From Aureitalea sp. L0-47 (GTDB taxonomy: Bacteria; Bacteroidota; Bacteroidia; Flavobacteriales; Flavobacteriaceae): a stretch of DNA of 64,000 nt. Below the pieces are notes generated by a model. That model had not been told where the DNA came from and ran no database searches. It saw nothing but the letters and a program-made list of their open reading frames with translations. The translations under genes and the position numbers were made by a program. Below are positions 1 to 64,000 of the stretch, one piece after another (positions within the stretch are counted from its first letter, which is position 1; every line of letters starts with the position of its first letter). The DNA lies in NCBI RefSeq assembly GCF_026126405.1, contig NZ_JAFMTQ010000001.1, positions 194,610 through 258,609 on the forward strand, in the 5' to 3' direction.

Positions 1-319
1 TAAGGCAACGACTTCCATGGAATTCCTTTTACAGGGAACTCAAACGATCAATAACCAGGTCATTAACCTGATAGATGTTGAAGAATTCGACGACAATGCC
101 ATCTTTTTCAGAGGAGGCGCCGGTTTGAGCTATCCGCTAACCGAGAACAGCAGCGTATACCTTCAGTACCTGTACGGTGAAAGTCTTGGATTGAATGATG
201 ATAATGGTGGCAGTACCAGTCAGGAAGAACTGCGAATTCAAACACATATGGTTGGTATCGGGATGCGTATCTCGATTCCTTCAAAGAAAGATGAAGAACA
301 AATCGATTCAGAAGAATAA
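1..319 (+). CDS. C-terminal fragment of an outer-membrane beta-barrel-like protein (gene begins left of window)
   Basis: Reading frame is open to the window edge. The alternating hydrophobic/polar segment (GGAGLSYPLTENSSVYLQYLYG) is typical of OMP beta strands. It ends with an acidic tail. Confidence 0.35.
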   Translation, partial: KATTSMEFLLQGTQTINNQVINLIDVEEFDDNAIFFRGGAGLSYPLTENSSVYLQYLYGESLGLNDDNGGSTSQEELRIQTHMVGIGMRISIPSKKDEEQIDSEE

Positions 320-331
320 AAGGAATTACTT

Positions 332-3300
332 ATGAAAAAATTAACCCTACTTTTCGTATTGCTGGTAAGCACATTTATCGCTTCGGCTCAGACAGACGGT
401 CTTAGCTATCAGGCGGTGATACTAGATCCTGAAGCACAGGAAATTCCGGGACAGGACATCACCAATAATGTGCTTATCAATAGTCCTGTTACAGTTCGTT
501 TTACAATTCTGAAACGCGACGGAACAACGCTTTACAGCGAAACTCAAAACACAAACACCGATTCTTTCGGAATGATTAGTCTAATCATTGGACAGGGAGC
601 TCCTACCAATGGTTTGTTTACCGAAATAGAATGGGATGGAGTGCCCAAAAACCTGCAGGTCGACATCAGCCTGGATGGTAATTTTAAACTGCTGAACAAA
701 GAGCCGTTAACATTTATACCATATGCTTTTCACCGAAATATTACAGCTACAGGAACATTGAGAGTGGATGGGGAGACGCTTCTTAATGATAACCTGGTGG
801 TTAATGGGGAAACCATTCTGAACGATGCTTTATCGGTAAATAATGAAAGCCCTTCAAACTTTACAGGGACCTTAGTGGTTGGTGGAACAACAACGCTGAA
901 CAATTCCCTGTCTGTGATAAACGAGAGCCCAACATTACTTACTGGAACACTTGATGTGGATGGAGCTACCCGACTTAACAGCACGCTGAATGTAGAAGAT
1001 GCTACTCAACTAAACAGTACACTTACGGTGGATGGGGAATCTACCCTGAATAGTTCACTTACTGTGGCAAATGAGAGCGCTACTTTTCTGTCGGGGTCAC
1101 TAACTGTAATTGGTGTTACCGACCTCAATAACGCAGTGAACATTAATAACGGGAGTCCTTTGAATGTAACAGGTAATCTGAATGTGGACGGTTCAACCAC
1201 ATTGAACGATGATCTAACCGTTAATGGAGACACCAATCTTAATAGTTTATTAAATGTAAACAATAGTAGCCCTTCGAATTTATCCGGAACATTGGATGTA
1301 GATGGAGCCACGACGCTGGGGAGTAGTTTACAAGTGCTTGGGCAGACCAACCTCGAGGATTTGCTTAATGTAAACAACCAAAGCCCAACCAATCTTAGCG
1401 GTAGTCTTACTGTAGATGGAGATACTAATTTGAATAGCAGTTTATCTGTGAACAATGGCGCACCTACATTCCTTTCAGGAACTTTGGACGTGCTTGGAGC
1501 GATCACTCTAAATAACAATCTCACCGTAAACGGTGTGACCAATCTGAATGACGATTTATTTGTAAATAACCAAAGTGCTACTTTTCTTTCCGGCAACTTG
1601 AATGTGGAAGGGGCAACGAGTTTAGATGATATACTCATCGTTCAAGGTGAAACAACCCTGCAAGATGATCTAACTGTGGCTAATGGGTCTTCGACTTTAC
1701 TTACTGGCTCACTCGATGTTAATTTGGAAGCCACATTGAACAACTCGCTGGACGTTACCAATGAAAGCCCAACCACATTAACCGGAACACTTAACGTAGA
1801 CGGTGAAACGACCTTGAATAATAATTTGGAAGTTGCAAATCAAAGCCCTACTGCATTAACAGGAACCCTAACCGTTGAGGGTATAAGTTCATTCTTGAAT
1901 TCGGTGAATGTTGAAAATCAAAGCCCCACGAATATGTCGGGGACATTAACAGTAGAAGGCGAAACCTTCCTTCGTAACACTCTCAACGTGAATAACCAAA
2001 GTGAATCCAACCTCGACGGAGATCTCAACGTAAATGGAGTTGCAACCTTCGATGACCAGGTAACCATAAACGGAGCAACCACCATCAACAATGATATGAC
2101 GGTTACAGGTACTGCTTTATTGGGTAGCATTTCTACTGAAACCATCGCGGTGGAGAGTAATAATTCAGGTTATGTGGCGACGTTTACCAACACAAACGCC
2201 GGAAACGGTGATGGAATACTTATCAAACTTGGGCGTAACTATGGCCTAAATGGAATTACTCCTTTACCAAATCCTTACCTTGATCAGGGTCCGAATGCAA
2301 ATCCGCTTTACTCAGAGGCAATTGCGCTGATGAAGGCCCAACTAGCCAGTCCCGGAGATATAACCCCGGCAGAGATCATAGGTGGTTTTGGTACGAGCGT
2401 AAATAACTTAAGGAGCGGTGCAATAGTAGCTGTGAACGATTTTGTTTTCAACCAGATAAATGGTTCGTTCGGAATGACGCCCACTAATGGAATAGACTTG
2501 CCGGGTGTATCTTTTCCGGTAACCAATATTCTTCAGGGGGCACAGATCTTTGGAGGTGTGACTATTCCTTTTGTAGGTATTACCATACCCGAAATAAATT
2601 TACCAAGTATAGACATTCTCCCGCAAAAACCAGGATTGCCTCCGGGTGTTTTGAATGCCGTAGTGCCGGATTTCATTCCCGGACTGCCTGTTTCACCTAA
2701 TAACGGCGGGCTGCCTCCGGTAACCATTCCGTTCATCCCGGCAGATGATGTGCCTATCTCGTTGTCTAAAGAGAATGTTTACGTCTCGTTCCGTGACACC
2801 AACGACCTGATCACAGGAGAGATCCGAGGCCAGTCCATCAGTGACTTTTATGCTTCCACAGTTTGTGACCCGGTATACTTACTGAATGTTGTTAGCTCGT
2901 TTGTTGGAGTCGATCTTCTGGATGGACTTACGGCAGGTGCTGTGGAATTAACCAACCTGGTTGATGCCTTTAATAAAATTGGAGTAGAGTACTCTTCCGG
3001 AAATGGGGATTACGCAGAATGGCTTGAACGACTTGACCCTTCCGAATACCTAACTGCAGGAGATATTGTTGCAGTAAAGGGAGGAAAGATAACAAAGGAC
3101 CTAAACGAACTAGAACAGATCATGGTAGTCTCACACAGGCCTATCATTCTTGGAAATGTGCCGGAAGAAGGAAAAGAAGGACTAGGTAACAACGTTGCAT
3201 TTATGGGACAAGTTCCTGTAAAAGTAATGGGGCCGGTGCGCTCCGGTGATTTCATTGTGGCACGAGCCGACATCTCCGGTTATGGTAAAGCGATTGCCTT

Positions 3301-3541
3301 GCAGGATATGACCTCGGAGGATTTTGTACTTGCTGTGGGTAGATCGTGGGAAGAAAACCTCAACCCTGGACCGAAGATGGTCAACACTGTTGTAGGTGTA
3401 CATAATGGTGACTGGGCCAATATCATGAAAAAACTTGAAGCCAAACAACGCTCTTACGAACAAAAGTTCAGGGCAATTGAGGCCCAGGTGGAAGCTTTGG
3501 AAGACAGAGCAGATGAATTGCTAATAGAATCCAATAAATAA
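332..3541 (+). CDS. Large secreted beta-helix-like repeat protein (fibre/adhesin-like), paralog 1
   Basis: Signal peptide MKKLTLLFVLLVSTFIASAQ. About 38 degenerate units of pattern L-x-V-x-G-x-T-x-L-N (12/12/14 aa periodicity). Pro-rich linker. Conserved ~260-aa C-terminal module ending in a heptad coiled coil. Confidence 0.85.
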   Translation: MKKLTLLFVLLVSTFIASAQTDGLSYQAVILDPEAQEIPGQDITNNVLINSPVTVRFTILKRDGTTLYSETQNTNTDSFGMISLIIGQGAPTNGLFTEIEWDGVPKNLQVDISLDGNFKLLNKEPLTFIPYAFHRNITATGTLRVDGETLLNDNLVVNGETILNDALSVNNESPSNFTGTLVVGGTTTLNNSLSVINESPTLLTGTLDVDGATRLNSTLNVEDATQLNSTLTVDGESTLNSSLTVANESATFLSGSLTVIGVTDLNNAVNINNGSPLNVTGNLNVDGSTTLNDDLTVNGDTNLNSLLNVNNSSPSNLSGTLDVDGATTLGSSLQVLGQTNLEDLLNVNNQSPTNLSGSLTVDGDTNLNSSLSVNNGAPTFLSGTLDVLGAITLNNNLTVNGVTNLNDDLFVNNQSATFLSGNLNVEGATSLDDILIVQGETTLQDDLTVANGSSTLLTGSLDVNLEATLNNSLDVTNESPTTLTGTLNVDGETTLNNNLEVANQSPTALTGTLTVEGISSFLNSVNVENQSPTNMSGTLTVEGETFLRNTLNVNNQSESNLDGDLNVNGVATFDDQVTINGATTINNDMTVTGTALLGSISTETIAVESNNSGYVATFTNTNAGNGDGILIKLGRNYGLNGITPLPNPYLDQGPNANPLYSEAIALMKAQLASPGDITPAEIIGGFGTSVNNLRSGAIVAVNDFVFNQINGSFGMTPTNGIDLPGVSFPVTNILQGAQIFGGVTIPFVGITIPEINLPSIDILPQKPGLPPGVLNAVVPDFIPGLPVSPNNGGLPPVTIPFIPADDVPISLSKENVYVSFRDTNDLITGEIRGQSISDFYASTVCDPVYLLNVVSSFVGVDLLDGLTAGAVELTNLVDAFNKIGVEYSSGNGDYAEWLERLDPSEYLTAGDIVAVKGGKITKDLNELEQIMVVSHRPIILGNVPEEGKEGLGNNVAFMGQVPVKVMGPVRSGDFIVARADISGYGKAIALQDMTSEDFVLAVGRSWEENLNPGPKMVNTVVGVHNGDWANIMKKLEAKQRSYEQKFRAIEAQVEALEDRADELLIESNK
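740..2132 (+). repeat. Intragenic degenerate tandem repeats (36-42 nt units) encoding LxVxGxTxLN beta-helix-like turns
   Basis: Protein-level periodicity is read directly. The region also generates many spurious antisense ORFs rich in S/T/P/V. Confidence 0.6.
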
Positions 3542-3550
3542 GGAGCTGTT

Positions 3551-6500
3551 ATGAAAAGATTTCTAATAATCATAGTCATATTGTCTGGAATTAGCGGACT
3601 GGCTCAAACCGACGGGCTTGTCTACCAGGCAACTATACTCGATCCAAATGCACAGCAGGTCCCTGGTCAGGATATCACAGGGAATGTGCTTCCTGATACA
3701 GACCTTTTACTTCGCTTCACGGTTACATCCGAGTTAAACGGAGTTGAATTTCAGGAAGTACAGGAAACCAGAACCGATGCCTATGGAATGGTGAAAGTGA
3801 TCATCGGGCAGGGAGATGCCGTTATAGGAAATTTTGATGAAATCGATTGGAACGGAGCTCGCAAAGACCTAAATGTCGATCTCAATCTAAATGGAGAATT
3901 CGTGGCGCTGAGTAGTCAGCAATTATTATTTCTGCCGTATTCCTTCCACCGAAATATTACTGCTACCGGAACCGTAACTGTGGACAGGGATGCTTTGTTC
4001 AAAGACAGGCTTGTGGTAGATGGAGTGACAGACCTGAATGGTTTGCTTAGTGTTCGAAACTTTAGCCCCGTAGACCTTACAGGCTCCATGGAAGTTGGAC
4101 TTCCCACCACCTTGAAAGATTCATTGTTGGTGAACCAGGAGGCGCCTACTTTTCTAAATGGGACTTTAAGAGTAGATCAGGAAACACAACTAAATAGTAC
4201 CCTTGAGGTTGGGGAAGCCACGAGACTGGCAAGTACATTGGAGGTCACCGAAGCAACGGTAATGAATGATAACTTAAAAGTTACCCAGCAAAGCCCAACG
4301 CTTCTAACCGGGACACTTGAAGTTGACGGGATTACTAATTTTAATAATACCGTTAATATCAATAATGGAAGTCCTCTGAATTTATCCGGTGATCTTACCG
4401 TAGACGGAGAAGTGATCTTTGATAATGACCTAACTGTTCAAGGCGATACGAATCTGAACAGCTCCCTTTCGGTGAATAATATGAGTCCCACAAATTTGTC
4501 GGGAACATTGAATACGAGTGGACAAACCACTTTGAATGATGTGTTGTTGGTAAATGGTGCAACCAATCTGGACAACCTGTTGAACGTTAATAACGCAAGT
4601 CCAACCAACCTTTCAGGAACACTCACTGTAGACCTGGCAACCAACCTCAACAGTGCATTGAATGTAAACAATGGGAGCCCTACTTTGCTTACCGGGCCAT
4701 TGAATGTGAATGGTGAGATCGACTTCGGAAATGACCTTGAAGTGAACGGCATCACAAATCTCAATGACGAGCTTATTGTTAATAACGGTAGTGCTACCGC
4801 ATTATCCGGAAACTTGAATACGGATGGAGAAACAGCATTGAACAGTACATTAGAAGTGGTAGGGACGACTACTTTGAATAATGACCTTACAGTTGCCGAT
4901 CAATCCAGTACAGTTTTATCGGGTATGCTCACGGTGGATGGTCCTAGTACATTCAATGTTTCATTGGATGTTGAGAATTCAAGTCCAACAGGCTTAAACG
5001 GACGTCTATCGGTAGATGGAATCACTACATTTCAGAATGATCTTACCGTAGCCAATACGGCATCATCATTATTTACAGGGGAGTTCGTTGTGGATGGCGT
5101 ATCCACCATGAATAATGAACTAAGAGTCGATAATTCGGCCCAAACAAAGCTTACCGGGCTGTTGGATGTTGAAGGAGTGACAGCGTTGAATAACGCGTTG
5201 AATGTTACGAATGGTAATACTACAAACATGTCAGGGGAACTAAACGTGGCTGGGTTGAGTACCTTTAATAATCTGGTAAACATTTCCGGATTTACATTTA
5301 TTCAAAATGATCTTACGGTTACCGGATTGTCCGATATACGAACGCTTCAGGCAGGTTCGATCTCAATTGAAAGTGACTCGGCCGAATTCGTCGCATCTTT
5401 TTCAAACACCAGTGATTTTACAAACGGAGATGGTATAAAGATCACTTTGGGGAATAATCACGGAAGATTTCTAAACGGTGGTGTGTTCAAAATAGACCAA
5501 ACCCTTGTGAGTAACGACCCGGGAGCACAGAATCCACCCCCAGCTACAGATCCAACTTATGTTACGGCTTTCAATACCTTAAAGCAGGCACTCGTAAATA
5601 ACTCACCTCAGTTTTCAGTGAACGATGTGATCGCCTTACTACCATCTTTCCGAAATTATTCGATAGCCAATATTAACAACCTGTTACTTCAGGAGATAAA
5701 TGCCCAGTTAGGCCTTCCTAAGAATTTACCCAGTGTTGTTTCACCTTCATTCTTCATAGATCAGGTTATACCTCCGGGAAGTCCATCACTTTCATTGCCG
5801 TTAACTGTATTCCCCGGAATTAATGGGGCGTGTTCGGGGCAATCGTGCTTTAGTGTATGTGTTCCTTTTGCAGGCTGTGTGACGGTTTGTGTACCACCCG
5901 TAAATGTATGTGTGCCGGATATTCCTCCTTTGGTAATCCCTGAACTCTTTGCACCTGCGCTTACGCTCCAGGGAACCATTCCAAATTTCTTACCATCCCT
6001 ACCGTTTCTGCAGGAACCGGGTATACCTTCTGTGCTGATTCCAAATATACCCACAGTGAATATTACTGAAACCCTGTCTTCGGAAAATCACTATTTAACT
6101 TTCCAGGATGTGAATGATGTTCAAACGGGAGCGGTAAAAGCACAGTCCATCGAAGATTTTGCCAATAATACACTTTTGGATGACGTATATGTCTTCAATG
6201 TGGCAAGTAATTTTATAGGAATTGATCTTGCCGATGGAATTTCGAGTGGAGCTTCCGCCATAGTAGGATTGATTAGTGAATTCAACAAATTAGGAGTTGA
6301 ATACGCATCAGGAAACGGAGATTATTCAGAGTGGTTGGAGCGAGTTGATGTAAACGAATATCTGACTGCTGGTGACATCATTGCCGTAAAAGGTGGAAAG
6401 ATAACAAAGGATTATAATGGGTACGAACAACTGATGATCGTTTCCCACAGGCCCATTGTACTTGGGAACGCACCCCAGAAGGGAAGGGAGCATTTAGGAA

Positions 6501-6865
6501 ATACCATTGCCTTTATCGGACAAGTTCCTGCCAAGGTAATTGGGCCGGTAAAACGCGGTGATTATATCGTTGCGAGAAGCGAGTTCCAAGGCTATGGTGT
6601 AGCTGTAAGCCCTTCGGAAATGACAACTGAAGACTTCAGAATGGCTGTAGGAAGATCCTGGGAAGAAAACCTGAATCAAGGCCCAAAGATGGTTAACACA
6701 GTTGTCGGAATTCAGAACGGTGACTTCAGGTCACGAGTTGAAAAGCTTCAGAAAGAACAACGGCAATTAGACAATTCAATAGAAACCTTAGAATCGAAAT
6801 TAGAGCGAATTGCCCAAAAGCTATCGCTTTCAGAAAATAGCAATGATTATGCGAGTAACAAATAG
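3551..6865 (+). CDS. Large secreted beta-helix-like repeat protein, paralog 2, with Cys-rich VCVP insert
   Basis: Signal peptide MKRFLIIIVILSGISGLAQ. Same three-part architecture as 332-3541. The N-domain (TDGLxYQAxILDP...PYxFHRNITATGT) and C-domain (SGNGDYxEWLER...GDIxAVKGGKITKD...VGRSWEENLN) align closely with paralog 1. Confidence 0.85.
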   Translation: MKRFLIIIVILSGISGLAQTDGLVYQATILDPNAQQVPGQDITGNVLPDTDLLLRFTVTSELNGVEFQEVQETRTDAYGMVKVIIGQGDAVIGNFDEIDWNGARKDLNVDLNLNGEFVALSSQQLLFLPYSFHRNITATGTVTVDRDALFKDRLVVDGVTDLNGLLSVRNFSPVDLTGSMEVGLPTTLKDSLLVNQEAPTFLNGTLRVDQETQLNSTLEVGEATRLASTLEVTEATVMNDNLKVTQQSPTLLTGTLEVDGITNFNNTVNINNGSPLNLSGDLTVDGEVIFDNDLTVQGDTNLNSSLSVNNMSPTNLSGTLNTSGQTTLNDVLLVNGATNLDNLLNVNNASPTNLSGTLTVDLATNLNSALNVNNGSPTLLTGPLNVNGEIDFGNDLEVNGITNLNDELIVNNGSATALSGNLNTDGETALNSTLEVVGTTTLNNDLTVADQSSTVLSGMLTVDGPSTFNVSLDVENSSPTGLNGRLSVDGITTFQNDLTVANTASSLFTGEFVVDGVSTMNNELRVDNSAQTKLTGLLDVEGVTALNNALNVTNGNTTNMSGELNVAGLSTFNNLVNISGFTFIQNDLTVTGLSDIRTLQAGSISIESDSAEFVASFSNTSDFTNGDGIKITLGNNHGRFLNGGVFKIDQTLVSNDPGAQNPPPATDPTYVTAFNTLKQALVNNSPQFSVNDVIALLPSFRNYSIANINNLLLQEINAQLGLPKNLPSVVSPSFFIDQVIPPGSPSLSLPLTVFPGINGACSGQSCFSVCVPFAGCVTVCVPPVNVCVPDIPPLVIPELFAPALTLQGTIPNFLPSLPFLQEPGIPSVLIPNIPTVNITETLSSENHYLTFQDVNDVQTGAVKAQSIEDFANNTLLDDVYVFNVASNFIGIDLADGISSGASAIVGLISEFNKLGVEYASGNGDYSEWLERVDVNEYLTAGDIIAVKGGKITKDYNGYEQLMIVSHRPIVLGNAPQKGREHLGNTIAFIGQVPAKVIGPVKRGDYIVARSEFQGYGVAVSPSEMTTEDFRMAVGRSWEENLNQGPKMVNTVVGIQNGDFRSRVEKLQKEQRQLDNSIETLESKLERIAQKLSLSENSNDYASNK
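3959..5321 (+). repeat. Intragenic degenerate tandem repeats (same family as 740-2132)
   Basis: Same LxVxGxTxLN periodicity as paralog 1. Confidence 0.6.
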
Positions 6866-7439
6866 AATATATACTTTCCTGCTTGTTGGTTTCCTTATGA
6901 TGGGAACTGCAAGGTCTCAGGAAACTACCGAAGGATATACTTTTTCAAAAGAAGAACTGGCGCAGCTAAAATTGCAGAAGGAAAAGATGGATGAATGGAT
7001 AACCGTGCTGGAGACTCCTGGTGTTCGAATTGAGGGTAGTAAAATGATCTTCAGTGATGAAGCACAGAAGCTTATTAGCGATCACAACTACAGGATTAGT
7101 TGTTATCGTGAAGCCGGATATACATTTGCAGATGTGCAGGTAAGTTTGCAAAACAACGAATTACAAAAGGCTTTCTGGCAAATGATCAACCTGTATCCCG
7201 ACCACAAAGAGGAAGTATTGAAATACATATATGCCTACGACAATGTATTGCAAACGGATAAGGTGGTGACGGCTGCTTTTTACACCTATGGCTTTTTCGA
7301 CCCGGCAATAACTAAAATAGATAATGGAAGACCGGATGTATATCGCCCGGACCTCTTTGAAGGGCATTTGAAAAGTACCCGTGAAATCGTTTCGTACATA
7401 CTCTATTTCCGCAAGCAGAAAGAGCAGAAGCAAATTTAA
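6843..7439 (+). CDS. Small secreted hypothetical protein, start overlapping the end of paralog 2
   Basis: Signal-peptide-like MIMRVTNRIYTFLLVGFLMMGTARSQ. Overlaps the upstream stop codon by ~20 nt, so it is likely co-transcribed. An alternative start is at 6810. Confidence 0.55.
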   Translation: MIMRVTNRIYTFLLVGFLMMGTARSQETTEGYTFSKEELAQLKLQKEKMDEWITVLETPGVRIEGSKMIFSDEAQKLISDHNYRISCYREAGYTFADVQVSLQNNELQKAFWQMINLYPDHKEEVLKYIYAYDNVLQTDKVVTAAFYTYGFFDPAITKIDNGRPDVYRPDLFEGHLKSTREIVSYILYFRKQKEQKQI

Positions 7440-7500
7440 ATTAGCTAACTAATCAATATAGCCCAGGACCCGGCAGCTTTGTAGAATCTGTCGGGTTTTT

Positions 7501-8655
7501 TTAATAGCCAAAGTCTTCCTTGATCCTATCCGCTTTATCCAGCATAAGATCCACGGTGATAAAGTCTACCTCCTCCTTGTCGAAGGCACCCTGAAAGGTA
7601 CGCATGGCCTTTTTGGGTTCCCCTGTTTCCTCATAGAACCTGGCCATGTAATAGTCTCCCAGCACCGTATCCGGATATTGTCGTTGTGCCATAGAAGCGA
7701 TCTCACGAAGTGATTCCCATTGTTTCTTCTTTTCGGCGGCAGTTGCGGTTGCTATGAAATCGTTGATACGAATCGGGTTGCTAAGACCAAAAAGGTCTTC
7801 GATGGTCATGTATTTATCCTGAAGGTAATGGTGGACAGGAGTTTCCAGTTTCATGATTACATCGGAGTACTCCTGTTTGCTGATGGGACGGTACACAGAA
7901 AAGATCTTTTCCATGGCAGAGGGAATGGCCCTAGCCACCAGGGAATAGTGCGTGGCTCCTTCAAAATTGTCGTAATAGAATTTAAAACGATCCGAGTCCA
8001 GTGGTTTGAGTGATTTATTCAAATTCTCGCTTATCGCCATGAGGTCCTGGATGTCGTCTGTTCCTGTGGCCAGGTAATAAAATATCTTCGATTCGATAGA
8101 GGGGATGCGCTCAGGCAGCCGTTCGTCCATCATAGGAGCCAGGTCCGGGCTAAGGCTGATATACCCATTGAACAATGGCGGATCCTTAAAGAGATAATAG
8201 TTGATAAAATTGGCAGTAAAATCGTGCCCTACTGCGATTACGAATTTCGCGGTTCTGTAGTTGTCATCGATATATGGAATAAGTTCAAGCCCTACGAATT
8301 CGAAAAAATCAGCACCCTGGTCCGCAGGCATGAAGTTAGTGTCGTCGTAATTACAGTCGTCGTATCGTCCATCTCCCTGCATTACGCCCACTACGATACA
8401 TTCCGGCATATCTTCCCAATAAGCGAAATAATCTACATTTCCTGCTACAGGTTCGAAGAGGTAGTTTGCGTCCAGGACGATCACAATGGGGTAGGACTTC
8501 TCAACATTAGCTTCGTAATCCCTTGGGAGTTGAATTTTCAACCGTCGTGTGTCGTCCAGTTTATAAGAAGTAAATTCTTCATAAATAACTTTAGATTGGG
8601 CAAAGGCGTTAAAACTCAGGATTATGGTAAACGCCAGGGTCAGCAGTTGCTTCAT
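7501..8655 (-). CDS. Secreted esterase-fold (alpha/beta hydrolase) protein with C-terminal TPR-like region; nucleophile elbow reads GHDFT
   Basis: Signal peptide. The YPIVIVLDANY and VIAVGHDFTANF segments resemble the putative-esterase family. Confidence 0.45.
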   Translation of the reverse strand: MKQLLTLAFTIILSFNAFAQSKVIYEEFTSYKLDDTRRLKIQLPRDYEANVEKSYPIVIVLDANYLFEPVAGNVDYFAYWEDMPECIVVGVMQGDGRYDDCNYDDTNFMPADQGADFFEFVGLELIPYIDDNYRTAKFVIAVGHDFTANFINYYLFKDPPLFNGYISLSPDLAPMMDERLPERIPSIESKIFYYLATGTDDIQDLMAISENLNKSLKPLDSDRFKFYYDNFEGATHYSLVARAIPSAMEKIFSVYRPISKQEYSDVIMKLETPVHHYLQDKYMTIEDLFGLSNPIRINDFIATATAAEKKKQWESLREIASMAQRQYPDTVLGDYYMARFYEETGEPKKAMRTFQGAFDKEEVDFITVDLMLDKADRIKEDFGY

Positions 8656-8705
8656 AAGATAGGAAGTTTTGGTCCTGAAAGATAGTAAATTTTGAAAATG
8701 CCAGC

Positions 8706-9677
8706 CTAGTTAACTTCCTTCTTTCGATTATAGACGGGTAATAGGAACAAGGACAATAGCCCAAAGAAAACTATGGAAATAATATTCGATGTCCATACGA
8801 TCACCCCAAAGGCAAGTCCGGCCGATTTCGCTATTCCAAAGATCAGCAGAATACCCATAATGGCTGCAGGATAGGTTCCAAATCCGCTATTGGTAAACGC
8901 AAAGGTGAAACTACCCACAACAAAGGTTATTATGATAATACCTGCGGAGAAGTTGGAAGTTTCATCCAGTGCTTTTGTGGCAACATAAAAGGATGCTACA
9001 TATAATGCCCAAATGACAAAGCTTAGCAAAATGAAAAGTCCTTTTTTCTTCATCTTGACAATACTGAAAAGCCCTTCTTGAAGTCCGCCCAGAAAAACTT
9101 TAATCTTTTTAGCGAATGCGCCTTTTGATCGTTTTACAAAAACCAGGAAAACAGTGGTCAGTATTGCCAATGCAACTAAAGCAATGATCATTTTCTTTAT
9201 TGGAATGGTTGCGTTTATATAATCGTATAAAGCATCGAATTGCATCAACAATGCGGTCAGTGTGAACAGCCCTAGAAAGAACAGGTCCACGACCCGTTCC
9301 GATATGATAGTGCCAAACCCTTTATCGAAAGGAATACCTTCGTATTTGGAATGAATCACTGCCCGGGAAACTTCACCGCTTTTAGGGATGAATAGGTTCA
9401 TCAGATAGGCAACTGATACGGCCATGAAATTATTGGCCAGTTTGGGATGATATCCCATAGGCTCGAGCATCAGGTTCCAGCGATACGCCCTCATGAGATG
9501 ACTGAGAACACTAAGCCCCACCGAAAATGCCACGATCCAGTAATCTGCTTCCTTGAAATGAGTATATGTTTGCTCGAGCTGTTCGGGTGTGAACAAGTTG
9601 TAAATATACCATAGCAGGAATCCTCCCAATGCCAGCGGGATGGCAACTTGCAGGAATCTGGAAAGGGATTTATTCAA
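8706..9677 (-). CDS. UPF0104 / lysylphosphatidylglycerol-synthase-TM-like integral membrane protein
   Basis: About 8 predicted TM helices. The N-terminal motif is typical of the flippase-like domain family. Confidence 0.55.
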   Translation of the reverse strand: MNKSLSRFLQVAIPLALGGFLLWYIYNLFTPEQLEQTYTHFKEADYWIVAFSVGLSVLSHLMRAYRWNLMLEPMGYHPKLANNFMAVSVAYLMNLFIPKSGEVSRAVIHSKYEGIPFDKGFGTIISERVVDLFFLGLFTLTALLMQFDALYDYINATIPIKKMIIALVALAILTTVFLVFVKRSKGAFAKKIKVFLGGLQEGLFSIVKMKKKGLFILLSFVIWALYVASFYVATKALDETSNFSAGIIIITFVVGSFTFAFTNSGFGTYPAAIMGILLIFGIAKSAGLAFGVIVWTSNIISIVFFGLLSLFLLPVYNRKKEVN

Positions 9678-9678
9678 T

Positions 9679-10029
9679 TTATACTAGTAAGTTGTTCTCC
9701 TCATTTGGGAACACAAGTGCGGGCTTGAAGGCTTTAGCTTCCTCAACGCTCATGATGGCGTAAGTGATCAAGATCAGAACGTCGCCCGGGGCTACTTTCC
9801 TTGCAGCCGCTCCATTAAGTGTGATTTCTCCACTTCCGCGTTTACCGGGGATGGCGTAGGTTTCAAGTCGTTCACCATTGTTGTTGTTAACGATCTGAAT
9901 TTTTTCTCCTTCCACAATATTAGCAGCGTCCATTAGATCTTCGTCTATTGTAATACTGCCGATGTAATTAAGATCGGCACCAGTAACCTTAACTCTGTGG
10001 ATTTTGGATTTAACTACATGTATTTGCAT
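9679..10029 (-). CDS. panD: Aspartate 1-decarboxylase
   Basis: [23 protein letters not shown]...GSG...NGAAA are the hallmark PanD motifs, including the pyruvoyl-forming G-S site. Confidence 0.9.
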
Positions 10030-10109
10030 GGCGCAAAGATACTAATTATGATTATGAAACAATAACAGGTGAAAACTGATTTCCAAAGCTCACCTCAGAT
10101 TCCCGTTGC

Positions 10110-10958
10110 TCAGTACAATGCCACATTGTCTATCAGACGAATACTCCCGCTATGCACGGCTATAAAACCCCTGTAGCGATTATGCTTTCGTTTCCGTACT
10201 GCCGGAACCAGTGTTTTCTCGTTGGCGATCTCGAAATACTCCAGTTTCAGTAATTCGTGATGCAAAAACCGTTCCTCAACGAATTTTTTCAAATTACTGA
10301 TGGATTCAGAAGAAAAACGAGTTCTCACTTCCATCAGGACTTTATATATGAACGCTGCTTCCTCAAATTCCTTCTTGCTTAGTCGCCTGTTCCTTGAACT
10401 CATGGCAAGGCCATTCGCTTCTCTTACAATCGGACAGCCGATAATTTCAACGGAGATATGGTGTTTTTCCACCAGTTTCTTTACGATTTGTAACTGCTGA
10501 AAGTCTTTCTCTCCAAAATATGCTCTATCCGGTTCCACAATATCGAATAGTAAGGTGAGGATGGTGCCTACACCGTCGAAATGCCCCTTCCTATGCGCCC
10601 CTTCCATCTGGTGTTCCAGTCCGTCGTAGGTAAACCGCCTCGCTTTAATGGATTCTCCGTAAATACTTTGGGCATCGGGGATATAGAGTATCACTTCACC
10701 TTCCAGTGATTCGAGTAGCTCCTGGTCCTGTTTATGTATTCTGGGGTATTTATCAAGATCCTGTTGATTATCGAATTGAGTGGGATTCACAAAGATGCTA
10801 ACAACAACAAAGTCGTTTTCGCTTAACCCCATCTCCACCAGTGACATATGCCCCCGGTGCAGTGCTCCCATGGTCGGGACAAAACCTAACTGTTTCCCTT
10901 TTTTCTTTTCCCTTCTAACGAAAGATTGAAGAAGTTGCTTGTCTGTGTAAATGACCAT
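10110..10958 (-). CDS. panC: Pantoate--beta-alanine ligase
   Basis: GFVPTMGALHRGHMSLV HIGH-type motif. Length 282 aa. Confidence 0.9.
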   Translation of the reverse strand: MVIYTDKQLLQSFVRREKKKGKQLGFVPTMGALHRGHMSLVEMGLSENDFVVVSIFVNPTQFDNQQDLDKYPRIHKQDQELLESLEGEVILYIPDAQSIYGESIKARRFTYDGLEHQMEGAHRKGHFDGVGTILTLLFDIVEPDRAYFGEKDFQQLQIVKKLVEKHHISVEIIGCPIVREANGLAMSSRNRRLSKKEFEEAAFIYKVLMEVRTRFSSESISNLKKFVEERFLHHELLKLEYFEIANEKTLVPAVRKRKHNRYRGFIAVHSGSIRLIDNVALY

Positions 10959-11151
10959 AGAATATCTTTAGAGCCGGTAAAATTAAGATATTGGCCCCAA
11001 TCTGCATAAAATTTCGTAATTTTGCGTGTTTTTAAGAGCAACGCCAATAAAGCGGCATTTTTTTTGATTTTAGCGTATAAAAGACGCCTGTTTCCAGGAA
11101 ATCCCTGACGTAAACTAGGATTAATTAAAGGTGCCATAAACTATAGAATCA

Positions 11152-11964
11152 ATGATGAAAGATAAAAGAGTCTTGTATGTTTCTTCCGAAGTAGTACCGT
11201 ACTTGCCTGAGACCGAGATTTCTTCGATGTCGTTTGAAACACCTCGAATAGTGAATAACAACAGCGGGCAGATTCGCATCTTCATGCCGCGTTACGGGAA
11301 CATCAATGAGCGGAGACATCAGCTGCACGAAGTTATTCGACTCTCCGGGATGAATCTTACGATCAACGACCTTGACATGCCCCTGATTATTAAAGTTGCC
11401 TCTATTCCGAAGGAGAGAATGCAGGTATATTTTATCGACAATGAAGAGTATTTTAAAAGAAAAGCTACCTATGCCGATGAAGACGGAAATCTCTTTGAGG
11501 ACAATGATGAGCGAGCTATCTTTTTCGCAAAAGGGGTAATTGAGACGGTTAAAAAATTGAACTGGTCACCTGACATTATCCACGTTCACGGATGGTTGGC
11601 TTCTTTGCTTCCTCTGTACCTTCAGAAATATTACGAAAACGAACCTTTGTTCGAAAACAGTAAAATAGTTACTTCAGTATACAATCAAGGCTTCGAAGGA
11701 ACGTTACATGAGAACGTTAAGGATAAGATTATGTTCGATGGTATCTCCGAGGAATGTATCAATGGATTGGATAATCCAACCTACGTAAATATGATGAAGG
11801 TCGCCATAGACAATTCCGATGCAATTATCATTGGTTCCGAAGTGATACCAGAGGAATTATCGACCTATCTTAATGATCTCAAAAAGCCGGTGTTAAAGTA
11901 TCATAAAATTGAGGAGATCGAATCGGCATATATAGATTTTTACCAATCTAAGGTATTAGGATAA
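11152..11964 (+). CDS. Glycogen/starch synthase N-terminal (GT5) domain-only protein
   Basis: KRVLYVSSEVVPYLPET...IHVHGWLASLLPLY matches the GlgA N-terminal Rossmann domain. The protein stops at 270 aa and lacks the C-terminal GT1 domain. Confidence 0.6.
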   Translation: MMKDKRVLYVSSEVVPYLPETEISSMSFETPRIVNNNSGQIRIFMPRYGNINERRHQLHEVIRLSGMNLTINDLDMPLIIKVASIPKERMQVYFIDNEEYFKRKATYADEDGNLFEDNDERAIFFAKGVIETVKKLNWSPDIIHVHGWLASLLPLYLQKYYENEPLFENSKIVTSVYNQGFEGTLHENVKDKIMFDGISEECINGLDNPTYVNMMKVAIDNSDAIIIGSEVIPEELSTYLNDLKKPVLKYHKIEEIESAYIDFYQSKVLG

Positions 11965-11979
11965 CCGTAGCACAGCTTT

Positions 11980-13536
11980 ATGAAGATTAAGTATACCCTG
12001 CCTAAAGCCCTGGCAATCTTAGCGCTAATTATCGCCTTTGCATCTTGCGAGGAAGATTTCAATACGATTGGAGTTTCTATAATTGGGAACGAGACCTTCC
12101 AATCGGAATTTACCGATAGCCTATCAGTTGTTTCGTACAGCCGCAAATTACTTCCGGTTCAGACCAACGGTTTGCCGGTATACCAAATGGGTGTTTACAA
12201 CGATCCCATTTACGGAAAAAGAACGATAAACTTTCTATCACAACTTACCCTGAATAATACGGGCCCCAACTTTGAGATAGCACCAAGAGTTGATAGTGTA
12301 GTGTTGTATCTCCCTTATTTTTCTACTGAAATAACAGAAGGTGAAGAAGTGACCTATGAACTGGATTCTATCTACGGTGACGCTCCTATCAACATCAATA
12401 TCTATGAATCGAATTATTTCCTTCGGGAATTCGATCCAAATACCGGATTCGAAGATCCGCAGAATTACTATTCGAATCAAACGTCCATATTTGAATCGAA
12501 CCTTGGAGAACTCATTCACAGGATAGAGGATTTCAAACCAAGTGAAGACGCTATTGTTATAAACGATACAGTATCAATTAGACCTGGCCTAAGAACCAAA
12601 CTTCCCAAAGAATTCTTCCAGGAGAAGATCCTGACAAAGAGCGGGTCGATTGAACTAATAAACAATAACAACTTCAGGGATTATTTCCGAGGATTGTACT
12701 TCCAGGTAGAATCGACTAACGATGAAGGAAACCTTTTCATGATGGACCTGGAGGAAGCGAGTTTAACGGTTCACTTTTCCTTTCAAACAGAAGGAACGGA
12801 TGTGTTTGAAGCTCCCGGATCCGATACCATAGAGCGGTTTAACGGAGAAGTAGGAATGTCATTTAATGCTATCAGTGTTAATACCTACGAGGATGATCTT
12901 CCCGTTAATATTCGCCAGGATCTGTTCGAACAGAACCTTCAGGAAGGAGAAGAGCGTTTGTATGTTAGAGGTGGAGATGGGATTATATCTGTGATAGAGC
13001 TTTTCGGACCCGACCTGGATGACGATGGTGTTGCAGATGAACTGGAAGATCTTAGAAACGAAGGATGGATCATCAATGAAGCCAACCTCATTTTTTATGT
13101 GGATAAGAACCAGGTTACCGGGGGAGACCAGGAACCGGAACGCCTCATTATATACGACACAAAGAACAGTACTGTCCTGGCAGATTACGGACTGGATATC
13201 ACTTCCAACCTTGATCCAGTGGATGCGGTGAACGTTCACCTTGGAAGACTTCAAAGAGGTTCCGACGATAATGGTGAGTTCTACAAGATCAGGATCACTA
13301 ACCACGTGAGTAATGTTATCAACCGCGATTCGACCAATGTACCGTTAGGGTTAATTGTTTCCCAGAACGTGCTTGAGACAGGATTTCAGGATATTGAAAA
13401 TATCCAGGCTCCGGGAATAGAAGAGTTGCCGGCAAGTTCGATTGTTTCTCCTGAAGGAACGATTCTGCATGGTAACAGATCAGCTAACTCCGACAGAAGA
13501 CTGAAGCTCCAATTATTTTACACGGACCCTGAATAG
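11980..13536 (+). CDS. DUF4270-like lipoprotein
   Basis: Lipoprotein signal peptide ...AFASCEE. Bacteroidetes-conserved neighbour of the short glgA-like gene. Confidence 0.45.
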   Translation: MKIKYTLPKALAILALIIAFASCEEDFNTIGVSIIGNETFQSEFTDSLSVVSYSRKLLPVQTNGLPVYQMGVYNDPIYGKRTINFLSQLTLNNTGPNFEIAPRVDSVVLYLPYFSTEITEGEEVTYELDSIYGDAPININIYESNYFLREFDPNTGFEDPQNYYSNQTSIFESNLGELIHRIEDFKPSEDAIVINDTVSIRPGLRTKLPKEFFQEKILTKSGSIELINNNNFRDYFRGLYFQVESTNDEGNLFMMDLEEASLTVHFSFQTEGTDVFEAPGSDTIERFNGEVGMSFNAISVNTYEDDLPVNIRQDLFEQNLQEGEERLYVRGGDGIISVIELFGPDLDDDGVADELEDLRNEGWIINEANLIFYVDKNQVTGGDQEPERLIIYDTKNSTVLADYGLDITSNLDPVDAVNVHLGRLQRGSDDNGEFYKIRITNHVSNVINRDSTNVPLGLIVSQNVLETGFQDIENIQAPGIEELPASSIVSPEGTILHGNRSANSDRRLKLQLFYTDPE

Positions 13537-13545
13537 AAATTTTAT

Positions 13546-15393
13546 ATGTGTGGTATAGTAGGTTACATTGGTAAAAGAGAAGCGTATCCAATCATTATTA
13601 ATGGACTGAAACGACTCGAATATCGCGGTTATGACAGTGCCGGAATCGCTTTGTACGATGGGACCGAAATTCAACTTTCAAAAACCAAGGGTAAAGTTTC
13701 AGACCTCGAAGAGCGTATATCCAAAGAGATTACCACCCATGGTAGTTTAGGTATAGGTCATACTAGATGGGCAACTCACGGTGTGCCAAACGATATCAAT
13801 TCACATCCACACTATTCAAATAGTGGAGACCTGGTGATCATCCACAATGGAATTATCGAAAACTACGCATCCATCAAACAGGAGCTTATAAATCGTGGAT
13901 ACTCTTTCGAGTCCGATACCGATACTGAGGTCCTGGTCAACCTGATCGAAGAGATCAAGAAGAAAGAGAATGTAAAACTTGGAAAGGCTGTTCAAATAGC
14001 TTTGAACCAGGTCGTAGGAGCTTATGCGATCGCTTTGTTCGACAAGAACAAACCAGATGAGATAGTGGTTGCCAAATTAGGTAGTCCTCTGGCTATCGGG
14101 ATTGGTGATGATGAGTTTTTTGTGGCTAGTGATGCCTCACCATTTATCGAATTCACCAATAATGCCATATATCTTGAAGACGAGGAAATGGCCATAATTC
14201 GACTTGGAAGGGAAGTGCGGGTTCGAAAGATCAAGGACGATAAGTTGGTGGATCCTTATATCCAGGAATTACAATTGAACCTGGAACAGATCGAAAAGGG
14301 AGGATATGAGCATTTCATGCTTAAGGAGATCTATGAACAACCTACCGTAATAAAAGATACTTACAGGGGGAGATTACTTGCTAACAAAGGCATAGTTAAG
14401 CTAGGCGGACTTGAAGATCATATAGGTAAATTCAAAAATGCCAACAGGATCATTATTGTTGCCTGTGGTACTTCATGGCATGCCGGACTGGTGGCGGAAT
14501 ACATATTCGAAGACATGTGCCGAATCCCGGTTGAGGTGGAATACGCTTCCGAATTCAGATACAGAAACCCGGTGATCAGTGAGAAGGATGTGGTAATTGC
14601 TATTTCACAGAGCGGTGAAACCGCGGATACCCTGGCCGCCGTCAAACTTGCAAAGAAACGTGGTGCCTTTGTGTACGGCATCTGTAATGTTGTTGGATCT
14701 ACGATTTCCAGGGAGACAGACAGTGGTACTTATACCCATGCGGGCCCGGAGATCGGAGTGGCCAGCACCAAAGCCTTCACGACACAGATCACGGTTTTGA
14801 CAATGATCGCGTTGCGCATCGCCAAAGAGAAAGGAACCATATCCGAACGACACTTTATGTTGCATCTTCGGGAACTTGAAATGATCCCGGATCACGTTGC
14901 TGAGGCACTGAATAGCGATGAGAAGATTAAAGAGATAGCAGAGGTATTTATGGATGCTTCCAACTTCTTGTACCTCGGAAGGGGATACAATTTCCCGGTT
15001 GCACTGGAAGGAGCCTTAAAACTAAAAGAGATATCCTATATCCACGCTGAAGGTTATCCGGCTGCAGAAATGAAACACGGCCCTATCGCTCTTATCGACG
15101 AACAAATGCCTGTAGTTGTTATCGCCGTGAACAGTAATCACTACGAAAAAGTGGTGAGCAATATCGAAGAGATCAAAGCAAGGCAAGGTAAGATCATCGC
15201 TGTTGTTACGGAAGGTGATACCACGGTTAGAAACCTGGCCGACTTCATCATGGAAGTTCCTAAGACTCCCGAAACTCTGAGCCCACTGGTTACTACTATA
15301 CCGCTTCAGTTACTTGCATATCACATAGCTGTGATGTTAGGTAAGAACGTGGATCAGCCGAGAAACCTGGCGAAGTCGGTAACAGTAGAATAA
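13546..15393 (+). CDS. glmS: Glutamine--fructose-6-phosphate aminotransferase
   Basis: N-terminal MCGIVGYIG (Ntn Cys), SIS domains, C-terminal KSVTVE. Confidence 0.95.
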   Translation: MCGIVGYIGKREAYPIIINGLKRLEYRGYDSAGIALYDGTEIQLSKTKGKVSDLEERISKEITTHGSLGIGHTRWATHGVPNDINSHPHYSNSGDLVIIHNGIIENYASIKQELINRGYSFESDTDTEVLVNLIEEIKKKENVKLGKAVQIALNQVVGAYAIALFDKNKPDEIVVAKLGSPLAIGIGDDEFFVASDASPFIEFTNNAIYLEDEEMAIIRLGREVRVRKIKDDKLVDPYIQELQLNLEQIEKGGYEHFMLKEIYEQPTVIKDTYRGRLLANKGIVKLGGLEDHIGKFKNANRIIIVACGTSWHAGLVAEYIFEDMCRIPVEVEYASEFRYRNPVISEKDVVIAISQSGETADTLAAVKLAKKRGAFVYGICNVVGSTISRETDSGTYTHAGPEIGVASTKAFTTQITVLTMIALRIAKEKGTISERHFMLHLRELEMIPDHVAEALNSDEKIKEIAEVFMDASNFLYLGRGYNFPVALEGALKLKEISYIHAEGYPAAEMKHGPIALIDEQMPVVVIAVNSNHYEKVVSNIEEIKARQGKIIAVVTEGDTTVRNLADFIMEVPKTPETLSPLVTTIPLQLLAYHIAVMLGKNVDQPRNLAKSVTVE

Positions 15394-15536
15394 TCCTTTC
15401 TTTTTTTCTAATCTGTATCCTCAGTTTAGATTCTTACCACGTCTAATTAACGGGACAATCTTTAATGGTTTGTTGTAGTAACAGGTAAATGGTTCAATTT
15501 CTCTATTGAATCAATGAATTTTAATACTTTTAAATC

Positions 15537-16259
15537 ATGAAGGTCTTCAATCTTATTTCGGGCCCCAGGAATATTTCAACTGCCTTAATGTATGCATTTG
15601 CGCAACGCAGTGATTTTCATGTGCTGGACGAACCCTTCTATGGGTATTACCTGTCCAATGCTAAGTTGTCCATTGAGCATCCTTCTCATTCCGATATCGT
15701 GAATTCAATGGAGTGCGAAGAATTGGAAATCGTGAGGCAAATCGATGAGCTTGCCAATCAAAACCATGTATTTTTAAAAGGGATGGCTCATCATTTATTG
15801 AATGAGAATCCGGATTACCTTCTGAATTGGAAGAATTTTATTCTCATCAGGCATCCGAAAAAGCTTATAGGTTCGTTCGCAAAGGTTATTCCCAATCCCA
15901 CCCTGGCCGATATTGGCATCAAAAAAGCAGCTCAGTTGTTTTCATTTCTTAAGAGCAAAGGCAGACCACCCATGGTAATAGATAGTGATGAACTCATGAT
16001 AGATCCCGAACGTTACCTTCGGAAATTGTGCAATATGCTGGATGTACCATTCGAAAGAGGCATGCTGTCCTGGAAGGAAGGTGGAATTCCCGAAGATGGC
16101 CTATGGGCAAAACACTGGTATGCCAATGTGCATAAGACAACCGGATTCTCAAGACAACAGAGCAAACCAGTAACGGTTCCACCGCATCTGGGTCCGTTAC
16201 TGGCAGAGGCAATGCCTTTTTACGAGAGTTTTCAATCACACATTATTCAAAACAACTAA
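15537..16259 (+). CDS. Sulfotransferase-family-like protein (putative)
   Basis: P-loop-like ISGPRNISTAL, plus IRHPKKLIGSF resembling the 3'-PAPS-binding RxPxDxxxS motif. Confidence 0.35.
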   Translation: MKVFNLISGPRNISTALMYAFAQRSDFHVLDEPFYGYYLSNAKLSIEHPSHSDIVNSMECEELEIVRQIDELANQNHVFLKGMAHHLLNENPDYLLNWKNFILIRHPKKLIGSFAKVIPNPTLADIGIKKAAQLFSFLKSKGRPPMVIDSDELMIDPERYLRKLCNMLDVPFERGMLSWKEGGIPEDGLWAKHWYANVHKTTGFSRQQSKPVTVPPHLGPLLAEAMPFYESFQSHIIQNN

Positions 16260-16262
16260 AGA

Positions 16263-17159
16263 ATGTTACAAAAGTTTGATCCACGAAATAAAGACATCAA
16301 AGTGTTTATTAAAGATAAACTGTATCCCCGATCAGAAGCAAAAGTCTCTGTATTCGATAGTGTAGTTCAGGGAGGAGATGCCGTTTGGGAAGGATTGAGA
16401 GTGTATCCCGAAGGAATCGTTTGCCTGGACAAACACCTGACCCGTTTGCACGAATCGGCCAAAACATTGGCTTTTAATGACATTCCTTCAAAAGAATTCA
16501 TCAAAGATGCGATAAGGCAGACACTCGATGCGAATGAAATGAATGACAATACCCACATTCGACTCACTTTAACTCGCGGAGAAAAGATCACGAGTGGAAT
16601 GGATCCCAGGCTTAACCAAAGCGGAAGTTGTCTTATCGTACTGGCCGAATGGAAACCATTGGTTTATGATAACACAGGCGGGATCAAAGTGATAAGTAGC
16701 AGTCAGAGGAGAAACAGCCCTCAGTTCCTGGACAGCAAGATCCACCACAACAATTTACTCAATAATATCCTCGCAAAGATACAGGCGAATGTGGCCGGTA
16801 AGGACGCTGGACTCATGCTGGATGAAAGGGGTTTTGTAGCCGAATTGAACGGTAGCAATGTGTTTATGGTGAAAGGCAACTCAATCTATACCCCTCACGC
16901 CAATGCCTGCCTACCCGGAATAACAAGGGGAACTGTTATAGCACTTTGTAGCGAAGTGGGGATTGATATTCAGGAGGCAGATCTCTCTCTTTCCGAATTC
17001 ATAAATGCGGATGCCGTGTTTGCAACCGGCACTATGGGAGAACTCACGCCGGTGGTTGAGATAGATGGAAGGACAATTTCATCAGTGAACTCGCTAATGC
17101 ATAAAGTGATAGCTGTTTTTAACGATAATATTAGAAGATTATGTGAGAAAGTTGAGTGA
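16263..17159 (+). CDS. Class IV aminotransferase (branched-chain/D-amino-acid aminotransferase or ADC-lyase family)
   Basis: VWEGLRVY...LDKHLTRL, and ERGFVAELNGSNVF motifs typical of fold-type IV PLP enzymes. Confidence 0.7.
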   Translation: MLQKFDPRNKDIKVFIKDKLYPRSEAKVSVFDSVVQGGDAVWEGLRVYPEGIVCLDKHLTRLHESAKTLAFNDIPSKEFIKDAIRQTLDANEMNDNTHIRLTLTRGEKITSGMDPRLNQSGSCLIVLAEWKPLVYDNTGGIKVISSSQRRNSPQFLDSKIHHNNLLNNILAKIQANVAGKDAGLMLDERGFVAELNGSNVFMVKGNSIYTPHANACLPGITRGTVIALCSEVGIDIQEADLSLSEFINADAVFATGTMGELTPVVEIDGRTISSVNSLMHKVIAVFNDNIRRLCEKVE

Positions 17160-17326
17160 TCCTTAAGTTCATGGATTTGAATATCTTATGCATGAATAGC
17201 AGTTTCACATATTCTTATTTATCATTGATTAAATTCTCAAAACCTCAAAAAATCCCCATCTTTACTCAGAACATGCTAAATTTATCTATATATTTAGCCG
17301 AATTTACTAATTAACAATTTATTAAT

Positions 17327-20086
17327 ATGAAGGCAATCATAGCTTTGTTTTGTTTGTGTTTGAGCACTATGGCTTTAGCGCAAACCGATATAAGTGGTAA
17401 GGTAGTGGATGAATCTGCCGAACCTGTTTTAGGAGCTAATGTTATCGTTACAGGAACCGGAACAGGAACAGCAACCGATTTTGATGGGAACTTTACCCTT
17501 AGGGTGGATCAAGCACCACCTTTCTCAGTGCAAATCTCCAGCATTGGATTTGTAACTCAAACTGTTGAAGTGACAACAAATAATCAGGTAATAAACATTA
17601 CCCTTGCGGAAGGTTCTGAATTAGATGAGGTAATTATTTCCGCTTCCAGAACTCCGGAACGAATTTTTGAGTCTCCGGTAACTGTAGAAAGATTCGATAT
17701 TCAGGACATAAAATACGCGCCGAATGCAGACTTCTACGATGGGCTTGAGAACCTGAAAGGAGTTGATATCAACACAAACAGTTTAACATTTAAGTCCATT
17801 AACACCCGCGGTTTCGCCACATTTGCCAACGAACGTTTCGTACAGTTGGTTGACGGGATGGACAATAGTTCACCCGCCTTGAACTTTGTTCTTGGTAACC
17901 TGCTTGGAATGACCGAGTTGGATGTGAATAGCATTGAACTGCTGCCCGGAGCGTCTTCAGCATTATATGGTGCAAACGCTTTCAACGGTATTCTTTTCAT
18001 GACGAGTAAGAACCCGTTCGATCACCAGGGGATTAGCGCCTACTACAAGAGAGGTATTACCTCCCAGGAGGCAGCCGGAGAGAATGATTTCTACGATATG
18101 GGTTTCAGAGCTGCGCATGCCTTCAGTGATAAATTCGCGGCAAAGGTCAACCTCTCTATTTTGAATGGGACCGACTGGTTTGCTGTAAACGACATGGATG
18201 TTTTAAACCCCGGAGGAACTCGCGATGATATTAACTACGACGGGTTGAATGTCTACGGAGATGAGGTTAGTACAAACATTCGCGGCGTGGGAGTCGCGCT
18301 GGCAAATCAAGGATTGATTCCTGCTGGAGCTGAGAATCTTCTTCCGAATGAGGACGTAAGTAGAACAGGATATGACGAAAGAGACCTTACTAACTACAAT
18401 GCCGAAAGCGTAAAATTCGATGCTGCTCTGCATTTTCGCCCTTGGGCAGATGACTTTGAAGTTATATACGTAGGGAAAGTAGGTGTAGGTAGTACAATTT
18501 ACCAGGGTGCCAACCGGTATAACATTAGAAACTTCTTTCTTCAGCAGCACAAACTGGAAGTAAAGAATGACAACTTCTTTGTTAGAGGTTATGTTACCGA
18601 TGAAGACGCAGGAGACTCTTACGATATGCGTTTTACAGGCATTAACATTAACAATTCTTGGAAAGATAATAATACTTGGTTCGGTGAGTATGCAGGAGCA
18701 TATATCCAGGCTGCATTGGGCGGAGCTACTTCTGAACAAGCACATGTGATCGGAAGACAAACGGCAGATACGGGTAGACTGATTCCGGGAACCCCAGAAT
18801 TCCAGGCCGCTTTCGATAAGGTGACTAATGATTCTGATCTTATATCAGGGTCAAAGTTTAGGGATGAATCTCAATTATATCACGCAGATGCCAATTACAA
18901 TTTCAGTCATATGCTGAATGGTGTAGCCGATGTTCAAGTTGGGGGATCTTATCGCCAATACCGACTTAATTCTTCGGGTACCATTTACACCGATTTCGAT
19001 GGTCCTATCAGTTATTCAGAGGTAGGTGCTTATACTCAGATTCAGAAGAAATTAGTAGACGACCGTTTGAAATTAACGGGTTCTATTCGTTATGATAAAT
19101 CCGAATTATTCGATGGTCAGTTCACACCAAGATTATCGGTTGGGTTTACTGCAGGCGAAAAGAGAAATCACAACTTCCGCGTATCCTGGCAGACTGCTTT
19201 CCGTAACCCAACTACTCAGGATTTGTTTATCGGACTTAATGTAGGGCGAGCTATTTTAGTTGGTTCTGCAGAAGAAAATCTCGACAGAGATATCCGAACT
19301 TTCCCGCTTAGTGGTGGTGGCCAGAACGTAACAGGAGCTACTACTTCTACAATCACAGCCAGGGATGCATACACCAACTCCTTTACAGTTAGTTCTGTTT
19401 TGGCAGGTGCACCTGAACGAGCTAACATCAACCTGGTTGAGCCGGAAGAGGCAGACGTATACGAAGTAGGATACCGTGGTAAGATATTTGACTTCATTAT
19501 TGATGCCAGTGCATATTACAGTCAGTATACCAATTTCATTTCGAATGAGAACGTGATCGTACCACTCTACGGAACAGTAGGAGATAATTCTTTATCGCTA
19601 CTGGCGCTTCAAAATGGAGATACCGAGGTATATCAAACATATACGAATTCGGATGTCGATATTAAATCATATGGTGCTTCTGTTTCAGTTAGCACGCGTA
19701 TCGCAAAGAAGGTTAGCGTGAATGCAAATTATACCTTTGCAGACCAGGATTACGATCGGGACGCGAACCCTGATTTCAGGACGAATTTCAACACACCTAT
19801 GCACAAGGCAAAAGCTGGTTTCCGTGTGACGGACCTCTTCGAGGATTTCGGATTTGGAGCAAATTATCGCTGGAGTGACGAATACTTCTGGCAGGCCGGA
19901 TTTGGTGATGGTATCGTTCCATCCTTCTCGGTGTTGGATGCCCAGATAAATTATAAGATTCCGAAGTGGAAGACCATGATCAAGGTAGGAGCAAGTAACG
20001 TATTGAACGAGGAATACTTCACTGCCTTCGGTACAGGAAACATTGGAGCACAATACTATGCTTCCCTAATCATTAACAACCTTTAA
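17327..20086 (+). CDS. TonB-dependent outer membrane receptor with carboxypeptidase-regulatory-like N-domain
   Basis: Signal peptide; CarbopepD_reg-like DISGKVVDE...GANV; plug domain; ~919 aa beta-barrel. Confidence 0.85.
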   Translation: MKAIIALFCLCLSTMALAQTDISGKVVDESAEPVLGANVIVTGTGTGTATDFDGNFTLRVDQAPPFSVQISSIGFVTQTVEVTTNNQVINITLAEGSELDEVIISASRTPERIFESPVTVERFDIQDIKYAPNADFYDGLENLKGVDINTNSLTFKSINTRGFATFANERFVQLVDGMDNSSPALNFVLGNLLGMTELDVNSIELLPGASSALYGANAFNGILFMTSKNPFDHQGISAYYKRGITSQEAAGENDFYDMGFRAAHAFSDKFAAKVNLSILNGTDWFAVNDMDVLNPGGTRDDINYDGLNVYGDEVSTNIRGVGVALANQGLIPAGAENLLPNEDVSRTGYDERDLTNYNAESVKFDAALHFRPWADDFEVIYVGKVGVGSTIYQGANRYNIRNFFLQQHKLEVKNDNFFVRGYVTDEDAGDSYDMRFTGININNSWKDNNTWFGEYAGAYIQAALGGATSEQAHVIGRQTADTGRLIPGTPEFQAAFDKVTNDSDLISGSKFRDESQLYHADANYNFSHMLNGVADVQVGGSYRQYRLNSSGTIYTDFDGPISYSEVGAYTQIQKKLVDDRLKLTGSIRYDKSELFDGQFTPRLSVGFTAGEKRNHNFRVSWQTAFRNPTTQDLFIGLNVGRAILVGSAEENLDRDIRTFPLSGGGQNVTGATTSTITARDAYTNSFTVSSVLAGAPERANINLVEPEEADVYEVGYRGKIFDFIIDASAYYSQYTNFISNENVIVPLYGTVGDNSLSLLALQNGDTEVYQTYTNSDVDIKSYGASVSVSTRIAKKVSVNANYTFADQDYDRDANPDFRTNFNTPMHKAKAGFRVTDLFEDFGFGANYRWSDEYFWQAGFGDGIVPSFSVLDAQINYKIPKWKTMIKVGASNVLNEEYFTAFGTGNIGAQYYASLIINNL

Positions 20087-20096
20087 AATTTGCGGT

Positions 20097-21599
20097 ATGA
20101 AAAGTATATTTAAGAACAAATATTTTCTGGCGATAGCTGCAGGGGCTTTCCTCTTCGCCAGTTGTGAGAATGATGACATTCCGGTTGTTGAAGAAGTTCC
20201 GGATATTCCACTTCAGGCAGGTTCTGCTAACGTAGCTAATTATGTGGCCATTGGGAATTCCCTAACCGCAGGACTTACTGACGGGGCATTGTTTATACTT
20301 GCTCAGGAAAATTCATTTCCAAATCTATTAGCTCAGAAATTTTCCATGATTGGCGGTGGTGATTTTACGCAGCCATTGACAAATGATAATGTTGGTGGGC
20401 TATTGTTAGGAGGTGTACAGATTCAGAACCCACGCCTGTATTTCGATGGTTCAGGGCCAGCAGTAATAAATCAAACACCAACAACAGAAGTTTCGAATAT
20501 CCAACCCGGACCTTATAACAACATGGGTGTCCCGGGAGCCAAGAGTTACCATTTACTGGCTAACGGTTATGGAAATATAGGAGGAGTTGCAGCAGGATTA
20601 GCTAATCCGTATTATGCTCGAATGGCTTCCAGTCCAAATGCTTCGATGCTGGAGGATGCGGTGGCGCAAAATCCTACATTCTATTCATTATGGATAGGAA
20701 GTAATGATGTATTGTCATTTGCTACTTCTGGTGGAGCTGGAGTTAATCAAACCGGAAACCCGGATCCTACAACCTACGGGTCTACCGATATTACGGATCC
20801 GACAGCTTTTGCGGGGATTTATAACACTATTCTTGCTGCCTTAGCAGGTAATGGTTCGCAGGGTGTTGTCGCAAACATTCCTTATGTATTCACAATTCCC
20901 TTTTTCACAACGGTCCCATATAACCCGGTACCTATAGATGCTGCAACAGCCGCCCTGGTAAATGCCGGATATGCGCCATATAATGGTGGATTACAGCAGG
21001 CTTTGGCAGCTGGGTTAATAACCCCCGAAGAAGCCGCAGCCAGAACTGTAACTTTTGTTGAAGGTCAGAATGCGGTGGTAATCGAAGATGAATATCTAAC
21101 CGATCTATCTGCTTTAGGATTGCCTTCTTATCGACAAGCTACACAGTCTGATTTACCAACTCTGCTAAGTGCTTCCTTTATCGGAACGCTGGTTAACAAC
21201 GATCCTACATTGATCAATGGAGTTACCGTTCCGTTGACCGATCAATGGATTTTAACAGTGGACGAGGTTGAAGAAGTAACTGTGGCAACAGATGCGTATA
21301 ACGCGATTATCGCTCAGGCCGCAAGTGATAACGGTGCCATTTTGATTGATGCTAATGGGTTTTTACAGCAAATATTCGATACAGGCGTCCCATTCGATGA
21401 GTTCAATTTGAATGGCAGCTTGGTGTTTGGAGGCACATTCTCTTTAGACGGAGTTCATCCAACGGCGCGAGGAAATGCATATATTGCCAATCAGATATTA
21501 TTGGCAATGGACGAGGTTCTGGGAACAAATTTCCAGGAGGCCGGCGAATTACTTAAGGCAGCGGATTTCACAACTTTGTATCCTGAAGTATTACCCTAA
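20097..21599 (+). CDS. SGNH/GDSL-hydrolase-like lipoprotein
   Basis: Lipobox LFASCEND. Block I VAIGNSLTAG and block V DGVHPT motifs. Starts 10 nt after the receptor stop codon. Confidence 0.6.
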   Translation: MKSIFKNKYFLAIAAGAFLFASCENDDIPVVEEVPDIPLQAGSANVANYVAIGNSLTAGLTDGALFILAQENSFPNLLAQKFSMIGGGDFTQPLTNDNVGGLLLGGVQIQNPRLYFDGSGPAVINQTPTTEVSNIQPGPYNNMGVPGAKSYHLLANGYGNIGGVAAGLANPYYARMASSPNASMLEDAVAQNPTFYSLWIGSNDVLSFATSGGAGVNQTGNPDPTTYGSTDITDPTAFAGIYNTILAALAGNGSQGVVANIPYVFTIPFFTTVPYNPVPIDAATAALVNAGYAPYNGGLQQALAAGLITPEEAAARTVTFVEGQNAVVIEDEYLTDLSALGLPSYRQATQSDLPTLLSASFIGTLVNNDPTLINGVTVPLTDQWILTVDEVEEVTVATDAYNAIIAQAASDNGAILIDANGFLQQIFDTGVPFDEFNLNGSLVFGGTFSLDGVHPTARGNAYIANQILLAMDEVLGTNFQEAGELLKAADFTTLYPEVLP

Positions 21600-21625
21600 G
21601 TAATTGTAAACAGAAATAATAAAGA

Positions 21626-21662
21626 ACCCTTTCGAACTATATTCGAAAGGGTTCTTTAATTA
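21626..21662. terminator. Bidirectional rho-independent terminator hairpin
   Basis: Near-perfect 13-bp inverted repeat (agaaccctttcga ... tcgaaagggttct) with A/T runs on both flanks. Confidence 0.7.
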
Positions 21663-21772
21663 GGGGCATGCAACATTTGTTATCAGGCAATTTCGGCAAA
21701 GAAGACATTTATATTGAGAGTTGAATCTTAAAAAATTAGCAGAATGGATTGCGTATTTCACACAGAAAAAAC

Positions 21773-21780
21773 TATCTTTG
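21773..21780 (+). promoter_or_regulatory. Bacteroidetes-type -7 promoter element (TAnnTTTG) upstream of atpD
   Basis: TATCTTTG lies 62 nt upstream of the atpD start. Confidence 0.35.
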
Positions 21781-21838
21781 CACCGTTAAAAAACAGGGTG
21801 TTAGGAACACTACTTGATAATTAAAAATAAATCCTTAG

Positions 21839-23347
<1,509 letters not shown>

Positions 23348-23357
23348 TTGACTGCCT

Positions 23358-23636
23358 ATGTATCTTGAAATAGTAACACCAGAAGCATCATTGGTATCCG
23401 GAGAAGTTGAATCGGTAACGGTTCCCGGAGTACAAGGGCCATTTCAAATGCTGAAAAATCACGCCCCTATTGTTTCATTACTGGACGCCGGGAAAGTGTT
23501 GTTCAGAGGGAACCCTACCATTGCTGAAGGATATGAGAATAAATTCACTAAAGAACCCGATGGAAAATGGTCTATGGAGATCAATAGCGGGACGGTAGAA
23601 TTGAACAATAATAAGATCATAGTACTGGCAGACTAG
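23358..23636 (+). CDS. atpC: F0F1 ATP synthase epsilon subunit
   Basis: Follows atpD. MYLEIVTPE...VPGVQGPFQML. Confidence 0.85.
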   Translation: MYLEIVTPEASLVSGEVESVTVPGVQGPFQMLKNHAPIVSLLDAGKVLFRGNPTIAEGYENKFTKEPDGKWSMEINSGTVELNNNKIIVLAD

Positions 23637-23659
23637 CCCGTACCTAACATCAACATGCG

Positions 23660-23695
23660 AATCCCAAATTCCAAAAGGAGTTTGGGATTTTTCTT
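23660..23695. terminator. Rho-independent terminator between atpC and acr3 (convergent)
   Basis: aatcccaaa...tttgggatt hairpin followed by a T-run. Confidence 0.6.
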
Positions 23696-23747
23696 TGTTA
23701 TTATTCTTTGAGAAGCTGGCGATCCGTATAATACGGAGTTATTGAAC

Positions 23748-24806
23748 TTATGATTTGGTGGGCTGGGATTTTTTGTAGTACTTCTTCCTCAACCAAAAAG
23801 CAACCTGCACCAGTAAAATTAGAGCTGGAACCTCTACTAGGGGTCCGATGACACCGGCAAAAGCCTGGCCGGAATTCAACCCGAACACGGCGATAGCAAC
23901 CGCAATGGCGAGTTCGAAATTGTTCCCTGCCGCGGTGAATGAGATAGCTGCATTTTTATCGTAATCTGCTCCCATGGCTCGGCTGATAAAAAATCCTATG
24001 AGAAACATTAAGGCAAAATAGATCAGTAACGGAATCGCAATAATAACTACATCAAAGGGGATCTCTACGATCATTTCTCCCTTCAGTGAGAACATTACAA
24101 TAATGGTAAACAAAAGTGCGATTAAGGTCAGAGGAGATATCTTCGGAATAAAAACCTTGGTATACCATTCCTCTCCGTACATTTTTACAAGGATGAACCT
24201 GCTTAGAATTCCCATCAGAAAAGGAATTCCAAGATAAATGGCCACACTTTCGGCTATGGTTGCAATAGAAATATCCACAATAGCTCCTTCAAACCCGAAA
24301 TATGGAGGAAGTACAGTAATAAATATCCAGGCATAGAAGCTATAGCCAACTACCTGGAAGATGCTGTTAAGAGCGACTAATCCCGCCCCGTATTCGCTGC
24401 TACCTTCCGCCAGGTCATTCCAAACCAATACCATCGCGATGCATCTCGCCAGCCCTATAAGAATAAGCCCAACCATATATTCCGGGTAGTCCCTGAGAAA
24501 AGTTATTGCCAGGAAGAACATTAGAACAGGTCCGATGATCCAATTAAGCAGCAAAGAGACCGAGAGTATCTTCACATTCATAAACACTTTCGGGAGGAGT
24601 GCATAATTTACCTTAGCCAAGGGCGGATACATCATTAATATAAGCCCAATAGCAATGGGAATATTGGTAGTGCCACTGCTCATGGAATCTACAATTGCCG
24701 GAAACGAAGGTGCGAAATATCCGATCCCTACACCAATAGCCATTGCGATAAATATCCAAAGCGTTAGATAGTTGTCCAGGAAGCTTAATTTTTTCTTTTT
24801 GGTCAT
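23748..24806 (-). CDS. acr3: Arsenite efflux transporter, ACR3 family
   Basis: About 10 TM helices with an N-terminal LSFLDRYLTLWIF-like motif characteristic of ACR3. Confidence 0.85.
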
Positions 24807-24826
24807 TTTTGGTCAGTTATTTAATC

Positions 24827-25207
24827 TTAACAACAATCATTTTCGGGAGCTACATTCCTATCCAAAAACCCGGACATCACCTCCTTTATTAGTTCCCACT
24901 TTTCATGATCGATACAATAGCAAACACTGGTTCCATCGACATTCCCCTTGATCAGTCCAAGTTTCTTTAACTCTTTCAAATGCTGGGAAACAGTGGCTTG
25001 CGCCAACCCGATTTCTTCAACCAGGTCTCCGCAAAAACAGTTTTCAATTCTAAATAGATATTGAAGGATGGCAATTCTTGCCGGGTGCCCCAGGGCTTTA
25101 CCTATTAAGGCAATCCGGTTCTGTTCAGAAGTGAATATTTCGGTCTTGGTTAATCCCATTGAAATGAAATTTATCGCAATATTACGATTAAAGATCGTAA
25201 CGAACAT
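24827..25207 (-). CDS. arsR: ArsR/SmtB-family metalloregulator
   Basis: Winged HTH (HPARIAILQYL ... ATVSQHLKELKKLGLI) and a CFCGD metal-binding Cys pair. Confidence 0.85.
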   Translation of the reverse strand: MFVTIFNRNIAINFISMGLTKTEIFTSEQNRIALIGKALGHPARIAILQYLFRIENCFCGDLVEEIGLAQATVSQHLKELKKLGLIKGNVDGTSVCYCIDHEKWELIKEVMSGFLDRNVAPENDCC

Positions 25208-25232
25208 TAAGGATTTGTTATGTATTGCCTAA

Positions 25233-25772
25233 TTATTTATCGGCTTCCAGTTTTATCAATACCCAGCGACGATCGTCGGATTCGTATTCGCAGATAAGTT
25301 TGAATCCGATGGCATAGTGAGCATTAACGGATGTTGTATTTTTGAGATCTACTTCGGTGATTATAGTTGAAAATTCCGGCTGAATACCAAGAAGCATATG
25401 ATCGTATAATTTCCTGAATATTCCTTGTCCCCGATAATCCCTGGAGATACAGACCTGTCCCATAACCATGTAGTCATCGTTGGGATAATACTTCCTTATC
25501 TGTTCGAACATGGGTCGCAGAATTTCTATTTCATTGCCGAATTTAGGGTGCATGCACAAACAGTAGCCAACTACTTCATTATAGCTAACAGCAATGAAAT
25601 GCGGACAGGCAGTATTCATTTCGGTAAGTAGTTCCAGATCGTGCTTAACTGTTACGAATCCTTCCTTTCTTTTTGTTTCCCAAGAGATATTTTCCGGTAA
25701 ATTTTCCTGCTGCAACAACAGTATTTGTGCCAGTTCATCTGGGTTATCAACTCTTTTTATATGAACCATATT
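25233..25772 (-). CDS. GNAT-family N-acetyltransferase, first gene of the arsR-acr3 module (ArsN-like position)
   Basis: GNAT motif A RGQGIFRKLY. Same strand as arsR and immediately upstream of it. Start taken at MVHIKRV; the ORF track offers an upstream ATG at 25841. Confidence 0.6.
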   Translation of the reverse strand, partial: NMVHIKRVDNPDELAQILLLQQENLPENISWETKRKEGFVTVKHDLELLTEMNTACPHFIAVSYNEVVGYCLCMHPKFGNEIEILRPMFEQIRKYYPNDDYMVMGQVCISRDYRGQGIFRKLYDHMLLGIQPEFSTIITEVDLKNTTSVNAHYAIGFKLICEYESDDRRWVLIKLEADK

Positions 25773-25913
25773 AAAAAGATAAGAAAACAGATGGTTATAT
25801 CTCAAATTTAAGTGCAATAGCCCGTACTTACGATTTCCCAATTAGCTTAATGAATGTTTCGAGTAATCGAATATTATCATTAATTTCTAATATGGAGATT
25901 GTATTTTTGACCT

Positions 25914-27059
25914 ATGGCGGAATTCCCGAAAAAATTATTGCAAAAACTGCAGCAGAGAAAAGAGGATAATGCGCTTCGGCATTTGTCGGTGCCCGGGAAA
26001 GGAGTTGATTTCTCTTCAAACGATTACCTGGGATTCAGCAGGAATCCTGATATCGCGAAGAGGGCCAATGAAATCTTTAGTTCCTATACCGAAGAAACTT
26101 CAGGAGCAACAGGTTCCCGTCTTTTAACGGGAAATAGTACGCTCTACAACGAAACAGAGCAGTATATTGCGGAGTTTCATTTCTCTCCTGCTGCCTTGAT
26201 CTTTAATAGTGGTTATGCTGCCAACATCGGTTTATTGGGGAGTGTTCCTCAGAGAGGAGATTATATCTTATACGATGAATTGGTTCATGCTTCCATTCGG
26301 GAAGGGATTTCACTGTCTAACGCCAAGGCTTTTAAATTCCCGCATAATAACCTGGAGTCATTAGAAAACCAGATAGATCGATTGGAAAGGTCTCCGGATT
26401 GTGAGGTTTATGTTGTTACCGAATCTGTCTTTTCCATGGACGGTGACACCCCCGATTTGAAGAGGATATCATCACTGTGTAAAAGGCTGAATTGTCGGTT
26501 GATCGTAGACGAAGCCCACGCCATTGGAATTTCGCAAAGGGGTTTGGTTGTGGATACGGGAATAGAAAACGATGTATTCGCAAGGGTTGTGACCTTTGGA
26601 AAAGCCCTGGGATGCCACGGTGCGGCGGTATTGTGTTCAGAAATATTGAATTCCTACCTGGTGAATTTTGCAAGGAGTTTTATTTATACTACGGGATTAC
26701 CGCCCCATACATTGGCTACCGTAAAATCGGCATATGAATACCTTGATTCCGACTCCGGGATAGAAGAGATAGAAATTCTTAAAAGTAATATAGCAATATT
26801 ACGAAGATATGCTTATAAATATGGACTTAGGGAAATGTTCTTACCCAGTGCAAGTGCCATACATTCTATCGTCATACCAGGAAACGACGAAGTAAAGTCA
26901 TTTTCTGAGAAACTTATGGAAATGGGCTTCGATATAAGACCAATTCTTTCGCCTACAGTACCTAAAGGAAAAGAACGATTGCGAATCTGTCTGCATTCTT
27001 TCAACACTGAAAAAGAAATTGAACAGGTGATGCAACGAATAGCTATTTTTACATCATGA
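25914..27059 (+). CDS. bioF: 8-amino-7-oxononanoate synthase
   Basis: Class-II PLP aminotransferase. The conserved region includes the PLP-lysine context SMDGD. Overlaps bioD by 4 nt. Confidence 0.85.
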   Translation: MAEFPKKLLQKLQQRKEDNALRHLSVPGKGVDFSSNDYLGFSRNPDIAKRANEIFSSYTEETSGATGSRLLTGNSTLYNETEQYIAEFHFSPAALIFNSGYAANIGLLGSVPQRGDYILYDELVHASIREGISLSNAKAFKFPHNNLESLENQIDRLERSPDCEVYVVTESVFSMDGDTPDLKRISSLCKRLNCRLIVDEAHAIGISQRGLVVDTGIENDVFARVVTFGKALGCHGAAVLCSEILNSYLVNFARSFIYTTGLPPHTLATVKSAYEYLDSDSGIEEIEILKSNIAILRRYAYKYGLREMFLPSASAIHSIVIPGNDEVKSFSEKLMEMGFDIRPILSPTVPKGKERLRICLHSFNTEKEIEQVMQRIAIFTS

Positions 27060-27685
27060 GTGACACCTATTTCGTAACTGGAATATCGACGGAAGTTGGA
27101 AAAACGGTGGTTTCGGCCATACTTACCGAAGCACTTGAAGCCGACTATTGGAAACCTATCCAGGCAGGCGAATTGGAGAATTCGGATGCCATGAAAGTTC
27201 AAAAATGGGTATCCAATTCGAAGTCGGTGTTCCACGACAACGCCTTCGCCCTCTCCGCTCCGATGAGTCCACATGCAGCTGCGGAGATCGATGAAGTAAA
27301 GATCCTTTCAGAAAAAATAATTCGTCCGAAAACAAAGAATACCCTGGTTATCGAAGGAGCTGGCGGACTATTGGTGCCTATCAATTCAAGAGAAACCATT
27401 TTAGACCTAATAGAGACTACAGATAAGGTCATCGTAGTTTCTCGTCATTACCTGGGAAGTATTAATCATACACTACTGACATTGGAGACATTGAAAAACC
27501 ACGGTTTGAATATTTGTGGAATCATTTTCAGTGGGAATGAGCATCCTTCAACCGAGTCAATAATTTCCGAAATGGGAGGAGTACCCATCCTGGGCAGAGT
27601 TGATGAAGAACCCTATTTCGATGCGAATGTGATAAAAGAATACGCAGAAGTATTCAGAAAGAAACTAATTTCCGAAAGCAATTGA
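27056..27685 (+). CDS. bioD: Dethiobiotin synthetase
   Basis: P-loop GISTEVGKT. Length 209 aa. Confidence 0.85.
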   Translation: MSDTYFVTGISTEVGKTVVSAILTEALEADYWKPIQAGELENSDAMKVQKWVSNSKSVFHDNAFALSAPMSPHAAAEIDEVKILSEKIIRPKTKNTLVIEGAGGLLVPINSRETILDLIETTDKVIVVSRHYLGSINHTLLTLETLKNHGLNICGIIFSGNEHPSTESIISEMGGVPILGRVDEEPYFDANVIKEYAEVFRKKLISESN

Positions 27686-28950
27686 GCCTTTCTCAAAGAG
27701 ACATAAAAAATATCTGGCACCCGCTTACCCAGCATAAGACGGCTACTGCCCCCATTGGGATAGTTAAGGCCGCAGGGGCAGTGTTACACGACGAAGAGGG
27801 CAAGGAGTATATCGATGGTATCGCTTCCTGGTATACTGCCATGTATGGACATTGTAACGAGTACATCGTAGAAGCGGTGACGAGACAAATGAAACAACTG
27901 GACCAGATCGTTTTCACTGGTTTTACCCATGAGGCAGCGGTTACCTTAGGCGAAAAACTGCTTGAGATACTTCCCGCAAACCAGTCCAGGATATTCTTTA
28001 ATGACAATGGATCAACGGCGGTGGAGGCAGCTATCAAGATGGCGTTTCAGTTTCATTTTAACAAGGGGGAGAAACGAGATACTATCATAGCCTTCGAAGA
28101 GGGGTTTCATGGGGATACATTTGGCGCGATGAGCGCTTCAGGGCTTTCGGTTTATAATGGCCCCTTCGAAGATTTCTTTCTGAAGGTAGAACGAATTCCC
28201 GCACCACAGGAAGACAATCTCGACGAAGTTCTGGAAAAACTAAAAGCGATAATCTCAAATAACAAATGCGCAGCTTTTCTCTATGAACCCCTGGTTCAGG
28301 GAGCTGCCGGTATGAAGTTTCATTCGCCTGAAGGGCTTAATGCAATTCATAAGGTGTGCAGGGAACATGGTATTCTTTGCATCGCCGATGAGGTTATGAC
28401 CGGTTTCGGTAAAACAGGAATGAATTTCGCTTCGGAATATGTAGCGACAAAACCCGATATAATTTGTTTGAGCAAGGCGCTTACCGCGGGTCTCGTTCCT
28501 ATGGGAATAACAAGTTGTTCACAGCAGGTTTATGAAGCTTTTTTGGATGATGATATTGCCAGGGGCTTTTTTCATGCACATACCTACAGTGCGAATCCGC
28601 CTGCCTGTGCTGCTGCCATTGCGGGTATCGAACTACTTACTTCAGAAGAAATTCAGAAATCCATCCGTCGAATTGAAACCAATCACAAACAATTTGCAGC
28701 TTCTATTCGGGATCATAAGAAGGTGAGGGGTGTTAGAACGCTGGGTGTTATACTCGCGGTCGACATTAATGCAGATATGTCGCGCTATGGTTCACTTCGG
28801 AACAAATTATTCGAATTTTTTATGGAACGCGGCATCTTTCTCCGGCCCCTGGGAAACACCATTTATGTGCTACCGCCCTTTGTGATCAATGATGGACAAC
28901 TTCAGAAAATATACAAAGCCATAGAAGAAAGCCTGGTTCTATTCGATTAG
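27682..28950 (+). CDS. bioA: Adenosylmethionine-8-amino-7-oxononanoate aminotransferase
   Basis: Class-III aminotransferase; DEVMTGFGKTG contains the PLP-lysine motif. Confidence 0.85.
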   Translation: MSLSQRDIKNIWHPLTQHKTATAPIGIVKAAGAVLHDEEGKEYIDGIASWYTAMYGHCNEYIVEAVTRQMKQLDQIVFTGFTHEAAVTLGEKLLEILPANQSRIFFNDNGSTAVEAAIKMAFQFHFNKGEKRDTIIAFEEGFHGDTFGAMSASGLSVYNGPFEDFFLKVERIPAPQEDNLDEVLEKLKAIISNNKCAAFLYEPLVQGAAGMKFHSPEGLNAIHKVCREHGILCIADEVMTGFGKTGMNFASEYVATKPDIICLSKALTAGLVPMGITSCSQQVYEAFLDDDIARGFFHAHTYSANPPACAAAIAGIELLTSEEIQKSIRRIETNHKQFAASIRDHKKVRGVRTLGVILAVDINADMSRYGSLRNKLFEFFMERGIFLRPLGNTIYVLPPFVINDGQLQKIYKAIEESLVLFD

Positions 28951-29394
28951 TTCATCATTTGCCCGAAGCTGATTATTTGCCTGTAGAAGGTCGATCACCT
29001 GGTCGCTGTCTTTTATAAATACCTCCATGCGATCGTACTTCCAGTTGCCTTCAACGCCTTCACCTGAAACATAGATGGTAGCAGACGCATTAGGTCCTTT
29101 GATAGGAATACTCAATTGAGCCTCACCAAAGCCTCCGGAATAGTTTATGCTCCCGCCAGCCATACCATCGGTCTCGATGGGTTCACCAAGTATTTCAATA
29201 ACCTCGGTATTACTCGAAGCCTCCGTTAAGGCGTCTTCATAGGCCTGGGAGTCTGACATTAGGCTGGTAACTCCCCAGATTATGGATCCGGCAAACGCTA
29301 CAATTAAAATAATAATAAGCAAGCATCCGCCCGTAGGGACTACCCATTTCCAATTTCTTTTGAACCAACTTCCGCGTGGGATCTCTTCTTCCAT
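28939..29394 (-). CDS. Hypothetical single-pass membrane protein (Coa1-like)
   Basis: N-terminal TM anchor followed by a soluble domain. Convergent with bioA and overlaps its end. Confidence 0.4.
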   Translation of the reverse strand: MEEEIPRGSWFKRNWKWVVPTGGCLLIIILIVAFAGSIIWGVTSLMSDSQAYEDALTEASSNTEVIEILGEPIETDGMAGGSINYSGGFGEAQLSIPIKGPNASATIYVSGEGVEGNWKYDRMEVFIKDSDQVIDLLQANNQLRANDELIE

Positions 29395-29458
29395 TTTATT
29401 TATTTATCAGTGGTTTTAATCTACCCGAAGGTTTATTTTTGCTTTAAATTAATAAAAA

Positions 29459-30610
29459 TTGCAACACCCTATCTCGATTTCCGGAATTCGATCAGTATCT
29501 GCTTTAGGAAATTCTATTGAAGAAATCTGGAACAGCTATTTAAAAGGAGCCCCCCTATTTAAAAAATCCAGGCTTGGTGTTTCGGAAGATTGGATCTCCG
29601 AGATCAGCGATACTTCCGAAAAGGCACTGCTGGAGTTAAGGCAAAGCCAGCAGGCATACACGAAGTTAGACAGAAGTGTCTTGCTTGCCATGCTTTCGGC
29701 CAGGCAGTCTTTTCAATCAGGGAAGAGCGATATGCGAATTGGGATCAATTTTGGGTCTTCGAGGGGTGCCACTCAACTTTTCGAATCGTATCATGAGACC
29801 TTTCTGAACAGCGGCTCCGTGTCGGCATTTACCTCACCCACCACAACCCTGGGTAATATTTCGTCCTGGGTGGGACAGGAGTTAGGGATAGATGGATATA
29901 TGTCTGGACACTCGGTAACCTGTTCAACTGCCTTGCACGGTGTTCTAAACGGTATCGCCTGGTTGCAATCCGGCATGGCAGATCTGTTCATAGCAGGTGG
30001 TAGTGAAGCGGCTCTCACTCCCTTTACGCTGGCTCAGATGAAAGCGATGAAATTGTATAGTACTTCTGAAAATGTAATGGCCTGTGAGTCCATGCGGTTT
30101 CAGAAGAAAAAGAACAGCATGGTACTGGGAGAGGCAGGTGTGGCTGCAGTTTTGGAGAAGAACATTTCAGAAAAAACCCTGGCAAAAATTATTGGGTATG
30201 GGGTTGCTTCCGAAAAGCTTAAGCACAATAGTTCGATCTCTGATAATGCCGATTGTTTCCAGCGATCCATGCGTGGAGCAATGGAGAGTGCGGGTTTGGA
30301 AAATGTAGATATTGTGATCATGCATGCCCCCGGAACGGTAAAGGGAGACCTGGCCGAAAAGAACGCTCTCGATCTGGTGTTTGGTAACAATTTGCCGCTT
30401 TTAACGACTAACAAGTGGTTGATCGGCCACACCTTCGGGGCCTCGGGTATGATGAGTATGGAAATGGCTGTACTCATGTTGCGCAAAAATACCTTCATAG
30501 AAAATCCCTTCTATGAGAACTCACGCCACCTTCCGAACGAGTTAAATACCGTGCTGGTGAATGCTGTGGGATTCGGTGGAAATGCGGTAAGCATTATTAT
30601 CAGGAAATAA
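29459..30610 (+). CDS. Beta-ketoacyl-ACP-synthase-like protein (KAS I/II-type, Cys-His-His triad) with TTG start
   Basis: ISISGIRSVSALGN aligns with the KAS N-terminus. The active-site Cys is in CSTALHG, the first His in IMHAPGT, the second in GHTFGASG. An in-frame TAA sits immediately upstream of the TTG. Confidence 0.65.
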   Translation: MQHPISISGIRSVSALGNSIEEIWNSYLKGAPLFKKSRLGVSEDWISEISDTSEKALLELRQSQQAYTKLDRSVLLAMLSARQSFQSGKSDMRIGINFGSSRGATQLFESYHETFLNSGSVSAFTSPTTTLGNISSWVGQELGIDGYMSGHSVTCSTALHGVLNGIAWLQSGMADLFIAGGSEAALTPFTLAQMKAMKLYSTSENVMACESMRFQKKKNSMVLGEAGVAAVLEKNISEKTLAKIIGYGVASEKLKHNSSISDNADCFQRSMRGAMESAGLENVDIVIMHAPGTVKGDLAEKNALDLVFGNNLPLLTTNKWLIGHTFGASGMMSMEMAVLMLRKNTFIENPFYENSRHLPNELNTVLVNAVGFGGNAVSIIIRK

Positions 30611-30675
30611 CATTTCGGGGTTGTCCCCCGGAAGGAAAGTTAGTATATTAACAGTATCAAATAACCAACTATATT

Positions 30676-31284
30676 ATGACTGAATGGTTCTCTTCTCTCG
30701 GCACTTTTGAAAAAGCGTTTTGGGTGATCGCAATTGTGGGTTCCCTCGTCTTTCTGATTGTTTTGGTGATGACATTCATAGGCGGTGATGTGGATGATGC
30801 AGGTGATGTTGACGCTGATGTTGACGGAGATACGGGAATTGGTTTTCAGTTCTTATCCTTTAAAAACCTGGTGGGATTTTTCACCATTTTCGGCTGGTCC
30901 GGGATCAGTTGTATGAGTATTGGGATTCCGGCTCCATTCAGTATTCTTATAGCAACCTTATGCGGACTGGCCATGATGTTCATTATGGCGTCTATCTTCT
31001 ATTACCTGGGAAAACTAACAAGCGATGGTTCCCTTGTAATGAAGAATGCGTTAAACGCCGTAGGAGAAGTATATCTCAGCATTGGAGCCAATCGGTCCAA
31101 ATTGGGAAAGGTACAGATCACTATACAGGGAACTATGCGGGAACTGGATGCGCTTACCGACAGTGATCAGGATCTGAAGCAAGGTGACATTATAACCGTT
31201 ACCGAAGTAACTTCCAACGGAGTCCTTATTGTTAACAAACCCGGGGAAGAAAACAAGAACATATCTTTTATTGTAAACGATTAA
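30676..31284 (+). CDS. NfeD-family membrane protein (OB-fold C-domain)
   Basis: TM helices plus a C-terminal beta-rich domain. Immediately upstream of the flotillin gene, the canonical NfeD-SPFH pairing. Confidence 0.7.
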   Translation: MTEWFSSLGTFEKAFWVIAIVGSLVFLIVLVMTFIGGDVDDAGDVDADVDGDTGIGFQFLSFKNLVGFFTIFGWSGISCMSIGIPAPFSILIATLCGLAMMFIMASIFYYLGKLTSDGSLVMKNALNAVGEVYLSIGANRSKLGKVQITIQGTMRELDALTDSDQDLKQGDIITVTEVTSNGVLIVNKPGEENKNISFIVND

Positions 31285-31294
31285 TTTTTTCTAA

Positions 31295-32707
31295 ATGACA
31301 TTACTATTACCCTTTCAAATTGAATCTGTAGCGCCCTTTTTTACAATTGGGTTTGCTGTACTCTTCGTTTTTATTATCCTGATCACTTTTATCAGGCGAT
31401 ACAAGCGTTGTCCTTCAGACCGGATCCTGGTGATCTACGGTAGAGTGGGAACCGGTAATTCGGCCAAATGTATTCATGGTGGGGCCGCCTTTATCTGGCC
31501 CGTAATTCAAGATTACGAGTTTCTCGACCTGACACCGATCTCGATAGAAGTAAACCTTATCAATGCACTGAGTAAACAAAATATTCGTGTGAACGTACCT
31601 TCTCGTTTCACAATTGGTATTTCTACTGAACCGGGCGTTATGCAGAATGCGGCAGAGCGACTACTTGGACAGGGATTAAAGGAAATACAAGAACTGGCCA
31701 TGGAGATCATTTTCGGACAATTGCGTCTGGTTGTAGCTTCCATGGATATTGAAGAGATCAACTCCGATAGGGACAAATTCCTGAGTAATATTTCAAACAG
31801 TGTTGAATCCGAATTGAAAAAAGTTGGTCTGAAACTTATCAATGTAAACATTACCGATATCGTGGACGAATCCGGTTATATTGAAGCACTGGGTAAAGAA
31901 GCAGCAGCTCACGCGATCAACGCCGCACGTAAGTCGGTAGCCGAAAAGAACAGGGATGGAGCCATTGGTGAAGCAAATGCTGTTCAGGACGAGCGTACCC
32001 AGGTTGCTTCGGCGAATGCAAAAGCCACAGAAGGTGAGAACCTTGCTAAGATCGAAGTAGCGAATTCGAATTCTAAGAGAAGACAGCGAGAAGCTGAAGC
32101 AGAACGCGTAGCTATCGCTTCAGAAAAAGTACAGTCGGCAAAAGCACTGGAAGAGTCCTATGCGGCTGAAAAAGACGCCGAGATCGTTCGTGCTGAACGC
32201 GAGCGTAGTTCTCAACTGGCAGACGTGATCGTACCAGCCGAGATCGATAAAAAGAAAGTAGAGATCGACGCAGAAGCTGAGGCTGAAAGAATTCGTAGGC
32301 AGGCTAAGGGTGAAGCTGATGCGATCCTATACAAAGCTCAGGCTGAGGCCCAGGGACTTTTTGAGATCCTAACCAAGCAGGCTGAAGGTTTCGACAGAAT
32401 TGTAAAAGCGGCTGGGAATGATTCAAAAGATGCTGTACTTTTGCTCATCGCCGACAAGCTGCCTGATCTGGTGAAGATCCAGGCAGATGCCATTAAGAAC
32501 ATCAAGATCGATAAGATAACGGTGTGGGAGAATGGAAATTCCAAGGACGGAAAAACTGCTACCTCGAACTTCATTTCAGGTATGTACGGAGCCGTACCCC
32601 CATTGCAGGAGATGTTTAATATGGCTGGGATGCAATTGCCCGACTATCTGAAGGGTAAGCAAGTGGAAAGCGATGATGAGCCTAAAGAAGAACAAGACGA
32701 AAAATAG
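31295..32707 (+). CDS. Flotillin-like SPFH/band-7 protein
   Basis: N-terminal TM, SPFH domain, and a long EA-repeat coiled coil (AEAERVA...EAEAERIRRQAKGEADA). Confidence 0.85.
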   Translation: MTLLLPFQIESVAPFFTIGFAVLFVFIILITFIRRYKRCPSDRILVIYGRVGTGNSAKCIHGGAAFIWPVIQDYEFLDLTPISIEVNLINALSKQNIRVNVPSRFTIGISTEPGVMQNAAERLLGQGLKEIQELAMEIIFGQLRLVVASMDIEEINSDRDKFLSNISNSVESELKKVGLKLINVNITDIVDESGYIEALGKEAAAHAINAARKSVAEKNRDGAIGEANAVQDERTQVASANAKATEGENLAKIEVANSNSKRRQREAEAERVAIASEKVQSAKALEESYAAEKDAEIVRAERERSSQLADVIVPAEIDKKKVEIDAEAEAERIRRQAKGEADAILYKAQAEAQGLFEILTKQAEGFDRIVKAAGNDSKDAVLLLIADKLPDLVKIQADAIKNIKIDKITVWENGNSKDGKTATSNFISGMYGAVPPLQEMFNMAGMQLPDYLKGKQVESDDEPKEEQDEK

Positions 32708-32715
32708 CGATATAA

Positions 32716-33810
32716 ATGACCCAAACGAGACACGACTGGACAAAAGAAGAGATACTCGAAATTTATAATAAACCCATGATGGAGCTGCTTTACGAAGCAG
32801 CTTCCGTTCATAGGGAGCATCACAACCCTAACCAGGTGCAGGTTTCAACCCTGCTTTCCATTAAGACCGGTGGTTGTCCTGAAGACTGTGGTTATTGTCC
32901 GCAAGCGGCCAGGTACCATACGGATATCGAAGGAAATGACCTAATGAGCGTTCAGCAGGTGAAGGCCCAGGCCTTGCGTGCCAAAGCCTCCGGAAGCTCC
33001 AGAGTATGTATGGGAGCTGCCTGGCGGAATGTGAAGGATGGAGAAGAATTCGACCAGGTCCTGGAGATGGTGAGAACCATCAACAAACTGGAAATGGAAG
33101 TATGTTGTACGTTGGGGATGATTACCGAAAACCAGGCAAAACGCCTCGCTGAAGCGGGATTGTATGCCTATAACCACAACCTGGATACTTCCGAAGACTA
33201 TTATAAGGACGTGATCTCAACGCGTGCGTTTCAGGATCGATTGGATACCATAGACAATGTGCGAAAGACCAACGTCACAGTTTGTAGTGGCGGGATCATT
33301 GGTATGGGTGAAAACCTTGAAGACCGGGCAGGGATGCTCGTGGCACTGGCGACCCTCGATCCACAACCCGAGTCGGTTCCTATTAATGCTCTCGTCGCAG
33401 TTGAGGGAACTCCCATGCAGGAAATGGAGCCGATTAGTATCTGGGAGATGATACGCATGGTAGCGACTACCAGGATCGTGATGCCGCAAACGCAGGTTAG
33501 ATTGTCTGCCGGAAGGACAGAAATGAGCAGGGAAGGACAGGCCATGTGTTTCTTTGCCGGGGCCAACTCCATTTTTGCCGGGGATAAACTCTTAACCACA
33601 CCTAATCCTGATGTAAATGAGGATATGGAAATGTTTGAATTATTGGGGCTGAAACCCCAGGCGCCCTTCGTTAAGAAGGCGCAGCCGGAGACGGTGGAGG
33701 CGGATGAATCTGAATATACAGCCCTTGATGAAAAACCAAAATGGACGCGCCCGGGACATACGATAGACCGCAACGAAGAAGCGCGCCAGAAGACAAAACT
33801 GAACAGTTGA
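32716..33810 (+). CDS. bioB: Biotin synthase (radical SAM)
   Basis: CPEDCGYCPQ radical-SAM cluster motif. Starts 9 nt after the flotillin stop. Confidence 0.9.
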   Translation: MTQTRHDWTKEEILEIYNKPMMELLYEAASVHREHHNPNQVQVSTLLSIKTGGCPEDCGYCPQAARYHTDIEGNDLMSVQQVKAQALRAKASGSSRVCMGAAWRNVKDGEEFDQVLEMVRTINKLEMEVCCTLGMITENQAKRLAEAGLYAYNHNLDTSEDYYKDVISTRAFQDRLDTIDNVRKTNVTVCSGGIIGMGENLEDRAGMLVALATLDPQPESVPINALVAVEGTPMQEMEPISIWEMIRMVATTRIVMPQTQVRLSAGRTEMSREGQAMCFFAGANSIFAGDKLLTTPNPDVNEDMEMFELLGLKPQAPFVKKAQPETVEADESEYTALDEKPKWTRPGHTIDRNEEARQKTKLNS

Positions 33811-33890
33811 TGATTTCCGACTTGAGGTTGGACAAGACAATTTTTAAAACTTGAAAGCGTTTAAGCAAAAGTAATCGCAACAAATCTCAC

Positions 33891-34520
33891 ATGAAAAAGA
33901 TACTCTTACTATTAGTGGTCTCTTTGGCCATTTTTTCCTGTAAAAAAGATGATGACACTACTAATAATTGTGTAGAACCACTTTCTATATCGGTAGATCT
34001 TGTGAACCCTGAGTCGGCACGTATCAATTGGGATCCGGGTAATGAGACAGCTTTTGAGATAGAATACGGACTTACGGGATTCTCCCCAGGCACTGGTACT
34101 GTAACCCAGACTTCTCAAACGTCATTTGTAATTGACGGACTTACACCAATGACTACTTACGATGCGTATGTGCGCTCGAATTGCGGTAGCGATGGATTCA
34201 GTAATTACATCTCATTAAGTTTTACAACCTTGGCACCGGTAGTGTTGTGTAATACCCCAACAGACCTAACTCTTATAGACGTTTCTTCGGATACAGCTAC
34301 AATAGGCTGGTCTGAAAACAATGAAACAGCCTGGGAAATCGAATATGGACCTGTTGGATTTACTATTGGTACCGGTACCGTGATCCAGACCTCTCAGAGC
34401 AATTACCAGATCACCGGATTGCAAGCTGCAACGACCTACGAGATTTATGTGCGCGCCAACTGTGGAGTTGACGGATATAGTGAATACACCGACCAATTGG
34501 TTGTAACTACCGATCCGTAA
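33891..34520 (+). CDS. Lipoprotein with two fibronectin-type-III-like repeats
   Basis: Lipobox LAIFSCKK. Two ~95-aa repeats, each with W..GNETA.EIEYG and Y.VRxNCG motifs. Confidence 0.6.
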   Translation: MKKILLLLVVSLAIFSCKKDDDTTNNCVEPLSISVDLVNPESARINWDPGNETAFEIEYGLTGFSPGTGTVTQTSQTSFVIDGLTPMTTYDAYVRSNCGSDGFSNYISLSFTTLAPVVLCNTPTDLTLIDVSSDTATIGWSENNETAWEIEYGPVGFTIGTGTVIQTSQSNYQITGLQAATTYEIYVRANCGVDGYSEYTDQLVVTTDP

Positions 34521-34539
34521 AAACTAATAACTTTTTTGA

Positions 34540-34566
34540 GAGCCCCGTTTTCGGGGCTTTTTTTGT
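34540..34566 (+). terminator. Rho-independent terminator
   Basis: gagagccccgttttcggggct hairpin followed by an 8-T run. Confidence 0.8.
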
Positions 34567-34616
34567 TGTGTTACCTTAGCGTTAAGTTTTGTAATTTTAC
34601 ATATTCAGTTTGCAGC

Positions 34617-35483
34617 ATGGACTTACAGCAGATAGAAAGAGTAGATACTATTACCAAGGAAGATTTCCTAAAGCATTATTTCAAGCCCCAGAAGCCGGTG
34701 ATAATTGAACGGTTTATTGAGGATTGGCCCGCTTACTCAAAGTGGAATCTTGATTATATAGCTGAAATTGCCGGGGATAAAGAAGTTCCTCTCTACGACG
34801 ACCGTCCAGTGGATTATAAGGATGGTTTTAACGAACCCCATGCGAAGATGAAGATGAGGGAGTATATCGATCTTTTGAAACGCGAACCAACCAAATTCCG
34901 CATATTTTTATGGAATGTGCTCAAAGAAGTTCCCGAACTGCAGGGAGATTACAATTGGCCGGATTTTGGTTTACGACTCATGAAGGGCCTTCCCATGTTG
35001 TTCTTTGGTGGAGAGGATAGTTACACTTTTATGCATTACGATATTGACCTCGCGAATATATTTCATTTTCACTTTCACGGGAAGAAACAGGTGATCCTTT
35101 TCGACCAGGACCAGAATGATTATTTGTATAAGATACCTCATTCGTTGATAACAAGGGAAGACATTAATTTCGCCGATCCTGATTACGGGAAGTGGCCAGC
35201 ACTAAAGAAAGCCAACGGATTTATTGGAAACCTGGAACATGGGAATGTACTCTACATGCCGGAAGGTTACTGGCACTATATGAGATATCTTACCCCCGGT
35301 TTTTCAATGAGCCTGCGAGCTATTGCCAGGAATCCTAAGAACTTGGGTAAGGCCGTGTATAATGTGTTCGTGATGCGCCACTACGACAACCTCATGCGTC
35401 GTATGAAAGGCCAGGCGTGGATAGATGGGAAAAATGCCAAAGCCATCGAGCGCACCCACAGAAAATTAGGCATCGAGTTTTAG
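34617..35483 (+). CDS. JmjC/cupin-like domain protein
   Basis: Cupin_8-like: W...WNLDYI... and the HYD (His/Asp Fe-binding) context FMHYDIDLANIFHFHFHG. Start placed at MDLQQ, downstream of the terminator. Confidence 0.55.
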   Translation: MDLQQIERVDTITKEDFLKHYFKPQKPVIIERFIEDWPAYSKWNLDYIAEIAGDKEVPLYDDRPVDYKDGFNEPHAKMKMREYIDLLKREPTKFRIFLWNVLKEVPELQGDYNWPDFGLRLMKGLPMLFFGGEDSYTFMHYDIDLANIFHFHFHGKKQVILFDQDQNDYLYKIPHSLITREDINFADPDYGKWPALKKANGFIGNLEHGNVLYMPEGYWHYMRYLTPGFSMSLRAIARNPKNLGKAVYNVFVMRHYDNLMRRMKGQAWIDGKNAKAIERTHRKLGIEF

Positions 35484-35536
35484 TATTTTAGTAAGTTGGA
35501 ATGTTGGTATTTTAGTAAATCCGCTTGTCTAACATA

Positions 35537-36025
35537 CTAAGAGCGAAGCGCTACTAACTCAGAGAGTTTCTCCCAAATCAAATGCGACTCCCAGCCTCGA
35601 TACAAGAGATAATCTGCAAATTTTCTTTTTTTCTTCTGAAGATTTTCTTCTGAAGATATTTGCTTCCAACGTTTTTCAGACAATTCATGAAAAACCTCCA
35701 GATATTCGGTTTCGGAGATCTCTTTCATTGCCAGTTTGATATTGTACAAAGAAATGTCTCTCGCTTTAAGTTCCCGAAGCAGGCGATTTTTACCCCATTT
35801 TTTTATTCGGAATTTTCCGCGAACGAAGGCTTGTGCGAATCTTGTCTCATTGAGGTAGTTTTCGGTGATGAGATGATGAACTATGAGATCAATAGCATCC
35901 GGAATCATCCGCATCTCGCGAAGTTTTTCGGTTACTTCCTTATGGCAACGCTCGCGATAGGCGCAGTAGCGTTCCATTCGGGCTTTGGCTTCATCGATTG
36001 AATAGGATTTTCTTCCGAATGTCAT
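35537..36025 (-). CDS. recX: RecA regulator RecX
   Basis: Three-helix repeats with the RecX signature ...RMERYCAYRERCHKEV... Length 162 aa. Confidence 0.8.
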   Translation of the reverse strand: MTFGRKSYSIDEAKARMERYCAYRERCHKEVTEKLREMRMIPDAIDLIVHHLITENYLNETRFAQAFVRGKFRIKKWGKNRLLRELKARDISLYNIKLAMKEISETEYLEVFHELSEKRWKQISSEENLQKKKRKFADYLLYRGWESHLIWEKLSELVALRS

Positions 36026-36113
36026 TTTTCAAAAATAAAAAACCCTCCAATGTAAAAAACACAGAAGGGTTTAATAATTTATATAGTCCGAATCCGCCAC
36101 GGGCGGAGAAGGA

Positions 36114-37658
36114 CTATTTAATCTGATTACCATCTTTATCTAAAAAGTGGTATTCGAGGTACGTGTAAGCATCTCTAGGTTGAATATTTACCCATTTTTT
36201 GTGCTTCATGAACCATTTGGTTCGCACAGATGGAAAACCTTTTGATAAAAAGGCTGCTATAAAAGGATGCGTGTTTAACGTTAACTTTTTATAGTCTTTT
36301 TTGAAAAGCCGTTCAAGGTCTTCGGTAATTTTATCCACTATGAGGATAGGCGCTTCAATCTCACCGGTGTCACCCATATTTGGGTTTTCTTCGGCGGTCT
36401 TGATGTTCATTTCCGGCCTTACTCGTTGGCGGGTAATTTGAATTAACCCGAATTTACTTGGTGGAAGGATCTTGTGTTTGGCTCTGTCATCTTTCATTTC
36501 ATCACGAAGATGATTATAGAGTTTTTTACGGTTCGCGGCATGCCCCATATCAATGAAGTCTATCACGATTATTCCTCCCATATCCCTTAAACGCAATTGT
36601 CTCGCAACTTCGGAGGCAGCAATTAAATTAACTTCCAGCGCCGTTTCTTCCTGGTTTTTCGATTTACTACTACGGTTTCCACTATTCACGTCTATGACGT
36701 GCATGGCTTCCGTATGTTCGATCACAAGGTAGGCGCCTCTGCTACCGGATACTGTTTTTCCGAAGGAGGTCTTTATTTGTCTTTCAATCCCGAATTTTTC
36801 AAATATCGGAACTTTGGAGTCATAAAGCTTAACAATGTTTTCTTTCTTAGGTGCGATTTCCTGCACATAATCTTTTATTTGTAAGTAAAGCGTTTCGTCG
36901 TCAATATGTATAGCCGAGAATGAATCATTAAATATATCTCGTAATATTGAGGCTCCGCGATCTAGCTCACTAAGCACCTTACTTGGGTGGTGCGCCCCTC
37001 GTAGCTTTTTACACATCGCCATCCAGCGATCAGTAAGATTTTGTAAATCTCTGTCCAGTTCTGCTACTTTTTTGCCTTCCGCTACAGTTCGGATAATAAC
37101 ACCAAATCCTTTTGGCCTGATACTCTTTATGAGTCGGATCAAACGATCTTTTTCTTCTTTCGATTCTATTTTTTGAGAAACAGAAACTCTTTCAGAAAAA
37201 GGAACGAGAACAATGTATCGTCCGGCTATTGATAGCTCGGAACTAATACGAGGTCCTTTTGTGGATATGGGTTCTTTTACGATCTGTACCAGAATAGATT
37301 GATTCGACTTGAGGGCGTTGTTTATCCCTCCATTCTTATCAATCTCTTTGTCAAATGGGAAATCTTTTAAAGAATACTCTTTAAGTTTACCTGTGCTTAC
37401 ACGTTTTACGAATTTCAGTAAGGAGAGTACTTTTGGTCCCAGGTCATGATAATGCAAAAATGCATCTTTTTCATACCCCACATTAACAAATGCGGCGTTT
37501 AGTCCGGGAACAGTTTTACGAATCTTTGCAAGGAAAATATCTCCAACAGCAAATTTCGTGTCCTCCTCTTCTTTGTGAAATTCGATTAGTTTTCCATCTT
37601 TCAAAAGGGCAAAATCAACTTCTTGTGAACTGGATCTAATAAATAATTCGTAGCTCAC
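36114..37658 (-). CDS. rng: Ribonuclease E/G family endoribonuclease
   Basis: S1 domain, the catalytic DNase-I-like region (GGIIVIDFIDM), and a Zn-link CPxCxGxG-type segment. Length 514 aa. Confidence 0.85.
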   Translation of the reverse strand: MSYELFIRSSSQEVDFALLKDGKLIEFHKEEEDTKFAVGDIFLAKIRKTVPGLNAAFVNVGYEKDAFLHYHDLGPKVLSLLKFVKRVSTGKLKEYSLKDFPFDKEIDKNGGINNALKSNQSILVQIVKEPISTKGPRISSELSIAGRYIVLVPFSERVSVSQKIESKEEKDRLIRLIKSIRPKGFGVIIRTVAEGKKVAELDRDLQNLTDRWMAMCKKLRGAHHPSKVLSELDRGASILRDIFNDSFSAIHIDDETLYLQIKDYVQEIAPKKENIVKLYDSKVPIFEKFGIERQIKTSFGKTVSGSRGAYLVIEHTEAMHVIDVNSGNRSSKSKNQEETALEVNLIAASEVARQLRLRDMGGIIVIDFIDMGHAANRKKLYNHLRDEMKDDRAKHKILPPSKFGLIQITRQRVRPEMNIKTAEENPNMGDTGEIEAPILIVDKITEDLERLFKKDYKKLTLNTHPFIAAFLSKGFPSVRTKWFMKHKKWVNIQPRDAYTYLEYHFLDKDGNQIK

Positions 37659-37805
37659 GTTTTATTAATTTTTATCCATCCGCAATGCGCGGACAAATGG
37701 ATTAAACAATAATTTATCACAGGTGTTAACCCGTAGAAGATGAATGAACTCTCGCGAATTCAAAACAACTTCATTTTCAAAGAACGTTTTCAATACTTCT
37801 AAACG

Positions 37806-37832
37806 AAAAAAGTAGTGCGAAACTACTTTTTC
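37806..37832. terminator. Bidirectional terminator hairpin (A5-stem-T5), probably ending hup
   Basis: aaaaagtagtgcgaaactacttttt. Confidence 0.5.
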
Positions 37833-37957
37833 TTGTGGCGGTTGGCGCGTCTGCGCTTTTTACGCTTGTGCGTCGCTACCTTATGTCTTTTTCTTTTTTT
37901 ACCGCTCGGCATATTAATGTCTTTAGTTCCTGTCCGTTGCGGACATGCTGATTATTA

Positions 37958-38248
37958 TTATTTTACTTCAACATTCGACTTAACACCTTCTACGAAAATT
38001 TTCGCAGGCTTAAAGGCCGGAATGTTGTGCGCGGGGATCTTGATCGTAGTGTTCTTAGAAATGTTTCTACCAGTTTTTTCAGCTCTCTTTTTGATGATAA
38101 AACTTCCAAATCCTCTAAGGTAAACATTGTCACCACCTTCCAGTGAATTTTTTACTTCTTCCATAAAGGTCTCAACTGTAGCTTGCACATCACCTTTTTC
38201 CATTCCTAACTTTTCTGAAATTTTAGCTACGATATCTGCTTTCGTCAT
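37958..38248 (-). CDS. hup: HU-family DNA-binding protein
   Basis: MTKADIVAKISEKLG...GFGSF...R.GRNP-like arm. Length 96 aa. Confidence 0.9.
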   Translation of the reverse strand: MTKADIVAKISEKLGMEKGDVQATVETFMEEVKNSLEGGDNVYLRGFGSFIIKKRAEKTGRNISKNTTIKIPAHNIPAFKPAKIFVEGVKSNVEVK

Positions 38249-38378
38249 TCTCTTGATTTTTTAATTATACTATGTTCGGGGTTCCAAATTTTCAAGGTGG
38301 CAAATATAACAATTTTATAATCAATAAATCAAATGGTAATCGTTTAAAAAATAAATAGATAACCGCTATTTTTGTGAA

Positions 38379-39449
38379 ATGCCTGAAATTTCATCGAAAT
38401 TTTCCAAAACCCTCATAGTCTGGTACTTACAAAATAAAAGGGATTTACCCTGGCGAAATGAAACCGAGCCTTACTTCATTTGGCTTTCGGAAATCATGCT
38501 GCAGCAAACTAGGGTAGCACAAGGGCTTCCTTATTATGAGCGTTTTGTTCAAACATTCCCTACGGTCTCGGATCTGGCTAATGCTTCGGAGGAAAGTGTA
38601 TTAAAACTCTGGCAGGGGCTAGGGTATTATTCAAGAGCGAGAAATTTACACCACACAGCAAAGGTTGTTGCTCACGAATTGGATGGCAGCTTTCCCAATT
38701 CCTACAAGGAGCTTCTCAAACTAAAGGGGATAGGAGATTATACCGCCAGCGCTATTGCTTCTATATGTTTTGGTGAGTCTTCAGCGGTAGTTGATGGTAA
38801 TGTCTACAGGGTACTTAGCCGTGTCTTCGGAATCGATACGCCAATAAACAGCACCGCAGGGCAAAAGGAATTCAAGGCACTGGCCCAGGAATTGATCGAT
38901 GCGGAGCAGCCGGGTACATTCAACCAGGCGATCATGGAATTTGGAGCGCGCCATTGTGTTCCGCAAAACCCTGATTGCGATAATTGTATTTTTGCTCATC
39001 GATGTGAGGCCAAACGCAAGGACCGTGTAAAAGAGTTGCCTGTAAAGACGAAGAAACAGAAGATAAAGCAGCGACATTTCAATTATATCGTATTGCTTTC
39101 GGAAAACAACGAAACTACCCTGCTGGAAAAACGAAACGGAAAGGGCATATGGCAAAACCTTTATCAATTTCCCCTAATAGAATCAGAAACCGAGATTACT
39201 TCAGAAGGAATCACAGCGAATGCAACCTTTAGAAAACTAATTGAAGAAATTGGTGTAAGGGAACCGATTTTGTACAATGATAACCCTGTCATTCACAAGC
39301 TATCACACCAGCATTTACATACTAAATTTTGGGTGGTAAGTGATGCAGAAAATATCAACGGAGCTGTTCCGGTTTCAGAAATAAAAACATATCCTGTACC
39401 TGTTTTGATAGAAAATTTTATTTCAGAGTTCCCGCCGTTTCAAAACTGA
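38379..39449 (+). CDS. mutY: A/G-specific adenine DNA glycosylase
   Basis: HhH-GPD region LQQTRV, a [4Fe-4S] Cys cluster (CVPQNPDCDNCIFAHRC), and a NUDIX-like C-domain. Confidence 0.9.
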   Translation: MPEISSKFSKTLIVWYLQNKRDLPWRNETEPYFIWLSEIMLQQTRVAQGLPYYERFVQTFPTVSDLANASEESVLKLWQGLGYYSRARNLHHTAKVVAHELDGSFPNSYKELLKLKGIGDYTASAIASICFGESSAVVDGNVYRVLSRVFGIDTPINSTAGQKEFKALAQELIDAEQPGTFNQAIMEFGARHCVPQNPDCDNCIFAHRCEAKRKDRVKELPVKTKKQKIKQRHFNYIVLLSENNETTLLEKRNGKGIWQNLYQFPLIESETEITSEGITANATFRKLIEEIGVREPILYNDNPVIHKLSHQHLHTKFWVVSDAENINGAVPVSEIKTYPVPVLIENFISEFPPFQN

Positions 39450-39500
39450 AAATTTAGCTATCTTTAACTTAAGAATACCTATACTAATAAATCTAATAAT

Positions 39501-39956
39501 ATGAGTGGAACATTGAATAAAGTAATGCTGATCGGGCATACGGGTGATGAGATAAAAATGCATTATTTCGAAGGAGGCGGGTGTATCGGAAGATTCCCAC
39601 TTGCAACAAACGAGACTTATACGAATAGGACAACGGGTGAACGCGTTTCCAACACGGAGTGGCACAATATAGTAATGCGAAACAAAGCGGCCGAGATCTG
39701 TGAAAAATATTTAAAAAAAGGGGATAAGATCTATATTGAAGGCCGTCTTAAAACCCGTAAATGGCAGGATGACCAGGGAAGAGACCGTTACAGCACAGAA
39801 GTACAGTGCACAGATTTTACATTCCTGACCCCTAAAACTGAAAGCGGTGGAATGCCGGAGCAGACGGCCGCAAATCAGCCGGTACAGCAGTCTGCACCAT
39901 CACAACCCCAAGTGGAAGAACCTATTGGGAAAGAGGATGACGATCTTCCATTTTAA
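39501..39956 (+). CDS. ssb: Single-stranded DNA-binding protein
   Basis: OB-fold, a Gln/Pro-rich linker, and the C-terminal EDDDLPF tip. Confidence 0.95.
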   Translation: MSGTLNKVMLIGHTGDEIKMHYFEGGGCIGRFPLATNETYTNRTTGERVSNTEWHNIVMRNKAAEICEKYLKKGDKIYIEGRLKTRKWQDDQGRDRYSTEVQCTDFTFLTPKTESGGMPEQTAANQPVQQSAPSQPQVEEPIGKEDDDLPF

Positions 39957-39976
39957 GTTGAATTAATACCCATGTC

Positions 39977-41308
39977 TTGGATATAGAGCCTCCTAGTTTA
40001 TTGCTCGCAGCCTTAGTGAATGTTACTCACATAGTTGGCATCGTATTTTTGGTGCTTTTACTGGTCTGTTCTGCAGTTATTTCCGGAGCTGAAGTGGCTT
40101 TCTTTTCCCTATCTACAACCGATTTTGAAACGAATGAGGATAAATCGCCTTCCAAAAGATTGGCAATTGTTAAGCGATTGCTCATGCGTCCAAAGAAATT
40201 GCTGGCGACCATATTGATCGCCAACAATTCCATAAACATTGCGATCGTTCTTTTATTCGAATCTTTGAGCACTGTTTGGTTCGCTGGTTGGGAATACACC
40301 ATTAATCTGTATTTCTTCGATGTAAGTGCAGTGTTCCTTTTAAAAATTGGCCTGGCAACCTTCCTTATTCTTTTATTCGGTGAGATATTACCCAAAGTAT
40401 ACGCCAGCAGGAACAATTTGAATTTCTCTCTGTTTATGGCCTATCCGCTAAATGTCCTGGACAGATTGTTTTCTCCTTTGAGCTTGCCAATGCGTTCGGC
40501 TACCATTTATATTGAAAATCGTTTTGGCAGACAAAAATCCGGAATTAGTGTGGACCAGCTTTCCCAGGCTCTCGAGCTTACCGATGACCGGGACACCACC
40601 AAGGAGGAGCAAAAGATCCTGCAGGGAATTGTGACCTTCGGAAATACAGATACTAAGCAAGTTATGAAGCCCCGGATGGAAATTTTTGCATTAAATGAGG
40701 AATCGAGTTATGAGGAAATCATGCCGGAGATAGTGGAAAACGGCTACTCTCGTATACCCGTGTACAAAGAAAATATAGACAATATCACGGGCATTCTTTA
40801 TGTAAAAGATCTCATGCCCCATATCGAAAAGAAGACATTCAAGTGGAACAAATTAATACGGGAGGCATATTTTGTGCCGGAAAACAAAAAGCTGGACGAT
40901 TTACTGAACGAGTTCAAGGACATGAAAATGCACCTGGCGATCGTAGTGGACGAATACGGGGGCACCAGTGGTCTTATCTCCCTGGAAGATATAATTGAAG
41001 AGATCGTAGGTGAGATCAGTGATGAATTTGATGATGAGGACCTGGTGTTCTCTAAACTCGACGACAATAATTTTGTGTTTGAAGGAAAAACCCCAATGAA
41101 GGATTTTTACCGCGTGATACAGCTGGAAGACAGTTCAATATTTGATGACGTAAAAGGTGAGGCGGAAACCCTGGCAGGTTTCCTGCTTGAAATAACCAAG
41201 GGATTCCCGAAAAAAGACGAAGTAATAAACTTTCACAATTATGCGTTCATTATTGAAGCGTTCGAACAACGTCGTATAAAACAAATTAAATTGTCCATTA
41301 ATCAATAG
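39977..41308 (+). CDS. gldE: Gliding motility protein GldE (CNNM-TM + CBS pair + CorC/HlyC)
   Basis: Domain order and size (443 aa). The ssb-gldE-gldD order is conserved in Flavobacteriia. Confidence 0.8.
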   Translation: MDIEPPSLLLAALVNVTHIVGIVFLVLLLVCSAVISGAEVAFFSLSTTDFETNEDKSPSKRLAIVKRLLMRPKKLLATILIANNSINIAIVLLFESLSTVWFAGWEYTINLYFFDVSAVFLLKIGLATFLILLFGEILPKVYASRNNLNFSLFMAYPLNVLDRLFSPLSLPMRSATIYIENRFGRQKSGISVDQLSQALELTDDRDTTKEEQKILQGIVTFGNTDTKQVMKPRMEIFALNEESSYEEIMPEIVENGYSRIPVYKENIDNITGILYVKDLMPHIEKKTFKWNKLIREAYFVPENKKLDDLLNEFKDMKMHLAIVVDEYGGTSGLISLEDIIEEIVGEISDEFDDEDLVFSKLDDNNFVFEGKTPMKDFYRVIQLEDSSIFDDVKGEAETLAGFLLEITKGFPKKDEVINFHNYAFIIEAFEQRRIKQIKLSINQ

Positions 41309-41309
41309 T

Positions 41310-41864
41310 ATGCGCATAATCCTGGCCCTCTCTGTTTTACTTATACTTGCCTCCTGTAATGATGATGTTGTGGTGAAGCCTGCTGCTATGCTCAGGTTGG
41401 AATATCCTGCTTCCGAATACAATAGGGTAGACCCCGATTGTCCCTACGGATTTGAGAAGAACAAACAGGCAGAACTCGTTTTAAAAGATAAATGCTGGAT
41501 GAACCTAACTTACCCCAAAATGAAGGCTACCATCTATCTTACCTACCAGCAGGTGAAGGACAACAATCTCGATTCCCTCCTCTATGACGCTCAAAAACTT
41601 ACCTACGATCATACTGTTAAAGCAGAAACCATACTCGAACAACCGCGTGTGGATTCTGTGAACAAGGTTTACGGAATGTTCTACATGATCAACGGAAATG
41701 CTGCCACCCAATCGCAATTCTATGTAACGGACAGCCTGAACCATTTCATCACCGGATCCCTCTATTTTGAAAGTAAACCGAAATTCGACTCCCTCTATCC
41801 GGCGGTTGTATACCTCAGAGAGGATATTAGGAGGATCATGGAGACAGTCTACTGGCGAAATTGA
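41310..41864 (+). CDS. gldD: Gliding motility lipoprotein GldD
   Basis: Lipobox LILASCND. 184 aa. Starts 2 nt after gldE. Confidence 0.75.
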   Translation: MRIILALSVLLILASCNDDVVVKPAAMLRLEYPASEYNRVDPDCPYGFEKNKQAELVLKDKCWMNLTYPKMKATIYLTYQQVKDNNLDSLLYDAQKLTYDHTVKAETILEQPRVDSVNKVYGMFYMINGNAATQSQFYVTDSLNHFITGSLYFESKPKFDSLYPAVVYLREDIRRIMETVYWRN

Positions 41865-41922
41865 TTTAACGGATACGACTATTTGAAAACTATATTCTGA
41901 AAAGATTCGGGATTCTACTTTA

Positions 41923-42855
41923 TTGCCGACTTTTGTTACTTCTTTAGGCGCTATGGGTAACATCAGGCTGAAATGGATCTATCTGATTCTACTTTCCATT
42001 ATCTGGGGAAGTTCCTTCATACTCATAAAGAAGGGTTTGGTAGGGCTTACGGATTATCAGCTCGGATCCCTCCGCATTGTGCTCACCTCCATTGTACTTT
42101 TCTCTGTAGGCTTCCGAAGTATTCGTGAAATCAAAAAGAAACACTGGGTGTGGGTGGCGATCTCAGGATTTGTGAGCTCCTTCTTTCCTCCGTTTCTATT
42201 CGCAATGGCGCAGAATCATATCGACAGTGGCGTTACTTCAATCCTGAATTCAATTACCCCGCTAAATACTGTACTCGTTGGTGCTTTACTATTCGCCATT
42301 GGGGTAACAAAAAGACAGTTATTGGGTGTAATTATTGGTTTCTTCGGAACCCTGCTGCTTATCTACGGCGGACTCAACCTGGAAAACATGGGAAAGGCCG
42401 GAGAATCACTAAGTGGCGAGTTTAATTATTGGTACAGCGGCCTGGTGCTACTCGCAACTATTGGGTATGCCCTGAACGTAAATATTATTAAAAAGTACCT
42501 GAACGATATAAGTGCACTTGCTGTTACGACGGGCAATTTTATATTCGTTTTTATTCCGGGTCTGGTAATTCTGTACTTTTCAGGCTTCTTCGAATCCATT
42601 CTCTCGTCTATAGAGATGCAGATATCCGCTGGATATGTCCTGATATTATCAGTTATCGGGACAGCCCTGGCCAAGGTTGTATTCAACAGAATGGTACAAA
42701 TATCAAGTCCGGTGTTTGCCTCCTCCGTCACTTACACTATGCCTATAGTGGCTGTAGCCTGGGGGGTGTTCGATGGGGAAACTTTCAGTTTCCTTCAAGT
42801 TATTGCTGCCGGGATAATTTTAGCAGGGGTTTACATGTCTAATAAACGCCAGTAA
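41923..42855 (+). CDS. EamA/DMT-family transporter (two EamA domains)
   Basis: Ten TM helices in a duplicated 5+5 arrangement. The start may instead be at MGNIRLKW (~41953). Confidence 0.7.
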   Translation: MPTFVTSLGAMGNIRLKWIYLILLSIIWGSSFILIKKGLVGLTDYQLGSLRIVLTSIVLFSVGFRSIREIKKKHWVWVAISGFVSSFFPPFLFAMAQNHIDSGVTSILNSITPLNTVLVGALLFAIGVTKRQLLGVIIGFFGTLLLIYGGLNLENMGKAGESLSGEFNYWYSGLVLLATIGYALNVNIIKKYLNDISALAVTTGNFIFVFIPGLVILYFSGFFESILSSIEMQISAGYVLILSVIGTALAKVVFNRMVQISSPVFASSVTYTMPIVAVAWGVFDGETFSFLQVIAAGIILAGVYMSNKRQ

Positions 42856-42882
42856 AACCAAGGGTTTATTTTTAGTAAACAA

Positions 42883-42913
42883 TTTGTAGATTAATTATTT
42901 AGAATTATATTTG
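42883..42913 (+). promoter_or_regulatory. Bacteroidetes sigma-A-type promoter (-33 TTTG, 19-nt spacer, -7 TATATTTG) for rplU-rpmA
   Basis: caaTTTGtagattaattatttagaatTATATTTGcacc lies about 65 nt upstream of rplU. Confidence 0.5.
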
Positions 42914-42977
42914 CACCCCTCTAAAGCAATAGAAAGCTATAGAGAAATTTAAAAACAAATTAATTAATCGATACGCT

Positions 42978-43700
42978 ATGTATGCAATTGTAGAGATAGC
43001 AGGGCAGCAATTTAAAGTTGCGAAAGATCAAAAGGTCTTTGTCAATCGATTGTCAACTGAAGAAGGAAAGAAAGTATCTTTCGACAATGTTCTTCTTATT
43101 GGCGATGGTGACAAGGTAACCGTTGGCGCCCCGGCTATAAACGGCGCTCAGGTTGGAGCAAAAGTCGTTCGTCACTTTAAAGGTGACAAAGTAATCGTTT
43201 TCAAAAAGAAACGTAGAAAAGGATACCGTGTAAAGAACGGACACCGTCAACCACTTTCTGAAATCGTGATTGAAAACATATTAGCTTCGGGTGCAAAGCC
43301 AGCAAAAAAGGCTGAACCAAAGAAAGAAGCTCCGAAAGCAAAAGCTGCTACCAAAAAGGCAGAGCCTAAAAAGCCAGCTGTAAAAGCTGCTGCTCCTAAG
43401 GCGGAACCTAAGGCAAAAGCACCTGCTAAAGCAGCCCCGAAGAAAGCTGCTTCTAAGAAGGATGACCTCAAAAAGATTGAAGGTATAGGCCCAAAGATCG
43501 CTGAGACCCTTACTGCTGCCGGAGTTGGAACTTTTGCGGAGCTAGCAAAGACCAAACCTGCCAAGATTTCAGAGATCATTTCTGGTGTGCGTGGAAACCA
43601 CGTACCTGATACCTGGCCAGAGCAGGCGAAACTCGCTGCTGATGGTAAGTGGGATGAACTTAAAGAATTACAAGACAAATTAGACGGAGGTAAAAAGTAA
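42978..43700 (+). CDS. rplU: Ribosomal protein L21 with ~135-aa C-terminal extension (lysine/alanine/proline-rich, H1-like, plus helix-hairpin-helix)
   Basis: N-terminal 100 aa are canonical L21 (MYAIVEIAGQQFKV...). Followed by KKAEPKK/AKAPAK repeats and IEGIGPKIAETLTAAGVGTFAELA. Confidence 0.9.
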   Translation: MYAIVEIAGQQFKVAKDQKVFVNRLSTEEGKKVSFDNVLLIGDGDKVTVGAPAINGAQVGAKVVRHFKGDKVIVFKKKRRKGYRVKNGHRQPLSEIVIENILASGAKPAKKAEPKKEAPKAKAATKKAEPKKPAVKAAAPKAEPKAKAPAKAAPKKAASKKDDLKKIEGIGPKIAETLTAAGVGTFAELAKTKPAKISEIISGVRGNHVPDTWPEQAKLAADGKWDELKELQDKLDGGKK

Positions 43701-43734
43701 GCCTTCAGGAATAACAAAATAAACCCTTTCAATT

Positions 43735-43998
43735 ATGGCACATAAAAAAGGAGTAGGTAGTTCGAAGAACGGACGTGAGTCCGAATCGAAACGACTGGGC
43801 GTTAAGATCTTTGGTGGTCAGGCAGCTATTGCCGGTAACATCATCGTGCGCCAACGTGGAATGCAACATCACCCTGCGGAAAATGTCTACGCCGGGAAAG
43901 ACTTTACCCTTCACGCAAAAGTGGATGGTGTAGTACAGTTCGCTAAGAAAAAGAACAACAAATCTTACGTAAGTGTGGTCCCTCACGCTGAAGCGTAA
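43735..43998 (+). CDS. rpmA: Ribosomal protein L27
   Basis: [24 protein letters not shown]. Confidence 0.95.
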
Positions 43999-44016
43999 TG
44001 ATAAATGTATAATTGA

Positions 44017-44047
44017 AAAACCCCGACCAATTGGTCGGGGTTTTTTG
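44017..44047. terminator. Bidirectional rho-independent terminator (serves rpmA and the convergent TM2 gene)
   Basis: aaaaaccccgaccaattggtcggggtttttt. Confidence 0.85.
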
Positions 44048-44067
44048 TTTTACACGGGAATAATACA

Positions 44068-44400
44068 TCAATAAGTTCCTGTGATAATCTGGATTCCATC
44101 CACAAGCCACCATACTCCAAGACCACCTAGGGTGACTATAAAGAGTATGTTCCAGCCAACAGGGCTTCCCAGGTACCATCGGTGACCTGCTGCCCATCCT
44201 AAAAAGAACCACAACAACAAGGATACTAAAAGTTCATCACCCAACGCCGAGGCAGCCGGAGATTCGAGTACCACTTCTGAAGTATCATGCTCTGATACCT
44301 GAGCCGAAGATTGTACTGTTCTTTCCACAGGGAACGATGCAAACATCGGACTTGAGCAAAGCACAAAAATGAGGGCCGACAGGACAATTTTTAATTTCAT
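44068..44400 (-). CDS. TM2-domain protein with cleavable signal peptide
   Basis: The GHRWYLG...G.....T.GG.G.WW..D pattern of the TM2 family. Confidence 0.7.
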   Translation of the reverse strand: MKLKIVLSALIFVLCSSPMFASFPVERTVQSSAQVSEHDTSEVVLESPAASALGDELLVSLLLWFFLGWAAGHRWYLGSPVGWNILFIVTLGGLGVWWLVDGIQIITGTY

Positions 44401-44450
44401 AAATGAACAGATTTATGGTTATACTTGTATACCTTAAAGATAGCTTTTTA

Positions 44451-45329
44451 ATGCGTTTAAATACAAAACTTTTAATTTTAGCGCTGCTTGCATTTATAAC
44501 TACCTCTGCTCAAGAGGATTATGAGTATATCGGAGCAATTAAGTTAAATGACACTTCGTTTATTTCGTACAAAATTAACTTCAATGAAAACGACGGTTTA
44601 ATACAAGGATACTCCATTACCGACCTTGGAGGCTCTCATGAAACCATGTCCTATCTTTCGGGATCTTTCGATTCAGAGAAGGATGAAATAGAGTTTTATG
44701 AAAGTGGTATTATTTATACCAAGTCATACATCACCCAGAATGATTTCTGTTATGTTCATTTTGCGGGGAGGTTAAAAAGACTGGATGATCGACAGGGTAT
44801 TCAAGGCTCTTTCAAAGGTTTATATGACAATGGGGAATCCTGTATTAACGGTTCCATTGAAATGCTAAATTTCAGGAAGGTCCTGAGACGAGCGAAACGC
44901 CTGGATAAGAAAATCGATCGCACTATTCTGATCAGTAAAGAAAAGCGCGATAAGGTAAACCTCGTAAATGAACTTGAGCGTACAAAAATAAATATGCTCA
45001 AGAAGGACGAGGTGTTGAATGTATTTACGAATGATACTGAAATCAAACTTCGCCTTTACGATGCCGGACAGGAAGATGGCGATCGTATATCACTATATAT
45101 CAATGACAGCTTGTTATTGGATAATTATACTGTGAGCAATACACCTAAGGAGATTAGTGTCACAGTAGAAGAACCGCAAACGACCTTACTCATCCAGGCT
45201 TTGAATGCCGGTACCGTTGGTGGAAATACTGTAAAACTGGAGCTCGTACTTGATGAATCTACGGTAGTCGATGCTTTAACCAATCTAAAAGAAGGAGAGA
45301 AGGCTACCCTGGTGTTGAGGAAACGATAA
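44451..45329 (+). CDS. Hypothetical secreted protein
   Basis: Signal peptide MRLNTKLLILALLAFITTSAQ. No recognisable domain. Confidence 0.5.
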   Translation: MRLNTKLLILALLAFITTSAQEDYEYIGAIKLNDTSFISYKINFNENDGLIQGYSITDLGGSHETMSYLSGSFDSEKDEIEFYESGIIYTKSYITQNDFCYVHFAGRLKRLDDRQGIQGSFKGLYDNGESCINGSIEMLNFRKVLRRAKRLDKKIDRTILISKEKRDKVNLVNELERTKINMLKKDEVLNVFTNDTEIKLRLYDAGQEDGDRISLYINDSLLLDNYTVSNTPKEISVTVEEPQTTLLIQALNAGTVGGNTVKLELVLDESTVVDALTNLKEGEKATLVLRKR

Positions 45330-45466
45330 GGAAACAAGAAACCCCCATCTTCCCTTCGATAAGCTCAGGGACCAAATGAGGGTCTAATATTTTATGTTCA
45401 TTTATCAAGTAGATGCTGAATCATGCTTCGACAAGGCTCAGCACATGAGTTCAGCATGACAAGATT

Positions 45467-46777
45467 CTAGTATCTGTAATACTCCGGCTTGTAGGGCCCT
45501 TCAACCTTTACACCAATGTACTCAGCTTGCTCGTCACGAAGTTCGGTAAGCTCAACACCAATTTTCTCGAGGTGTAGCTTAGCCACTTTTTCGTCCAGGT
45601 GCTTCGGAAGCATATATACTTTGTTTTCGTATTTATCGCTGTTGTTCCAAAGCTCGAGCTGAGCAAGAGTTTGGTTGGTGAAAGAGTTACTCATTACAAA
45701 ACTCGGGTGACCTGTGGCGCATCCAAGATTTACCAGTCGTCCTTCAGCAAGAAGAATGATGTCCTTACCATTTACATCGTACTTGTCCACCTGAGGTTTG
45801 ATCTCCACTTTTGGGTGGTTATTGTTCAACCATGCCACGTCGATCTCGTTGTCGAAGTGCCCGATATTACATACTATAGCTTTGTCCTTCATCGCCTCGA
45901 AATGACGACCCTGGATAATGTCCTTATTTCCTGTGGTAGTAATGAAGATGTCGGCTTTTTCAACAACCGATTCCAGTCGCTTCACCTCAAATCCGTCCAT
46001 GGCTGCCTGAAGCGCACAGATCGGATCGATCTCCGTAACAGTTACAATAGAACCTGCTCCACGGAAAGAGGCAGCTGTTCCTTTTCCAACATCACCGTAA
46101 CCACACACAACCACTCGTTTACCGGCGAGCATTACGTCTGTAGCGCGACGAATAGCATCTACGGCACTTTCTTTACATCCGTATTTGTTGTCGAATTTCG
46201 ACTTGGTCACACTGTCGTTAACATTGATAGCAGGCATAACCAGTGTACCATTCTTCATTCTGTCGTACAGTCTGTGTACCCCGGTTGTGGTTTCTTCTGA
46301 AAGTCCTTTAATACCTGAAGCAAGTTCAGGGTATTTGTCGAAAACCATATTGGTTAGATCACCACCATCGTCCAGGATCATGTTCAGTGGTTCACGCTCT
46401 TCACCAAAGAAAAGTGTTTGCTCGATACACCAGTCGAATTCCTCTTCTGTCATCCCTTTCCAGGCATACACAGGAATACCGGCAGCGGCGATAGCAGCAG
46501 CGGCGTGGTCCTGGGTTGAGAAGATATTACAGGAACTCCAGGTAACATCGGCACCGAGTTCAATAAGGGTTTCGATAAGAACCGCGGTCTGGATGGTCAT
46601 GTGCAGGCATCCGGCGATTCGCGCTCCTTTCAATGGTTTTTGATCCTTGTATTCTTCACGTAGCGACATGAGGCCGGGCATTTCAGCTTCGGCCAATTCG
46701 ATCTCTTTACGTCCCCAGTCGGCCAGGGAAATATCTTTTACTTTGTAGGCTACGTAAGGCACAGTATTCGTTGACAT
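45467..46777 (-). CDS. ahcY: Adenosylhomocysteinase
   Basis: NAD-binding motif [12 protein letters not shown]. 436 aa. The sequence is typical SAHH throughout. Confidence 0.95.
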
Positions 46778-46854
46778 ATTACTATCTTTGATTTATCAAT
46801 TTTACTTCCGAAATATTTCGGTCTGCAAAAATACGTAATATCCCTTACATATTA

Positions 46855-47493
46855 ATGCCGCTTTACAAAACTATAACAGTGAACGAAGGGACTAAGGTCC
46901 TCATTTGGAAGATAGAAGAATCCTTTGAAGCCCTTTCAGAAGGAATTGTTTTAACTGAAAACTGTCGGCAACGGGTTGATGGGATGAAAAGTGACCTGCA
47001 CCGAAGGGGTTTTATGAGTATTCGTCATTTATTAGCTGCTGAAGGCTATACGGACCATGACCTCTACTACGATGAGAATGGTAAACCTCACCTAACCGAT
47101 AATAAATTCATTTCCATTACCCATTCATTTATCTTTTCAGCAATAATCATCGGATCCGAGGAAGTAGGTATCGATATTGAAAAGCAACGTCCGAAGATCT
47201 TAAGAATAGCCCATAAATTCACACCTATCGAAGAATACCGCCATCTCGAAAATGATGAGCTGATCATGCGTAAACTCACCATGGTATGGGGCGCTAAAGA
47301 AAGCCTGTATAAAAGTTTTGCAGCTCCTGGTCTGAGTTTTTTGCAACATATCTACGTAGAGGAATTCGATATGGAAGACCTGTTTACCTCGGCCTTTGTG
47401 TCGTTTAATGGAAAAGAACAGGCGTATGATGTAAATATGCTCGAATTCGAAGGATTCACCTGCGCCTACGCCTTACTTTCTGAAGCTAGCTAA
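46855..47493 (+). CDS. 4'-phosphopantetheinyl transferase (Sfp/ACPS superfamily)
   Basis: GIDIE and WGAKESLYK motifs. Confidence 0.7.
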   Translation: MPLYKTITVNEGTKVLIWKIEESFEALSEGIVLTENCRQRVDGMKSDLHRRGFMSIRHLLAAEGYTDHDLYYDENGKPHLTDNKFISITHSFIFSAIIIGSEEVGIDIEKQRPKILRIAHKFTPIEEYRHLENDELIMRKLTMVWGAKESLYKSFAAPGLSFLQHIYVEEFDMEDLFTSAFVSFNGKEQAYDVNMLEFEGFTCAYALLSEAS

Positions 47494-48194
47494 TGAAGAT
47501 TCAAAAAACCTACAAAGCCATATTGGATGCCTCTGAGAAAAACCAGAAGTTACTGGCAGTATTGCTGGATCCTGAGAAGTTCGACCTGGAAAAAACTGCA
47601 GAATTCTTAAGAAGATTGCCTTCAGAAACCACCCACATCTTCGTTGGAGGAAGCACGGTGCCGGAAGGGCAGACACAGGAACTGGTGAATGCAATTAAAC
47701 TGCATACATCCCGTCCTGTGGTGCTGTTTCCAGGGGATGTGAGTCAGATATCAAAAAATGCAGATGCCTTGTTGTTTTTGTCACTTTTTTCGGGTGCTAA
47801 TCCTGAATACCTGGTACATCAGCAAATTAAAGCGGTTCCTTTGCTTCGTTCCATCGACCTTGAAGTGATTCCTACGGGCTATATCCTTGTGGATGGTGGA
47901 AATGATTCGGCTGTTTCGGTAGTGACGAAAACCCATCCGATTTCACAAAGTGAACCGGGACGTATTGTAGATACCGCTGTGGCGGCAGAACTTACGGGCA
48001 AGAAACTCATCTATCTCGAAGCAGGAAGTGGTGCCTTAACTCCTGTACGGGCAGAGATCATTTCAGCAGTAAAAAAAGAATTGCAAATCCCTTTAATCGT
48101 TGGTGGGGGAATCCGGACCAAAGAGCAATTGAAAGCCGCTTATGAAGCAGGAGCCGATATGGTTGTAATGGGAACAGCGTTTGAAACAAATTAA
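47493..48194 (+). CDS. Geranylgeranylglyceryl-phosphate-synthase-family (PcrB-like) TIM-barrel protein
   Basis: LLDPEK...VGGS...GGGIRT..., typical of the GGGPS/PcrB family. ATG overlaps the PPTase stop. Confidence 0.65.
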   Translation: MKIQKTYKAILDASEKNQKLLAVLLDPEKFDLEKTAEFLRRLPSETTHIFVGGSTVPEGQTQELVNAIKLHTSRPVVLFPGDVSQISKNADALLFLSLFSGANPEYLVHQQIKAVPLLRSIDLEVIPTGYILVDGGNDSAVSVVTKTHPISQSEPGRIVDTAVAAELTGKKLIYLEAGSGALTPVRAEIISAVKKELQIPLIVGGGIRTKEQLKAAYEAGADMVVMGTAFETN

Positions 48195-48205
48195 TTTATT
48201 AATCG

Positions 48206-48466
48206 ATGAAGATATCTGTTGAACTTACCCTTTCACCCTTGCAGGACGACTTCGAACCTGCGATCATTAACTTTATTAAAGCAATGCGATCGAGCGGTTT
48301 TAGAGTGCTGGAGAATCCGTTGAGCACCCAGGTATATGGAGACTACGACGAACTTATGGGGTTTCTAACTTCGGAAATGAAAACAGCTTTGAACGCCATC
48401 GACAATGGGCTTATCCACATGAAAATCGTTAAAACAGATCGAAGCGATTATGAACCACATTTTTGA
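48206..48466 (+). CDS. Small ferredoxin-fold protein, possibly MTH1187/YkoF-like (thiamine-binding family)
   Basis: 86 aa. The beta-alpha-beta pattern and size fit the family. This is a weak assignment made from sequence memory only. The gene overlaps the PnuC-type transporter start. Confidence 0.3.
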   Translation: MKISVELTLSPLQDDFEPAIINFIKAMRSSGFRVLENPLSTQVYGDYDELMGFLTSEMKTALNAIDNGLIHMKIVKTDRSDYEPHF

Positions 48467-49082
48467 GTTTTTCCTTGAACCCTATTACCAGCGTGAGAGC
48501 TACTTAATTGTGCTGGAAGCCATTGCGTTTGTTTTTGGTATTGCCAGTGTGGTGTATGCCAAAAGACGAAACATCCAGGTATACCCAACCGGGTTGATCG
48601 CTACCACAATTACCGTATACCTGTTTCTGCATGACGAACTCATGGGGGATATGATGATGAATTTTTACTATTCTGTCATGAGTATCTATGGCTGGTGGAA
48701 TTGGGCGAGAAAGAAAGACGGAAAACTCGTGGTGCCCGTCTCCCGAACCAATCTGAGGGAAAAAATCATTGGTTTTGGACTCTTTTTACTTACTATGGCG
48801 GTGACCTACGGGGTGTATACAGCCTACGGAACCGAGATCGGGCCCGGTAATTATATCGACATCTTCACTTCCGGAGTGTTTTTTACCGCCATGTGGTATA
48901 TGGCGAATAAGAAACTGGAAAACTGGACGCTTTGGATATTCGCAGATATAATTACCGTGCCTTTATATGCATACCGTGGATGGGGAATGTTGTCCCTACA
49001 ATACCTTATTTTTACAGTCCTGGCTATCCAGGGATATTTAGCATGGAAGAAACACTTAGACAAGCACCCGCAAACTGCCTGA
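48450..49082 (+). CDS. pnuC: PnuC-family nicotinamide riboside (or related vitamin) transporter
   Basis: Seven to eight TM helices with the PnuC signature W.NW and a conserved N-terminus. 210 aa. Confidence 0.75.
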   Translation: MNHIFEFFLEPYYQRESYLIVLEAIAFVFGIASVVYAKRRNIQVYPTGLIATTITVYLFLHDELMGDMMMNFYYSVMSIYGWWNWARKKDGKLVVPVSRTNLREKIIGFGLFLLTMAVTYGVYTAYGTEIGPGNYIDIFTSGVFFTAMWYMANKKLENWTLWIFADIITVPLYAYRGWGMLSLQYLIFTVLAIQGYLAWKKHLDKHPQTA

Positions 49083-49606
49083 AAATAGTTTTTTTCGGTC
49101 CGGAATCTACTGGAAAGACTACCCTGGCAACTGAACTGGCGAGGTATTTCAATACCGAATGGGTCCCTGAGTTTATGCGTGACTACCTTCAGGAAAAGTG
49201 GGATGAAAAAGGGGAGAAAATAGGCTGGGAAGATCTCATACCTATCGCCCGGGGCCAGATAGCTTCAGAAAATAACAAAGCTCAAAAAGCGAATAAAGTA
49301 CTCTTCTGCGATACCGATCTCAGGGAACTACAGGTGTACTCAGAATATTACAATAACGGTAAGTGCCCTTCCGAAATAAGAAAGGCGGTTGAAGCCAATC
49401 ATTACGACTTGTATTTTCTTACCTTCGTGGATACACCTTGGGTGGCGGACGACTTACGCGATAATCCTGAAGACCGATTGGGCATATTTCGTAATTTTGA
49501 GAACGAATTGAAATCGAAAGGACTTCCTTATCACTTACTGCGGGGAAGCAAAGAAGAGCGCATAAAAAGCGCTATTGAATTAACTGAAAAATTAGTAGGG
49601 AGATAA
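49043..49606 (+). CDS. NadR-C-terminal-type P-loop kinase (ribosylnicotinamide-kinase-like AAA_28 domain) without HTH or NMNAT domains
   Basis: KIVFFGPESTGKTTLATELA Walker A and LFCDTDL Walker B. Overlaps the PnuC-type gene's 3' end in another frame. Confidence 0.7.
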   Translation: MEETLRQAPANCLKIVFFGPESTGKTTLATELARYFNTEWVPEFMRDYLQEKWDEKGEKIGWEDLIPIARGQIASENNKAQKANKVLFCDTDLRELQVYSEYYNNGKCPSEIRKAVEANHYDLYFLTFVDTPWVADDLRDNPEDRLGIFRNFENELKSKGLPYHLLRGSKEERIKSAIELTEKLVGR

Positions 49607-51135
49607 TGTTAACTGAAAAAGATCTGCAACAATTAAAGGATCACGGAATATCACTTCAAACCATCTATAGACAATTAGAAACCTTCTCCCTGGGTATCCC
49701 TCCTGCTGATATTGTGACCGCCGCCTCCGTAGGCAATGGAATTGAGGTTATTCCTGAAGACAAACATCAAAAACTCATTGACCTTTACGAGGAAAGTAGA
49801 AACACGCTGGATATCGTAAAATTTGTCCCTGCCTCAGGTGCAGCTACCAGAATGTTCCAGTTCCTTCATAATTTCCTGGAGGAATACGATCCTGCAACTG
49901 AAACTCTTAAAGAGTATTTAAATCGTTGTCCTTCTTCAGCGCTGGAAAAATTCATAAAGCACTCGAAAGAATTCGCCTTTATAAACGAAGTGCGAAAAAT
50001 GATTCGTAAAAACTATCCGGAATACAAGAAGAACAGTAAAGGACAGCGAATGTATTGGTTCGTGAAGATGATGCTCGAGCCCGAGGGTTTGAACTTTTCC
50101 AATATGCCTAAGGGTCTTATTCCGTTTCACAAGTATTCGAAATATTATACCACAGCTTTCGAGGAACAATTGTTTGAAGCAGCCCATTATGCATCAGTAC
50201 ATGACGATGCTTATTTGCATTTCACGTTTTCAGAAAAACATGTGCCCTATTTCAAGCAGGCTTTTGAAACGATTCGCAAGCGTGTTGGTAAGAAAACGAA
50301 AACCGATTTCCATATTTCTTATTCCTTTCAGAAAAAAGAAACGGATACCCTGGCTGTAACTGAGGACAATATGCCTTTTCGCGATTCGGAAGGGAAATTG
50401 GTGTTACGACCCTCAGGTCATGGTGCACTACTGGAAAACCTGAACGATGTTGATACCGACATCATCTTCGTCAAGAATATAGACAATGTCGTAGCTGAAG
50501 ATTATTTAGAAGACACCATTTATTACAAAAAACTACTGGCTGGTAAGCTGATCTGGATTCAGAAAAAAGTATTTGCTTATCTCAACATCCTGGAGCAGGA
50601 TGAAGTTGAACATGAAGTTGTAAAGGAGATTCGGTCCTTCCTTTGGAATGAATTGAGCATTAAAGACATTCCTGAAGACCAGGATCGCCTTATGGGTATA
50701 CTCAATAGACCTATTCGAATCTGCGGCGTTGTGAAAAATACCGGTGCACCCGGCGGAGGACCATTCTGGGTGAAGAGCGAAGATGGAAGGGTGAGCCTTC
50801 AAATCGTGGAAAAGTCTCAAATAAATATGGACGATCCCCATATGGAAGCCACAGTGAACGATGCCACACATTTCAACCCGGTAGATATTGTTTGTGGAGT
50901 CCGGGACTATAAAGGCGTGAAATTCGATCTTAAATTATTTAGCGACCCCCGAAGCGGTATTATTTCCATGAAATCTGATGGAGGTACACCGGTGAAGGCG
51001 CTCGAACTTCCCGGCTTGTGGAATGGTGGAATGGCTAACTGGAATACAGCTTTCGTGGAAGTTCCACTCGAGACCTTCAATCCTGTTAAGACAGTTAACG
51101 ACCTGCTCCACAGGGAACATCGTCCTAACGCCTGA
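49606..51135 (+). CDS. DUF4301-like protein with UDPGP-type nucleotidyltransferase-like motifs
   Basis: VPASGAATRMF (compare GGxGTRLG) and RPSGHGALLENL (compare PdGnGG). About 509 aa. The ATG overlaps the kinase gene's stop. Confidence 0.4.
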   Translation: MLTEKDLQQLKDHGISLQTIYRQLETFSLGIPPADIVTAASVGNGIEVIPEDKHQKLIDLYEESRNTLDIVKFVPASGAATRMFQFLHNFLEEYDPATETLKEYLNRCPSSALEKFIKHSKEFAFINEVRKMIRKNYPEYKKNSKGQRMYWFVKMMLEPEGLNFSNMPKGLIPFHKYSKYYTTAFEEQLFEAAHYASVHDDAYLHFTFSEKHVPYFKQAFETIRKRVGKKTKTDFHISYSFQKKETDTLAVTEDNMPFRDSEGKLVLRPSGHGALLENLNDVDTDIIFVKNIDNVVAEDYLEDTIYYKKLLAGKLIWIQKKVFAYLNILEQDEVEHEVVKEIRSFLWNELSIKDIPEDQDRLMGILNRPIRICGVVKNTGAPGGGPFWVKSEDGRVSLQIVEKSQINMDDPHMEATVNDATHFNPVDIVCGVRDYKGVKFDLKLFSDPRSGIISMKSDGGTPVKALELPGLWNGGMANWNTAFVEVPLETFNPVKTVNDLLHREHRPNA

Positions 51136-51539
51136 TGAATCGTGAACAACTTCTGAAAGAACTTTCGTTTTCGGCGGCGCGTAGCAGTGGGCCCGGAGGG
51201 CAACATGTCAATAAAACATCGAGCAAAATTACCGTTCAGTTTCACGTGGATAATTCCCTCGCCCTTTCAGAAGTAGAGAAAACGCGTATCAATGAACGAC
51301 TTGCAAATAGAATAAACACCGAAGGAAACCTGGTTTTGCACTGTGGAGAAACCCGCAGCCAGCATCGAAATAAAGCGCTTGTAATACAACGACTCATAAA
51401 TCTCATCGTTGAAAACCTTCGGGTTCGTAAACCTAGAAAACGATCTAAACCCAGCAGACGCGCAATAGAAAAACGACTGGATAGTAAAAAACGACATGCG
51501 CTCAAAAAATCGCGTCGCAAACCTCCCAACATCGATTAA
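51135..51539 (+). CDS. arfB: Alternative ribosome-rescue factor / peptidyl-tRNA hydrolase ArfB (GGQ protein)
   Basis: SSGPGGQHVNKTSSKI GGQ motif. Basic C-terminal tail. Confidence 0.85.
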   Translation: MNREQLLKELSFSAARSSGPGGQHVNKTSSKITVQFHVDNSLALSEVEKTRINERLANRINTEGNLVLHCGETRSQHRNKALVIQRLINLIVENLRVRKPRKRSKPSRRAIEKRLDSKKRHALKKSRRKPPNID

Positions 51540-51559
51540 TTATTTACCTTTGCGTCACA

Positions 51560-51715
51560 TCTCTAAGGGGTGCTTTTCCAAGTGTTAAGTGAAAAGTGTT
51601 AAGTGTTAAATAGGATTGATTAATTTAAAACTTAGAACTTAAAATTTAATACTGGCTTTGGCTGAGATCATACCCGTTGAACCTGAGCAGGTAATGCTGT
51701 TTAGGGAACGAACCG
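51560..51715 (+). promoter_or_regulatory. TPP (THI-box) riboswitch with long P3 insertion, upstream of a TonB-dependent receptor
   Basis: GGGGTGC ...(~80-nt AT-rich P3 containing gtgttaag repeats)... ggCTGAGAtcatACCCgttgAACCTGAgcaGGTAATGCtgtttAGGGAA. The 3' two-thirds matches the consensus almost base for base. Confidence 0.75.
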
Positions 51716-51826
51716 AAATGGTTCATCAATGCAACCCCTATTGGACATCGTGCTTCGATAGGTTTTTTTATTTCTGAAATTAACACTGAATAAAAACCCC
51801 TTTTATTCGTATAAATATTATTACGA

Positions 51827-54004
51827 ATGAAACTGTTATCATTTTTCTCATTGTTTCTAGCCGGGACCTGCTTACTTTTTGCCCAGGAAACTCCGAAGGA
51901 TACAACCGAAGTTGAAAACCTGGATGCTGTACTTATCCAGGCCATCCGTGTAAAAGAGGATGCGCCCATAACACATTCGAACGTGGATAAAGAAGAAATC
52001 CAGAAACGCAACCTGGGCCAGGATATTCCTATTCTTCTTAACTATCTACCCTCGGTTGTCACTGCCAGTGATGCCGGAGCGGGAGTGGGGTACACTTACA
52101 TCCGTGTAAGAGGAAGCGATGCATCCCGTGTAAACGTAACCCTCAACGGAATTCCTTTCAACGATGCGGAAAGCCAGGGGACCTTCTGGGTAAATCTTCC
52201 GGATTTTGCATCCTCGGTTCAAAGTCTACAGCTCCAAAGGGGAGTAGGTACATCCACTAATGGATCAGGAGCTTTCGGAGCAAGTTTAAATATTCTAACC
52301 GATGCTATTTCTGAAGAAGCATTCGCCGAACTGGCTAATTCTGTTGGGTCTTTCAATACCCGGAAACACACACTGCGGTTCAGTACGGGAATACTTAACG
52401 ATCACTTTGAAGTTTCAGGACGTTTGTCCAACATAGCTTCCGATGGGTACATAGACCGTGCTTCTTCCGATCTGAAGTCGTATTTTCTCCAGGCCGCGTA
52501 TCGCGATTCCAATACCCAGTTGAAACTCCTTGCGTTCGGCGGAAGGGAAGAGACCTACCAGGCGTATTTCGGGATCGATGCAGAAACCCTGGAAAATGAC
52601 AGGACCTTTAATCCCGCAGGGTTGTATACCGATGAGAATGGGAATATTCAATTTTACGACAATGAAGTAGATAATTACGCCCAGGATCACTATCAACTGA
52701 TCTGGAACCAGCGATATAATAACCGCTGGAGTTCTAATGTTTCCCTAAACTATACCTACGGAAGAGGTTACTTTGAGCAATTCAAAGAAGACGGTGATCT
52801 GGAATTCCATGGCATCGGCCCAATCGAGATAGGAGGAGAAACCATTACCAATGCCGATCTTATTCGAAGAAGGTGGCTTGATAACGATTTTTATGCCATC
52901 AATGCGGATGTGCAGTATAAGGAACAAGGGTTTGATATTACAAGTGGTGCTTTCTACAGCTACTACGATGGGGATCACTTCGGAGAGGTGATCTGGTCAC
53001 AATTTGCAGGAAATACAAGAATTCGCGACAGGTACTATTTTGGAGTGGGTGAAAAAAGCGAGTTCACCATCTTTTCAAAGGCGAATATAGAAATCGATGA
53101 TCAGTGGTCGGTGTTCGCAGACTTGCAAGGGAGATTCATCAACTACGATACCTCGGGGAATACAGCGGACCTGATAGATCTGAATTTTTCTGAGAACTAC
53201 AATTTCTTTAACCCCAAAGGAGGGATCTCTTTTGAATTGAATCAGGCCAATCAATTCTATGCTTCCTACGGAAGAGCCAACCGGGAACCACGCCGTAGCG
53301 ATTTTGAACAGGGGATTTTTACGCCGGAAAGTCTGAACGATTATGAATTGGGTTGGAGGTATAATTCGGAAAAGGTACAGGTGAATACCAATGCCTATTT
53401 CATGGATTACAGGGATCAACTCGTGCTAACCGGGGAGATAGACGATGTTGGAGCTGCATTAAGAGCTACGAGCGGAAAGAGTTACCGACTAGGCCTGGAG
53501 GTGGATGCTACTGTAACTCTTTCAGAAAAATTCACACTACGGCCAAACATTGCATTGAGCTCGAATAAGAATGTTGATTTTGTAACGTCAAGGGATGGCC
53601 AGTTCGTAAACCTGGGGAATACCAATATTTCATTCTCACCTGAGATCGTGGGAGGAAGTAGTATTGAATACCGTCCTCTGAAAAACCTGCAAATTGCCTG
53701 GCTCTCTAAATATGTGGGCGAGCAATATATGGGTAATATAGATAGTGATGTTTCAAAGCTTGATGCCTATTTTATCAACGATCTTAACGTAGTGTATGAG
53801 TTGGAGAATGTACGGGTGGCCAAGTCGGTAGTGCTTACGGCTCTGGTAAACAACATTTTCAATGTGGAATATGTAGCAAATGGCTACTTCTTTACTTTTG
53901 ATGATGATTTCAGCAATCCGGGAACAGTAACCACGGTTGAAGGAGCGGGATTTTATCCACAGGCGACGATTAATTTCCTGTTGGGAGCTTCGATATTGTT
54001 CTAG
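51827..54004 (+). CDS. TonB-dependent outer membrane receptor (candidate thiamin/TPP-regulated transporter)
   Basis: Signal peptide, plug domain, 22-strand barrel, C-terminal aromatic F. Lies downstream of the TPP riboswitch. Confidence 0.85.
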   Translation: MKLLSFFSLFLAGTCLLFAQETPKDTTEVENLDAVLIQAIRVKEDAPITHSNVDKEEIQKRNLGQDIPILLNYLPSVVTASDAGAGVGYTYIRVRGSDASRVNVTLNGIPFNDAESQGTFWVNLPDFASSVQSLQLQRGVGTSTNGSGAFGASLNILTDAISEEAFAELANSVGSFNTRKHTLRFSTGILNDHFEVSGRLSNIASDGYIDRASSDLKSYFLQAAYRDSNTQLKLLAFGGREETYQAYFGIDAETLENDRTFNPAGLYTDENGNIQFYDNEVDNYAQDHYQLIWNQRYNNRWSSNVSLNYTYGRGYFEQFKEDGDLEFHGIGPIEIGGETITNADLIRRRWLDNDFYAINADVQYKEQGFDITSGAFYSYYDGDHFGEVIWSQFAGNTRIRDRYYFGVGEKSEFTIFSKANIEIDDQWSVFADLQGRFINYDTSGNTADLIDLNFSENYNFFNPKGGISFELNQANQFYASYGRANREPRRSDFEQGIFTPESLNDYELGWRYNSEKVQVNTNAYFMDYRDQLVLTGEIDDVGAALRATSGKSYRLGLEVDATVTLSEKFTLRPNIALSSNKNVDFVTSRDGQFVNLGNTNISFSPEIVGGSSIEYRPLKNLQIAWLSKYVGEQYMGNIDSDVSKLDAYFINDLNVVYELENVRVAKSVVLTALVNNIFNVEYVANGYFFTFDDDFSNPGTVTTVEGAGFYPQATINFLLGASILF

Positions 54005-54438
54005 TTTGTAACCCGAATTACATCACCTGTTCGAACAACTCGGTATTGTTGTATGGGATAGACGTTGTTCTTGGTCCTGTGTTGGCCGGTAACAACATCA
54101 TACTCATTATCGTCACTCTCACAAGGGCAACTTAGTATGATACCGTTTATCTCCATTCTTGAGCAACTATTAGGGATGTGGTTGGGGTCACTCAATTCCG
54201 AAGCGGTGTACAGATCATTGTTGACATTATGAATCAAGATACCTTTTATTCCCTGTTGGCTTATAACAATGTTATTGCCGGGAAATTTCAAGGGATCGTA
54301 TTGTGGAAGGTTTAGATTTAGGGTTAAATTAACGATCGGGTTGGTTAAATATGGGTTGTTATCCTGAACGCCACCATCGTCACTTTTACAGGAAGCCAGT
54401 AAAACAAGGCTAACAAGAGTTAATATCTTCAATTTCAT
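54001..54438 (-). CDS. Hypothetical lipoprotein with Cys-rich C-terminal region
   Basis: Lipobox LLASCKSDD; CSRME...CPCESDD. Convergent with the receptor gene. Confidence 0.5.
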   Translation of the reverse strand: MKLKILTLVSLVLLASCKSDDGGVQDNNPYLTNPIVNLTLNLNLPQYDPLKFPGNNIVISQQGIKGILIHNVNNDLYTASELSDPNHIPNSCSRMEINGIILSCPCESDDNEYDVVTGQHRTKNNVYPIQQYRVVRTGDVIRVTN

Positions 54439-54560
54439 AGTTGCAAATTTTGAGAGCGGAAAAGTACGAAAAATCGCAAAAAAGTATTTTTTCGTATCTT
54501 TGACGAACAAAATCCCGTCACGTATGGGATTTTTTGTGTTTTAGTTAAAACGATGAAGTT

Positions 54561-55037
54561 ATGAGTAAAGTATCTTATTATACTGCAGAAGGACTAAAAA
54601 AATTAAGAGACGAATTAAATCAGCTCAAAGACATAGAACGTCCCAAGGCTTCCCAGGCTATTGCTGAAGCAAGAGACAAAGGTGATTTGAGTGAAAATGC
54701 CGAATACGACGCTGCGAAAGAAGCGCAGGGTCTTCTTGAAATGCGAATTTCCAAAATGGAGGAAGTGCTTGCAAATGCACGCCTCATTGATGAATCGGCA
54801 CTGGATACATCCAAAGTATTAGTGCATTCAACAGTGAAGATCAAGAACCAAAGTAACGGCATGGAGATGAGTTACAAACTCGTGGCCCAGAGTGAAGCCG
54901 ATCTGAAATCCGGGAAGATTTCCGTAGATTCACCTATCGGTAAGGGATTACTGGGGAAAAAAGTAGGTGATTTTGCCGAAATCCAGGTTCCCAACGGAAC
55001 GATGAAGTTTGAAATTCTTGAAATAAGCAGAGACTAA
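54561..55037 (+). CDS. greA: Transcription elongation factor GreA
   Basis: Coiled-coil N-domain with acidic tip residues (DLSENAEYD) and an FKBP-like C-domain. Confidence 0.9.
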   Translation: MSKVSYYTAEGLKKLRDELNQLKDIERPKASQAIAEARDKGDLSENAEYDAAKEAQGLLEMRISKMEEVLANARLIDESALDTSKVLVHSTVKIKNQSNGMEMSYKLVAQSEADLKSGKISVDSPIGKGLLGKKVGDFAEIQVPNGTMKFEILEISRD

Positions 55038-55426
55038 TGGCAACGATATTCACAAAAATAGTCAATGGAGAAATTCCATGCTACAAAGTGGCAGAGGACG
55101 ATAATTTCCTGGCTTTTCTGGATATCAGCCCCAATACCAAAGGACATACTTTATGCATTCCTAAGGTTGAGGTGAACAAACTTTTCGATCTGGACGAATC
55201 TACCTATGAGGGCCTGATGGGCTTTTGCAGAAAAGTAGCTAAAGCACTCGAAAAAACTGTACCCTGCGATAGGGTAGGGATGGCCGTGATCGGACTCGAA
55301 GTTCCACATGTTCATGTACATCTCATCCCAATAAATACAATGAAGGACATGACCTTTCAGCACAAAACTTCTCTCTCGGCAGAAGAAATGAGTGAATTAG
55401 CGGAGCAAATTCAGCAGAATCTTTAG
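55037..55426 (+). CDS. HIT-family (histidine triad) hydrolase
   Basis: HVHVHLIP histidine triad. Confidence 0.85.
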   Translation: MATIFTKIVNGEIPCYKVAEDDNFLAFLDISPNTKGHTLCIPKVEVNKLFDLDESTYEGLMGFCRKVAKALEKTVPCDRVGMAVIGLEVPHVHVHLIPINTMKDMTFQHKTSLSAEEMSELAEQIQQNL

Positions 55427-55447
55427 TAAGCCTTTGACTTAAAAGAG

Positions 55448-56611
55448 TTACCTCACGATCCGAAGAAGGATCTCCATGGTAGTTCCTTCACCAATAGAAC
55501 TTTTCATTACACGAATCTTACCCTTGTGGTATTCCTCGATAATTCTTCGTACCAGTGATAATCCCAGCCCCCAACCCCTGGTTTTGGTTGTGAATCCGGG
55601 TGTGAATACTTTTTTAAAGTTTCTCTTCTGAATACCACGCCCCGTGTCACTTATCAGGAAGCGCGCATTCTTTGAAGTAGCCTCGATACTAATAGTAATC
55701 TTTCCTTTTCCTTTCATGGCGTCGATAGCATTTTTTACTAGGTTTTCCACGGTCCAGCTGTAAAGTTGAGAGTTAAGATCCACATACACCGGGTGAACAG
55801 GCAAATGCAGTTCGAATTCGATGAGCTTGGAAGTCCTGCTCTTAAGATAATCGAAAGTTTTTCGAGTTTCGGCCACGATATCTGACTTCGAAAGCGTAGG
55901 CACCGATCCTATTTTGGAAAACCGTTCAGTGATGGTCTTCAGGCGGTCTACGTCCTTCTCAATCTCTTCTATATAGCTCGGATTCACATGTTCCTGTTTC
56001 AGGATCTCCGTCCAGCCAACCAATGAAGAAAGTGGAGTGCCGATCTGGTGTGCTGTTTCTTTGGCCATTCCGGCCCACAGTTTATTTTGTTCCGAAGATT
56101 TCGAAGTCTGAAAGAAAAAATACAAGGCCGTAAAGAATAGAAAAATGATCAGAATTAGCGCAATTGGGTAGTACTTCAGTTTATTGATGATGGGGGAATT
56201 ACCGTAGTAGATAGTTTGAAGTAATTCGTCGTTGTAGCGAATAGGGATCGGCTTGTATTCTGTGCTGAATTGCTCTGCCAGCTGCTTTCTGCTCTCCCTG
56301 AGTTTTACCGAATCAATTTCCTTCTCCTCGATATTACGCACATCATAACTGTCTTCCTTGTGACTGTAAACTACCATAGGTGTAGATACATTGCTCTGAA
56401 GTACTTGCAAAACAATGTTGCTGATATCCTCATCGGATTCCAGGTCGGTTTGAGAGAATTCGTTCTGAGCTGCCGCCCAAACTTGCATTTTGCTACGCTC
56501 GTTATCCTTCAACTGGTTGAAGAACGCATAAGTGTTCCACAAGATCAGTGAGATGATAAAGATGGATAAGAAAACGAAGAACCAACGAAGGAGCGCCTTT
56601 TTATTCTGCAT
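55448..56611 (-). CDS. Sensor histidine kinase (2 TM, HisKA, HATPase_c); no cognate response regulator adjacent
   Basis: H-box ETAHQIGTPLSSLVGW. N, G1 (DTGRGI) and G2 boxes. Confidence 0.85.
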   Translation of the reverse strand: MQNKKALLRWFFVFLSIFIISLILWNTYAFFNQLKDNERSKMQVWAAAQNEFSQTDLESDEDISNIVLQVLQSNVSTPMVVYSHKEDSYDVRNIEEKEIDSVKLRESRKQLAEQFSTEYKPIPIRYNDELLQTIYYGNSPIINKLKYYPIALILIIFLFFTALYFFFQTSKSSEQNKLWAGMAKETAHQIGTPLSSLVGWTEILKQEHVNPSYIEEIEKDVDRLKTITERFSKIGSVPTLSKSDIVAETRKTFDYLKSRTSKLIEFELHLPVHPVYVDLNSQLYSWTVENLVKNAIDAMKGKGKITISIEATSKNARFLISDTGRGIQKRNFKKVFTPGFTTKTRGWGLGLSLVRRIIEEYHKGKIRVMKSSIGEGTTMEILLRIVR

Positions 56612-56735
56612 ACATATTCATTTCTTCCCAACCCTCGGTACGGGCTTGAAGTTGGATAAATATAAAGCAAATATGTTAATATTATTCCCACTCCAAATTT
56701 TTAGAAGCCTTTGGGTTTGGGTACCTTTGTGGGCG

Positions 56736-57563
56736 ATGATAACGATAGACCCGAAAGAAATACCTACCCCAAAATTGCACGGGTACCTGTTAGGCTCGGT
56801 TTCACCCAGACCGATATGCTTTGCCAGTACGGTAGATAAAGACGGAAACGTAAACCTTTCGCCCTATAGTTTTTTCAATGTGTTCAGTGCCAATCCACCG
56901 GTAATGATCTTCTCTCCGGCGAGGAGAGTTCGTGACAATACCACTAAACACACGCTGGAAAACGTATTGGAAACCAAAGAGGTAGTTATCAACATCGTTA
57001 GCTACGAAATGGTACAACAGATGTCATTGTCTTCCACCGAATATCCAAAAGGTGTGAACGAATTTGTGAAGGCAGGTTTTACCGAAATTCCTTCGGAAGT
57101 GGTAAAACCACCTCGAGTGAAAGAAGCACCGGTACAGTTCGAGTGTAAGGTAAACGACGTTATTTCGCTAGGAGAGCACGGTGGAGCCGGTAACCTGGTG
57201 ATCTGTGAAGTGGTGAAACTGCACCTGGATGAAACTATCCTTGATGAAAATGGTAGAGTTGATCCATTAAAAATTGACACCGTAGCCCGTATGGGTGGAA
57301 ACTGGTACAGCAGGGCAAAGGCGGGTTTGTTCGAGGTTGAAAAACCATTACGTACCCTAGGTGTAGGTGTAGATGCTTTACCAGAAGCCATACGTTTCAG
57401 TAAAGTGCTCACCGGAAACGATCTTGGAATGTTGGCAAACGTGGAAGAATTACCGGAAGGGATCGGACCTGATGTAAACCCTTCAGAAGAAAAACAAAAA
57501 AATGCACAACAACTGCTGCTGCAAGGTGATGTAGAGGGTGCATGGAATATATTAACACAATAA
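56736..57563 (+). CDS. Flavin-reductase-like (FMN-binding split-barrel) domain protein
   Basis: RPICFASTVDKDGNVNLSPYSFFN is typical of Flavin_Reduct. Start chosen at MITIDPKE. Confidence 0.65.
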   Translation: MITIDPKEIPTPKLHGYLLGSVSPRPICFASTVDKDGNVNLSPYSFFNVFSANPPVMIFSPARRVRDNTTKHTLENVLETKEVVINIVSYEMVQQMSLSSTEYPKGVNEFVKAGFTEIPSEVVKPPRVKEAPVQFECKVNDVISLGEHGGAGNLVICEVVKLHLDETILDENGRVDPLKIDTVARMGGNWYSRAKAGLFEVEKPLRTLGVGVDALPEAIRFSKVLTGNDLGMLANVEELPEGIGPDVNPSEEKQKNAQQLLLQGDVEGAWNILTQ

Positions 57564-57577
57564 CTACTTAAACTACA

Positions 57578-57952
57578 ATGGAAGTACAGGGAAAAATCAA
57601 ATTGATAGATGAAACCAAGACCTATGGGAGCAACGGTTTCAGAAAAAGAGAAATGGTGGTCACTACTGAAGAGCAGTACCCACAACATATCATGATCGAG
57701 TTCGTACAGGACAAAACGGAATTGCTTAACAATTTCCAGGTTGGACAAGATGTGAAAGTAAGTATTAACCTTAGAGGGCGCGAATGGGTGAACCCTCAGG
57801 GAGAAACAAAATATTTCAATTCGATACAGGGCTGGAGAATCGAGAACATAGACCAGGCTGTTTCTGGGGATATGCCACCATTACCGCCGGAAGATGCTTT
57901 TGAGCCGGCAAACGACCTTAACGAGGAAGATCACGACGATCTGCCTTTTTAA
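57578..57952 (+). CDS. DUF3127-family OB-fold-like protein with SSB-like acidic C-terminal tail (…EEDHDDLPF)
   Basis: Core FRKREMVVTTEEQYPQHIMIEF...REW... matches my recollection of DUF3127. The C-terminal 30 aa are Pro/acidic-rich and end in DDLPF, as does the ssb product in this window (EDDDLPF). Confidence 0.6.
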   Translation: MEVQGKIKLIDETKTYGSNGFRKREMVVTTEEQYPQHIMIEFVQDKTELLNNFQVGQDVKVSINLRGREWVNPQGETKYFNSIQGWRIENIDQAVSGDMPPLPPEDAFEPANDLNEEDHDDLPF

Positions 57953-58029
57953 GTTTATAATTCGCGATAGGAATCCCACTATTTGCCTTTACAAAAGTTG
58001 AGTAGTGGGATTCTTTATATTTTAGCCCT

Positions 58030-59406
58030 ATGAACATCACACGGACGATCGAGACTATCTTCAAAAGGTTTCTGCCTTCTCCTTTTGCCATCGCCGTTAT
58101 TCTTTCTGTTCTAACAATTATTCTGGCTCTTTTATTTACTGAGGCACCCGAAGAGGAAAACCATTTCCTGGCAATCCTTTCCTGGTGGGAGAACGGAATA
58201 TGGAACAATGCCCTACTGGTTTTCGCCTACCAAATGATGCTGATCCTTGTTTTGGGTCATATCCTTGTCCTGAGTAAACCGGTGAACTGGCTTATCAAAC
58301 AACTTACCAACCTCGTGAGTTCCACACAGAGTGCTGTACTTCTGGTTAGTAGTACAACCATGCTGGTCTCATTTTTCAACTGGGGACTCGGACTCATATT
58401 CGGAGCGATCATGGCACGAAAGGTAGCCGAAGCAGCCCAGTCTCGCGGTTTCGGTATCAATTATCCCTTGGTTGGCGCTTCCGGTTATGTGGGTTTGATG
58501 ATCTGGCACGGTGGAATGAGTGGTTCTGCCCCATTAAAAGTGGCGGAAAGCGGTCACCTGGCAAGCCTGATGACAGGAATTGGAGATGCGAGCCTAGTGA
58601 GTCAGTTGCCTGATGTTGTATCTTACAGCGAAACCATTTTTAGCGGTTTTAATCTTACACTCTTCGGAATATTGCTCGTGGCGGTACCATTATTCCTTTA
58701 TATTCTTGGGAAAAAAGCCACCATTACAACTACCAACCTGCCTATTTACACCGGGATTGCTTCTGATGATTCCGACGGTAAAGGAGCCGAGCGCATAGAC
58801 CGCTCACCAATTTTCGGAATTGCCTTTGGTATCATAATATTAGTGGCATTCTTCTACCAGTATTTCGATGCCCTGACACAGAATATCATTACCCCGAATA
58901 TGCTCAACTTTTTCATGTTCGGACTGGCGTTGCTGCTTCACGGTAGTTTCAGAAGTTTTTTAAGTGCATTGGAAGAGGCCATCAGGGGAGCAGCCGGAAT
59001 ATTGATTCAGTTTCCGCTTTACTTCGGGATCATGGGAATAATGCGCGATAGCGGGATGATAGTGCAGATATCCGACTTCTTCGTTTCCATAGCCAATGAA
59101 ACCACCCTGCCTTTGTATACCTTCTTCAGTGCAGGCCTGGTGAACATTTTTGTTCCAAGTGGTGGCGGACAATGGGCTGTTCAGGGTCCGGTGGTGATCG
59201 AATCGGCGCTTAAATTGGGTATCCCCTTACCAAAAGCCATTATGGCCTTAGCGTACGGAGACCAGGTGACCAATATGCTTCAACCTTTCTGGGCGCTACC
59301 ATTATTGGGCATTACGAAATTGAAAGCCAAGGAGATATTGCCTTATACTCTATTGGTAATGATACTTGGTAGTGCTGTATTCCTGGCGGGATTGCTGATA
59401 ATTTAA
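58030..59406 (+). CDS. Short-chain fatty acid transporter (AtoE family) membrane protein
   Basis: About 12 TM helices with AtoE-like conserved segments (GGMSGSAPL, FVPSGGGQW). Confidence 0.65.
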   Translation: MNITRTIETIFKRFLPSPFAIAVILSVLTIILALLFTEAPEEENHFLAILSWWENGIWNNALLVFAYQMMLILVLGHILVLSKPVNWLIKQLTNLVSSTQSAVLLVSSTTMLVSFFNWGLGLIFGAIMARKVAEAAQSRGFGINYPLVGASGYVGLMIWHGGMSGSAPLKVAESGHLASLMTGIGDASLVSQLPDVVSYSETIFSGFNLTLFGILLVAVPLFLYILGKKATITTTNLPIYTGIASDDSDGKGAERIDRSPIFGIAFGIIILVAFFYQYFDALTQNIITPNMLNFFMFGLALLLHGSFRSFLSALEEAIRGAAGILIQFPLYFGIMGIMRDSGMIVQISDFFVSIANETTLPLYTFFSAGLVNIFVPSGGGQWAVQGPVVIESALKLGIPLPKAIMALAYGDQVTNMLQPFWALPLLGITKLKAKEILPYTLLVMILGSAVFLAGLLII

Positions 59407-59407
59407 T

Positions 59408-60061
59408 ATGTATTTCCTAACGCAAGAAATATGGTTCCCGGATGTTTCCGAAGCCTCTGATGAAGGACTTCTCGCAGTGGGAGGTGATCTTTCTCCCGAG
59501 CGATTGCAACTTGCCTATAGATCCGGGATATTTCCATGGTACAGTGACGGACAACCTCTACTCTGGTGGAGCCCGGATCCACGAATGGTATTGTTTCCGG
59601 ATAAGTTATACGTTTCTAAATCCCTTCGGAGGACCATTAAAAAAGGTGAGTTCAACGTTACATTTAACACCTATTTTGAGGATGTCATCCGGCACTGTGC
59701 GGCAGTAAAGCGAGAAGATCAGGCCGGCACATGGATCACGAATGAAATGATCGACTCCTATTTAAAGCTCCATGAACGAGGCTGGGCGAAATCGGTTGAG
59801 GTATGGAAAGATGAGCAGCTTGTTGGCGGTTTATACGGGATTGATTTGGAGGATCAGGCAATTTTCTGTGGGGAAAGCATGTTTAGCCTGGAGAGCGATG
59901 CGTCAAAGGTGGCGCTATACCACCTTGTTGAATATCTTAAGGCCAATAAATACAAACTAATTGATTGCCAGATGTATACGGAACATCTTGCCCGTATGGG
60001 TGCTGAAGAAATATCCAGGAAAAAATTTCTTTCCTATCTGCGTGGGACCCCTCCCCATTAA
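59408..60061 (+). CDS. aat: Leucyl/phenylalanyl-tRNA--protein transferase
   Basis: LWWSPDPRMVLFP and GESMFS motifs. Confidence 0.85.
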   Translation: MYFLTQEIWFPDVSEASDEGLLAVGGDLSPERLQLAYRSGIFPWYSDGQPLLWWSPDPRMVLFPDKLYVSKSLRRTIKKGEFNVTFNTYFEDVIRHCAAVKREDQAGTWITNEMIDSYLKLHERGWAKSVEVWKDEQLVGGLYGIDLEDQAIFCGESMFSLESDASKVALYHLVEYLKANKYKLIDCQMYTEHLARMGAEEISRKKFLSYLRGTPPH

Positions 60062-60114
60062 CATAAATGTCTCAAAATAGCCGTATATTCGTGAACCAAA
60101 ATAAAATTGTTGAA

Positions 60115-61857
60115 ATGAAGCGTTATTACCCCCTCTTTTTACTTTCAGTCCTCTTTGGATTGTTTTCTTCACTTTCCTTTGCTCAGGAAACAAACGTGTT
60201 ACCTGCGAATCTCACAGAAGGTGAGCGTTCCATAATTTCAGAATATAATTTTACTGGGAATAGATTTACACCCCCTCCAACGGGACCTGTGAGGGCAGCT
60301 GCTGAATGGGAAGAAGTTGAGTACTTACTCATTACCTGGCAGCCGAATTTTCCGAACATCCTTCGACAAATAGTCGAGGCTGCCATCGAGGAATGTAAAG
60401 TGATCATCACTACAGAGGATGAGACTTCAGTAGCCAATTACCTCCAGTCCAACGGGGTTGATCTTACCAATGTGATCTTTATGGATGAACCCTTCAACAG
60501 TATCTGGATTCGCGATTATGCCGGGAATACCATCTATTCGGATGATGTGGGTGAACGAGCGTTGACAGACTGGATCTATAACCGACCTCGGCCTTTGGAC
60601 AATATAATGCCTTCTGCTCATGCGGCCTTGGTAGGAATGCCTATCTATATTACAGACACGGCACCGAACGACCTTGTGAATACAGGTGGTAATTATATGT
60701 CGGATGGGCACGGGAATGCATTTGCTTCAGAATTGGTTCTAAATGAGAACGCCGCAGGTAACCCTTACGGAGTTACCGCAAAAACTGAAGCGCAGATAGA
60801 CGGCATCATGCAACAGTACATGGGTATCGACACCTATATCAAGATGACTCCACTGCCTTTCGATGTTATCAACCATATCGATATGCACATGAAGCTTCTC
60901 GATGAAGAAACACTATTAGTGAGTAAGTACCCCGAAGGTGTGGCTGACGGACCACAGATCGAACAGAACATTGATTATGTACTTGCTAATTTTCAATCGG
61001 CTTTCGGAACACCTTTTCGTGTGAAGCGAATCGATGCACCACCGAGTTCGGGAGGAGCCTATCCTGATACGGGAGGATACTACCGAAATTATACTAACGC
61101 AATATTTATTAATAAAACCATCTTGATCCCGTTGTACCGACCGGAAGTTGACGGTCCGGCTTTGGCTCAGTGGCAGGAAATGATGCCTGGATACAATATT
61201 GTTGGGATCGATGTAGATAATCCTGGTGAAAACCTTATCGCTCTTGTGGGTGCCATCCACTGTATTACTCATACCATTGGTGTGGCAGATCCGCTTTGGA
61301 TAGTGCATCAACCGGTATACCAGGCAAACATCAATACCAATGTAACCCTGGATGCCACGGTGAAGCATATTTCCGGAGTGAGTGATGTGGATGTATTCTG
61401 GCGCGAGGTGGGCAGTGCCAACTGGATTGAAACAGCCATGACCAATGTTTCAGGCGACAACTGGACCACAGATTTGTCAATTGGAAACGATGATGTTGAA
61501 TATTATATCGAGGCAGAGGCAAATTCCGGTAAAGTGCTTGCACGTCCAATTGTTGCTCCCGATGGTTACTGGACGATCAATACTGAGATCCTGGCCACCA
61601 CTGATCTCGCTGCTAACAATATTTCAGCACCGTTTCCTAATCCAACCGACGGTTCAGTTTCTTTCACTTTGAATAATTTAACAGGACTTATCAATGTCAC
61701 GGTTCACAATATCATGGGTCAGGAATTGATGCGTGAAGAACTTCAGAATGGCAACGGAACCTTTACCTTAGGTCTTAATCCTCAATGGAAGGGAACGCTA
61801 TTTGTAACTTTTGAAGGGGACTTTGGTCGAGCTACGAAAAAAGTGATAAAAATATAA
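60115..61857 (+). CDS. Secreted agmatine-deiminase/Porphyromonas-type peptidylarginine deiminase (PAD) family enzyme with Ig-like domain and T9SS type-A C-terminal sorting domain
   Basis: Signal peptide. WIRDYAGN (WxRD) and the catalytic Cys in GAIHCITHT. C-terminal ~80 aa (FPNPTDGSVSF...VTVHNIMGQEL...KKVIKI) is a T9SS C-terminal sorting domain. Confidence 0.75.
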   Translation: MKRYYPLFLLSVLFGLFSSLSFAQETNVLPANLTEGERSIISEYNFTGNRFTPPPTGPVRAAAEWEEVEYLLITWQPNFPNILRQIVEAAIEECKVIITTEDETSVANYLQSNGVDLTNVIFMDEPFNSIWIRDYAGNTIYSDDVGERALTDWIYNRPRPLDNIMPSAHAALVGMPIYITDTAPNDLVNTGGNYMSDGHGNAFASELVLNENAAGNPYGVTAKTEAQIDGIMQQYMGIDTYIKMTPLPFDVINHIDMHMKLLDEETLLVSKYPEGVADGPQIEQNIDYVLANFQSAFGTPFRVKRIDAPPSSGGAYPDTGGYYRNYTNAIFINKTILIPLYRPEVDGPALAQWQEMMPGYNIVGIDVDNPGENLIALVGAIHCITHTIGVADPLWIVHQPVYQANINTNVTLDATVKHISGVSDVDVFWREVGSANWIETAMTNVSGDNWTTDLSIGNDDVEYYIEAEANSGKVLARPIVAPDGYWTINTEILATTDLAANNISAPFPNPTDGSVSFTLNNLTGLINVTVHNIMGQELMREELQNGNGTFTLGLNPQWKGTLFVTFEGDFGRATKKVIKI

Positions 61858-62032
61858 GCAGGTGTCATTCTGAATTTAATTCAGAATCTGAATCAAGTTC
61901 AGATTGACAAAAAGATGCTTTAGAAACCACATTCTGCATCATCTGAGGATTAGAAAAGGCCCTTAGTCGAAAATATTTGGTTTTTAAGCAGATTATCAGC
62001 ATCTTAGCTAGCGAATTTTCTTACGCCCCGCA

Positions 62033-62378
62033 AATGAACCAAATTTTCATCTGTACTTTCATCTTCCTTCTTGGAGCATCCCTAAATGGGTATGCCCAAT
62101 CATCTACAAACGTCAACAAGGATGTAGACCGAACTGCCGTCTACGAGCAAGTGGTTAAAGAAGGGTATGGTACTCCTACTATATACAAGGAGTTGGGCAA
62201 CGGGCATTATTTCGAAGGGAATTATGCTGAAGCCAAGAAGTGGTTTGAGAAGCTTTTTGAAACTGAAGGCCTGGACGATCCAATGCTGAAATTCAGGTAT
62301 AAGCAAACACTTAAAGCGCTGAAACTGGACCCTGAAGGAAATATTTATCTCAACCCCACCCTAGCAGAATCCAACTAG
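62033..62378 (+). CDS. Small secreted hypothetical protein
   Basis: Signal peptide MNQIFICTFIFLLGASLNGYAQ. Confidence 0.45.
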
Positions 62379-62379
62379 T

Positions 62380-63075
62380 CTACCACTTGTAGATCAATCC
62401 AGTAACTACGAATATTCGCTTATTGTCCGCAGCATAATAATCCTCAATTCTATATTCAGCATCCAACTGTATTTTTACCTTATCCGTGAGCTGGTTCCCT
62501 AAGGCAACTGTGAATCTCTGGTCCCATTCCGGTGCCGATTCCGAAGAAAGGCTTAACAAACTTTCTGTGGAAATTACCAGGTACAATTCTCCCTTATCCA
62601 ATTTGAGTCCGTTCAATGGTAGATCTCCTGAGAAGCGATATCTGGCTCGCCAAATTGTGGAGCTCGCACGAATGCGCTCATCCAATTGCAGCCTGTGAAC
62701 CACTCGGACCGCGTTAAACCTCTTTCCATAACTGTATTGTTGGGATAAACGCAATTCATTCTCAATTTCGCTACTTTCAATAGTATTAAACCGATACATG
62801 ACTCCACCGCTTATCTTGCCATAAAATCCAACAATTGTACCGACGTTTGTAGAAAATTGGAGATGTTTGGATTGATAATCGTATGAAGTATTGGTAAGGC
62901 CTTCGGAAATCTCATTTCGATATGCGGTGCCGAGGTTTAAGGATATCGTTTCGGATAGCTGAGCGTTGACGTCAATTTCATTTTCCCAAAGTAGTGCTGT
63001 ATTATCCTGGGCTTTCAGCAATAGACAATAGAACAAAGCACAAAAAAGGAGGAGTTTAGAAAAGGACAAAGTCAT
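62380..63075 (-). CDS. DUF2490-like outer-membrane beta-barrel protein
   Basis: Signal peptide, alternating beta-strand pattern, C-terminal aromatic residues (YKW). Confidence 0.45.
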   Translation of the reverse strand: MTLSFSKLLLFCALFYCLLLKAQDNTALLWENEIDVNAQLSETISLNLGTAYRNEISEGLTNTSYDYQSKHLQFSTNVGTIVGFYGKISGGVMYRFNTIESSEIENELRLSQQYSYGKRFNAVRVVHRLQLDERIRASSTIWRARYRFSGDLPLNGLKLDKGELYLVISTESLLSLSSESAPEWDQRFTVALGNQLTDKVKIQLDAEYRIEDYYAADNKRIFVVTGLIYKW

Positions 63076-63628
63076 AGGATCTTCTAATTACTCTGCGTTC
63101 TCCTCTGAATGTGCCTTTTGCATCATACTGCAATTCGAAATAGGATATCTTAGCGCCATTTTTGGTTGCAACAATAATCTCATACCCCGTTTGGGAATCC
63201 GGTTTCATTGCGAGGGCGTTTAGCTTGGTCTCCTCAGAATTACCTTTGGAGGTGAATTGTATTTGTGTTTTTTCAATACGCCACTTATTGTAGCGTTTAT
63301 CCAGGTCATTTTGAATGCTTTCTTTTATACCTTGCTGAAGTTTTCTGAATTTCATTGTTACTTCTACGTCTTCCAACAAACCATCTTTCGAAAACTCTAC
63401 GCTGTATCTTCTGTTTTCATGTTTGAATTTTACCTCAAAGCTAACATGTTCTCCATCGCGCTCTTTGTAGAACTGAAGCTTTGTCGCTTCCGAAGGAATA
63501 AGCTGAAGGATCTGTTCCGCAGCATGGGGGAAGTCAGTCCTCTTAGCACTTTTCTCATATTCATTTTTCTCCTGTGCGTATAGGCAGGAACCAACGAAAA
63601 GACAAAAAATGTAGATTGTGATTTTCAT
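63056..63628 (-). CDS. PepSY-like (beta-lactamase-inhibitor-fold) secreted/lipoprotein, hypothetical
   Basis: Signal peptide ending LFVGSCLYAQ. Charged two-repeat architecture. Confidence 0.4.
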   Translation of the reverse strand: MKITIYIFCLFVGSCLYAQEKNEYEKSAKRTDFPHAAEQILQLIPSEATKLQFYKERDGEHVSFEVKFKHENRRYSVEFSKDGLLEDVEVTMKFRKLQQGIKESIQNDLDKRYNKWRIEKTQIQFTSKGNSEETKLNALAMKPDSQTGYEIIVATKNGAKISYFELQYDAKGTFRGERRVIRRSYDFVLF

Positions 63629-63634
63629 AGATAA

Positions 63635-64000
63635 CTATTGTCCTACTTCATGATAACGAAAGCAATCAACTATGTGGTCATTCACCATACCGGTGGCCTG
63701 CATGTGGGCATAAACCACCGTGGTTCCAACAAACTTAAAACCACGTTTCTTTAGGTCCTTGCTAATGGTATCGCTAAGTAATGTATTTGCCGGAAGGTCC
63801 GTCATTTTCTCAAATGTATTAATAATGGGCTTTCCATCCACAAAATCCCAGATATACTTGCTGAAACTTCCGAATTCATTCTGAATTTTCATAAAAGCTA
63901 TAGCATTGGTCACAGTTGCTTTCACCTTTAATTTATTCCGAATAATACCGGTATCCTGAAGTAAGGTGTCGATTTTCTCCTGGTCGTAGTTTGCGATTTT
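63635..64000 (-). CDS. tag: DNA-3-methyladenine glycosylase I (partial; N-terminus beyond window end)
   Basis: KYIWDFVDGKPI...LSDTISKDLKKRGFKFVG...VYAHMQATGMVNDH...C..YHE is the Tag signature, including the Zn-binding C/H residues. Confidence 0.8.
   Translation of the reverse strand, partial: KIANYDQEKIDTLLQDTGIIRNKLKVKATVTNAIAFMKIQNEFGSFSKYIWDFVDGKPIINTFEKMTDLPANTLLSDTISKDLKKRGFKFVGTTVVYAHMQATGMVNDHIVDCFRYHEVGQ

What the first reader, a model, noticed from the sequence alone, without database searches (positions are those of the whole stretch)
332..6865. Tandem pair of ~1,100-aa secreted paralogs built from 12/12/14-residue beta-helix-like repeats: an unassigned fibre/adhesin family
Two adjacent genes, 10 nt apart, encode proteins with the same three-part plan. 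Each has a conserved ~115-aa N-domain after the signal peptide (TDGLxYQAxILDP...PYxFHRNITATGT) and a ~450-aa array of degenerate L-x-V-x-G-x-T-x-L-N units. The repeat units group as 12+12+14 residues, consistent with a three-faced beta-helix or triple beta-helix. A Pro-rich linker and a conserved ~260-aa C-module with a terminal heptad coiled coil (…KKLEAKQRSYEQKFRAIEAQVEALEDRADELL) follow. Neither protein has a recognisable T9SS C-terminal domain, LPXTG motif or autotransporter barrel. The coiled-coil end and repeat geometry suggest a trimeric fibre, like phage tail fibres or trimeric adhesins. I could not match any part to a named domain. A partial OMP beta-barrel gene lies immediately upstream (1-319).
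Basis: partly seen in the sequence, partly recalled or inferred. Interest (0 to 1): 0.75.

Follow-up and report, generated by a model that had tools for sequence, protein, structure and literature searches.

The report
Self-cleaving cell-surface fibre gene pair
Two adjacent genes of a marine Flavobacteriaceae-type bacterium encode long, phage-tail-fibre-like proteins that most likely assemble as trimers and then cut off their own C-terminal folding aid; they belong to a large, experimentally unstudied Bacteroidota fibre cassette resembling the prey-recognition fibres of Bdellovibrio.

Summary
In detail: two ORFs (332-3541, 1069 aa; 3551-6865, 1104 aa), 48% identical, share one plan. "No named domain" does not hold.

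- **N-domain:** a beta-sandwich that weakly matches the Bdellovibrio MAT fibre N-domain. It heads more than 22,000 protein clusters with mosaic C-termini.
- **Repeat array:** 36 units of 12 or 14 residues in mixed order, not a strict 12/12/14.
- **Cassette:** small T9SS-CTD protein, OMP barrel (optional), one or two fibres, then a ~195-aa protein. It recurs across Bacteroidota. The upstream pair goes with the N-domain and the downstream ORF with the G2 module.
- **A versus B:** array lengths match within genomes. Two genomes have A and B identical except for a tip block and the coiled coil.

Verdict: a new variant of a known kind. Trimerisation, cleavage, surface display and ligand are all inferred.

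The parts
1..319 (+). 3' part (last ~100 codons) of the OMP beta-barrel gene of the cassette. The gene is cut by the window edge.
   Evidence: It aligns with the C-terminal half of 223-228-aa orthologues in L001-L003. The L003 orthologue hits PF13505 OMP_b-brl at E 1.3e-9. It lies 12 nt upstream of fibre A.
332..3541 (+). Fibre A precursor, 1069 aa (A-class).
   Evidence: ORF. More than 1000 homologs with the same plan.
332..388 (+). Fibre A Sec signal peptide (res 1-19). Predicted signal peptidase I cut at A19|Q20.
   Evidence: Read directly from the sequence. A19 and Q20 are nearly invariant or invariant in the family. This fits the Bacteroidetes Q-rule (PMC5837995).
389..754 (+). Fibre A N-domain (res 20-141): a seven-stranded beta-sandwich and the proposed cell-proximal anchor.
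   Evidence: AF2 pLDDT is 79, with the core above 90. NF053851 Bdello_MAT_N hit at E 2.4e-7, or 3.7e-5 without the signal peptide. The profile finds 22,750 cluster representatives.
758..2131 (+). Fibre A repeat array (res 143-600): 36 units of 12 or 14 residues, the proposed beta-helical shaft.
   Evidence: Autocorrelation and unit chaining. phrog_697 phage structural protein at E 1.9e-24 and phrog_4549 tail fibre.
2132..2731 (+). Fibre A post-array segment and Pro-rich variable block (res 601-800), the proposed distal specificity region.
   Evidence: Res 641-800 are only 24% identical to B, with indels, and 15% Pro. The homologous block is one of two segments that differ between otherwise identical paralogs in L006 and L007.
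2732..3007 (+). Fibre A conserved pre-cleavage segment (res 801-892), ending ...SSGNG892.
   Evidence: 49% identical to B. AF2 predicts strands plus helices, at low confidence.
3008..3412 (+). Fibre A Peptidase_G2-like beta-tulip autochaperone core (res 893-1027), starting D893-Y-A-E896. The predicted scissile bond is G892|D893.
3413..3538 (+). Fibre A C-terminal heptad helix (res 1028-1069), A-class coiled coil. Predicted to leave with the chaperone fragment.
   Evidence: AF2 predicts a helix. 9 of 12 a/d positions are hydrophobic. The A-class sequence is conserved across genomes.
3551..6865 (+). Fibre B precursor, 1104 aa (B-class). Signal peptide is res 1-18 (cut A18|Q19), N-domain res 19-140, array res 142-603.
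5360..6040 (+). Fibre B post-array and Pro-rich variable block (res 604-830). It holds all six Cys of the protein, within GACSGQSCFSVCVPFAGCVTVCVPPVNVCVP.
   Evidence: Cys-containing inserts are also the B-specific feature in L006 and L007.
6320..6724 (+). Fibre B Peptidase_G2-like autochaperone core (res 924-1058), starting D924-Y-S-E927. The predicted scissile bond is G923|D924.
   Evidence: 70% identical to A over this core. Local hmmsearch with A3 gives E 8.8e-83. The motif is invariant.
6725..6862 (+). Fibre B C-terminal heptad helix and tail (res 1059-1104), B-class coiled coil ending ...DYASNK.
   Evidence: The B-class is conserved in L006 and L007 (...NYASKN).
6843..7439 (+). ORF C: a 198-aa signal-peptide protein of unknown fold, overlapping the end of fibre B by 23 nt. 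It is a partner specific to the G2 module.
   Evidence: Orthologues in all six inspected loci are 38-51% identical, with 38 invariant columns. It follows the fibre in 75/78 genome loci. It is absent downstream of three non-G2 N-domain fibres. No Pfam, NCBIfam or PDB match.

Best explanation
A and B are precursors of two paralogous cellular (not phage) fibres, built like phage tail fibres and like the MAT fibres of Bdellovibrio.

Proposed steps, with their basis:
1. Each chain is exported by Sec and cut at A|Q. This is read from the sequence.
2. In the periplasm the C-terminal module nucleates a trimer. The module is a paralog-specific heptad coiled coil plus a Peptidase_G2-type beta-tulip autochaperone. 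It templates folding of the 36-unit beta-helical shaft. This is inferred from homology to phi29 gp12.
3. After trimerisation the chain cuts itself at G892|D893 (A) or G923|D924 (B), using the invariant Asp and Glu. This releases a ~177-181-aa fragment that includes the coiled coil. The motif and fold are shown; the cleavage itself is inferred.
4. The mature fibre keeps three parts: the N-terminal beta-sandwich as the cell-proximal anchor, the shaft, and a distal tip made of the post-array segment, the variable Pro-rich block (Cys-rich in B) and a conserved neck. The variable block is proposed to set ligand specificity, so A and B would be two specificities on shafts of equal length.
5. The cassette partners divide the work. 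The small T9SS-CTD protein and the OMP barrel, which track the N-domain, would serve surface display or anchoring. ORF C, which tracks the G2 module, would serve maturation or disposal of the chaperone fragment. This is inferred from co-occurrence only.
For: **C-module is a G2-type autochaperone**
- PF11962 is hit by 22/22 C-modules, best E 1.5e-6, and is precomputed on several homologs.
- BFVD Foldseek gives 21 hits at E <= 1e-3, including entries named preneck appendage protein and tail fibre.
- hhalign aligns GDYAEW to gp12 S691-D692-F-A-E695.
- 3gqh is 163 residues long, which equals gp12 692-854. The released fragment therefore starts at the aligned Asp.
- The Dpo31 tailspike chaperone domain aligns its SDYAEYFE to the same motif.
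- Asp and Glu are invariant in 120/120 homologs and 99/99 genome hits.

**Cellular, not phage**
- Both proteins have signal peptides.
- The flanks are housekeeping genes and the synteny is conserved.

**MAT-like logic**
- NF053851 is hit by 20/22 N-domains.
- The N-domain is always N-terminal, in 22,750 clusters.
- It is fused to collagen, YadA-head, Lcl_C, Fib_succ_major, fn3 or G2 modules.
- The MAT definition is taken from PMC10769870.

**Division of labour among partners**
-.

**Tip and coiled coil as the A/B determinants**
-.
Against: - Nothing here shows a trimer. Only monomer AF2 was available, and the C-module model is mediocre (mean pLDDT 61.6).
- The window proteins score below Pfam's gathering threshold for PF11962 (17-22 bits against 25). 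The profile match covers only positions 45-95 of 228.
- The residue before the Asp is Gly, not Ser as in gp12 and Dpo31.
- By my recollection of Xiang et al. 2009, gp12 needs ATP to release its chaperone. The periplasm has no ATP.
- The MAT_N match is far below NCBI's cut-off (31 bits or less against 60). It covers about a third of the model and is absent for protein B once the signal peptide is removed.
- No route across the outer membrane is evident, and surface exposure is assumed by analogy.
- Matched array lengths could result from episodic gene conversion alone.
Confidence: 0.7

Rival explanations
1. The C-module is a permanent trimerisation or interaction domain (beta-tulip plus coiled coil) that is not cleaved. 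The mature fibre would then end in the coiled coil.
For: - P1 is Gly rather than Ser.
- The Pfam score is below the gathering threshold.
- There is no ATP in the periplasm.
Against: - G-D-Y-A/S-E-W is invariant across 120 homologs and 99 genome hits. Such conservation fits a catalytic site aligned exactly to the gp12 cleavage site.
- The highest sequence identity among the fold hits is to the gp12 autochaperone, not to decoration proteins.
Confidence: 0.13
2. The fibres are periplasmic or envelope-internal structural elements, such as spacers tied to the OMP barrel, rather than surface adhesins.
For: - They carry only a Sec signal and no recognisable outer-membrane export signal.
- An OMP partner lies adjacent.
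- Shaft lengths are strictly matched between paralogs within a genome. This would suit a ruler or spacer role.
Against: - The OMP is missing from 32 of 59 cassettes.
- The universal upstream partner carries a T9SS CTD, so it is itself exported to the surface.
- Bdellovibrio MAT fibres, whose N-domain model is weakly matched here, are surface-displayed (PMC10769870).
- A hypervariable tip block suggests interaction with diverse external ligands.
Confidence: 0.1
3. These are prophage, tailocin or contractile-injection-system tail-fibre genes resident in the chromosome.
For: - The array hits phage PHROGs (phrog_697, phrog_4549).
- The C-module resembles phage fibre chaperones.
Against: - Both proteins have Sec signal peptides with the Bacteroidetes A|Q junction.
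- No phage genes are found anywhere in the 64-kb window.
- The same cassette sits between the same housekeeping genes in several genera. It also recurs in 78 species with non-phage partners.
Confidence: 0.03
4. A and B co-assemble into one heterotrimeric fibre (A2B or AB2), not two separate homotrimers.
For: - The unit pattern is identical, with zero indels over ~457 aa, despite only 55% identity.
- Whole-unit indels between genomes are always shared by both paralogs.
Against: - Single-fibre cassettes are the majority, 57 of 78, so homotrimers must work.
- In L006 and L007 the coiled coil stays different between otherwise identical paralogs. This fits a sorting code that keeps the chains apart.
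- Gene conversion, seen directly in L006 and L007, can also equalise lengths.
Confidence: 0.12

Closest known systems
Bdellovibrio bacteriovorus MAT (mosaic adhesive trimer) chimeric fibres (Caulton et al. 2024, PMC10769870; NCBIfam NF053851)
   Same: - Signal peptide, then a conserved ~120-130-aa beta-rich N-domain with no specific PDB homologue.
- A long repeat-built fibre of about 1000 aa.
- A C-terminal self-processing chaperone in many members, and mosaic C-terminal modules across the family.
- Loop motifs with a conserved Pro: MAT V-G-G/N-pi-x-x-P-x-x-x-L against V-x-N-x-S-P-x-x-L-x-G here.
   Different: - The phylum is Bacteroidota, and the host is not a known predator.
- The chaperone is of the G2 (DxxE, beta-tulip) type, not S74 (SDxxxK).
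- The N-domain matches the MAT model only weakly (31 bits or less against a cut-off of 60).
- It sits in a dedicated cassette with a small T9SS-CTD protein, an OMP barrel and ORF C.
- An extra C-terminal coiled coil occurs in two paralog-specific classes.
Phage phi29 gp12 pre-neck appendage (tailspike) C-terminal autochaperone; MEROPS G2 / Pfam PF11962; PDB 3gqh, 3suc
   Same: - A C-terminal beta-tulip domain follows a beta-helical fibre.
- The S/G-D-[YF]-A-E-[WY] motif aligns at the gp12 cleavage site S691|D692, with E695.
- The released fragment is of similar size, 163 aa against 177-181 aa.
   Different: - This is a cellular, Sec-exported protein, so folding and cleavage would occur in the periplasm without ATP.
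- P1 is Gly, not Ser.
- An additional ~40-aa heptad helix is present at the C-terminus.
- There is no teichoic-acid-degrading enzymatic domain.
Peptidase S74 / ICA intramolecular chaperone domains (K1F endosialidase, T5 pb1, MyRF)
   Same: The overall logic is the same: a C-terminal trimerisation chaperone that cleaves itself off a triple-beta-helix fibre and ends in helices. Some database entries label homologs as 'Peptidase S74 domain-containing'.
   Different: There is no SDxxxK Ser-Lys dyad and no PF13884 hit at E <= 1. The fold hits are to beta-tulip/G2 structures, not to S74 structures.
Trimeric autotransporter adhesins (YadA family) and T9SS adhesins (SprB-like)
   Same: They are long repetitive surface fibres. 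Some relatives of the N-domain family carry YadA-head repeats.
   Different: There is no YadA membrane-anchor barrel and no T9SS C-terminal domain in cis. The NCBI name 'autotransporter outer membrane beta-barrel domain-containing protein' given to homolog P0011 is not supported by any profile hit here.

Membership tests
Peptidase_G2 intramolecular-chaperone autocleavage domain (PF11962 / MEROPS G2) | Profile match at or above Pfam's gathering score (25 bits) | tested here: inconclusive
   Window A scores 17.4 bits as a whole protein and 21.9 bits as the isolated module. B scores 11.6 bits. All 22 family C-modules match at E <= 0.01, best 1.5e-6. Several homologs carry a precomputed PF11962 hit.
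Peptidase_G2 intramolecular-chaperone autocleavage domain (PF11962 / MEROPS G2) | Asp at P1' and Glu three residues later, at the position of gp12 D692 and E695 | tested here: met
   hhalign aligns D893/E896 (A) to D692/E695. D and E are invariant in 120/120 and 99/99. That these residues are catalytic in gp12 rests on my knowledge of Xiang et al. 2009 and MEROPS G02.001. I could not read that paper here.
Peptidase_G2 intramolecular-chaperone autocleavage domain (PF11962 / MEROPS G2) | Beta-tulip fold of the gp12 C-terminal fragment | tested here: met
Peptidase_G2 intramolecular-chaperone autocleavage domain (PF11962 / MEROPS G2) | Autocatalytic cleavage after trimerisation | not testable with these tools
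   This needs expression with SDS-PAGE and mass spectrometry, or native proteomics.
MAT (mosaic adhesive trimer) fibres, NF053851 | N-domain match at or above NCBI's cut-off (60 bits) | tested here: not met
   Window A scores 25.7-30.7 bits with the signal peptide and 23.6 bits without it. B gets no hit. 20/22 family N-domains match at E <= 0.01, best 6.3e-10.
MAT (mosaic adhesive trimer) fibres, NF053851 | Signal peptide followed directly by a conserved ~130-aa beta-rich domain with no specific PDB homologue | tested here: met
MAT (mosaic adhesive trimer) fibres, NF053851 | One N-domain combined with varied C-terminal tips or chaperones (mosaicism) | tested here: met
   Among 41 sampled N-domain proteins: Lcl_C 7, Collagen 5, fn3 5, Fib_succ_major 4, YadA_head 2, Peptidase_G2 2, and others.
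MAT (mosaic adhesive trimer) fibres, NF053851 | Trimeric intertwined beta-helix along the fibre, and surface display | not testable with these tools
   No multimer prediction was available and there is no experimental data. The only support is indirect: a trimer-specific chaperone type, a coiled coil, and collagen and YadA relatives.
Peptidase S74 / ICA domain | SDxxxK catalytic motif and a PF13884 match | tested here: not met
   No PF13884 hit at E <= 1. No conserved S-D-x-x-x-K is present in the C-module alignment.
T9SS cargo (type A or type B CTD) | C-terminal sorting domain (PF18962 / TIGR04183 or the type B CTD) | tested here: not met
   A and B get no hit at E <= 1. The CTD is found on a separate small protein encoded upstream in relatives.
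Trimeric autotransporter adhesin | C-terminal YadA-like membrane-anchor barrel | tested here: not met
   No such Pfam or NCBIfam hit. The C-terminus is a beta-tulip plus a helix.

The most novel reading that the evidence does not exclude
The cassette may export its fibre through the type IX secretion system using a sorting signal supplied in trans. The fibre's own C-terminus is taken up by an autochaperone that is cut off, so it cannot carry a T9SS C-terminal domain. A small (~165-aa) dedicated partner has a ~55-aa conserved head (…RQGFIQPP) and a type-A CTD. It is encoded directly upstream of essentially every N-domain fibre examined. It would bind the N-terminal beta-sandwich and carry the folded trimer through the SprA translocon, or anchor it on the surface. 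In addition, the two conserved classes of terminal coiled coil would act as a sorting code that keeps A and B chains in separate homotrimers, even when their shafts are identical.
Probability: 0.2. Interest if true: 0.8.

Novelty: new variant of a known kind. Interest (0 to 1): 0.58.

Why it matters
**Breadth.** Phage-style self-cleaving trimeric fibres used by cells themselves have been characterised in Bdellovibrio (PMC10769870). My literature searches found no description of this cassette in Bacteroidota. Here the same design appears across that phylum. The N-domain alone heads about 22,750 protein clusters at 50% identity.

**Differences from the Bdellovibrio case.** The chaperone is of a different type (G2, not S74). 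The fibres come with fixed partners: a small T9SS-CTD protein, an OMP barrel and a protein of unknown fold.

**Questions this opens.**
- What do abundant marine and soil Bacteroidota recognise with these fibres: particles, algae, prey, phage decoys or kin?
- How does a folded trimer with only a Sec signal reach the surface?
- How does a G2 autochaperone, which needs ATP for release in phi29 (by my recollection), work in the ATP-free periplasm?

**Tractability.** Several cultured type strains carry the cassette, including Flavobacterium xanthum, F. gillisiae, Maribacter algarum, Dokdonia sinensis and Spirosoma flavum. The paralog pairs that are identical apart from a tip block and a coiled coil mark out where specificity and chain sorting probably reside.

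Tried and rejected
- **PDB sequence searches.** phmmer of both full proteins found nothing useful. Profile searches with the whole C-module found only generic coiled coils such as HA2 and GCN4. The N-domain profile found nothing. The ORF C profile found nothing significant.
- **AlphaFold DB fold search.** The afdb50 library was not available, so I could not test structurally whether Bdellovibrio MAT N-domains match.
- **Reading Xiang et al. 2009 on phi29 gp12.** The paper is not held. The cleavage site was reconstructed instead from the phi29 genome record and the length of the 3gqh chain.
- **Literature searches.** Searches for Peptidase_G2, Dpo31, G2-type chaperones on cellular fibres, and T9SS piggyback export gave no relevant paper. 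The MAT paper's supplements do not mention Flavobacteria or Bacteroidetes.
- **Promoter and terminator scan of 1-8800.** Counts were at or below the shuffled expectation, so it says nothing about operon structure.
- **Exact look-up of window protein A.** It is not on record. The source genome is therefore unidentified. The closest relatives are 90% (P0001) and 79% (P0002) identical.
- **Rejected readings.**
  - S74 membership: no motif and no profile hit.
  - T9SS cargo in cis, TAA and LPXTG: no signals.
  - Prophage origin: signal peptides and housekeeping context.
  - Bactofilin, a source's name for one homolog: incompatible with a signal peptide. It only reflects beta-helix repeat similarity.
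  - Strict 12/12/14 three-faced monomeric helix: the unit order is irregular.
- **tRNA and Rfam scans of the window.** Both found nothing.

Full report
**1. The observation**

The two ORFs are real. A is 332..3541 (1069 aa) and B is 3551..6865 (1104 aa). Both are on the + strand, 9 nt apart. They are 48% identical end to end.

Per-region identity between A and B:

| Region (A residues) | Identity | Note |
|---|---|---|
| N-domain (20-140) | 53% | |
| Repeat array (141-600) | 55% | no gap column over 460 columns |
| Pro-rich block (641-800) | 24% | with indels; 15% Pro |
| Pre-cleavage segment (801-892) | 49% | |
| C-module core (893-1027) | 70% | |
| Terminal helix (1028-1069) | 20% | heptad pattern kept: 9 of 12 a/d positions hydrophobic in both |

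The array periodicity is strong. Autocorrelation peaks fall at lags 26, 38, 64 and 76.

Chaining the L-x-V anchors resolves 36 units, about 23 of 12 residues (L-x-V-x-G-x-T-x-L-N-x-x) and 13 of 14 residues (L-x-V-x-N-x-S-P-x-x-L-x-G-x).

**2. The C-module is a phage-type self-cleaving autochaperone**

- Pfam gives a sub-threshold hit to PF11962 (Peptidase_G2, IMC autoproteolytic cleavage domain) on both proteins. All 22 C-modules of a diverse family alignment hit it, best E 1.5e-6. Several homologs carry it as a precomputed domain.
- An AF2 model of the module has mean pLDDT 61.6. Its beta core scores 75-85, and it has a long terminal helix.
- Foldseek against viral predicted structures gave 21 hits at E <= 1e-3. 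They include entries named preneck appendage protein and tail fibre.
- tblastn against phages found a virion structural protein of PA5oct-like Pseudomonas jumbo phages, 33% identical, E 2e-4.

I took gene 12 from the phi29 genome record. Its translation reads ...GGNTW-S691-D692-F-A-E695-Y-F-E.... Chain 3gqh has 163 residues, which equals 692-854, so the released fragment begins at D692.

hhalign aligns the family's invariant G-D-Y-A-E-W to S-D-F-A-E-Y. A solved tailspike chaperone domain (Dpo31 D4) aligns its S-D-Y-A-E-Y-F-E to the same place. The Asp and Glu are invariant in 120/120 homologs and 99/99 genome-locus hits.

By homology, self-cleavage is predicted at G892|D893 in A (nt 3007/3008) and G923|D924 in B (nt 6319/6320). 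The released fragments would be 177 and 181 aa.

That gp12 uses D692 and E695 for cleavage, and needs ATP for release, is from my knowledge of Xiang et al. 2009 (Mol Cell 34:375) and MEROPS G2. I could not read that paper here.

There is no S74 signature. PF13884 is not hit and no SDxxxK motif is conserved.

**3. The N-domain and the link to MAT fibres**

NCBIfam's only hit is NF053851, [quoted passage not shown]. For A it scores E 8.5e-6. 20 of 22 family N-domains hit it, best 6.3e-10.

Without the signal peptide, 6 of 7 still hit (A at 3.7e-5, B not). All scores are far below the curated cut-off, and the match covers only about a third of the model.

That paper defines MATs by four features:
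- a signal peptide;
- a conserved ~130-aa beta-rich N-domain;
- a trimeric intertwined beta-helix fibre;
- either an S74 chaperone/protease or a varied adhesive tip.

MATs are displayed on the predator surface.

An exhaustive profile search with the N-domain found 22,750 cluster representatives at E <= 1e-3, and 10,327 at E <= 1e-10. The domain is always at the N-terminus, on proteins of about 400-1290 aa.

A Pfam scan of 41 of these proteins showed mosaic downstream modules: Lcl_C, collagen triple helix, fn3, Fib_succ_major, YadA head, Peptidase_G2, DUF5649, BppL_N and others. Several of these are obligate trimer formers.

The window proteins therefore work like MATs. Strict membership is not shown.

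**4. The genes belong to a conserved cassette**

In Aureisphaera, Rasiella and Constantimarinum, and in the closest metagenomic relative (79% identity), the order is:

histidine kinase, response regulator, ~1350-aa HYR/T9SS-CTD protein, ~165-aa T9SS-CTD protein, ~225-aa OMP_b-brl, fibre A, fibre B, ~195-aa ORF.

This is followed by the same esterase, LPG-synthase, panD, panC and glgA genes as in the window. The window starts inside the OMP gene, so the upstream parts are cut off.

Three more distant loci, with different flanks, keep the core: small CTD protein, OMP, one or two fibres, ORF C. All the components are homologous.

A pattern scan of one genome per species found 156 relatives of the G2 core across Flavobacteriales, Cytophagales, Chitinophagales, Saprospiraceae, Sphingobacteriales and Bacteroidales.

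Local profile searches on 78 of these loci gave the following:
- ORF C follows the fibre in 75 loci.
- The small CTD protein lies upstream in 55 loci.
- One fibre is present in 57 loci and two in 21.
- The OMP lies between the CTD gene and the fibre in 27 of 59 cases. It is absent, with a gap of 7-150 nt, in 32 of 59.

Three N-domain fibres with non-G2 C-termini have the small CTD protein (E 1e-48 to 1e-50) and the OMP (E 1e-61 to 1e-67) upstream, but no ORF C.

So the upstream partners track the N-domain, and ORF C tracks the G2 module. ORF C has no match in Pfam, NCBIfam or the PDB.

**5. What distinguishes A from B**

Array lengths are matched within each genome and differ between genomes:

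| Locus | Array length, A / B (aa) |
|---|---|
| window | 457 / 457 |
| L001 | 505 / 504 |
| L002 | 483 / 485 |
| L003 | 445 / 445 |
| L006 | 289 / 289 |
| L007 | 429 / 429 |

The unit order is shared by the two paralogs of a genome.

In the window and L001-L003, A and B are uniformly diverged, at about 50-65% nucleotide identity, with no conversion patches. A-to-A identity across genomes (57-67%) exceeds A-to-B identity within a genome (54-59%).

In L006 and L007, A and B are identical even at the nucleotide level, apart from three or four isolated substitutions and two segments:
- **A ~90-115-column block in the Pro-rich region.** Here B carries a Cys-containing insert. The window's B likewise holds all six of its Cys there, while A has one Cys in the whole protein.
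- **The coiled coil right after HNGDW.** It falls into an A-class and a B-class. Both classes are recognisable in the window pair.

Concerted evolution therefore spares only the tip block and the coiled coil. My inference is that the tip block carries specificity and the coiled coil sorts the chains. Matched shafts could reflect conversion, a structural requirement, or both.

**6. Rivals**

- A prophage origin is very unlikely. Both proteins have signal peptides with the Bacteroidetes A|Q junction (PMC5837995). The 64-kb window holds no phage genes. The chromosomal synteny is conserved.
- An uncleaved C-module, a periplasmic rather than surface location, and A/B heterotrimers all remain possible. 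Each is scored in the rival explanations.
- How the fibre crosses the outer membrane is unknown. I found no precedent for a T9SS CTD supplied in trans.

**7. Verdict**

The sequence observation is confirmed. The "unassigned family" claim is replaced by this reading: a Bacteroidota MAT-like fibre with a phi29-gp12-type (G2) self-cleaving autochaperone, embedded in a conserved cassette.

This is a new variant of a known kind. It has no experimental characterisation that I could find. It also raises concrete, testable questions about export, periplasmic chaperone release and ligand specificity.

**Shown here**
- the domain architecture;
- the motif and its invariance;
- the fold similarity;
- cassette conservation and the logic of the partners;
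- the pattern of paralog divergence.

**Inferred**
- trimerisation;
- cleavage;
- surface display;
- the roles of the partners;
- the function of the tip.

Noticed in passing
window 5810-5905 (fibre B residues ~754-785): B has a Cys-rich insert, GACSGQSCFSVCVPFAGCVTVCVPPVNVCVP, holding all six Cys of the protein. A has a single Cys in total. B-type paralogs in L006 and L007 also carry Cys-containing inserts at the same place. This suggests disulfide-stabilised tips specific to the B class.
   Followed up: partly
L006:7001-12390 and L007:7001-13223: The tandem fibre genes are 100% identical at the nucleotide level over the N-domain, the array and most of the C-module. They differ sharply in one Pro-rich block and in the terminal coiled coil. 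This is a clear case of gene conversion (or recent duplication) with two protected segments.
   Followed up: yes
window 6843-6865: The probable ATG start of ORF C (6843) overlaps the last 23 nt of fibre B. The same kind of overlap, about 8-30 nt, is seen in five of the seven related loci inspected (L001-L003, L006, L007, L090). This suggests translational coupling.
   Followed up: partly
window 250-319 and orthologues in L001-L003: The cassette's OMP barrel does not end in the usual aromatic C-terminal residue. It ends in an acidic, Glu/Asp-rich tail (for example ...SKKDEEQIDSEE) after the last predicted strand.
   Followed up: no
L003:6797-7297 and homologues (L001, L002, L005-L007, L086-L088, L090): The small T9SS-CTD partner has a short conserved head of about 55 aa with an invariant Q-G-F-I-Q-P-P motif (R-Q in 5 of 6) and a G-x-S...Y...G-Q..(V)I-G pattern. 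This head has no Pfam family (only the CTD is recognised).
   Followed up: partly
L001, L003, L090 upstream of the cassette (outside the window): In L001, L003 and L090 a ~1350-aa HYR-domain T9SS cargo sits directly upstream of the cassette, preceded by a HisKA_3 histidine kinase and a GerE-type response regulator. In Rasiella (L002) the kinase and regulator are also upstream but the HYR protein lies downstream of the cassette. This may be a regulatory or functional unit with the fibres.
   Followed up: no
H1-H11 (for example NC_071039.1 45787-46119): PA5oct-like Pseudomonas jumbo phages encode a virion structural protein (annotated in one record as 'baseplate wedge subunit and tail pin'). Its segment is 33% identical to the fibre's G2 core, including the cleavage-motif region.
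   Followed up: no
L041 (CAZBWO010000019.1): One G2-core hit lies in a MAG labelled 'uncultured Alteromonas sp.', the only non-Bacteroidota label among 78 loci. It is probably a mis-binned contig rather than horizontal transfer.
   Followed up: no
window 60067-61857: A 596-aa ORF matches Porphyromonas-type peptidyl-arginine deiminase (PF04371, E 1.9e-31). It is longer than the 321-position Pfam model, so it carries extra sequence on both sides.
   Followed up: no
window 49606-51135: A 509-aa ORF is a full-length, very strong match to DUF4301 (E 1e-197), a conserved family of unknown function.
   Followed up: no

Follow-up and report, generated by a model that had tools for sequence, protein, structure and literature searches.

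We conclude, with an estimated probability of about 0.8, that the C-terminal module shared by two adjacent genes in the window (the whole 64,000-nt stretch of DNA that was analyzed) is an intramolecular chaperone of the Peptidase_G2 type, i.e. of the kind represented by domain D4 of phage phi29 gp12, and that it ends two Sec-exported fiber proteins. The module is of a known kind, found here on an uncharacterized family of bacterial fibers. The original prediction had described it as probably something other than an S74 chaperone and, by implication, as unknown, and had named a clear match to such a domain beforehand as the result that would speak against this view. A clear match was found, to gp12 D4, which places the module in another characterized class of phage chaperones, Peptidase_G2; what was first flagged as unknown is a described domain class, for which a precise cleavage site can be predicted.

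Two tandem fiber genes and their common C-terminal module

ORF A (332..3541, + strand, 1069 aa) and ORF B (3551..6865, + strand, 1104 aa) are neighbors in tandem, and BLASTP aligned the 2 proteins over their full lengths with 48% identity (E 0). Each begins with a Sec signal peptide, read from the sequence as MKKLTLLFVLLVSTFIASA/Q in ORF A (332..388, +) and as MKRFLIIIVILSGISGLA/Q in ORF B (3551..3604, +), where slashes, here and below, mark cleavage positions or their counterparts; the same pattern was seen in 78/78 N-termini of the family. The next segment is a beta-rich N-terminal domain (389..736 in ORF A and 3605..3952 in ORF B, both +; 50% identity between the two) that appears related to the N-domain of the Bdellovibrio MAT fibers. 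NCBIfam model NF053851 (Bdello_MAT_N), which is specific to Bdellovibrio and has a cutoff of 60 bits, matched the ORF A domain with a subthreshold score of 30.7 bits (E 2.4e-7), and the assignment in ORF B also draws on family-level matches, which were obtained for 21/22 N-termini (best E 3.6e-11), all of them again below 60 bits. These sequence matches support homology of the N-domains, not membership in the MAT subfamily.

Fiber repeats occupy 737..2131 (+) in ORF A, where autocorrelation revealed units of 12/14 residues with super-periods of 26 and 38, and 3953..5350 (+) in ORF B, where they were delimited by PHROG matches, autocorrelation and alignment to ORF A. The ORF A repeats matched PHROG families of tail-fiber and structural proteins (phrog_697, E 1.9e-24, and phrog_4549). 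Precomputed matches of some relatives to PF04519 (Bactofilin) were read as beta-helix repeat similarity. The repeat arrays had been thought to have diverged freely, a description that did not hold: across aa 136-600, which cover the repeat region, the paralogs show 55.9% identity with zero gaps, about the level seen for the whole module. The least conserved region is instead the linker just 5' of the module, which is Pro-rich in ORF A (2252..2770, +) and includes a Cys-rich stretch (5831..5917) in ORF B (5471..6082, +); across A aa 641-810 the paralogs are 24% identical, with indels amounting to 36 gap columns. The coiled-coil tails are 22% identical, and divergence between the paralogs thus sits in the pre-module linker and in the tail.

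Alignment bore out a C-terminal module common to both proteins, and we detected no copy in the window besides those of ORF A and ORF B. An identity of 60-70% over some 260 residues had been claimed for it. This figure stood for the core, with 62.7% from the module start as far as the coiled coil and 70.1% from GVEY to NGD, and not for the whole module of ~256-260 aa, which is 55.7% identical. Similarly, the 4 sequence blocks quoted in the original prediction are all present in both proteins, apart from the first residue of block 1, which is I in ORF A and L in ORF B, and the start given for the ORF B module, 6084, misses the reading frame by one base, its codon beginning at 6083. Loss of the blocks from other genomes had been set beforehand as a finding against the module; we observed that they are kept in homologs from other genomes, represented by 141 diverse relatives.

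By alignment and by modeling, the module can be divided into 3 parts. The pre-cleavage part (2771..3007 in ORF A, 6083..6319 in ORF B, both +) is predicted to consist of a beta-hairpin and three helices leading to GVEYSSGNG in ORF A and to GVEYASGNG in ORF B; the AlphaFold model of the ORF B module, onto which ORF A was aligned, shows strands at residues 2-8, 14-20 and 72-76 and helices at 23-29, 34-42 and 49-68. The post-cleavage part is a putative gp12-D4-like beta domain (3008..3403 in ORF A and 6320..6715 in ORF B, both +), assigned in ORF A from Pfam PF11962, from hhalign and from homology to the ORF B model. A C-terminal coiled coil is then predicted (3404..3538 in ORF A and 6716..6853, about 5 heptads, in ORF B, both +), as the original prediction had it: the heptad pattern is clean, hydrophobic residues occupy 10/17 a/d positions in ORF B, and the model has a helix at module residues 212-257 of ORF B, to which the ORF A segment aligns. 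The tail also drew weak Pfam matches (ABC_tran_CTD, Snapin_Pallidin, Matrilin_ccoil, FliD_C), which we ascribe to the general resemblance among coiled coils.

Relationship of the module to domain D4 of phi29 gp12

Peptidase_G2 (PF11962) was the best Pfam match of both modules, with E 1.1e-4 (22.1 bits) for A and 2.2e-3 (17.9 bits) for B, scores that lie below the gathering threshold of 25 bits. Among relatives the same model was matched by 34/36 at E<=0.01 (best E 2.2e-9), and a precomputed PF11962 assignment was found on 36/58 database relatives. When the family profile was aligned by hhalign with gp12 alone, G-D-Y-x-E fell onto S691-D692-F-A-E695 (E 0.0019); with a three-sequence target profile made up of gp12, the phage tail-spike Dpo31 and a protein of Sinorhizobium phage Phosso, the probability rose to 96.9% (E 1.5e-10) over 91 columns, which begin at the cleavage site and extend to the GQVPxKV..GDxIVA block.

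The family profile missed gp12 when run against PDB sequences and gave a faint match to Dpo31 D4 (E 2); the best PDB-sequence matches, to SIMPL-domain proteins (E 0.006, linker region), were judged spurious. A phmmer search of PDB sequences with the module as single query returned only coiled-coil noise. By tblastn against 50,697 phage records the module gave one weak match (E 1e-5), to the Phosso protein, which carries a motif of the same kind, A/DLAERYE.

The AlphaFold monomer model of the ORF B module, which was built on an alignment of the 141 sequences, had a pLDDT of 88, reaching 95-98 in the beta domain, and Foldseek placed 3gqh_A (E 6.5e-5) and 3suc (E 1e-4), both of them gp12, at the top of its matches. 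With 36 sequences the model was poorer (pLDDT 63), and its resemblance to beta-tulips and gp12 was weak (E 6e-3 to 0.1). As modeled, the module has the D4 fold, with beta-tulip domains; gp12 D4 itself has been described as an autochaperone of tandem beta-tulips, with homologs noted in bacterial adhesins (bioRxiv 10.1101/216911). The location of the module, at the extreme C-terminus of the fiber and after tail-fiber-like repeats, is in keeping with this relationship.

In the aggregate, the relationship to gp12 D4, as seen in sequence and in the model, favors the original suggestion of a folding or trimerization device. The exclusion of the S74 class was likewise confirmed, in that PF13884 was absent at E<=1 from both proteins and both modules and no S-D-x-x-x-K, the context of the Ser-Lys dyad, occurs in ORF A or ORF B.

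Predicted cleavage, proposed mechanism and alternative readings

The cleavage motif reads SGNG/DYAEWLER in ORF A (2996..3031, +) and SGNG/DYSEWLER in ORF B (6308..6343, +). Autocleavage is predicted at G892/D893 in A (Asp codon at 3008) and at G923/D924 in B (Asp codon at 6320), with Glu896 and Glu927, respectively, as the predicted catalytic residues, on the strength of the hhalign match of G/DYAEW and G/DYSEW to S/DFAEY of gp12. Sequences deposited in the PDB document the event in gp12: the mature piece (3gq7) has S691 as its last residue, the released fragment of 163 aa (3gqh) has D692 as its first, and the uncleaved "pre-mature" protein (3suc) reads DFAQYFE, i.e. it is E695Q. In Dpo31, D4 begins at Asp664 of A/DYAEYFE and is missing from the expressed protein (PMC13317679). 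Across diverse relatives, D, Y and E of GDYxEW never vary (141/141), and the P1 Gly before the Asp is kept in 138/141.

From the motif and the fold we infer a course of trimer formation, cleavage and release. By analogy with gp12, the D4-like beta domain would act with the coiled coil after export to line up the C-termini of three chains, and the resulting C-terminal trimer would nucleate folding of the long repeat fiber. Once the trimer had formed, the domain would cut its own chain before the invariant Asp of G/D-Y-x-E-W, with the invariant Glu that follows three residues later (E896 or E927) as the putative catalytic residue, and the beta domain plus coiled coil would be discarded as a fragment of about 177-181 residues. 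The mature fiber would then end in ...GVEYxSGNG, with the helical element and the variable linker probably forming its distal end and the N-terminal MAT-like domain probably lying at the cell surface. Folding would take place outside the cytoplasm, because ORF A and ORF B carry signal peptides. Xiang et al, in the primary gp12 paper of 2009, are said to have described the release of D4 as ATP-dependent. Since ATP is presumably lacking outside the cytoplasm, release as in gp12 should not apply here, and we regard ATP-dependent release of the cleaved domain in that location as implausible.

The presumed lack of ATP to drive release also lends some weight to a reading in which the gp12-D4 fold stays uncleaved and, as coiled coil plus beta domain, serves as a permanent trimerization cap or clamp on the mature fiber. 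The C-terminal coiled coil, which gp12 lacks, is a typical stable trimerization element, and the P1 residue is unlike that of the phage proteins. However, the motif Asp and Glu are the same in every one of the relatives and mutation of the equivalent Glu leaves gp12 uncleaved, as in 3suc. Such strict conservation of catalytic residues would not be expected of a purely structural cap and therefore counts against one; we consider a permanent cap unlikely and favor a chaperone that removes itself.

A receptor-binding or adhesive tip, which had been offered as an alternative on the original prediction, would fit the location of the module at the distal end of the fiber, and the C-terminal domains of Bdellovibrio MAT fibers have been described as variable adhesive tips (PMC10769870). 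Yet no part of the family is more conserved across Bacteroidota than the module, whereas adhesive tips vary, and the variable region is the linker that precedes it; also, its sequence and fold match an autochaperone and not a lectin or binding domain. Because the module is so conserved, keeps an intact cleavage motif and is predicted to be removed from the mature fiber, we give a tip function very little credence.

That these are prophage tail-fiber or tail-spike genes, or remnants of them, and that the module is simply in its usual phage setting, we consider most improbable. In favor of this reading, the repeats match PHROG tail-fiber and structural families, and the module's relatives of known structure come from phages. 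Against it, both proteins have Sec signal peptides, and the module found a single weak match in the phage records; the surrounding genes have housekeeping functions (esterase, LPG-synthase-like membrane protein, PanD, PanC, starch synthase, DUF4270) and lie in an order shared with other Flavobacteriaceae loci, and the related loci that we examined are not flanked by phage genes.

Gene neighborhood and comparison with known systems

The fiber family, annotated throughout as "hypothetical protein", comprises 3151 representative clusters at E<=1e-3, and 155 fiber loci were found in one-genome-per-species data, nearly all of them in Bacteroidota. A partner gene of ~198 aa with a signal peptide (6843..7439, +) shares its first 23 nt with the end of ORF B, and a homolog of ~190 aa lies directly 3' of the last fiber gene in 73/77 related loci. 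The partner gave no Pfam, NCBIfam or PDB-sequence match, alone or as a profile, and its homologs (n=116) are all annotated "hypothetical"; this conserved gene offers a handle on fiber assembly or anchoring. To the 5' side, the window start cuts a gene of which the 3' end remains (2..319, +, frame 2) and which encodes a small outer-membrane beta-barrel protein, as judged from a full-length ortholog (L003:1717-2385) that is 87% identical and matches Pfam OMP_b-brl (PF13505, E 2.4e-8). Homologs of this barrel gene lie just 5' of the fiber gene(s) in 26/77 related loci. The fiber genes have a small outer-membrane barrel of this sort as a companion in Flavobacteriaceae; elsewhere the companion is a small protein whose C-terminus carries a type IX secretion signal (Por_Secre_tail).

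It is possible, and we put it forward tentatively, that these genes represent a widespread uncharacterized surface-fiber system of Bacteroidota: Sec-exported and MAT-like, folded outside the cytoplasm by a G2 autochaperone, released in a manner other than that of phi29, and with partner, barrel and Por_Secre_tail proteins as candidate components. If so, release or handling of the chaperone must differ from that in phi29, because ATP is absent outside the cytoplasm; the 3 accompanying proteins would be candidate factors for release, anchoring or outer-membrane passage, and they would provide a lead to the surface anchor of MAT-type fibers.

The closest characterized counterpart is the phi29 pre-neck appendage (tail-spike) gp12, whose D4 domain is MEROPS family G2 and Pfam PF11962 (Peptidase_G2). 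A G2 autochaperone, a device familiar from phage spikes that are put together in the cytoplasm, here also appears on exported bacterial fibers: gp12 is a virion part assembled in the cytoplasm, whereas the proteins described here are chromosomally encoded, Sec-exported bacterial fibers. The P1 residue is Gly here, Ser in gp12 and Ala in the other phage proteins. The module lacks an insertion of ~40 residues that is present in gp12 and Dpo31, and has 2 additions absent from gp12, namely the C-terminal coiled coil of ~45 residues and a family-specific pre-cleavage hairpin/helix element of ~79 residues. Dpo31, the tail-spike of marine podovirus Carin-1 (domain D4, PDB 28lx and 28nb; PMC13317679), has a motif, A/DYAEYFE, that is nearer than that of gp12 to the G/DYAEWLE seen here; unlike ORF A and ORF B, it belongs to a phage virion, includes a depolymerase domain and lacks a signal peptide.

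In overall architecture, ORF A and ORF B resemble the MAT (mosaic adhesive trimer) fibers of Bdellovibrio bacteriovorus (PMC10769870; NF053851), with which they share the layout of signal peptide, conserved beta-rich N-domain of ~115-130 residues, long fiber and C-terminal self-processing chaperone or tip. The N-domain, being related, ties the Bacteroidota fibers to these adhesins. The 2 groups belong to different phyla. They also differ at their C-termini, which in MAT fibers are S74 chaperone/proteases (SDxxxK) or non-S74 tips, with no G2 domain reported (PMC10769870), and which in ORF A and ORF B are of the G2 type. The Peptidase_S74 chaperones themselves (endosialidase, T5 pb1, MyRF ICA domain) do the same job, as C-terminal, trimer-dependent, self-cleaving folding aids, with another fold and other catalytic residues (a Ser-Lys dyad). 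Finally, the beta-tulip capsid decoration or cement proteins (e.g. of HFTV1, Sf11, TW1 and Pam3) and the base of phi29 gp8.5 are alike to the module in fold only; they are without the cleavage motif and have another role, to stabilize capsids.

The two fibre genes and their shared module

Two neighbouring genes on the forward strand, ORF A (332..3541, 1069 aa) and ORF B (3551..6865, 1104 aa), encode giant surface-fibre proteins that each carry the module at the 3' end of the gene; no copies other than these two were found across the window. The proteins are paralogues from end to end (48% identity, BLASTP E value of 0) and share one layout: a Sec-type signal peptide ending in A-x-A|Q, an N-terminal domain of ~115 residues (389..736 and 3605..3952, respectively, both +), a repeat region of ~465 residues in 12- and 14-residue units (autocorrelation peaks at 12, 14, 26 and 38), a conserved 'NGDGIxIxLG' element, a Pro-rich variable linker and the module. 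The repeats of both match PHROG tail-fibre and structural families. The conserved element, more fully FxAxFxNTNxxxGDGxxIKLG, lies at 2132..2251 and about 5351..5470 (+) and gave no family match; it occurs family-wide, even in short members that lack repeats (e.g. L081:6013-8001, a locus from another genome). The ORF B linker contains a Cys-rich stretch, CSGQSCFSVCVPFAGCVTVCVPPVNVCVP (5831..5917, +; aa 761-789), with 6 Cys residues, whereas ORF A has one Cys in the entire protein. Similar Cys-rich inserts were observed in some relatives (P0001, P0002 and P0004 in the family alignment A1).

The four sequence blocks quoted in the original prediction were all found in both proteins, and the shared module is real, well beyond chance. 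The A and B copies are 55.7% identical across the whole module; the value rises to 62.7% for the stretch from its start to the coiled coil, and to 70.1% between GVEY and NGD. The coiled coil is genuine as well, with a clean heptad register in ORF B and an AlphaFold helix of 46 residues. Two details needed correction: the start at 6084 of the ORF B copy is off frame by one base, the codon starting at 6083, and the repeat arrays, said to have diverged freely, are 55.9% identical with zero gaps. Low A/B identity is found in the linker preceding the module (24%, with indels) and in the coiled-coil tail (22%); speculatively, such tails, as compared with chaperone cores at 70%, might prevent the formation of mixed A/B trimers.

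Identity and fold of the module

Conservation of the blocks in other genomes was strong among 36, and later 141, relatives. The module had been set apart from the S74 chaperones and taken as probably something else. The first point holds, in that neither ORF A nor ORF B showed a Pfam S74 match at E<=1 or an SDxxxK motif. A reading as an unknown module is not supported: it is most probably a G2 / gp12-D4 autochaperone, a known domain class, on an uncharacterised bacterial fibre. In Pfam, both copies match best to PF11962 ('Peptidase_G2, IMC autoproteolytic cleavage domain'), at 22.1 and 17.9 bits, just under the threshold of 25; the same model is matched by 34 of the 36 relatives (best E 2.2e-9) and is precomputed on 36 of 58 database relatives. 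In its founding member, the phage phi29 tail-spike gp12, PF11962 spans residues 643-854, and the gp12 processing site GGNTWS|DFAEYFESLDGQVIETGYLVTLEKGKIRKA aligns with SGNG|DYAEWLERLDPSEYLTAGDIVAVKGGKITKD of the module. With hhalign, the family profile matched gp12 alone with an E value of 0.0019, and a small profile of gp12, Dpo31 (the tail-spike of marine podovirus Carin-1) and a Sinorhizobium phage Phosso protein with a probability of 96.9% (E 1.5e-10, 91 columns). The region so aligned runs from the cleavage site to the third conserved block, whose gp12 counterpart is GLLGQIAVRIDETVKQGHGIDA. On visual inspection, the fourth block (VGRSWEENLNxGPKMVNTVVG) is similar to C-terminal strands in the phage proteins, e.g. 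VGRALADKLTDEEGTVLCVVG of Phosso.

With 36 sequences the structural model was of low quality (pLDDT 63) and matched beta-tulip proteins and gp12 only weakly; AlphaFold with 141 sequences gave a pLDDT of 88, and 95-98 in the beta domain. Homologues of gp12 D4, the C-terminal autochaperone domain, in PBCV-1 and in bacterial adhesins were already noted by its discoverers (bioRxiv 10.1101/216911). We also observed that gp12 D4 matches a large protein, PDB 8h2i chain cU ('P22', 1343 aa; E 9.6e-6), which may be the reported homology with a PBCV-1 minor capsid protein.

Genomic setting and family spread

The fibre genes are chromosomal and not part of a prophage. Their neighbours encode an esterase, an LPG-synthase-like membrane protein, PanD, PanC, a starch-synthase-type glycosyltransferase and a DUF4270 protein, in an order preserved in related Flavobacteriaceae loci. 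Upstream of ORF A lies an outer-membrane beta-barrel protein gene (2..319, +; ~225 aa, cut by the window start), whose orthologue L003:1717-2385 matches PF13505 (E 2.4e-8). Spacing is tight, 12 nt from barrel gene to ORF A and 9 nt from ORF A to ORF B. A barrel gene precedes the fibre in 26 of 77 related loci, mostly of Flavobacteriaceae with some Marinoscillum/Flammeovirgaceae. At three loci from other Bacteroidota (L081:5423-5980, L082:5423-5980 and L080:6349-6807; one Maribellus comscasis, two metagenome contigs), the upstream gene encodes not a barrel but a small protein of 150-185 aa that ends in a type IX secretion domain (Por_Secre_tail).

Downstream, a ~198-aa signal-peptide protein is encoded at 6843..7439 (+), with a 23-nt overlap with the end of ORF B; it is 100% identical to P0322, a protein from Aureitalea sp. 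L0-47, probably the source organism. In 73 of the 77 loci, across Bacteroidota, a homologue of this partner comes directly after the last fibre gene. The homologues share the motif FYTYAFFDP...NGKPxIxRPD; the partner had no match in Pfam, NCBIfam or PDB sequences.

The fibre family comprises 3151 representative clusters at E<=1e-3, and its members are named 'hypothetical protein' in every case. Of the 155 loci in one-genome-per-species data, nearly all are from Bacteroidota; one comes from an Ignavibacteria MAG and one from a MAG labelled Alteromonas. The duplication that placed A and B in tandem is old. In ~21 two-gene loci, mainly of Flavobacteriaceae (L002-L031), the upstream copy is closest to ORF A and the downstream copy to ORF B, the one exception being L027, whose second copy runs off the contig end; loci of Chitinophagaceae, Saprospiraceae and Cytophagales have a single fibre gene. 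In Maribellus comscasis the fibre gene (L080:6842-7929) is split in two, an N-terminal part of 252 aa and another of 107 aa with the module end only, and is probably a pseudogene; its partner gene is intact.

Putative processing, and comparison with phage and Bdellovibrio fibres

The mature N-terminal piece of gp12 (PDB 3gq7) ends at S691, and the released 163-residue fragment (3gqh) begins at D692, where the 854-residue protein reads DFAEYFE; the uncleaved 'pre-mature' form (3suc) reads DFAQYFE, i.e. E695Q. Dpo31 has A|DYAEYFE. In the fibre family, the Asp, Tyr and Glu of this motif do not vary in any of 141 diverse relatives, and Gly precedes the Asp in 138 of them. Because the motif is conserved and aligns with the gp12 and Dpo31 sites, we predict from sequence that ORF A is cut at G892|D893 and ORF B at G923|D924, the Asp codons being at 3008 and 6320, respectively. 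Cuts at these bonds would free 177 residues of A and 181 of B.

The analysis establishes the motif and its conservation, the fold and the position of the module; from there on, we infer that it trimerises, cleaves and is released. After Sec export, three C-termini would be brought together by their coiled coil and D4-like domain, and fibre folding would start from this C-terminal nucleus. A trimer-dependent active site would then cut just before the Asp, the chaperone of ~180 residues would be shed, and the mature fibre would terminate in the helical element and variable linker.

Several features set the module apart from its phage prototypes. A ~40-residue insertion in gp12 and Dpo31 is missing in the module and in the Phosso protein; the module's ~79-residue pre-cleavage element, a beta-hairpin with three helices, is not covered by the Pfam model; and a C-terminal coiled coil, absent from gp12, closes the module. 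D4 release from gp12 reportedly depends on ATP, a result attributed to Xiang et al. in 2009. Unlike the phage proteins, the fibres carry signal peptides, so that folding and cleavage would have to occur outside the cytoplasm, where a gp12-style ATP-dependent release presumably cannot apply.

The N-terminal domain, as judged by profile matches, is related to that of the Bdellovibrio MAT fibres: NCBIfam NF053851 is matched by 21 of 22 family members (best E 3.6e-11), every score falling under the subfamily cutoff. The MAT fibres are alike in overall plan, yet their C-termini are S74 chaperones or other tips (PMC10769870), not the G2-type module described here.

What the first reader, a model, noticed from the sequence alone, without database searches (positions are those of the whole stretch)
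29459..30610. KAS I/II-like enzyme with TTG start inside the biotin cluster: candidate pimeloyl-thioester synthase
The protein keeps the full Cys-His-His condensing-enzyme triad (CST..., HAPGT, GHTFGASG) but is short (383 aa) and diverged from FabF/FabB. It must initiate at TTG, because an in-frame TAA sits immediately upstream and the KAS N-terminus alignment begins 5 residues after the TTG. A condensing enzyme embedded in a bio cluster that lacks bioC/bioH suggests a non-canonical route to the pimeloyl moiety. An analogy is the KAS III-like BioZ of alpha-proteobacteria.
Basis: inference. Interest (0 to 1): 0.55.

Follow-up and report, generated by a model that had tools for sequence, protein, structure and literature searches.

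The report
Arginine-pocket ketosynthase in biotin operon
A diverged fatty-acid-type condensing enzyme, whose normally greasy substrate pocket carries an invariant arginine and polar residues, sits inside the biotin operon of most Flavobacteriaceae and is the best candidate for the still-unknown step by which these abundant marine bacteria make the seven-carbon (pimeloyl) precursor of biotin.

Summary
The ORF is real: 29459-30610 (+), 383 aa, TTG start, identical to an NCBI protein of Aureitalea sp. L0-47 with only a generic name. It has the KAS I/II fold (AF2 pLDDT 97; TM about 0.9 to FabF). The Cys155-His289-His324 triad and Lys319 are all kept.

It is not a housekeeping FabF. It scores 143 bits against a TIGR03150 cut-off of 494. 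It is 19-30% identical to FabFs that are about 50% identical to each other, and relatives carry a separate canonical FabF.

Across 117 family representatives, EcFabF back-gate Ile108 is always Arg (R102). Gate Phe400 is never Phe, Phe202 is Met or Leu, and six further positions that are apolar or glycine in EcFabF are Ser/Thr/Gln.

In 106 of 115 loci with enough flank, a bio gene lies within 3 kb, usually as bioF-bioD-bioA-KAS(-bioB). Two compact operons in unrelated neighbourhoods, one with a different gene order, show the same link. No bioC, bioG, bioH or bioE-like gene recurs in these clusters.

Best reading: an omega-carboxyacyl-specific ketosynthase that makes 3-oxopimeloyl-ACP. This is an analogue of BioZ and of the Desulfovibrio bio-cluster FabF-like gene, but it is a distinct family.

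Unproven: the activity itself, and genome-wide absence of bioC/bioH. Several distant members are not bio-linked.

The parts
29459..30610 (+). KAS I/II-fold condensing enzyme, 383 aa, TTG start; a member of a Bacteroidota family linked to the bio operon
29762..29764 (+). Codon AGG for Arg102. It is invariant in 117/117 family representatives and aligns with the EcFabF back-gate residue Ile108.
   Evidence: role of I108 from PMC9006962
29921..29923 (+). Codon for Cys155, the active-site nucleophile (EcFabF C163)
30038..30040 (+). Codon for Met194, at the position of EcFabF back-gate Phe202 (family: Met 93, Leu 15 of 117)
30323..30325 (+). Codon for His289 (EcFabF H303)
30413..30415 (+). Codon for Lys319 (EcFabF K335)
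30428..30430 (+). Codon for His324 (EcFabF H340)
30566..30568 (+). Codon for Val370, at the position of EcFabF gating Phe400 (family: A/T/V/I/M and others, never Phe)
29434..29441 (+). TATTTTTG, a match to the Bacteroidota -7 promoter consensus TAnnTTTG, 18 nt before the TTG start. It suggests an own promoter, since a minus-strand gene separates the KAS from bioA. The same octamer lies at 25902-25909 before bioF.
   Evidence: Sequence. The consensus is recalled from memory. The 10-mer TTTATTTTTG occurs 3 times in the window against 0.69 expected. Weak inference.
25914..27059 (+). bioF (8-amino-7-oxononanoate synthase), the presumed consumer of the pimeloyl thioester
   Evidence: TIGR00858: 329 bits, below the cut-off of 426
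27056..27685 (+). bioD (dethiobiotin synthase)
27682..28950 (+). bioA (DAPA aminotransferase). It lies immediately upstream of the KAS in 114/133 related loci.
32716..33810 (+). bioB (biotin synthase)

Best explanation
The gene encodes a dedicated biotin-pathway ketosynthase of the KAS I/II (FabF-like) fold. It supplies the pimeloyl thioester that BioF needs.

Proposed mechanism:
1. A short omega-carboxy acyl primer is loaded on Cys155. Glutaryl is the most likely primer; malonyl in a first round, then glutaryl, is also possible.
2. The free omega-carboxylate is held by the invariant Arg102 and the Ser/Thr/Gln-lined pocket. These residues replace the hydrophobic FabF acyl channel and its Ile108-Phe202 back gate.
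3. His289, His324 and Lys319 decarboxylate malonyl-ACP, and Claisen condensation gives 3-oxopimeloyl-ACP.
4. The housekeeping FabG/FabZ/FabI reduce this to pimeloyl-ACP, as they do after BioZ.
5. BioF, BioA, BioD and BioB finish biotin.

No methyl-ester disguise (BioC/BioH) is needed, because the pocket accepts the charge.

Shown here: the gene, fold, intact catalytic residues, family-wide pocket substitutions, separateness from housekeeping FabF, and conserved, independently re-arranged operon linkage with bioFDAB.

Inferred: the substrates, the product, ACP versus CoA use, and necessity for biotin synthesis.
For: 1. Catalytic competence. C155/H289/K319/H324 are invariant in 117 representatives (33-53% identical to the window protein). 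They align to EcFabF C163/H303/K335/H340. The EcFabF sequence used was verified identical to PDB 6okg_A. The AF2 model has pLDDT 97.3, and the top Foldseek hits are FabF structures with TM about 0.9 at 22-28% identity.

2. Remodelled pocket.
- Ile108 -> Arg102 in 117/117.
- Phe202 -> Met/Leu.
- Phe400 -> never Phe.
- L111, V134, I138, A162, G198 and G201 -> Thr/Ser/Thr/Thr/Thr/Gln, each in at least 87% of representatives. G107 -> Ser in 95%. F133 -> Thr/Ala/Ser.

The review PMC9006962 places the I108-F202 gate at C7-C8 of a bound acyl chain. It also says F400 prevents malonyl loading before transacylation.

3. Not a housekeeping KAS. The protein falls below every NCBIfam cut-off. It is 19-30% identical to FabFs that share about 50% with each other. 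A canonical FabF (GAGIGG, NTFGFGG) is encoded separately in L020, and a 416-aa KAS gene next to an ACP gene lies in L089.

4. Genomic linkage.
- 106/115 loci with at least 3 kb on both sides have a bio gene within 3 kb, and bioA is just upstream in 114/133.
- The KAS stays after bioA in Flavobacterium spp. where bioB has moved.
- A compact bioF-bioD-bioA-KAS-bioB operon occurs in a different neighbourhood (L087).
- bioB-bioF-bioD-bioA-KAS occurs with a 4-nt bioA/KAS overlap (L089).

5. No alternative pimelate gene. No recurrent methyltransferase, DUF452, alpha/beta hydrolase or ferritin-like gene occurs in these clusters or among the window ORFs scanned.

6. Precedents.
- BioZ condenses glutaryl-CoA with malonyl-ACP, and FAS II finishes the chain (PMC7645780, PMC8024396).
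- The FabF-like DVU2563 is required for biotin synthesis in a bioC/bioH-less Desulfovibrio. Its authors predicted less hydrophobic active sites (PMC10102598).
- Flavobacteriia are mostly biotin prototrophs by gene content (PMC9561691).
Against: - The whole atpDC...recX-rng region is syntenic in Flavobacteriaceae, so most of the 106 linked loci are not independent observations.
- Family members stand alone, away from bio genes, in several genomes. These are Pedobacter arcticus, Capnocytophaga canimorsus, F. dankookense and several distant MAG contigs. Only 3 of 8 loci below 40% identity are linked.
- Genome-wide absence of bioC/bioG/bioH/bioE could not be tested.
- BioE is reported in some Flavobacteriaceae (PMC12915131).
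- EcFabF F400V/I mutants condense less well (PMC9006962), so loss of Phe400 could mean a non-condensing role.
- BioZ binds the glutaryl carboxyl with two serines, not an arginine (PMC12625853).
- The position of Arg102 in the pocket is inferred from alignment to FabF. It was not measured on coordinates.
- No source of a glutaryl thioester was identified.
Confidence: 0.55

Rival explanations
1. The gene is a second, lipid-related KAS paralogue of Bacteroidota, for example for a special fatty acid or polar lipid. Its position beside bio genes would be inherited synteny without functional meaning.
For: The region from atpDC to recX-rng is collinear across Flavobacteriaceae. Members are stand-alone in Pedobacter, Capnocytophaga, F. 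dankookense and several distant MAGs. One member overlaps an amine-oxidase-type gene (L092).
Against: Two compact operons in unrelated neighbourhoods, one with a different gene order and translational overlap, still include the KAS. The KAS stays with bioA when bioB moves away. An invariant Arg and a polar pocket do not fit an ordinary hydrophobic acyl substrate.
Confidence: 0.17
2. The enzyme is an accessory ketosynthase of a conventional BioC/BioG(H) pathway encoded elsewhere in the genome. It would elongate malonyl-ACP methyl ester more efficiently than housekeeping FabF.
For: Only 64 kb of the genome was readable, so bioC/bioG elsewhere cannot be excluded. Other Bacteroidota (Bacteroides) use BioC-BioG (PMC3494674).
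Against: The methyl ester exists to make the chain look hydrophobic. A pocket with an invariant Arg and six Ser/Thr/Gln replacements is the opposite adaptation. In about 130 KAS-containing bio clusters no bioC/bioG-like gene recurs. The Fodinibius paper describes bioC within a bioADC-bioF gene region (PMC9909488).
Confidence: 0.1
3. The enzyme is a biotin-pathway enzyme but not a condensing one. It would be a KS-fold acyltransferase or decarboxylase, for example moving a glutaryl or pimeloyl group between CoA and ACP or priming by malonyl decarboxylation. Another enzyme would make the C7 chain.
For: Gating Phe400 is lost family-wide. EcFabF F400V/I mutants lose condensation activity (PMC9006962). 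NCBIfam gives a weak hit to the KS-like acyltransferase AmcF. Gating loop 2 is remodelled.
Against: The complete Cys-His-His-Lys set, D297 and E300 are invariant or nearly invariant. This is typical of active decarboxylating condensers. Type I PKS KS domains with Val/Ile at this position condense normally (PMC9006962).
Confidence: 0.1
4. The pimeloyl moiety comes from oxidative cleavage of long acyl chains (BioI/BioE-like) by another conserved neighbour, the Cupin_8 (JmjC-like) protein downstream of bioB, or by an unlinked BioE. The KAS would then be peripheral.
For: Cupin_8 is co-oriented within 2.5 kb downstream of bioB in 53 of 87 loci, and stays with bioB after rearrangement in some Flavobacterium loci. 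BioE occurs in some Flavobacteriaceae.
Against: Cupin_8 is absent from the compact operons L087, L089, L103 and L114, which keep the KAS. No ferritin-like gene is seen in the clusters. No evidence links Cupin_8 to acyl cleavage.
Confidence: 0.05

Closest known systems
FabF / KAS II (TIGR03150; e.g. E. coli FabF, PDB 6okg/2gfw)
   Same: Same fold and domain pair (PF00109 + PF02801). Same Cys-His-His triad and Lys. The nearest sequence and structure relatives are FabFs.
   Different: Only 19-30% identity, and 143 bits against a cut-off of 494. It is about 30 residues shorter. Back gate Ile108 -> Arg and Phe202 -> Met, and gate Phe400 is lost. Pocket residues are polar. It is encoded in the bio operon rather than with acpP/fab genes, and a genuine FabF coexists in related genomes.
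BioZ (KAS III-type 3-ketoacyl-ACP synthase of alpha-proteobacteria)
   Same: A ketosynthase gene embedded in bio clusters of bacteria without bioC/bioH. [quoted passage not shown] That is the reaction type proposed here.
   Different: BioZ belongs to the FabH family with a Cys-His-Asn triad. It binds the C5 carboxyl by Ser84/Ser287 (PMC12625853). The present enzyme has a Cys-His-His KAS I/II fold with an invariant Arg. The two are not homologous at family level.
Desulfovibrio bio-cluster FabF-like protein DVU2563 (with dedicated ACP, FabG-like and FabZ-like genes)
   Same: A KAS-domain gene annotated as FabF inside a bioFADB cluster of organisms lacking bioC/bioH. It is genetically required for biotin synthesis. 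Its authors proposed that it elongates free-carboxyl malonyl-ACP in a less hydrophobic active site (PMC10102598).
   Different: The Bacteroidota clusters contain only the KAS. No dedicated ACP, reductase, dehydratase or nitroreductase-like gene is present. The hosts are aerobes.
BioE/BioL (ferritin-like diiron oxygenase pathway of Weeksellaceae and others)
   Same: Another recently found solution to pimelate synthesis in Flavobacteriales that lack bioC/bioH, encoded next to the bioFD/BA genes (PMC12704756, PMC12915131).
   Different: The chemistry is entirely different (oxidative cleavage of long acyl chains), and so is the protein family. No such gene occurs in the KAS-containing clusters.

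Membership tests
FabF (KAS II, TIGR03150) | KAS I/II thiolase-like fold with ketoacyl-synt N and C domains | tested here: met
   Pfam PF00109 2.4e-16 and PF02801 4.4e-18. AF2 model against FabF structures gives TM about 0.9.
FabF (KAS II, TIGR03150) | Cys-His-His catalytic triad plus Lys335 | tested here: met
   C155/H289/H324/K319 align with C163/H303/H340/K335 and are invariant in the family.
FabF (KAS II, TIGR03150) | Score at or above the curated equivalog cut-off | tested here: not met
   142.6 bits against 493.75. All 17 NCBIfam KAS models that matched are far below their cut-offs.
FabF (KAS II, TIGR03150) | Hydrophobic acyl channel with the Ile108-Phe202 back gate and gating Phe400 | tested here: not met
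   Arg102 (117/117), Met194, and Val370 (never Phe in the family). Polar replacements occur at positions matching EcFabF L111, F133, V134, I138, A162, G198 and G201.
FabF (KAS II, TIGR03150) | Acts as the housekeeping elongating KAS, typically encoded next to acpP and other fab genes | tested here: not met
   A separate canonical FabF lies next to rnc in L020. A separate 416-aa KAS gene lies next to an ACP gene in L089. The query lies in the bio cluster.
FabB (KAS I, NF005935) | Score at or above the curated cut-off | tested here: not met
   87.9 bits against 630.
BioZ (KAS III-type pimeloyl-ACP pathway synthase) | FabH-family fold with a Cys-His-Asn triad | tested here: not met
   The query has KAS I/II domains and a Cys-His-His triad. 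BioZ features are from PMC7645780.
BioZ (KAS III-type pimeloyl-ACP pathway synthase) | Encoded with the bioFDAB genes | tested here: met
   bioF-bioD-bioA-KAS(-bioB) in the window and in most related loci.
BioZ (KAS III-type pimeloyl-ACP pathway synthase) | Host genome lacks bioC/bioH | tested here: inconclusive
   No bioC/bioG/bioH-like gene occurs in the clusters or among the window ORFs scanned. Whole genomes could not be read.
BioZ (KAS III-type pimeloyl-ACP pathway synthase) | Condenses glutaryl thioester with malonyl-ACP to 3-oxopimeloyl-ACP; complements E. coli delta-bioC/delta-bioH | not testable with these tools
   Requires enzymology and genetics.
Desulfovibrio-type bio-cluster FAS module (DVU2560-2563) | KAS accompanied in the bio cluster by a dedicated ACP, a 3-oxoacyl-ACP reductase and FabZ-like genes | tested here: not met
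   No such genes recur in 175 loci.
Desulfovibrio-type bio-cluster FAS module (DVU2560-2563) | Sequence orthology to DVU2563 | not tested
   The DVU2563 sequence could not be obtained with the tools.
BioC-BioH(G/J/K/V) pathway | SAM-dependent malonyl-ACP O-methyltransferase plus a pimeloyl-ACP methyl esterase | tested here: inconclusive
   None in the bio cluster, in the 39 window ORFs scanned, or recurrently in related clusters. Two single loci (L017, L024) carry an alpha/beta hydrolase.

The most novel reading that the evidence does not exclude
Flavobacteriaceae and some other Bacteroidota make the biotin precursor by a fifth, so far undescribed route. A single stand-alone KAS II-like 'omega-carboxyacyl-ACP synthase' has an Arg-lined pocket that accepts free-carboxyl primers (malonyl and/or glutaryl). 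Ordinary FAS II enzymes can then build pimeloyl-ACP with no methyl-ester disguise, no dedicated ACP and no oxygenase.
Probability: 0.45. Interest if true: 0.8.

Novelty: new variant of a known kind. Interest (0 to 1): 0.66.

Why it matters
How the pimeloyl moiety is made is the variable and still incompletely mapped part of biotin synthesis. Four routes are established: BioC-BioH, BioI/BioW, BioZ and BioE. A fifth, in Desulfovibrio, is defined only genetically.

By gene content, Flavobacteriia are among the main biotin producers in the ocean. Yet no paper in the searchable library assigns them a pimelate route or mentions this gene.

The family gives a concrete, cheaply testable candidate. It is a single gene, and E. 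coli delta-bioC/delta-bioH complementation is a standard assay. It also gives a structural hypothesis (Arg102 in place of the FabF back gate) for how a fatty-acid ketosynthase can be converted to accept dicarboxylic substrates. That is of interest for engineering dicarboxylic-acid and biotin production, and for correcting vitamin-auxotrophy predictions from genomes.

Tried and rejected
- **Housekeeping FabF/FabB paralogue.** Rejected on NCBIfam scores, 19-30% identity, and coexisting canonical FabF genes.
- **Other pimelate genes in the window.** 39 ORFs were scanned with Pfam or NCBIfam, and none was found.
- **Recurrent extra genes in 175 related loci.** ORF clustering found only unrelated inserts: a DUF2007-like ORF, a SET-domain protein, a PMT_2 glycosyltransferase, GIY-YIG, PDDEXK, a Coa1-like gene, and NfeD + flotillin. 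Two singleton alpha/beta hydrolases (L017, L024) are not conserved.
- **Literature.** Seven full-text searches for a described KAS I/II-type biotin enzyme in Flavobacteria/Bacteroidota found nothing specific. The FEMS review PMC8371270 is not held.
- **Taxonomic range beyond Flavobacteriaceae.** The genome-contig scan returned only Flavobacteriaceae. A profile search with distant members was again dominated by them. Range was finally shown by names (Sphingobacteriia MAG, Pedobacter, Pelobium, 'Bacteroidetes bacterium GWE2_29_8').
- **Sigma-70 promoter and terminator scan.** It gave no more sites than shuffles. The Bacteroidota-type -7 motif remark is weak.
- **Not possible with these tools.** Reading the rest of the genome, obtaining DVU2563 or BioE/BioC reference sequences, and measuring the Arg102-Cys155 distance (model coordinates are not returned).
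Full report
**1. The observation**

The window has an ORF at 29459-30610 on the plus strand. It is 383 aa long and starts at TTG. An in-frame TAA lies at 29453-29455, two codons before the TTG. The first in-frame ATG is at residue 78. Homologues start at the equivalent position with a conserved 'P-I-S-I-T/S-G' N-terminus, for example with an ATG start in Cochleicola. The TTG start is therefore sound.

Pfam finds both ketoacyl-synthase domains. The protein is 100% identical to an NCBI protein of Aureitalea sp. L0-47 that carries only a generic name.

The surrounding layout is:
- bioF 25914-27059
- bioD 27056-27685
- bioA 27682-28950
- a Coa1-like membrane protein on the minus strand, 28939-29394
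- the KAS
- an NfeD-like protein and a flotillin, 30676-32707
- bioB 32716-33810

.

**2. What kind of KAS it is**

Against NCBIfam the best model is FabF TIGR03150, at 142.6 bits against a curated cut-off of 493.75. FabB gives 87.9 against 630. No KAS model reaches its cut-off.

The nearest solved structures by sequence are FabFs at E about 1e-34. An AlphaFold2 model built on 117 family sequences has mean pLDDT 97.3. It superposes on FabF structures with TM about 0.9 at 22-28% identity.

I verified my recalled E. coli FabF sequence as identical to PDB 6okg_A and added it to the family alignment. C155, H289, K319 and H324 align with C163, H303, K335 and H340, and are invariant in all 117 representatives.

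The family is 19-30% identical to E. coli, Listeria and Flavobacterium FabFs. Those three are about 50% identical to one another. In a neighbour-joining tree the family members group together, apart from the three FabFs.

Related genomes encode a normal FabF elsewhere. F. dankookense has one with canonical GAGIGG and NTFGFGG motifs next to rnc (L020). The L089 contig has a 416-aa KAS gene beside an ACP gene. So the gene is not a housekeeping fabF/fabB paralogue.

**3. The pocket**

The most informative result is the set of family-wide substitutions at positions that line the FabF acyl channel.

| EcFabF residue | Family residue | Frequency |
|---|---|---|
| Ile108 | Arg102 | 117/117 |
| Phe202 | Met or Leu | 108/117 |
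| Phe400 | A/T/V/I/M and others | never Phe |
| G107 | Ser | 111/117 |
| L111 | Thr | 111/117 |
| F133 | Thr/Ala/Ser | 105/117 |
| V134 | Ser | 116/117 |
| I138 | Thr | 114/117 |
| A162 | Thr | 115/117 |
| G198 | Thr | 102/117 |
| G201 | Gln | 116/117 |

The review of stand-alone ketosynthases (PMC9006962) makes three relevant points:
- I108F restricts FabF to short chains.
- The Phe400 rotamer prevents malonyl loading before transacylation.

That L111, F133', V134', I138', A162 and G198 line the channel rests on my recollection of FabF structures. It was not confirmed in a paper read here.

An invariant guanidinium at the back gate, in a pocket turned polar, is what one would expect for an acyl chain of about five to seven carbons ending in a carboxylate. 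The positive-patch residues for ACP docking are partly retained (positions of K65, K69, K128 and R206). This is consistent with ACP-borne substrates.

**4. Genomic association**

The family is very large in Flavobacteriaceae.

In 82 genome loci the order bioF-(DUF2007-like ORF)-bioD-bioA-KAS is nearly universal. The KAS remains directly after bioA in Flavobacterium species where bioB has moved or is inverted.

Pooling the genome, metagenome and look-up loci analysed (173 loci):
- 106 of 115 loci with at least 3 kb on both sides have a bio gene within 3 kb.
- bioA lies just upstream in 114 of 133 loci.

The whole atpDC-to-recX region is collinear in this family, so these counts are not independent. 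Independent support comes from distant members:
- P0180 (38% identity) lies in a compact bioF-bioD-bioA-KAS-bioB operon with 3-4 nt gaps, in an unrelated neighbourhood (L087).
- P0160 (40%) lies in bioB-bioF-bioD-bioA-KAS, with a 4-nt bioA/KAS overlap, between a TPR gene and gyrB (L089).
- Further compact versions appear in L103, L114 and L121.

No methyltransferase, DUF452, esterase or ferritin-like gene recurs within or beside any of these clusters. The inserts are unrelated genes. None of the window ORFs scanned is such a gene.

**5. Counter-evidence**

Members of the family, all keeping Arg102, also occur away from bio genes:
- Pedobacter arcticus
- Capnocytophaga canimorsus
- F. dankookense, where purN, rnhA and fabF replace bioFDA next to the KAS
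- five of eight loci below 40% identity

Bio genes are often scattered, so this does not refute a biotin role. It does leave room for a broader or different function.

I could not read the rest of any genome. BioE has been reported in some Flavobacteriaceae.

**6. Mechanism proposed**

By analogy with BioZ (PMC7645780; PMC8024396) and with the proposal for the Desulfovibrio cluster (PMC10102598), I propose the following:
1. The enzyme loads a free-carboxyl primer on Cys155.
2. Arg102 and the Ser/Thr/Gln lining anchor the omega-carboxylate.
3. The enzyme condenses the primer with malonyl-ACP to give 3-oxopimeloyl-ACP.
4. Housekeeping FabG/FabZ/FabI reduce this to pimeloyl-ACP for BioF.

Glutaryl (C5) fits the register of a residue at the C7-C8 gate best, given the reach of an arginine. 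The loss of Phe400 makes priming by malonyl itself conceivable, with two rounds C3 to C5 to C7. These substrate assignments are inference. BioZ itself uses two serines rather than an arginine for the C5 carboxyl.

**7. Comparison with what is known, and novelty**

The enzyme works like BioZ, but it is not a member of that family. BioZ has a KAS III fold and a Cys-His-Asn triad.

It resembles the Desulfovibrio DVU2563 case: a FabF-like gene in a bio cluster, no bioC/bioH, and a genetic requirement for biotin synthesis. It lacks the accompanying ACP, reductase and dehydratase genes, and it occurs in aerobic Bacteroidota. Orthology to DVU2563 was not testable.

Seven full-text searches found no paper describing this family or a pimelate route for Flavobacteriaceae. 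The 2025 BioE papers list only BioC-BioH, BioI-BioW, BioZ and BioE.

I therefore rate it a new variant of a known kind: a ketosynthase-based entry into pimelate synthesis. The molecular signature is specific and the test is simple.

**8. Verdict**

- Confidence in the biotin-pathway omega-carboxyacyl ketosynthase reading: about 0.55.
- Interest: 0.66. This reflects the ecological weight of Flavobacteriia as biotin producers (PMC9561691) and the direct testability by E. coli delta-bioC/delta-bioH complementation.

Noticed in passing
window 23748-25207 (minus strand): An ACR3 arsenite efflux gene (TIGR00832, 439 bits) and an ArsR-family regulator sit between atpC and the GNAT/bioF genes. Relatives carry other genes at this spot (L001, L002), so it looks like a small arsenic-resistance insertion.
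   Followed up: partly
window 30676-32707; also L005, L011, L013, L016, L025, L027, L031, L035, L039, L040 and others: An NfeD-like membrane protein plus a flotillin (SPFH/Band 7) pair lies between the KAS and bioB in the window. The same pair lies there in about 15 of the 82 genome and look-up loci L001-L082. It is therefore a recurrent arrangement, not a one-off insertion. Its relation to the bio genes is unknown.
   Followed up: partly
window 28939-29394 (minus strand): A Coa1-like (PF08695) small membrane protein is encoded on the opposite strand between bioA and the KAS. Its 3' end overlaps the end of bioA by 12 nt. It is present in 17 of 82 genome loci, and it splits the KAS from the bioFDA transcription unit.
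   Followed up: partly
window 34536-35483; related loci: A Cupin_8 (JmjC-like) gene is co-oriented within 2.5 kb downstream of bioB in 53 of 87 loci. It stays with bioB after rearrangement in some Flavobacterium loci (e.g. L147). It is absent from the compact operons L087, L089 and L103. Function unknown.
   Followed up: partly
L001:7187-7603 and 38 other genome loci; 16 metagenome loci: A roughly 134-aa ORF with a weak DUF2007 match (21.8 bits, below the cut-off) lies between bioF and bioD in about half of the related loci. It is absent from the window, where bioF and bioD overlap by 4 nt.
   Followed up: partly
window 25914-27059: The BioF protein scores 329 bits on TIGR00858, below the curated cut-off of 426. 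It is still far above serine palmitoyltransferase and Kbl models, so the Flavobacteriaceae BioF is itself somewhat diverged.
   Followed up: no
L020 and L042 (Flavobacterium dankookense and a related MAG), 7074-11158: The KAS keeps its place next to recX, but the bioFDA genes are replaced by housekeeping fabF, rnc, purN and rnhA. Whether these genomes still have bio genes elsewhere could not be checked.
   Followed up: partly
L092:4241-6705 ('Sphingobacteriia bacterium' MAG): A distant family member (36% identity) overlaps by 4 nt the end of a flavin amine-oxidase/NAD_binding_8 gene. This hints at a different operon partner in that lineage.
   Followed up: no
window 44403-45329 and 6810-7439: Two ORFs of 308 aa and 209 aa have no match in Pfam or NCBIfam at the thresholds used.
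   Followed up: no
window 46855-47493: A 4'-phosphopantetheinyl transferase superfamily protein (PF01648) is encoded 16 kb downstream of the KAS. No carrier-protein gene was noticed near the bio cluster.
   Followed up: no
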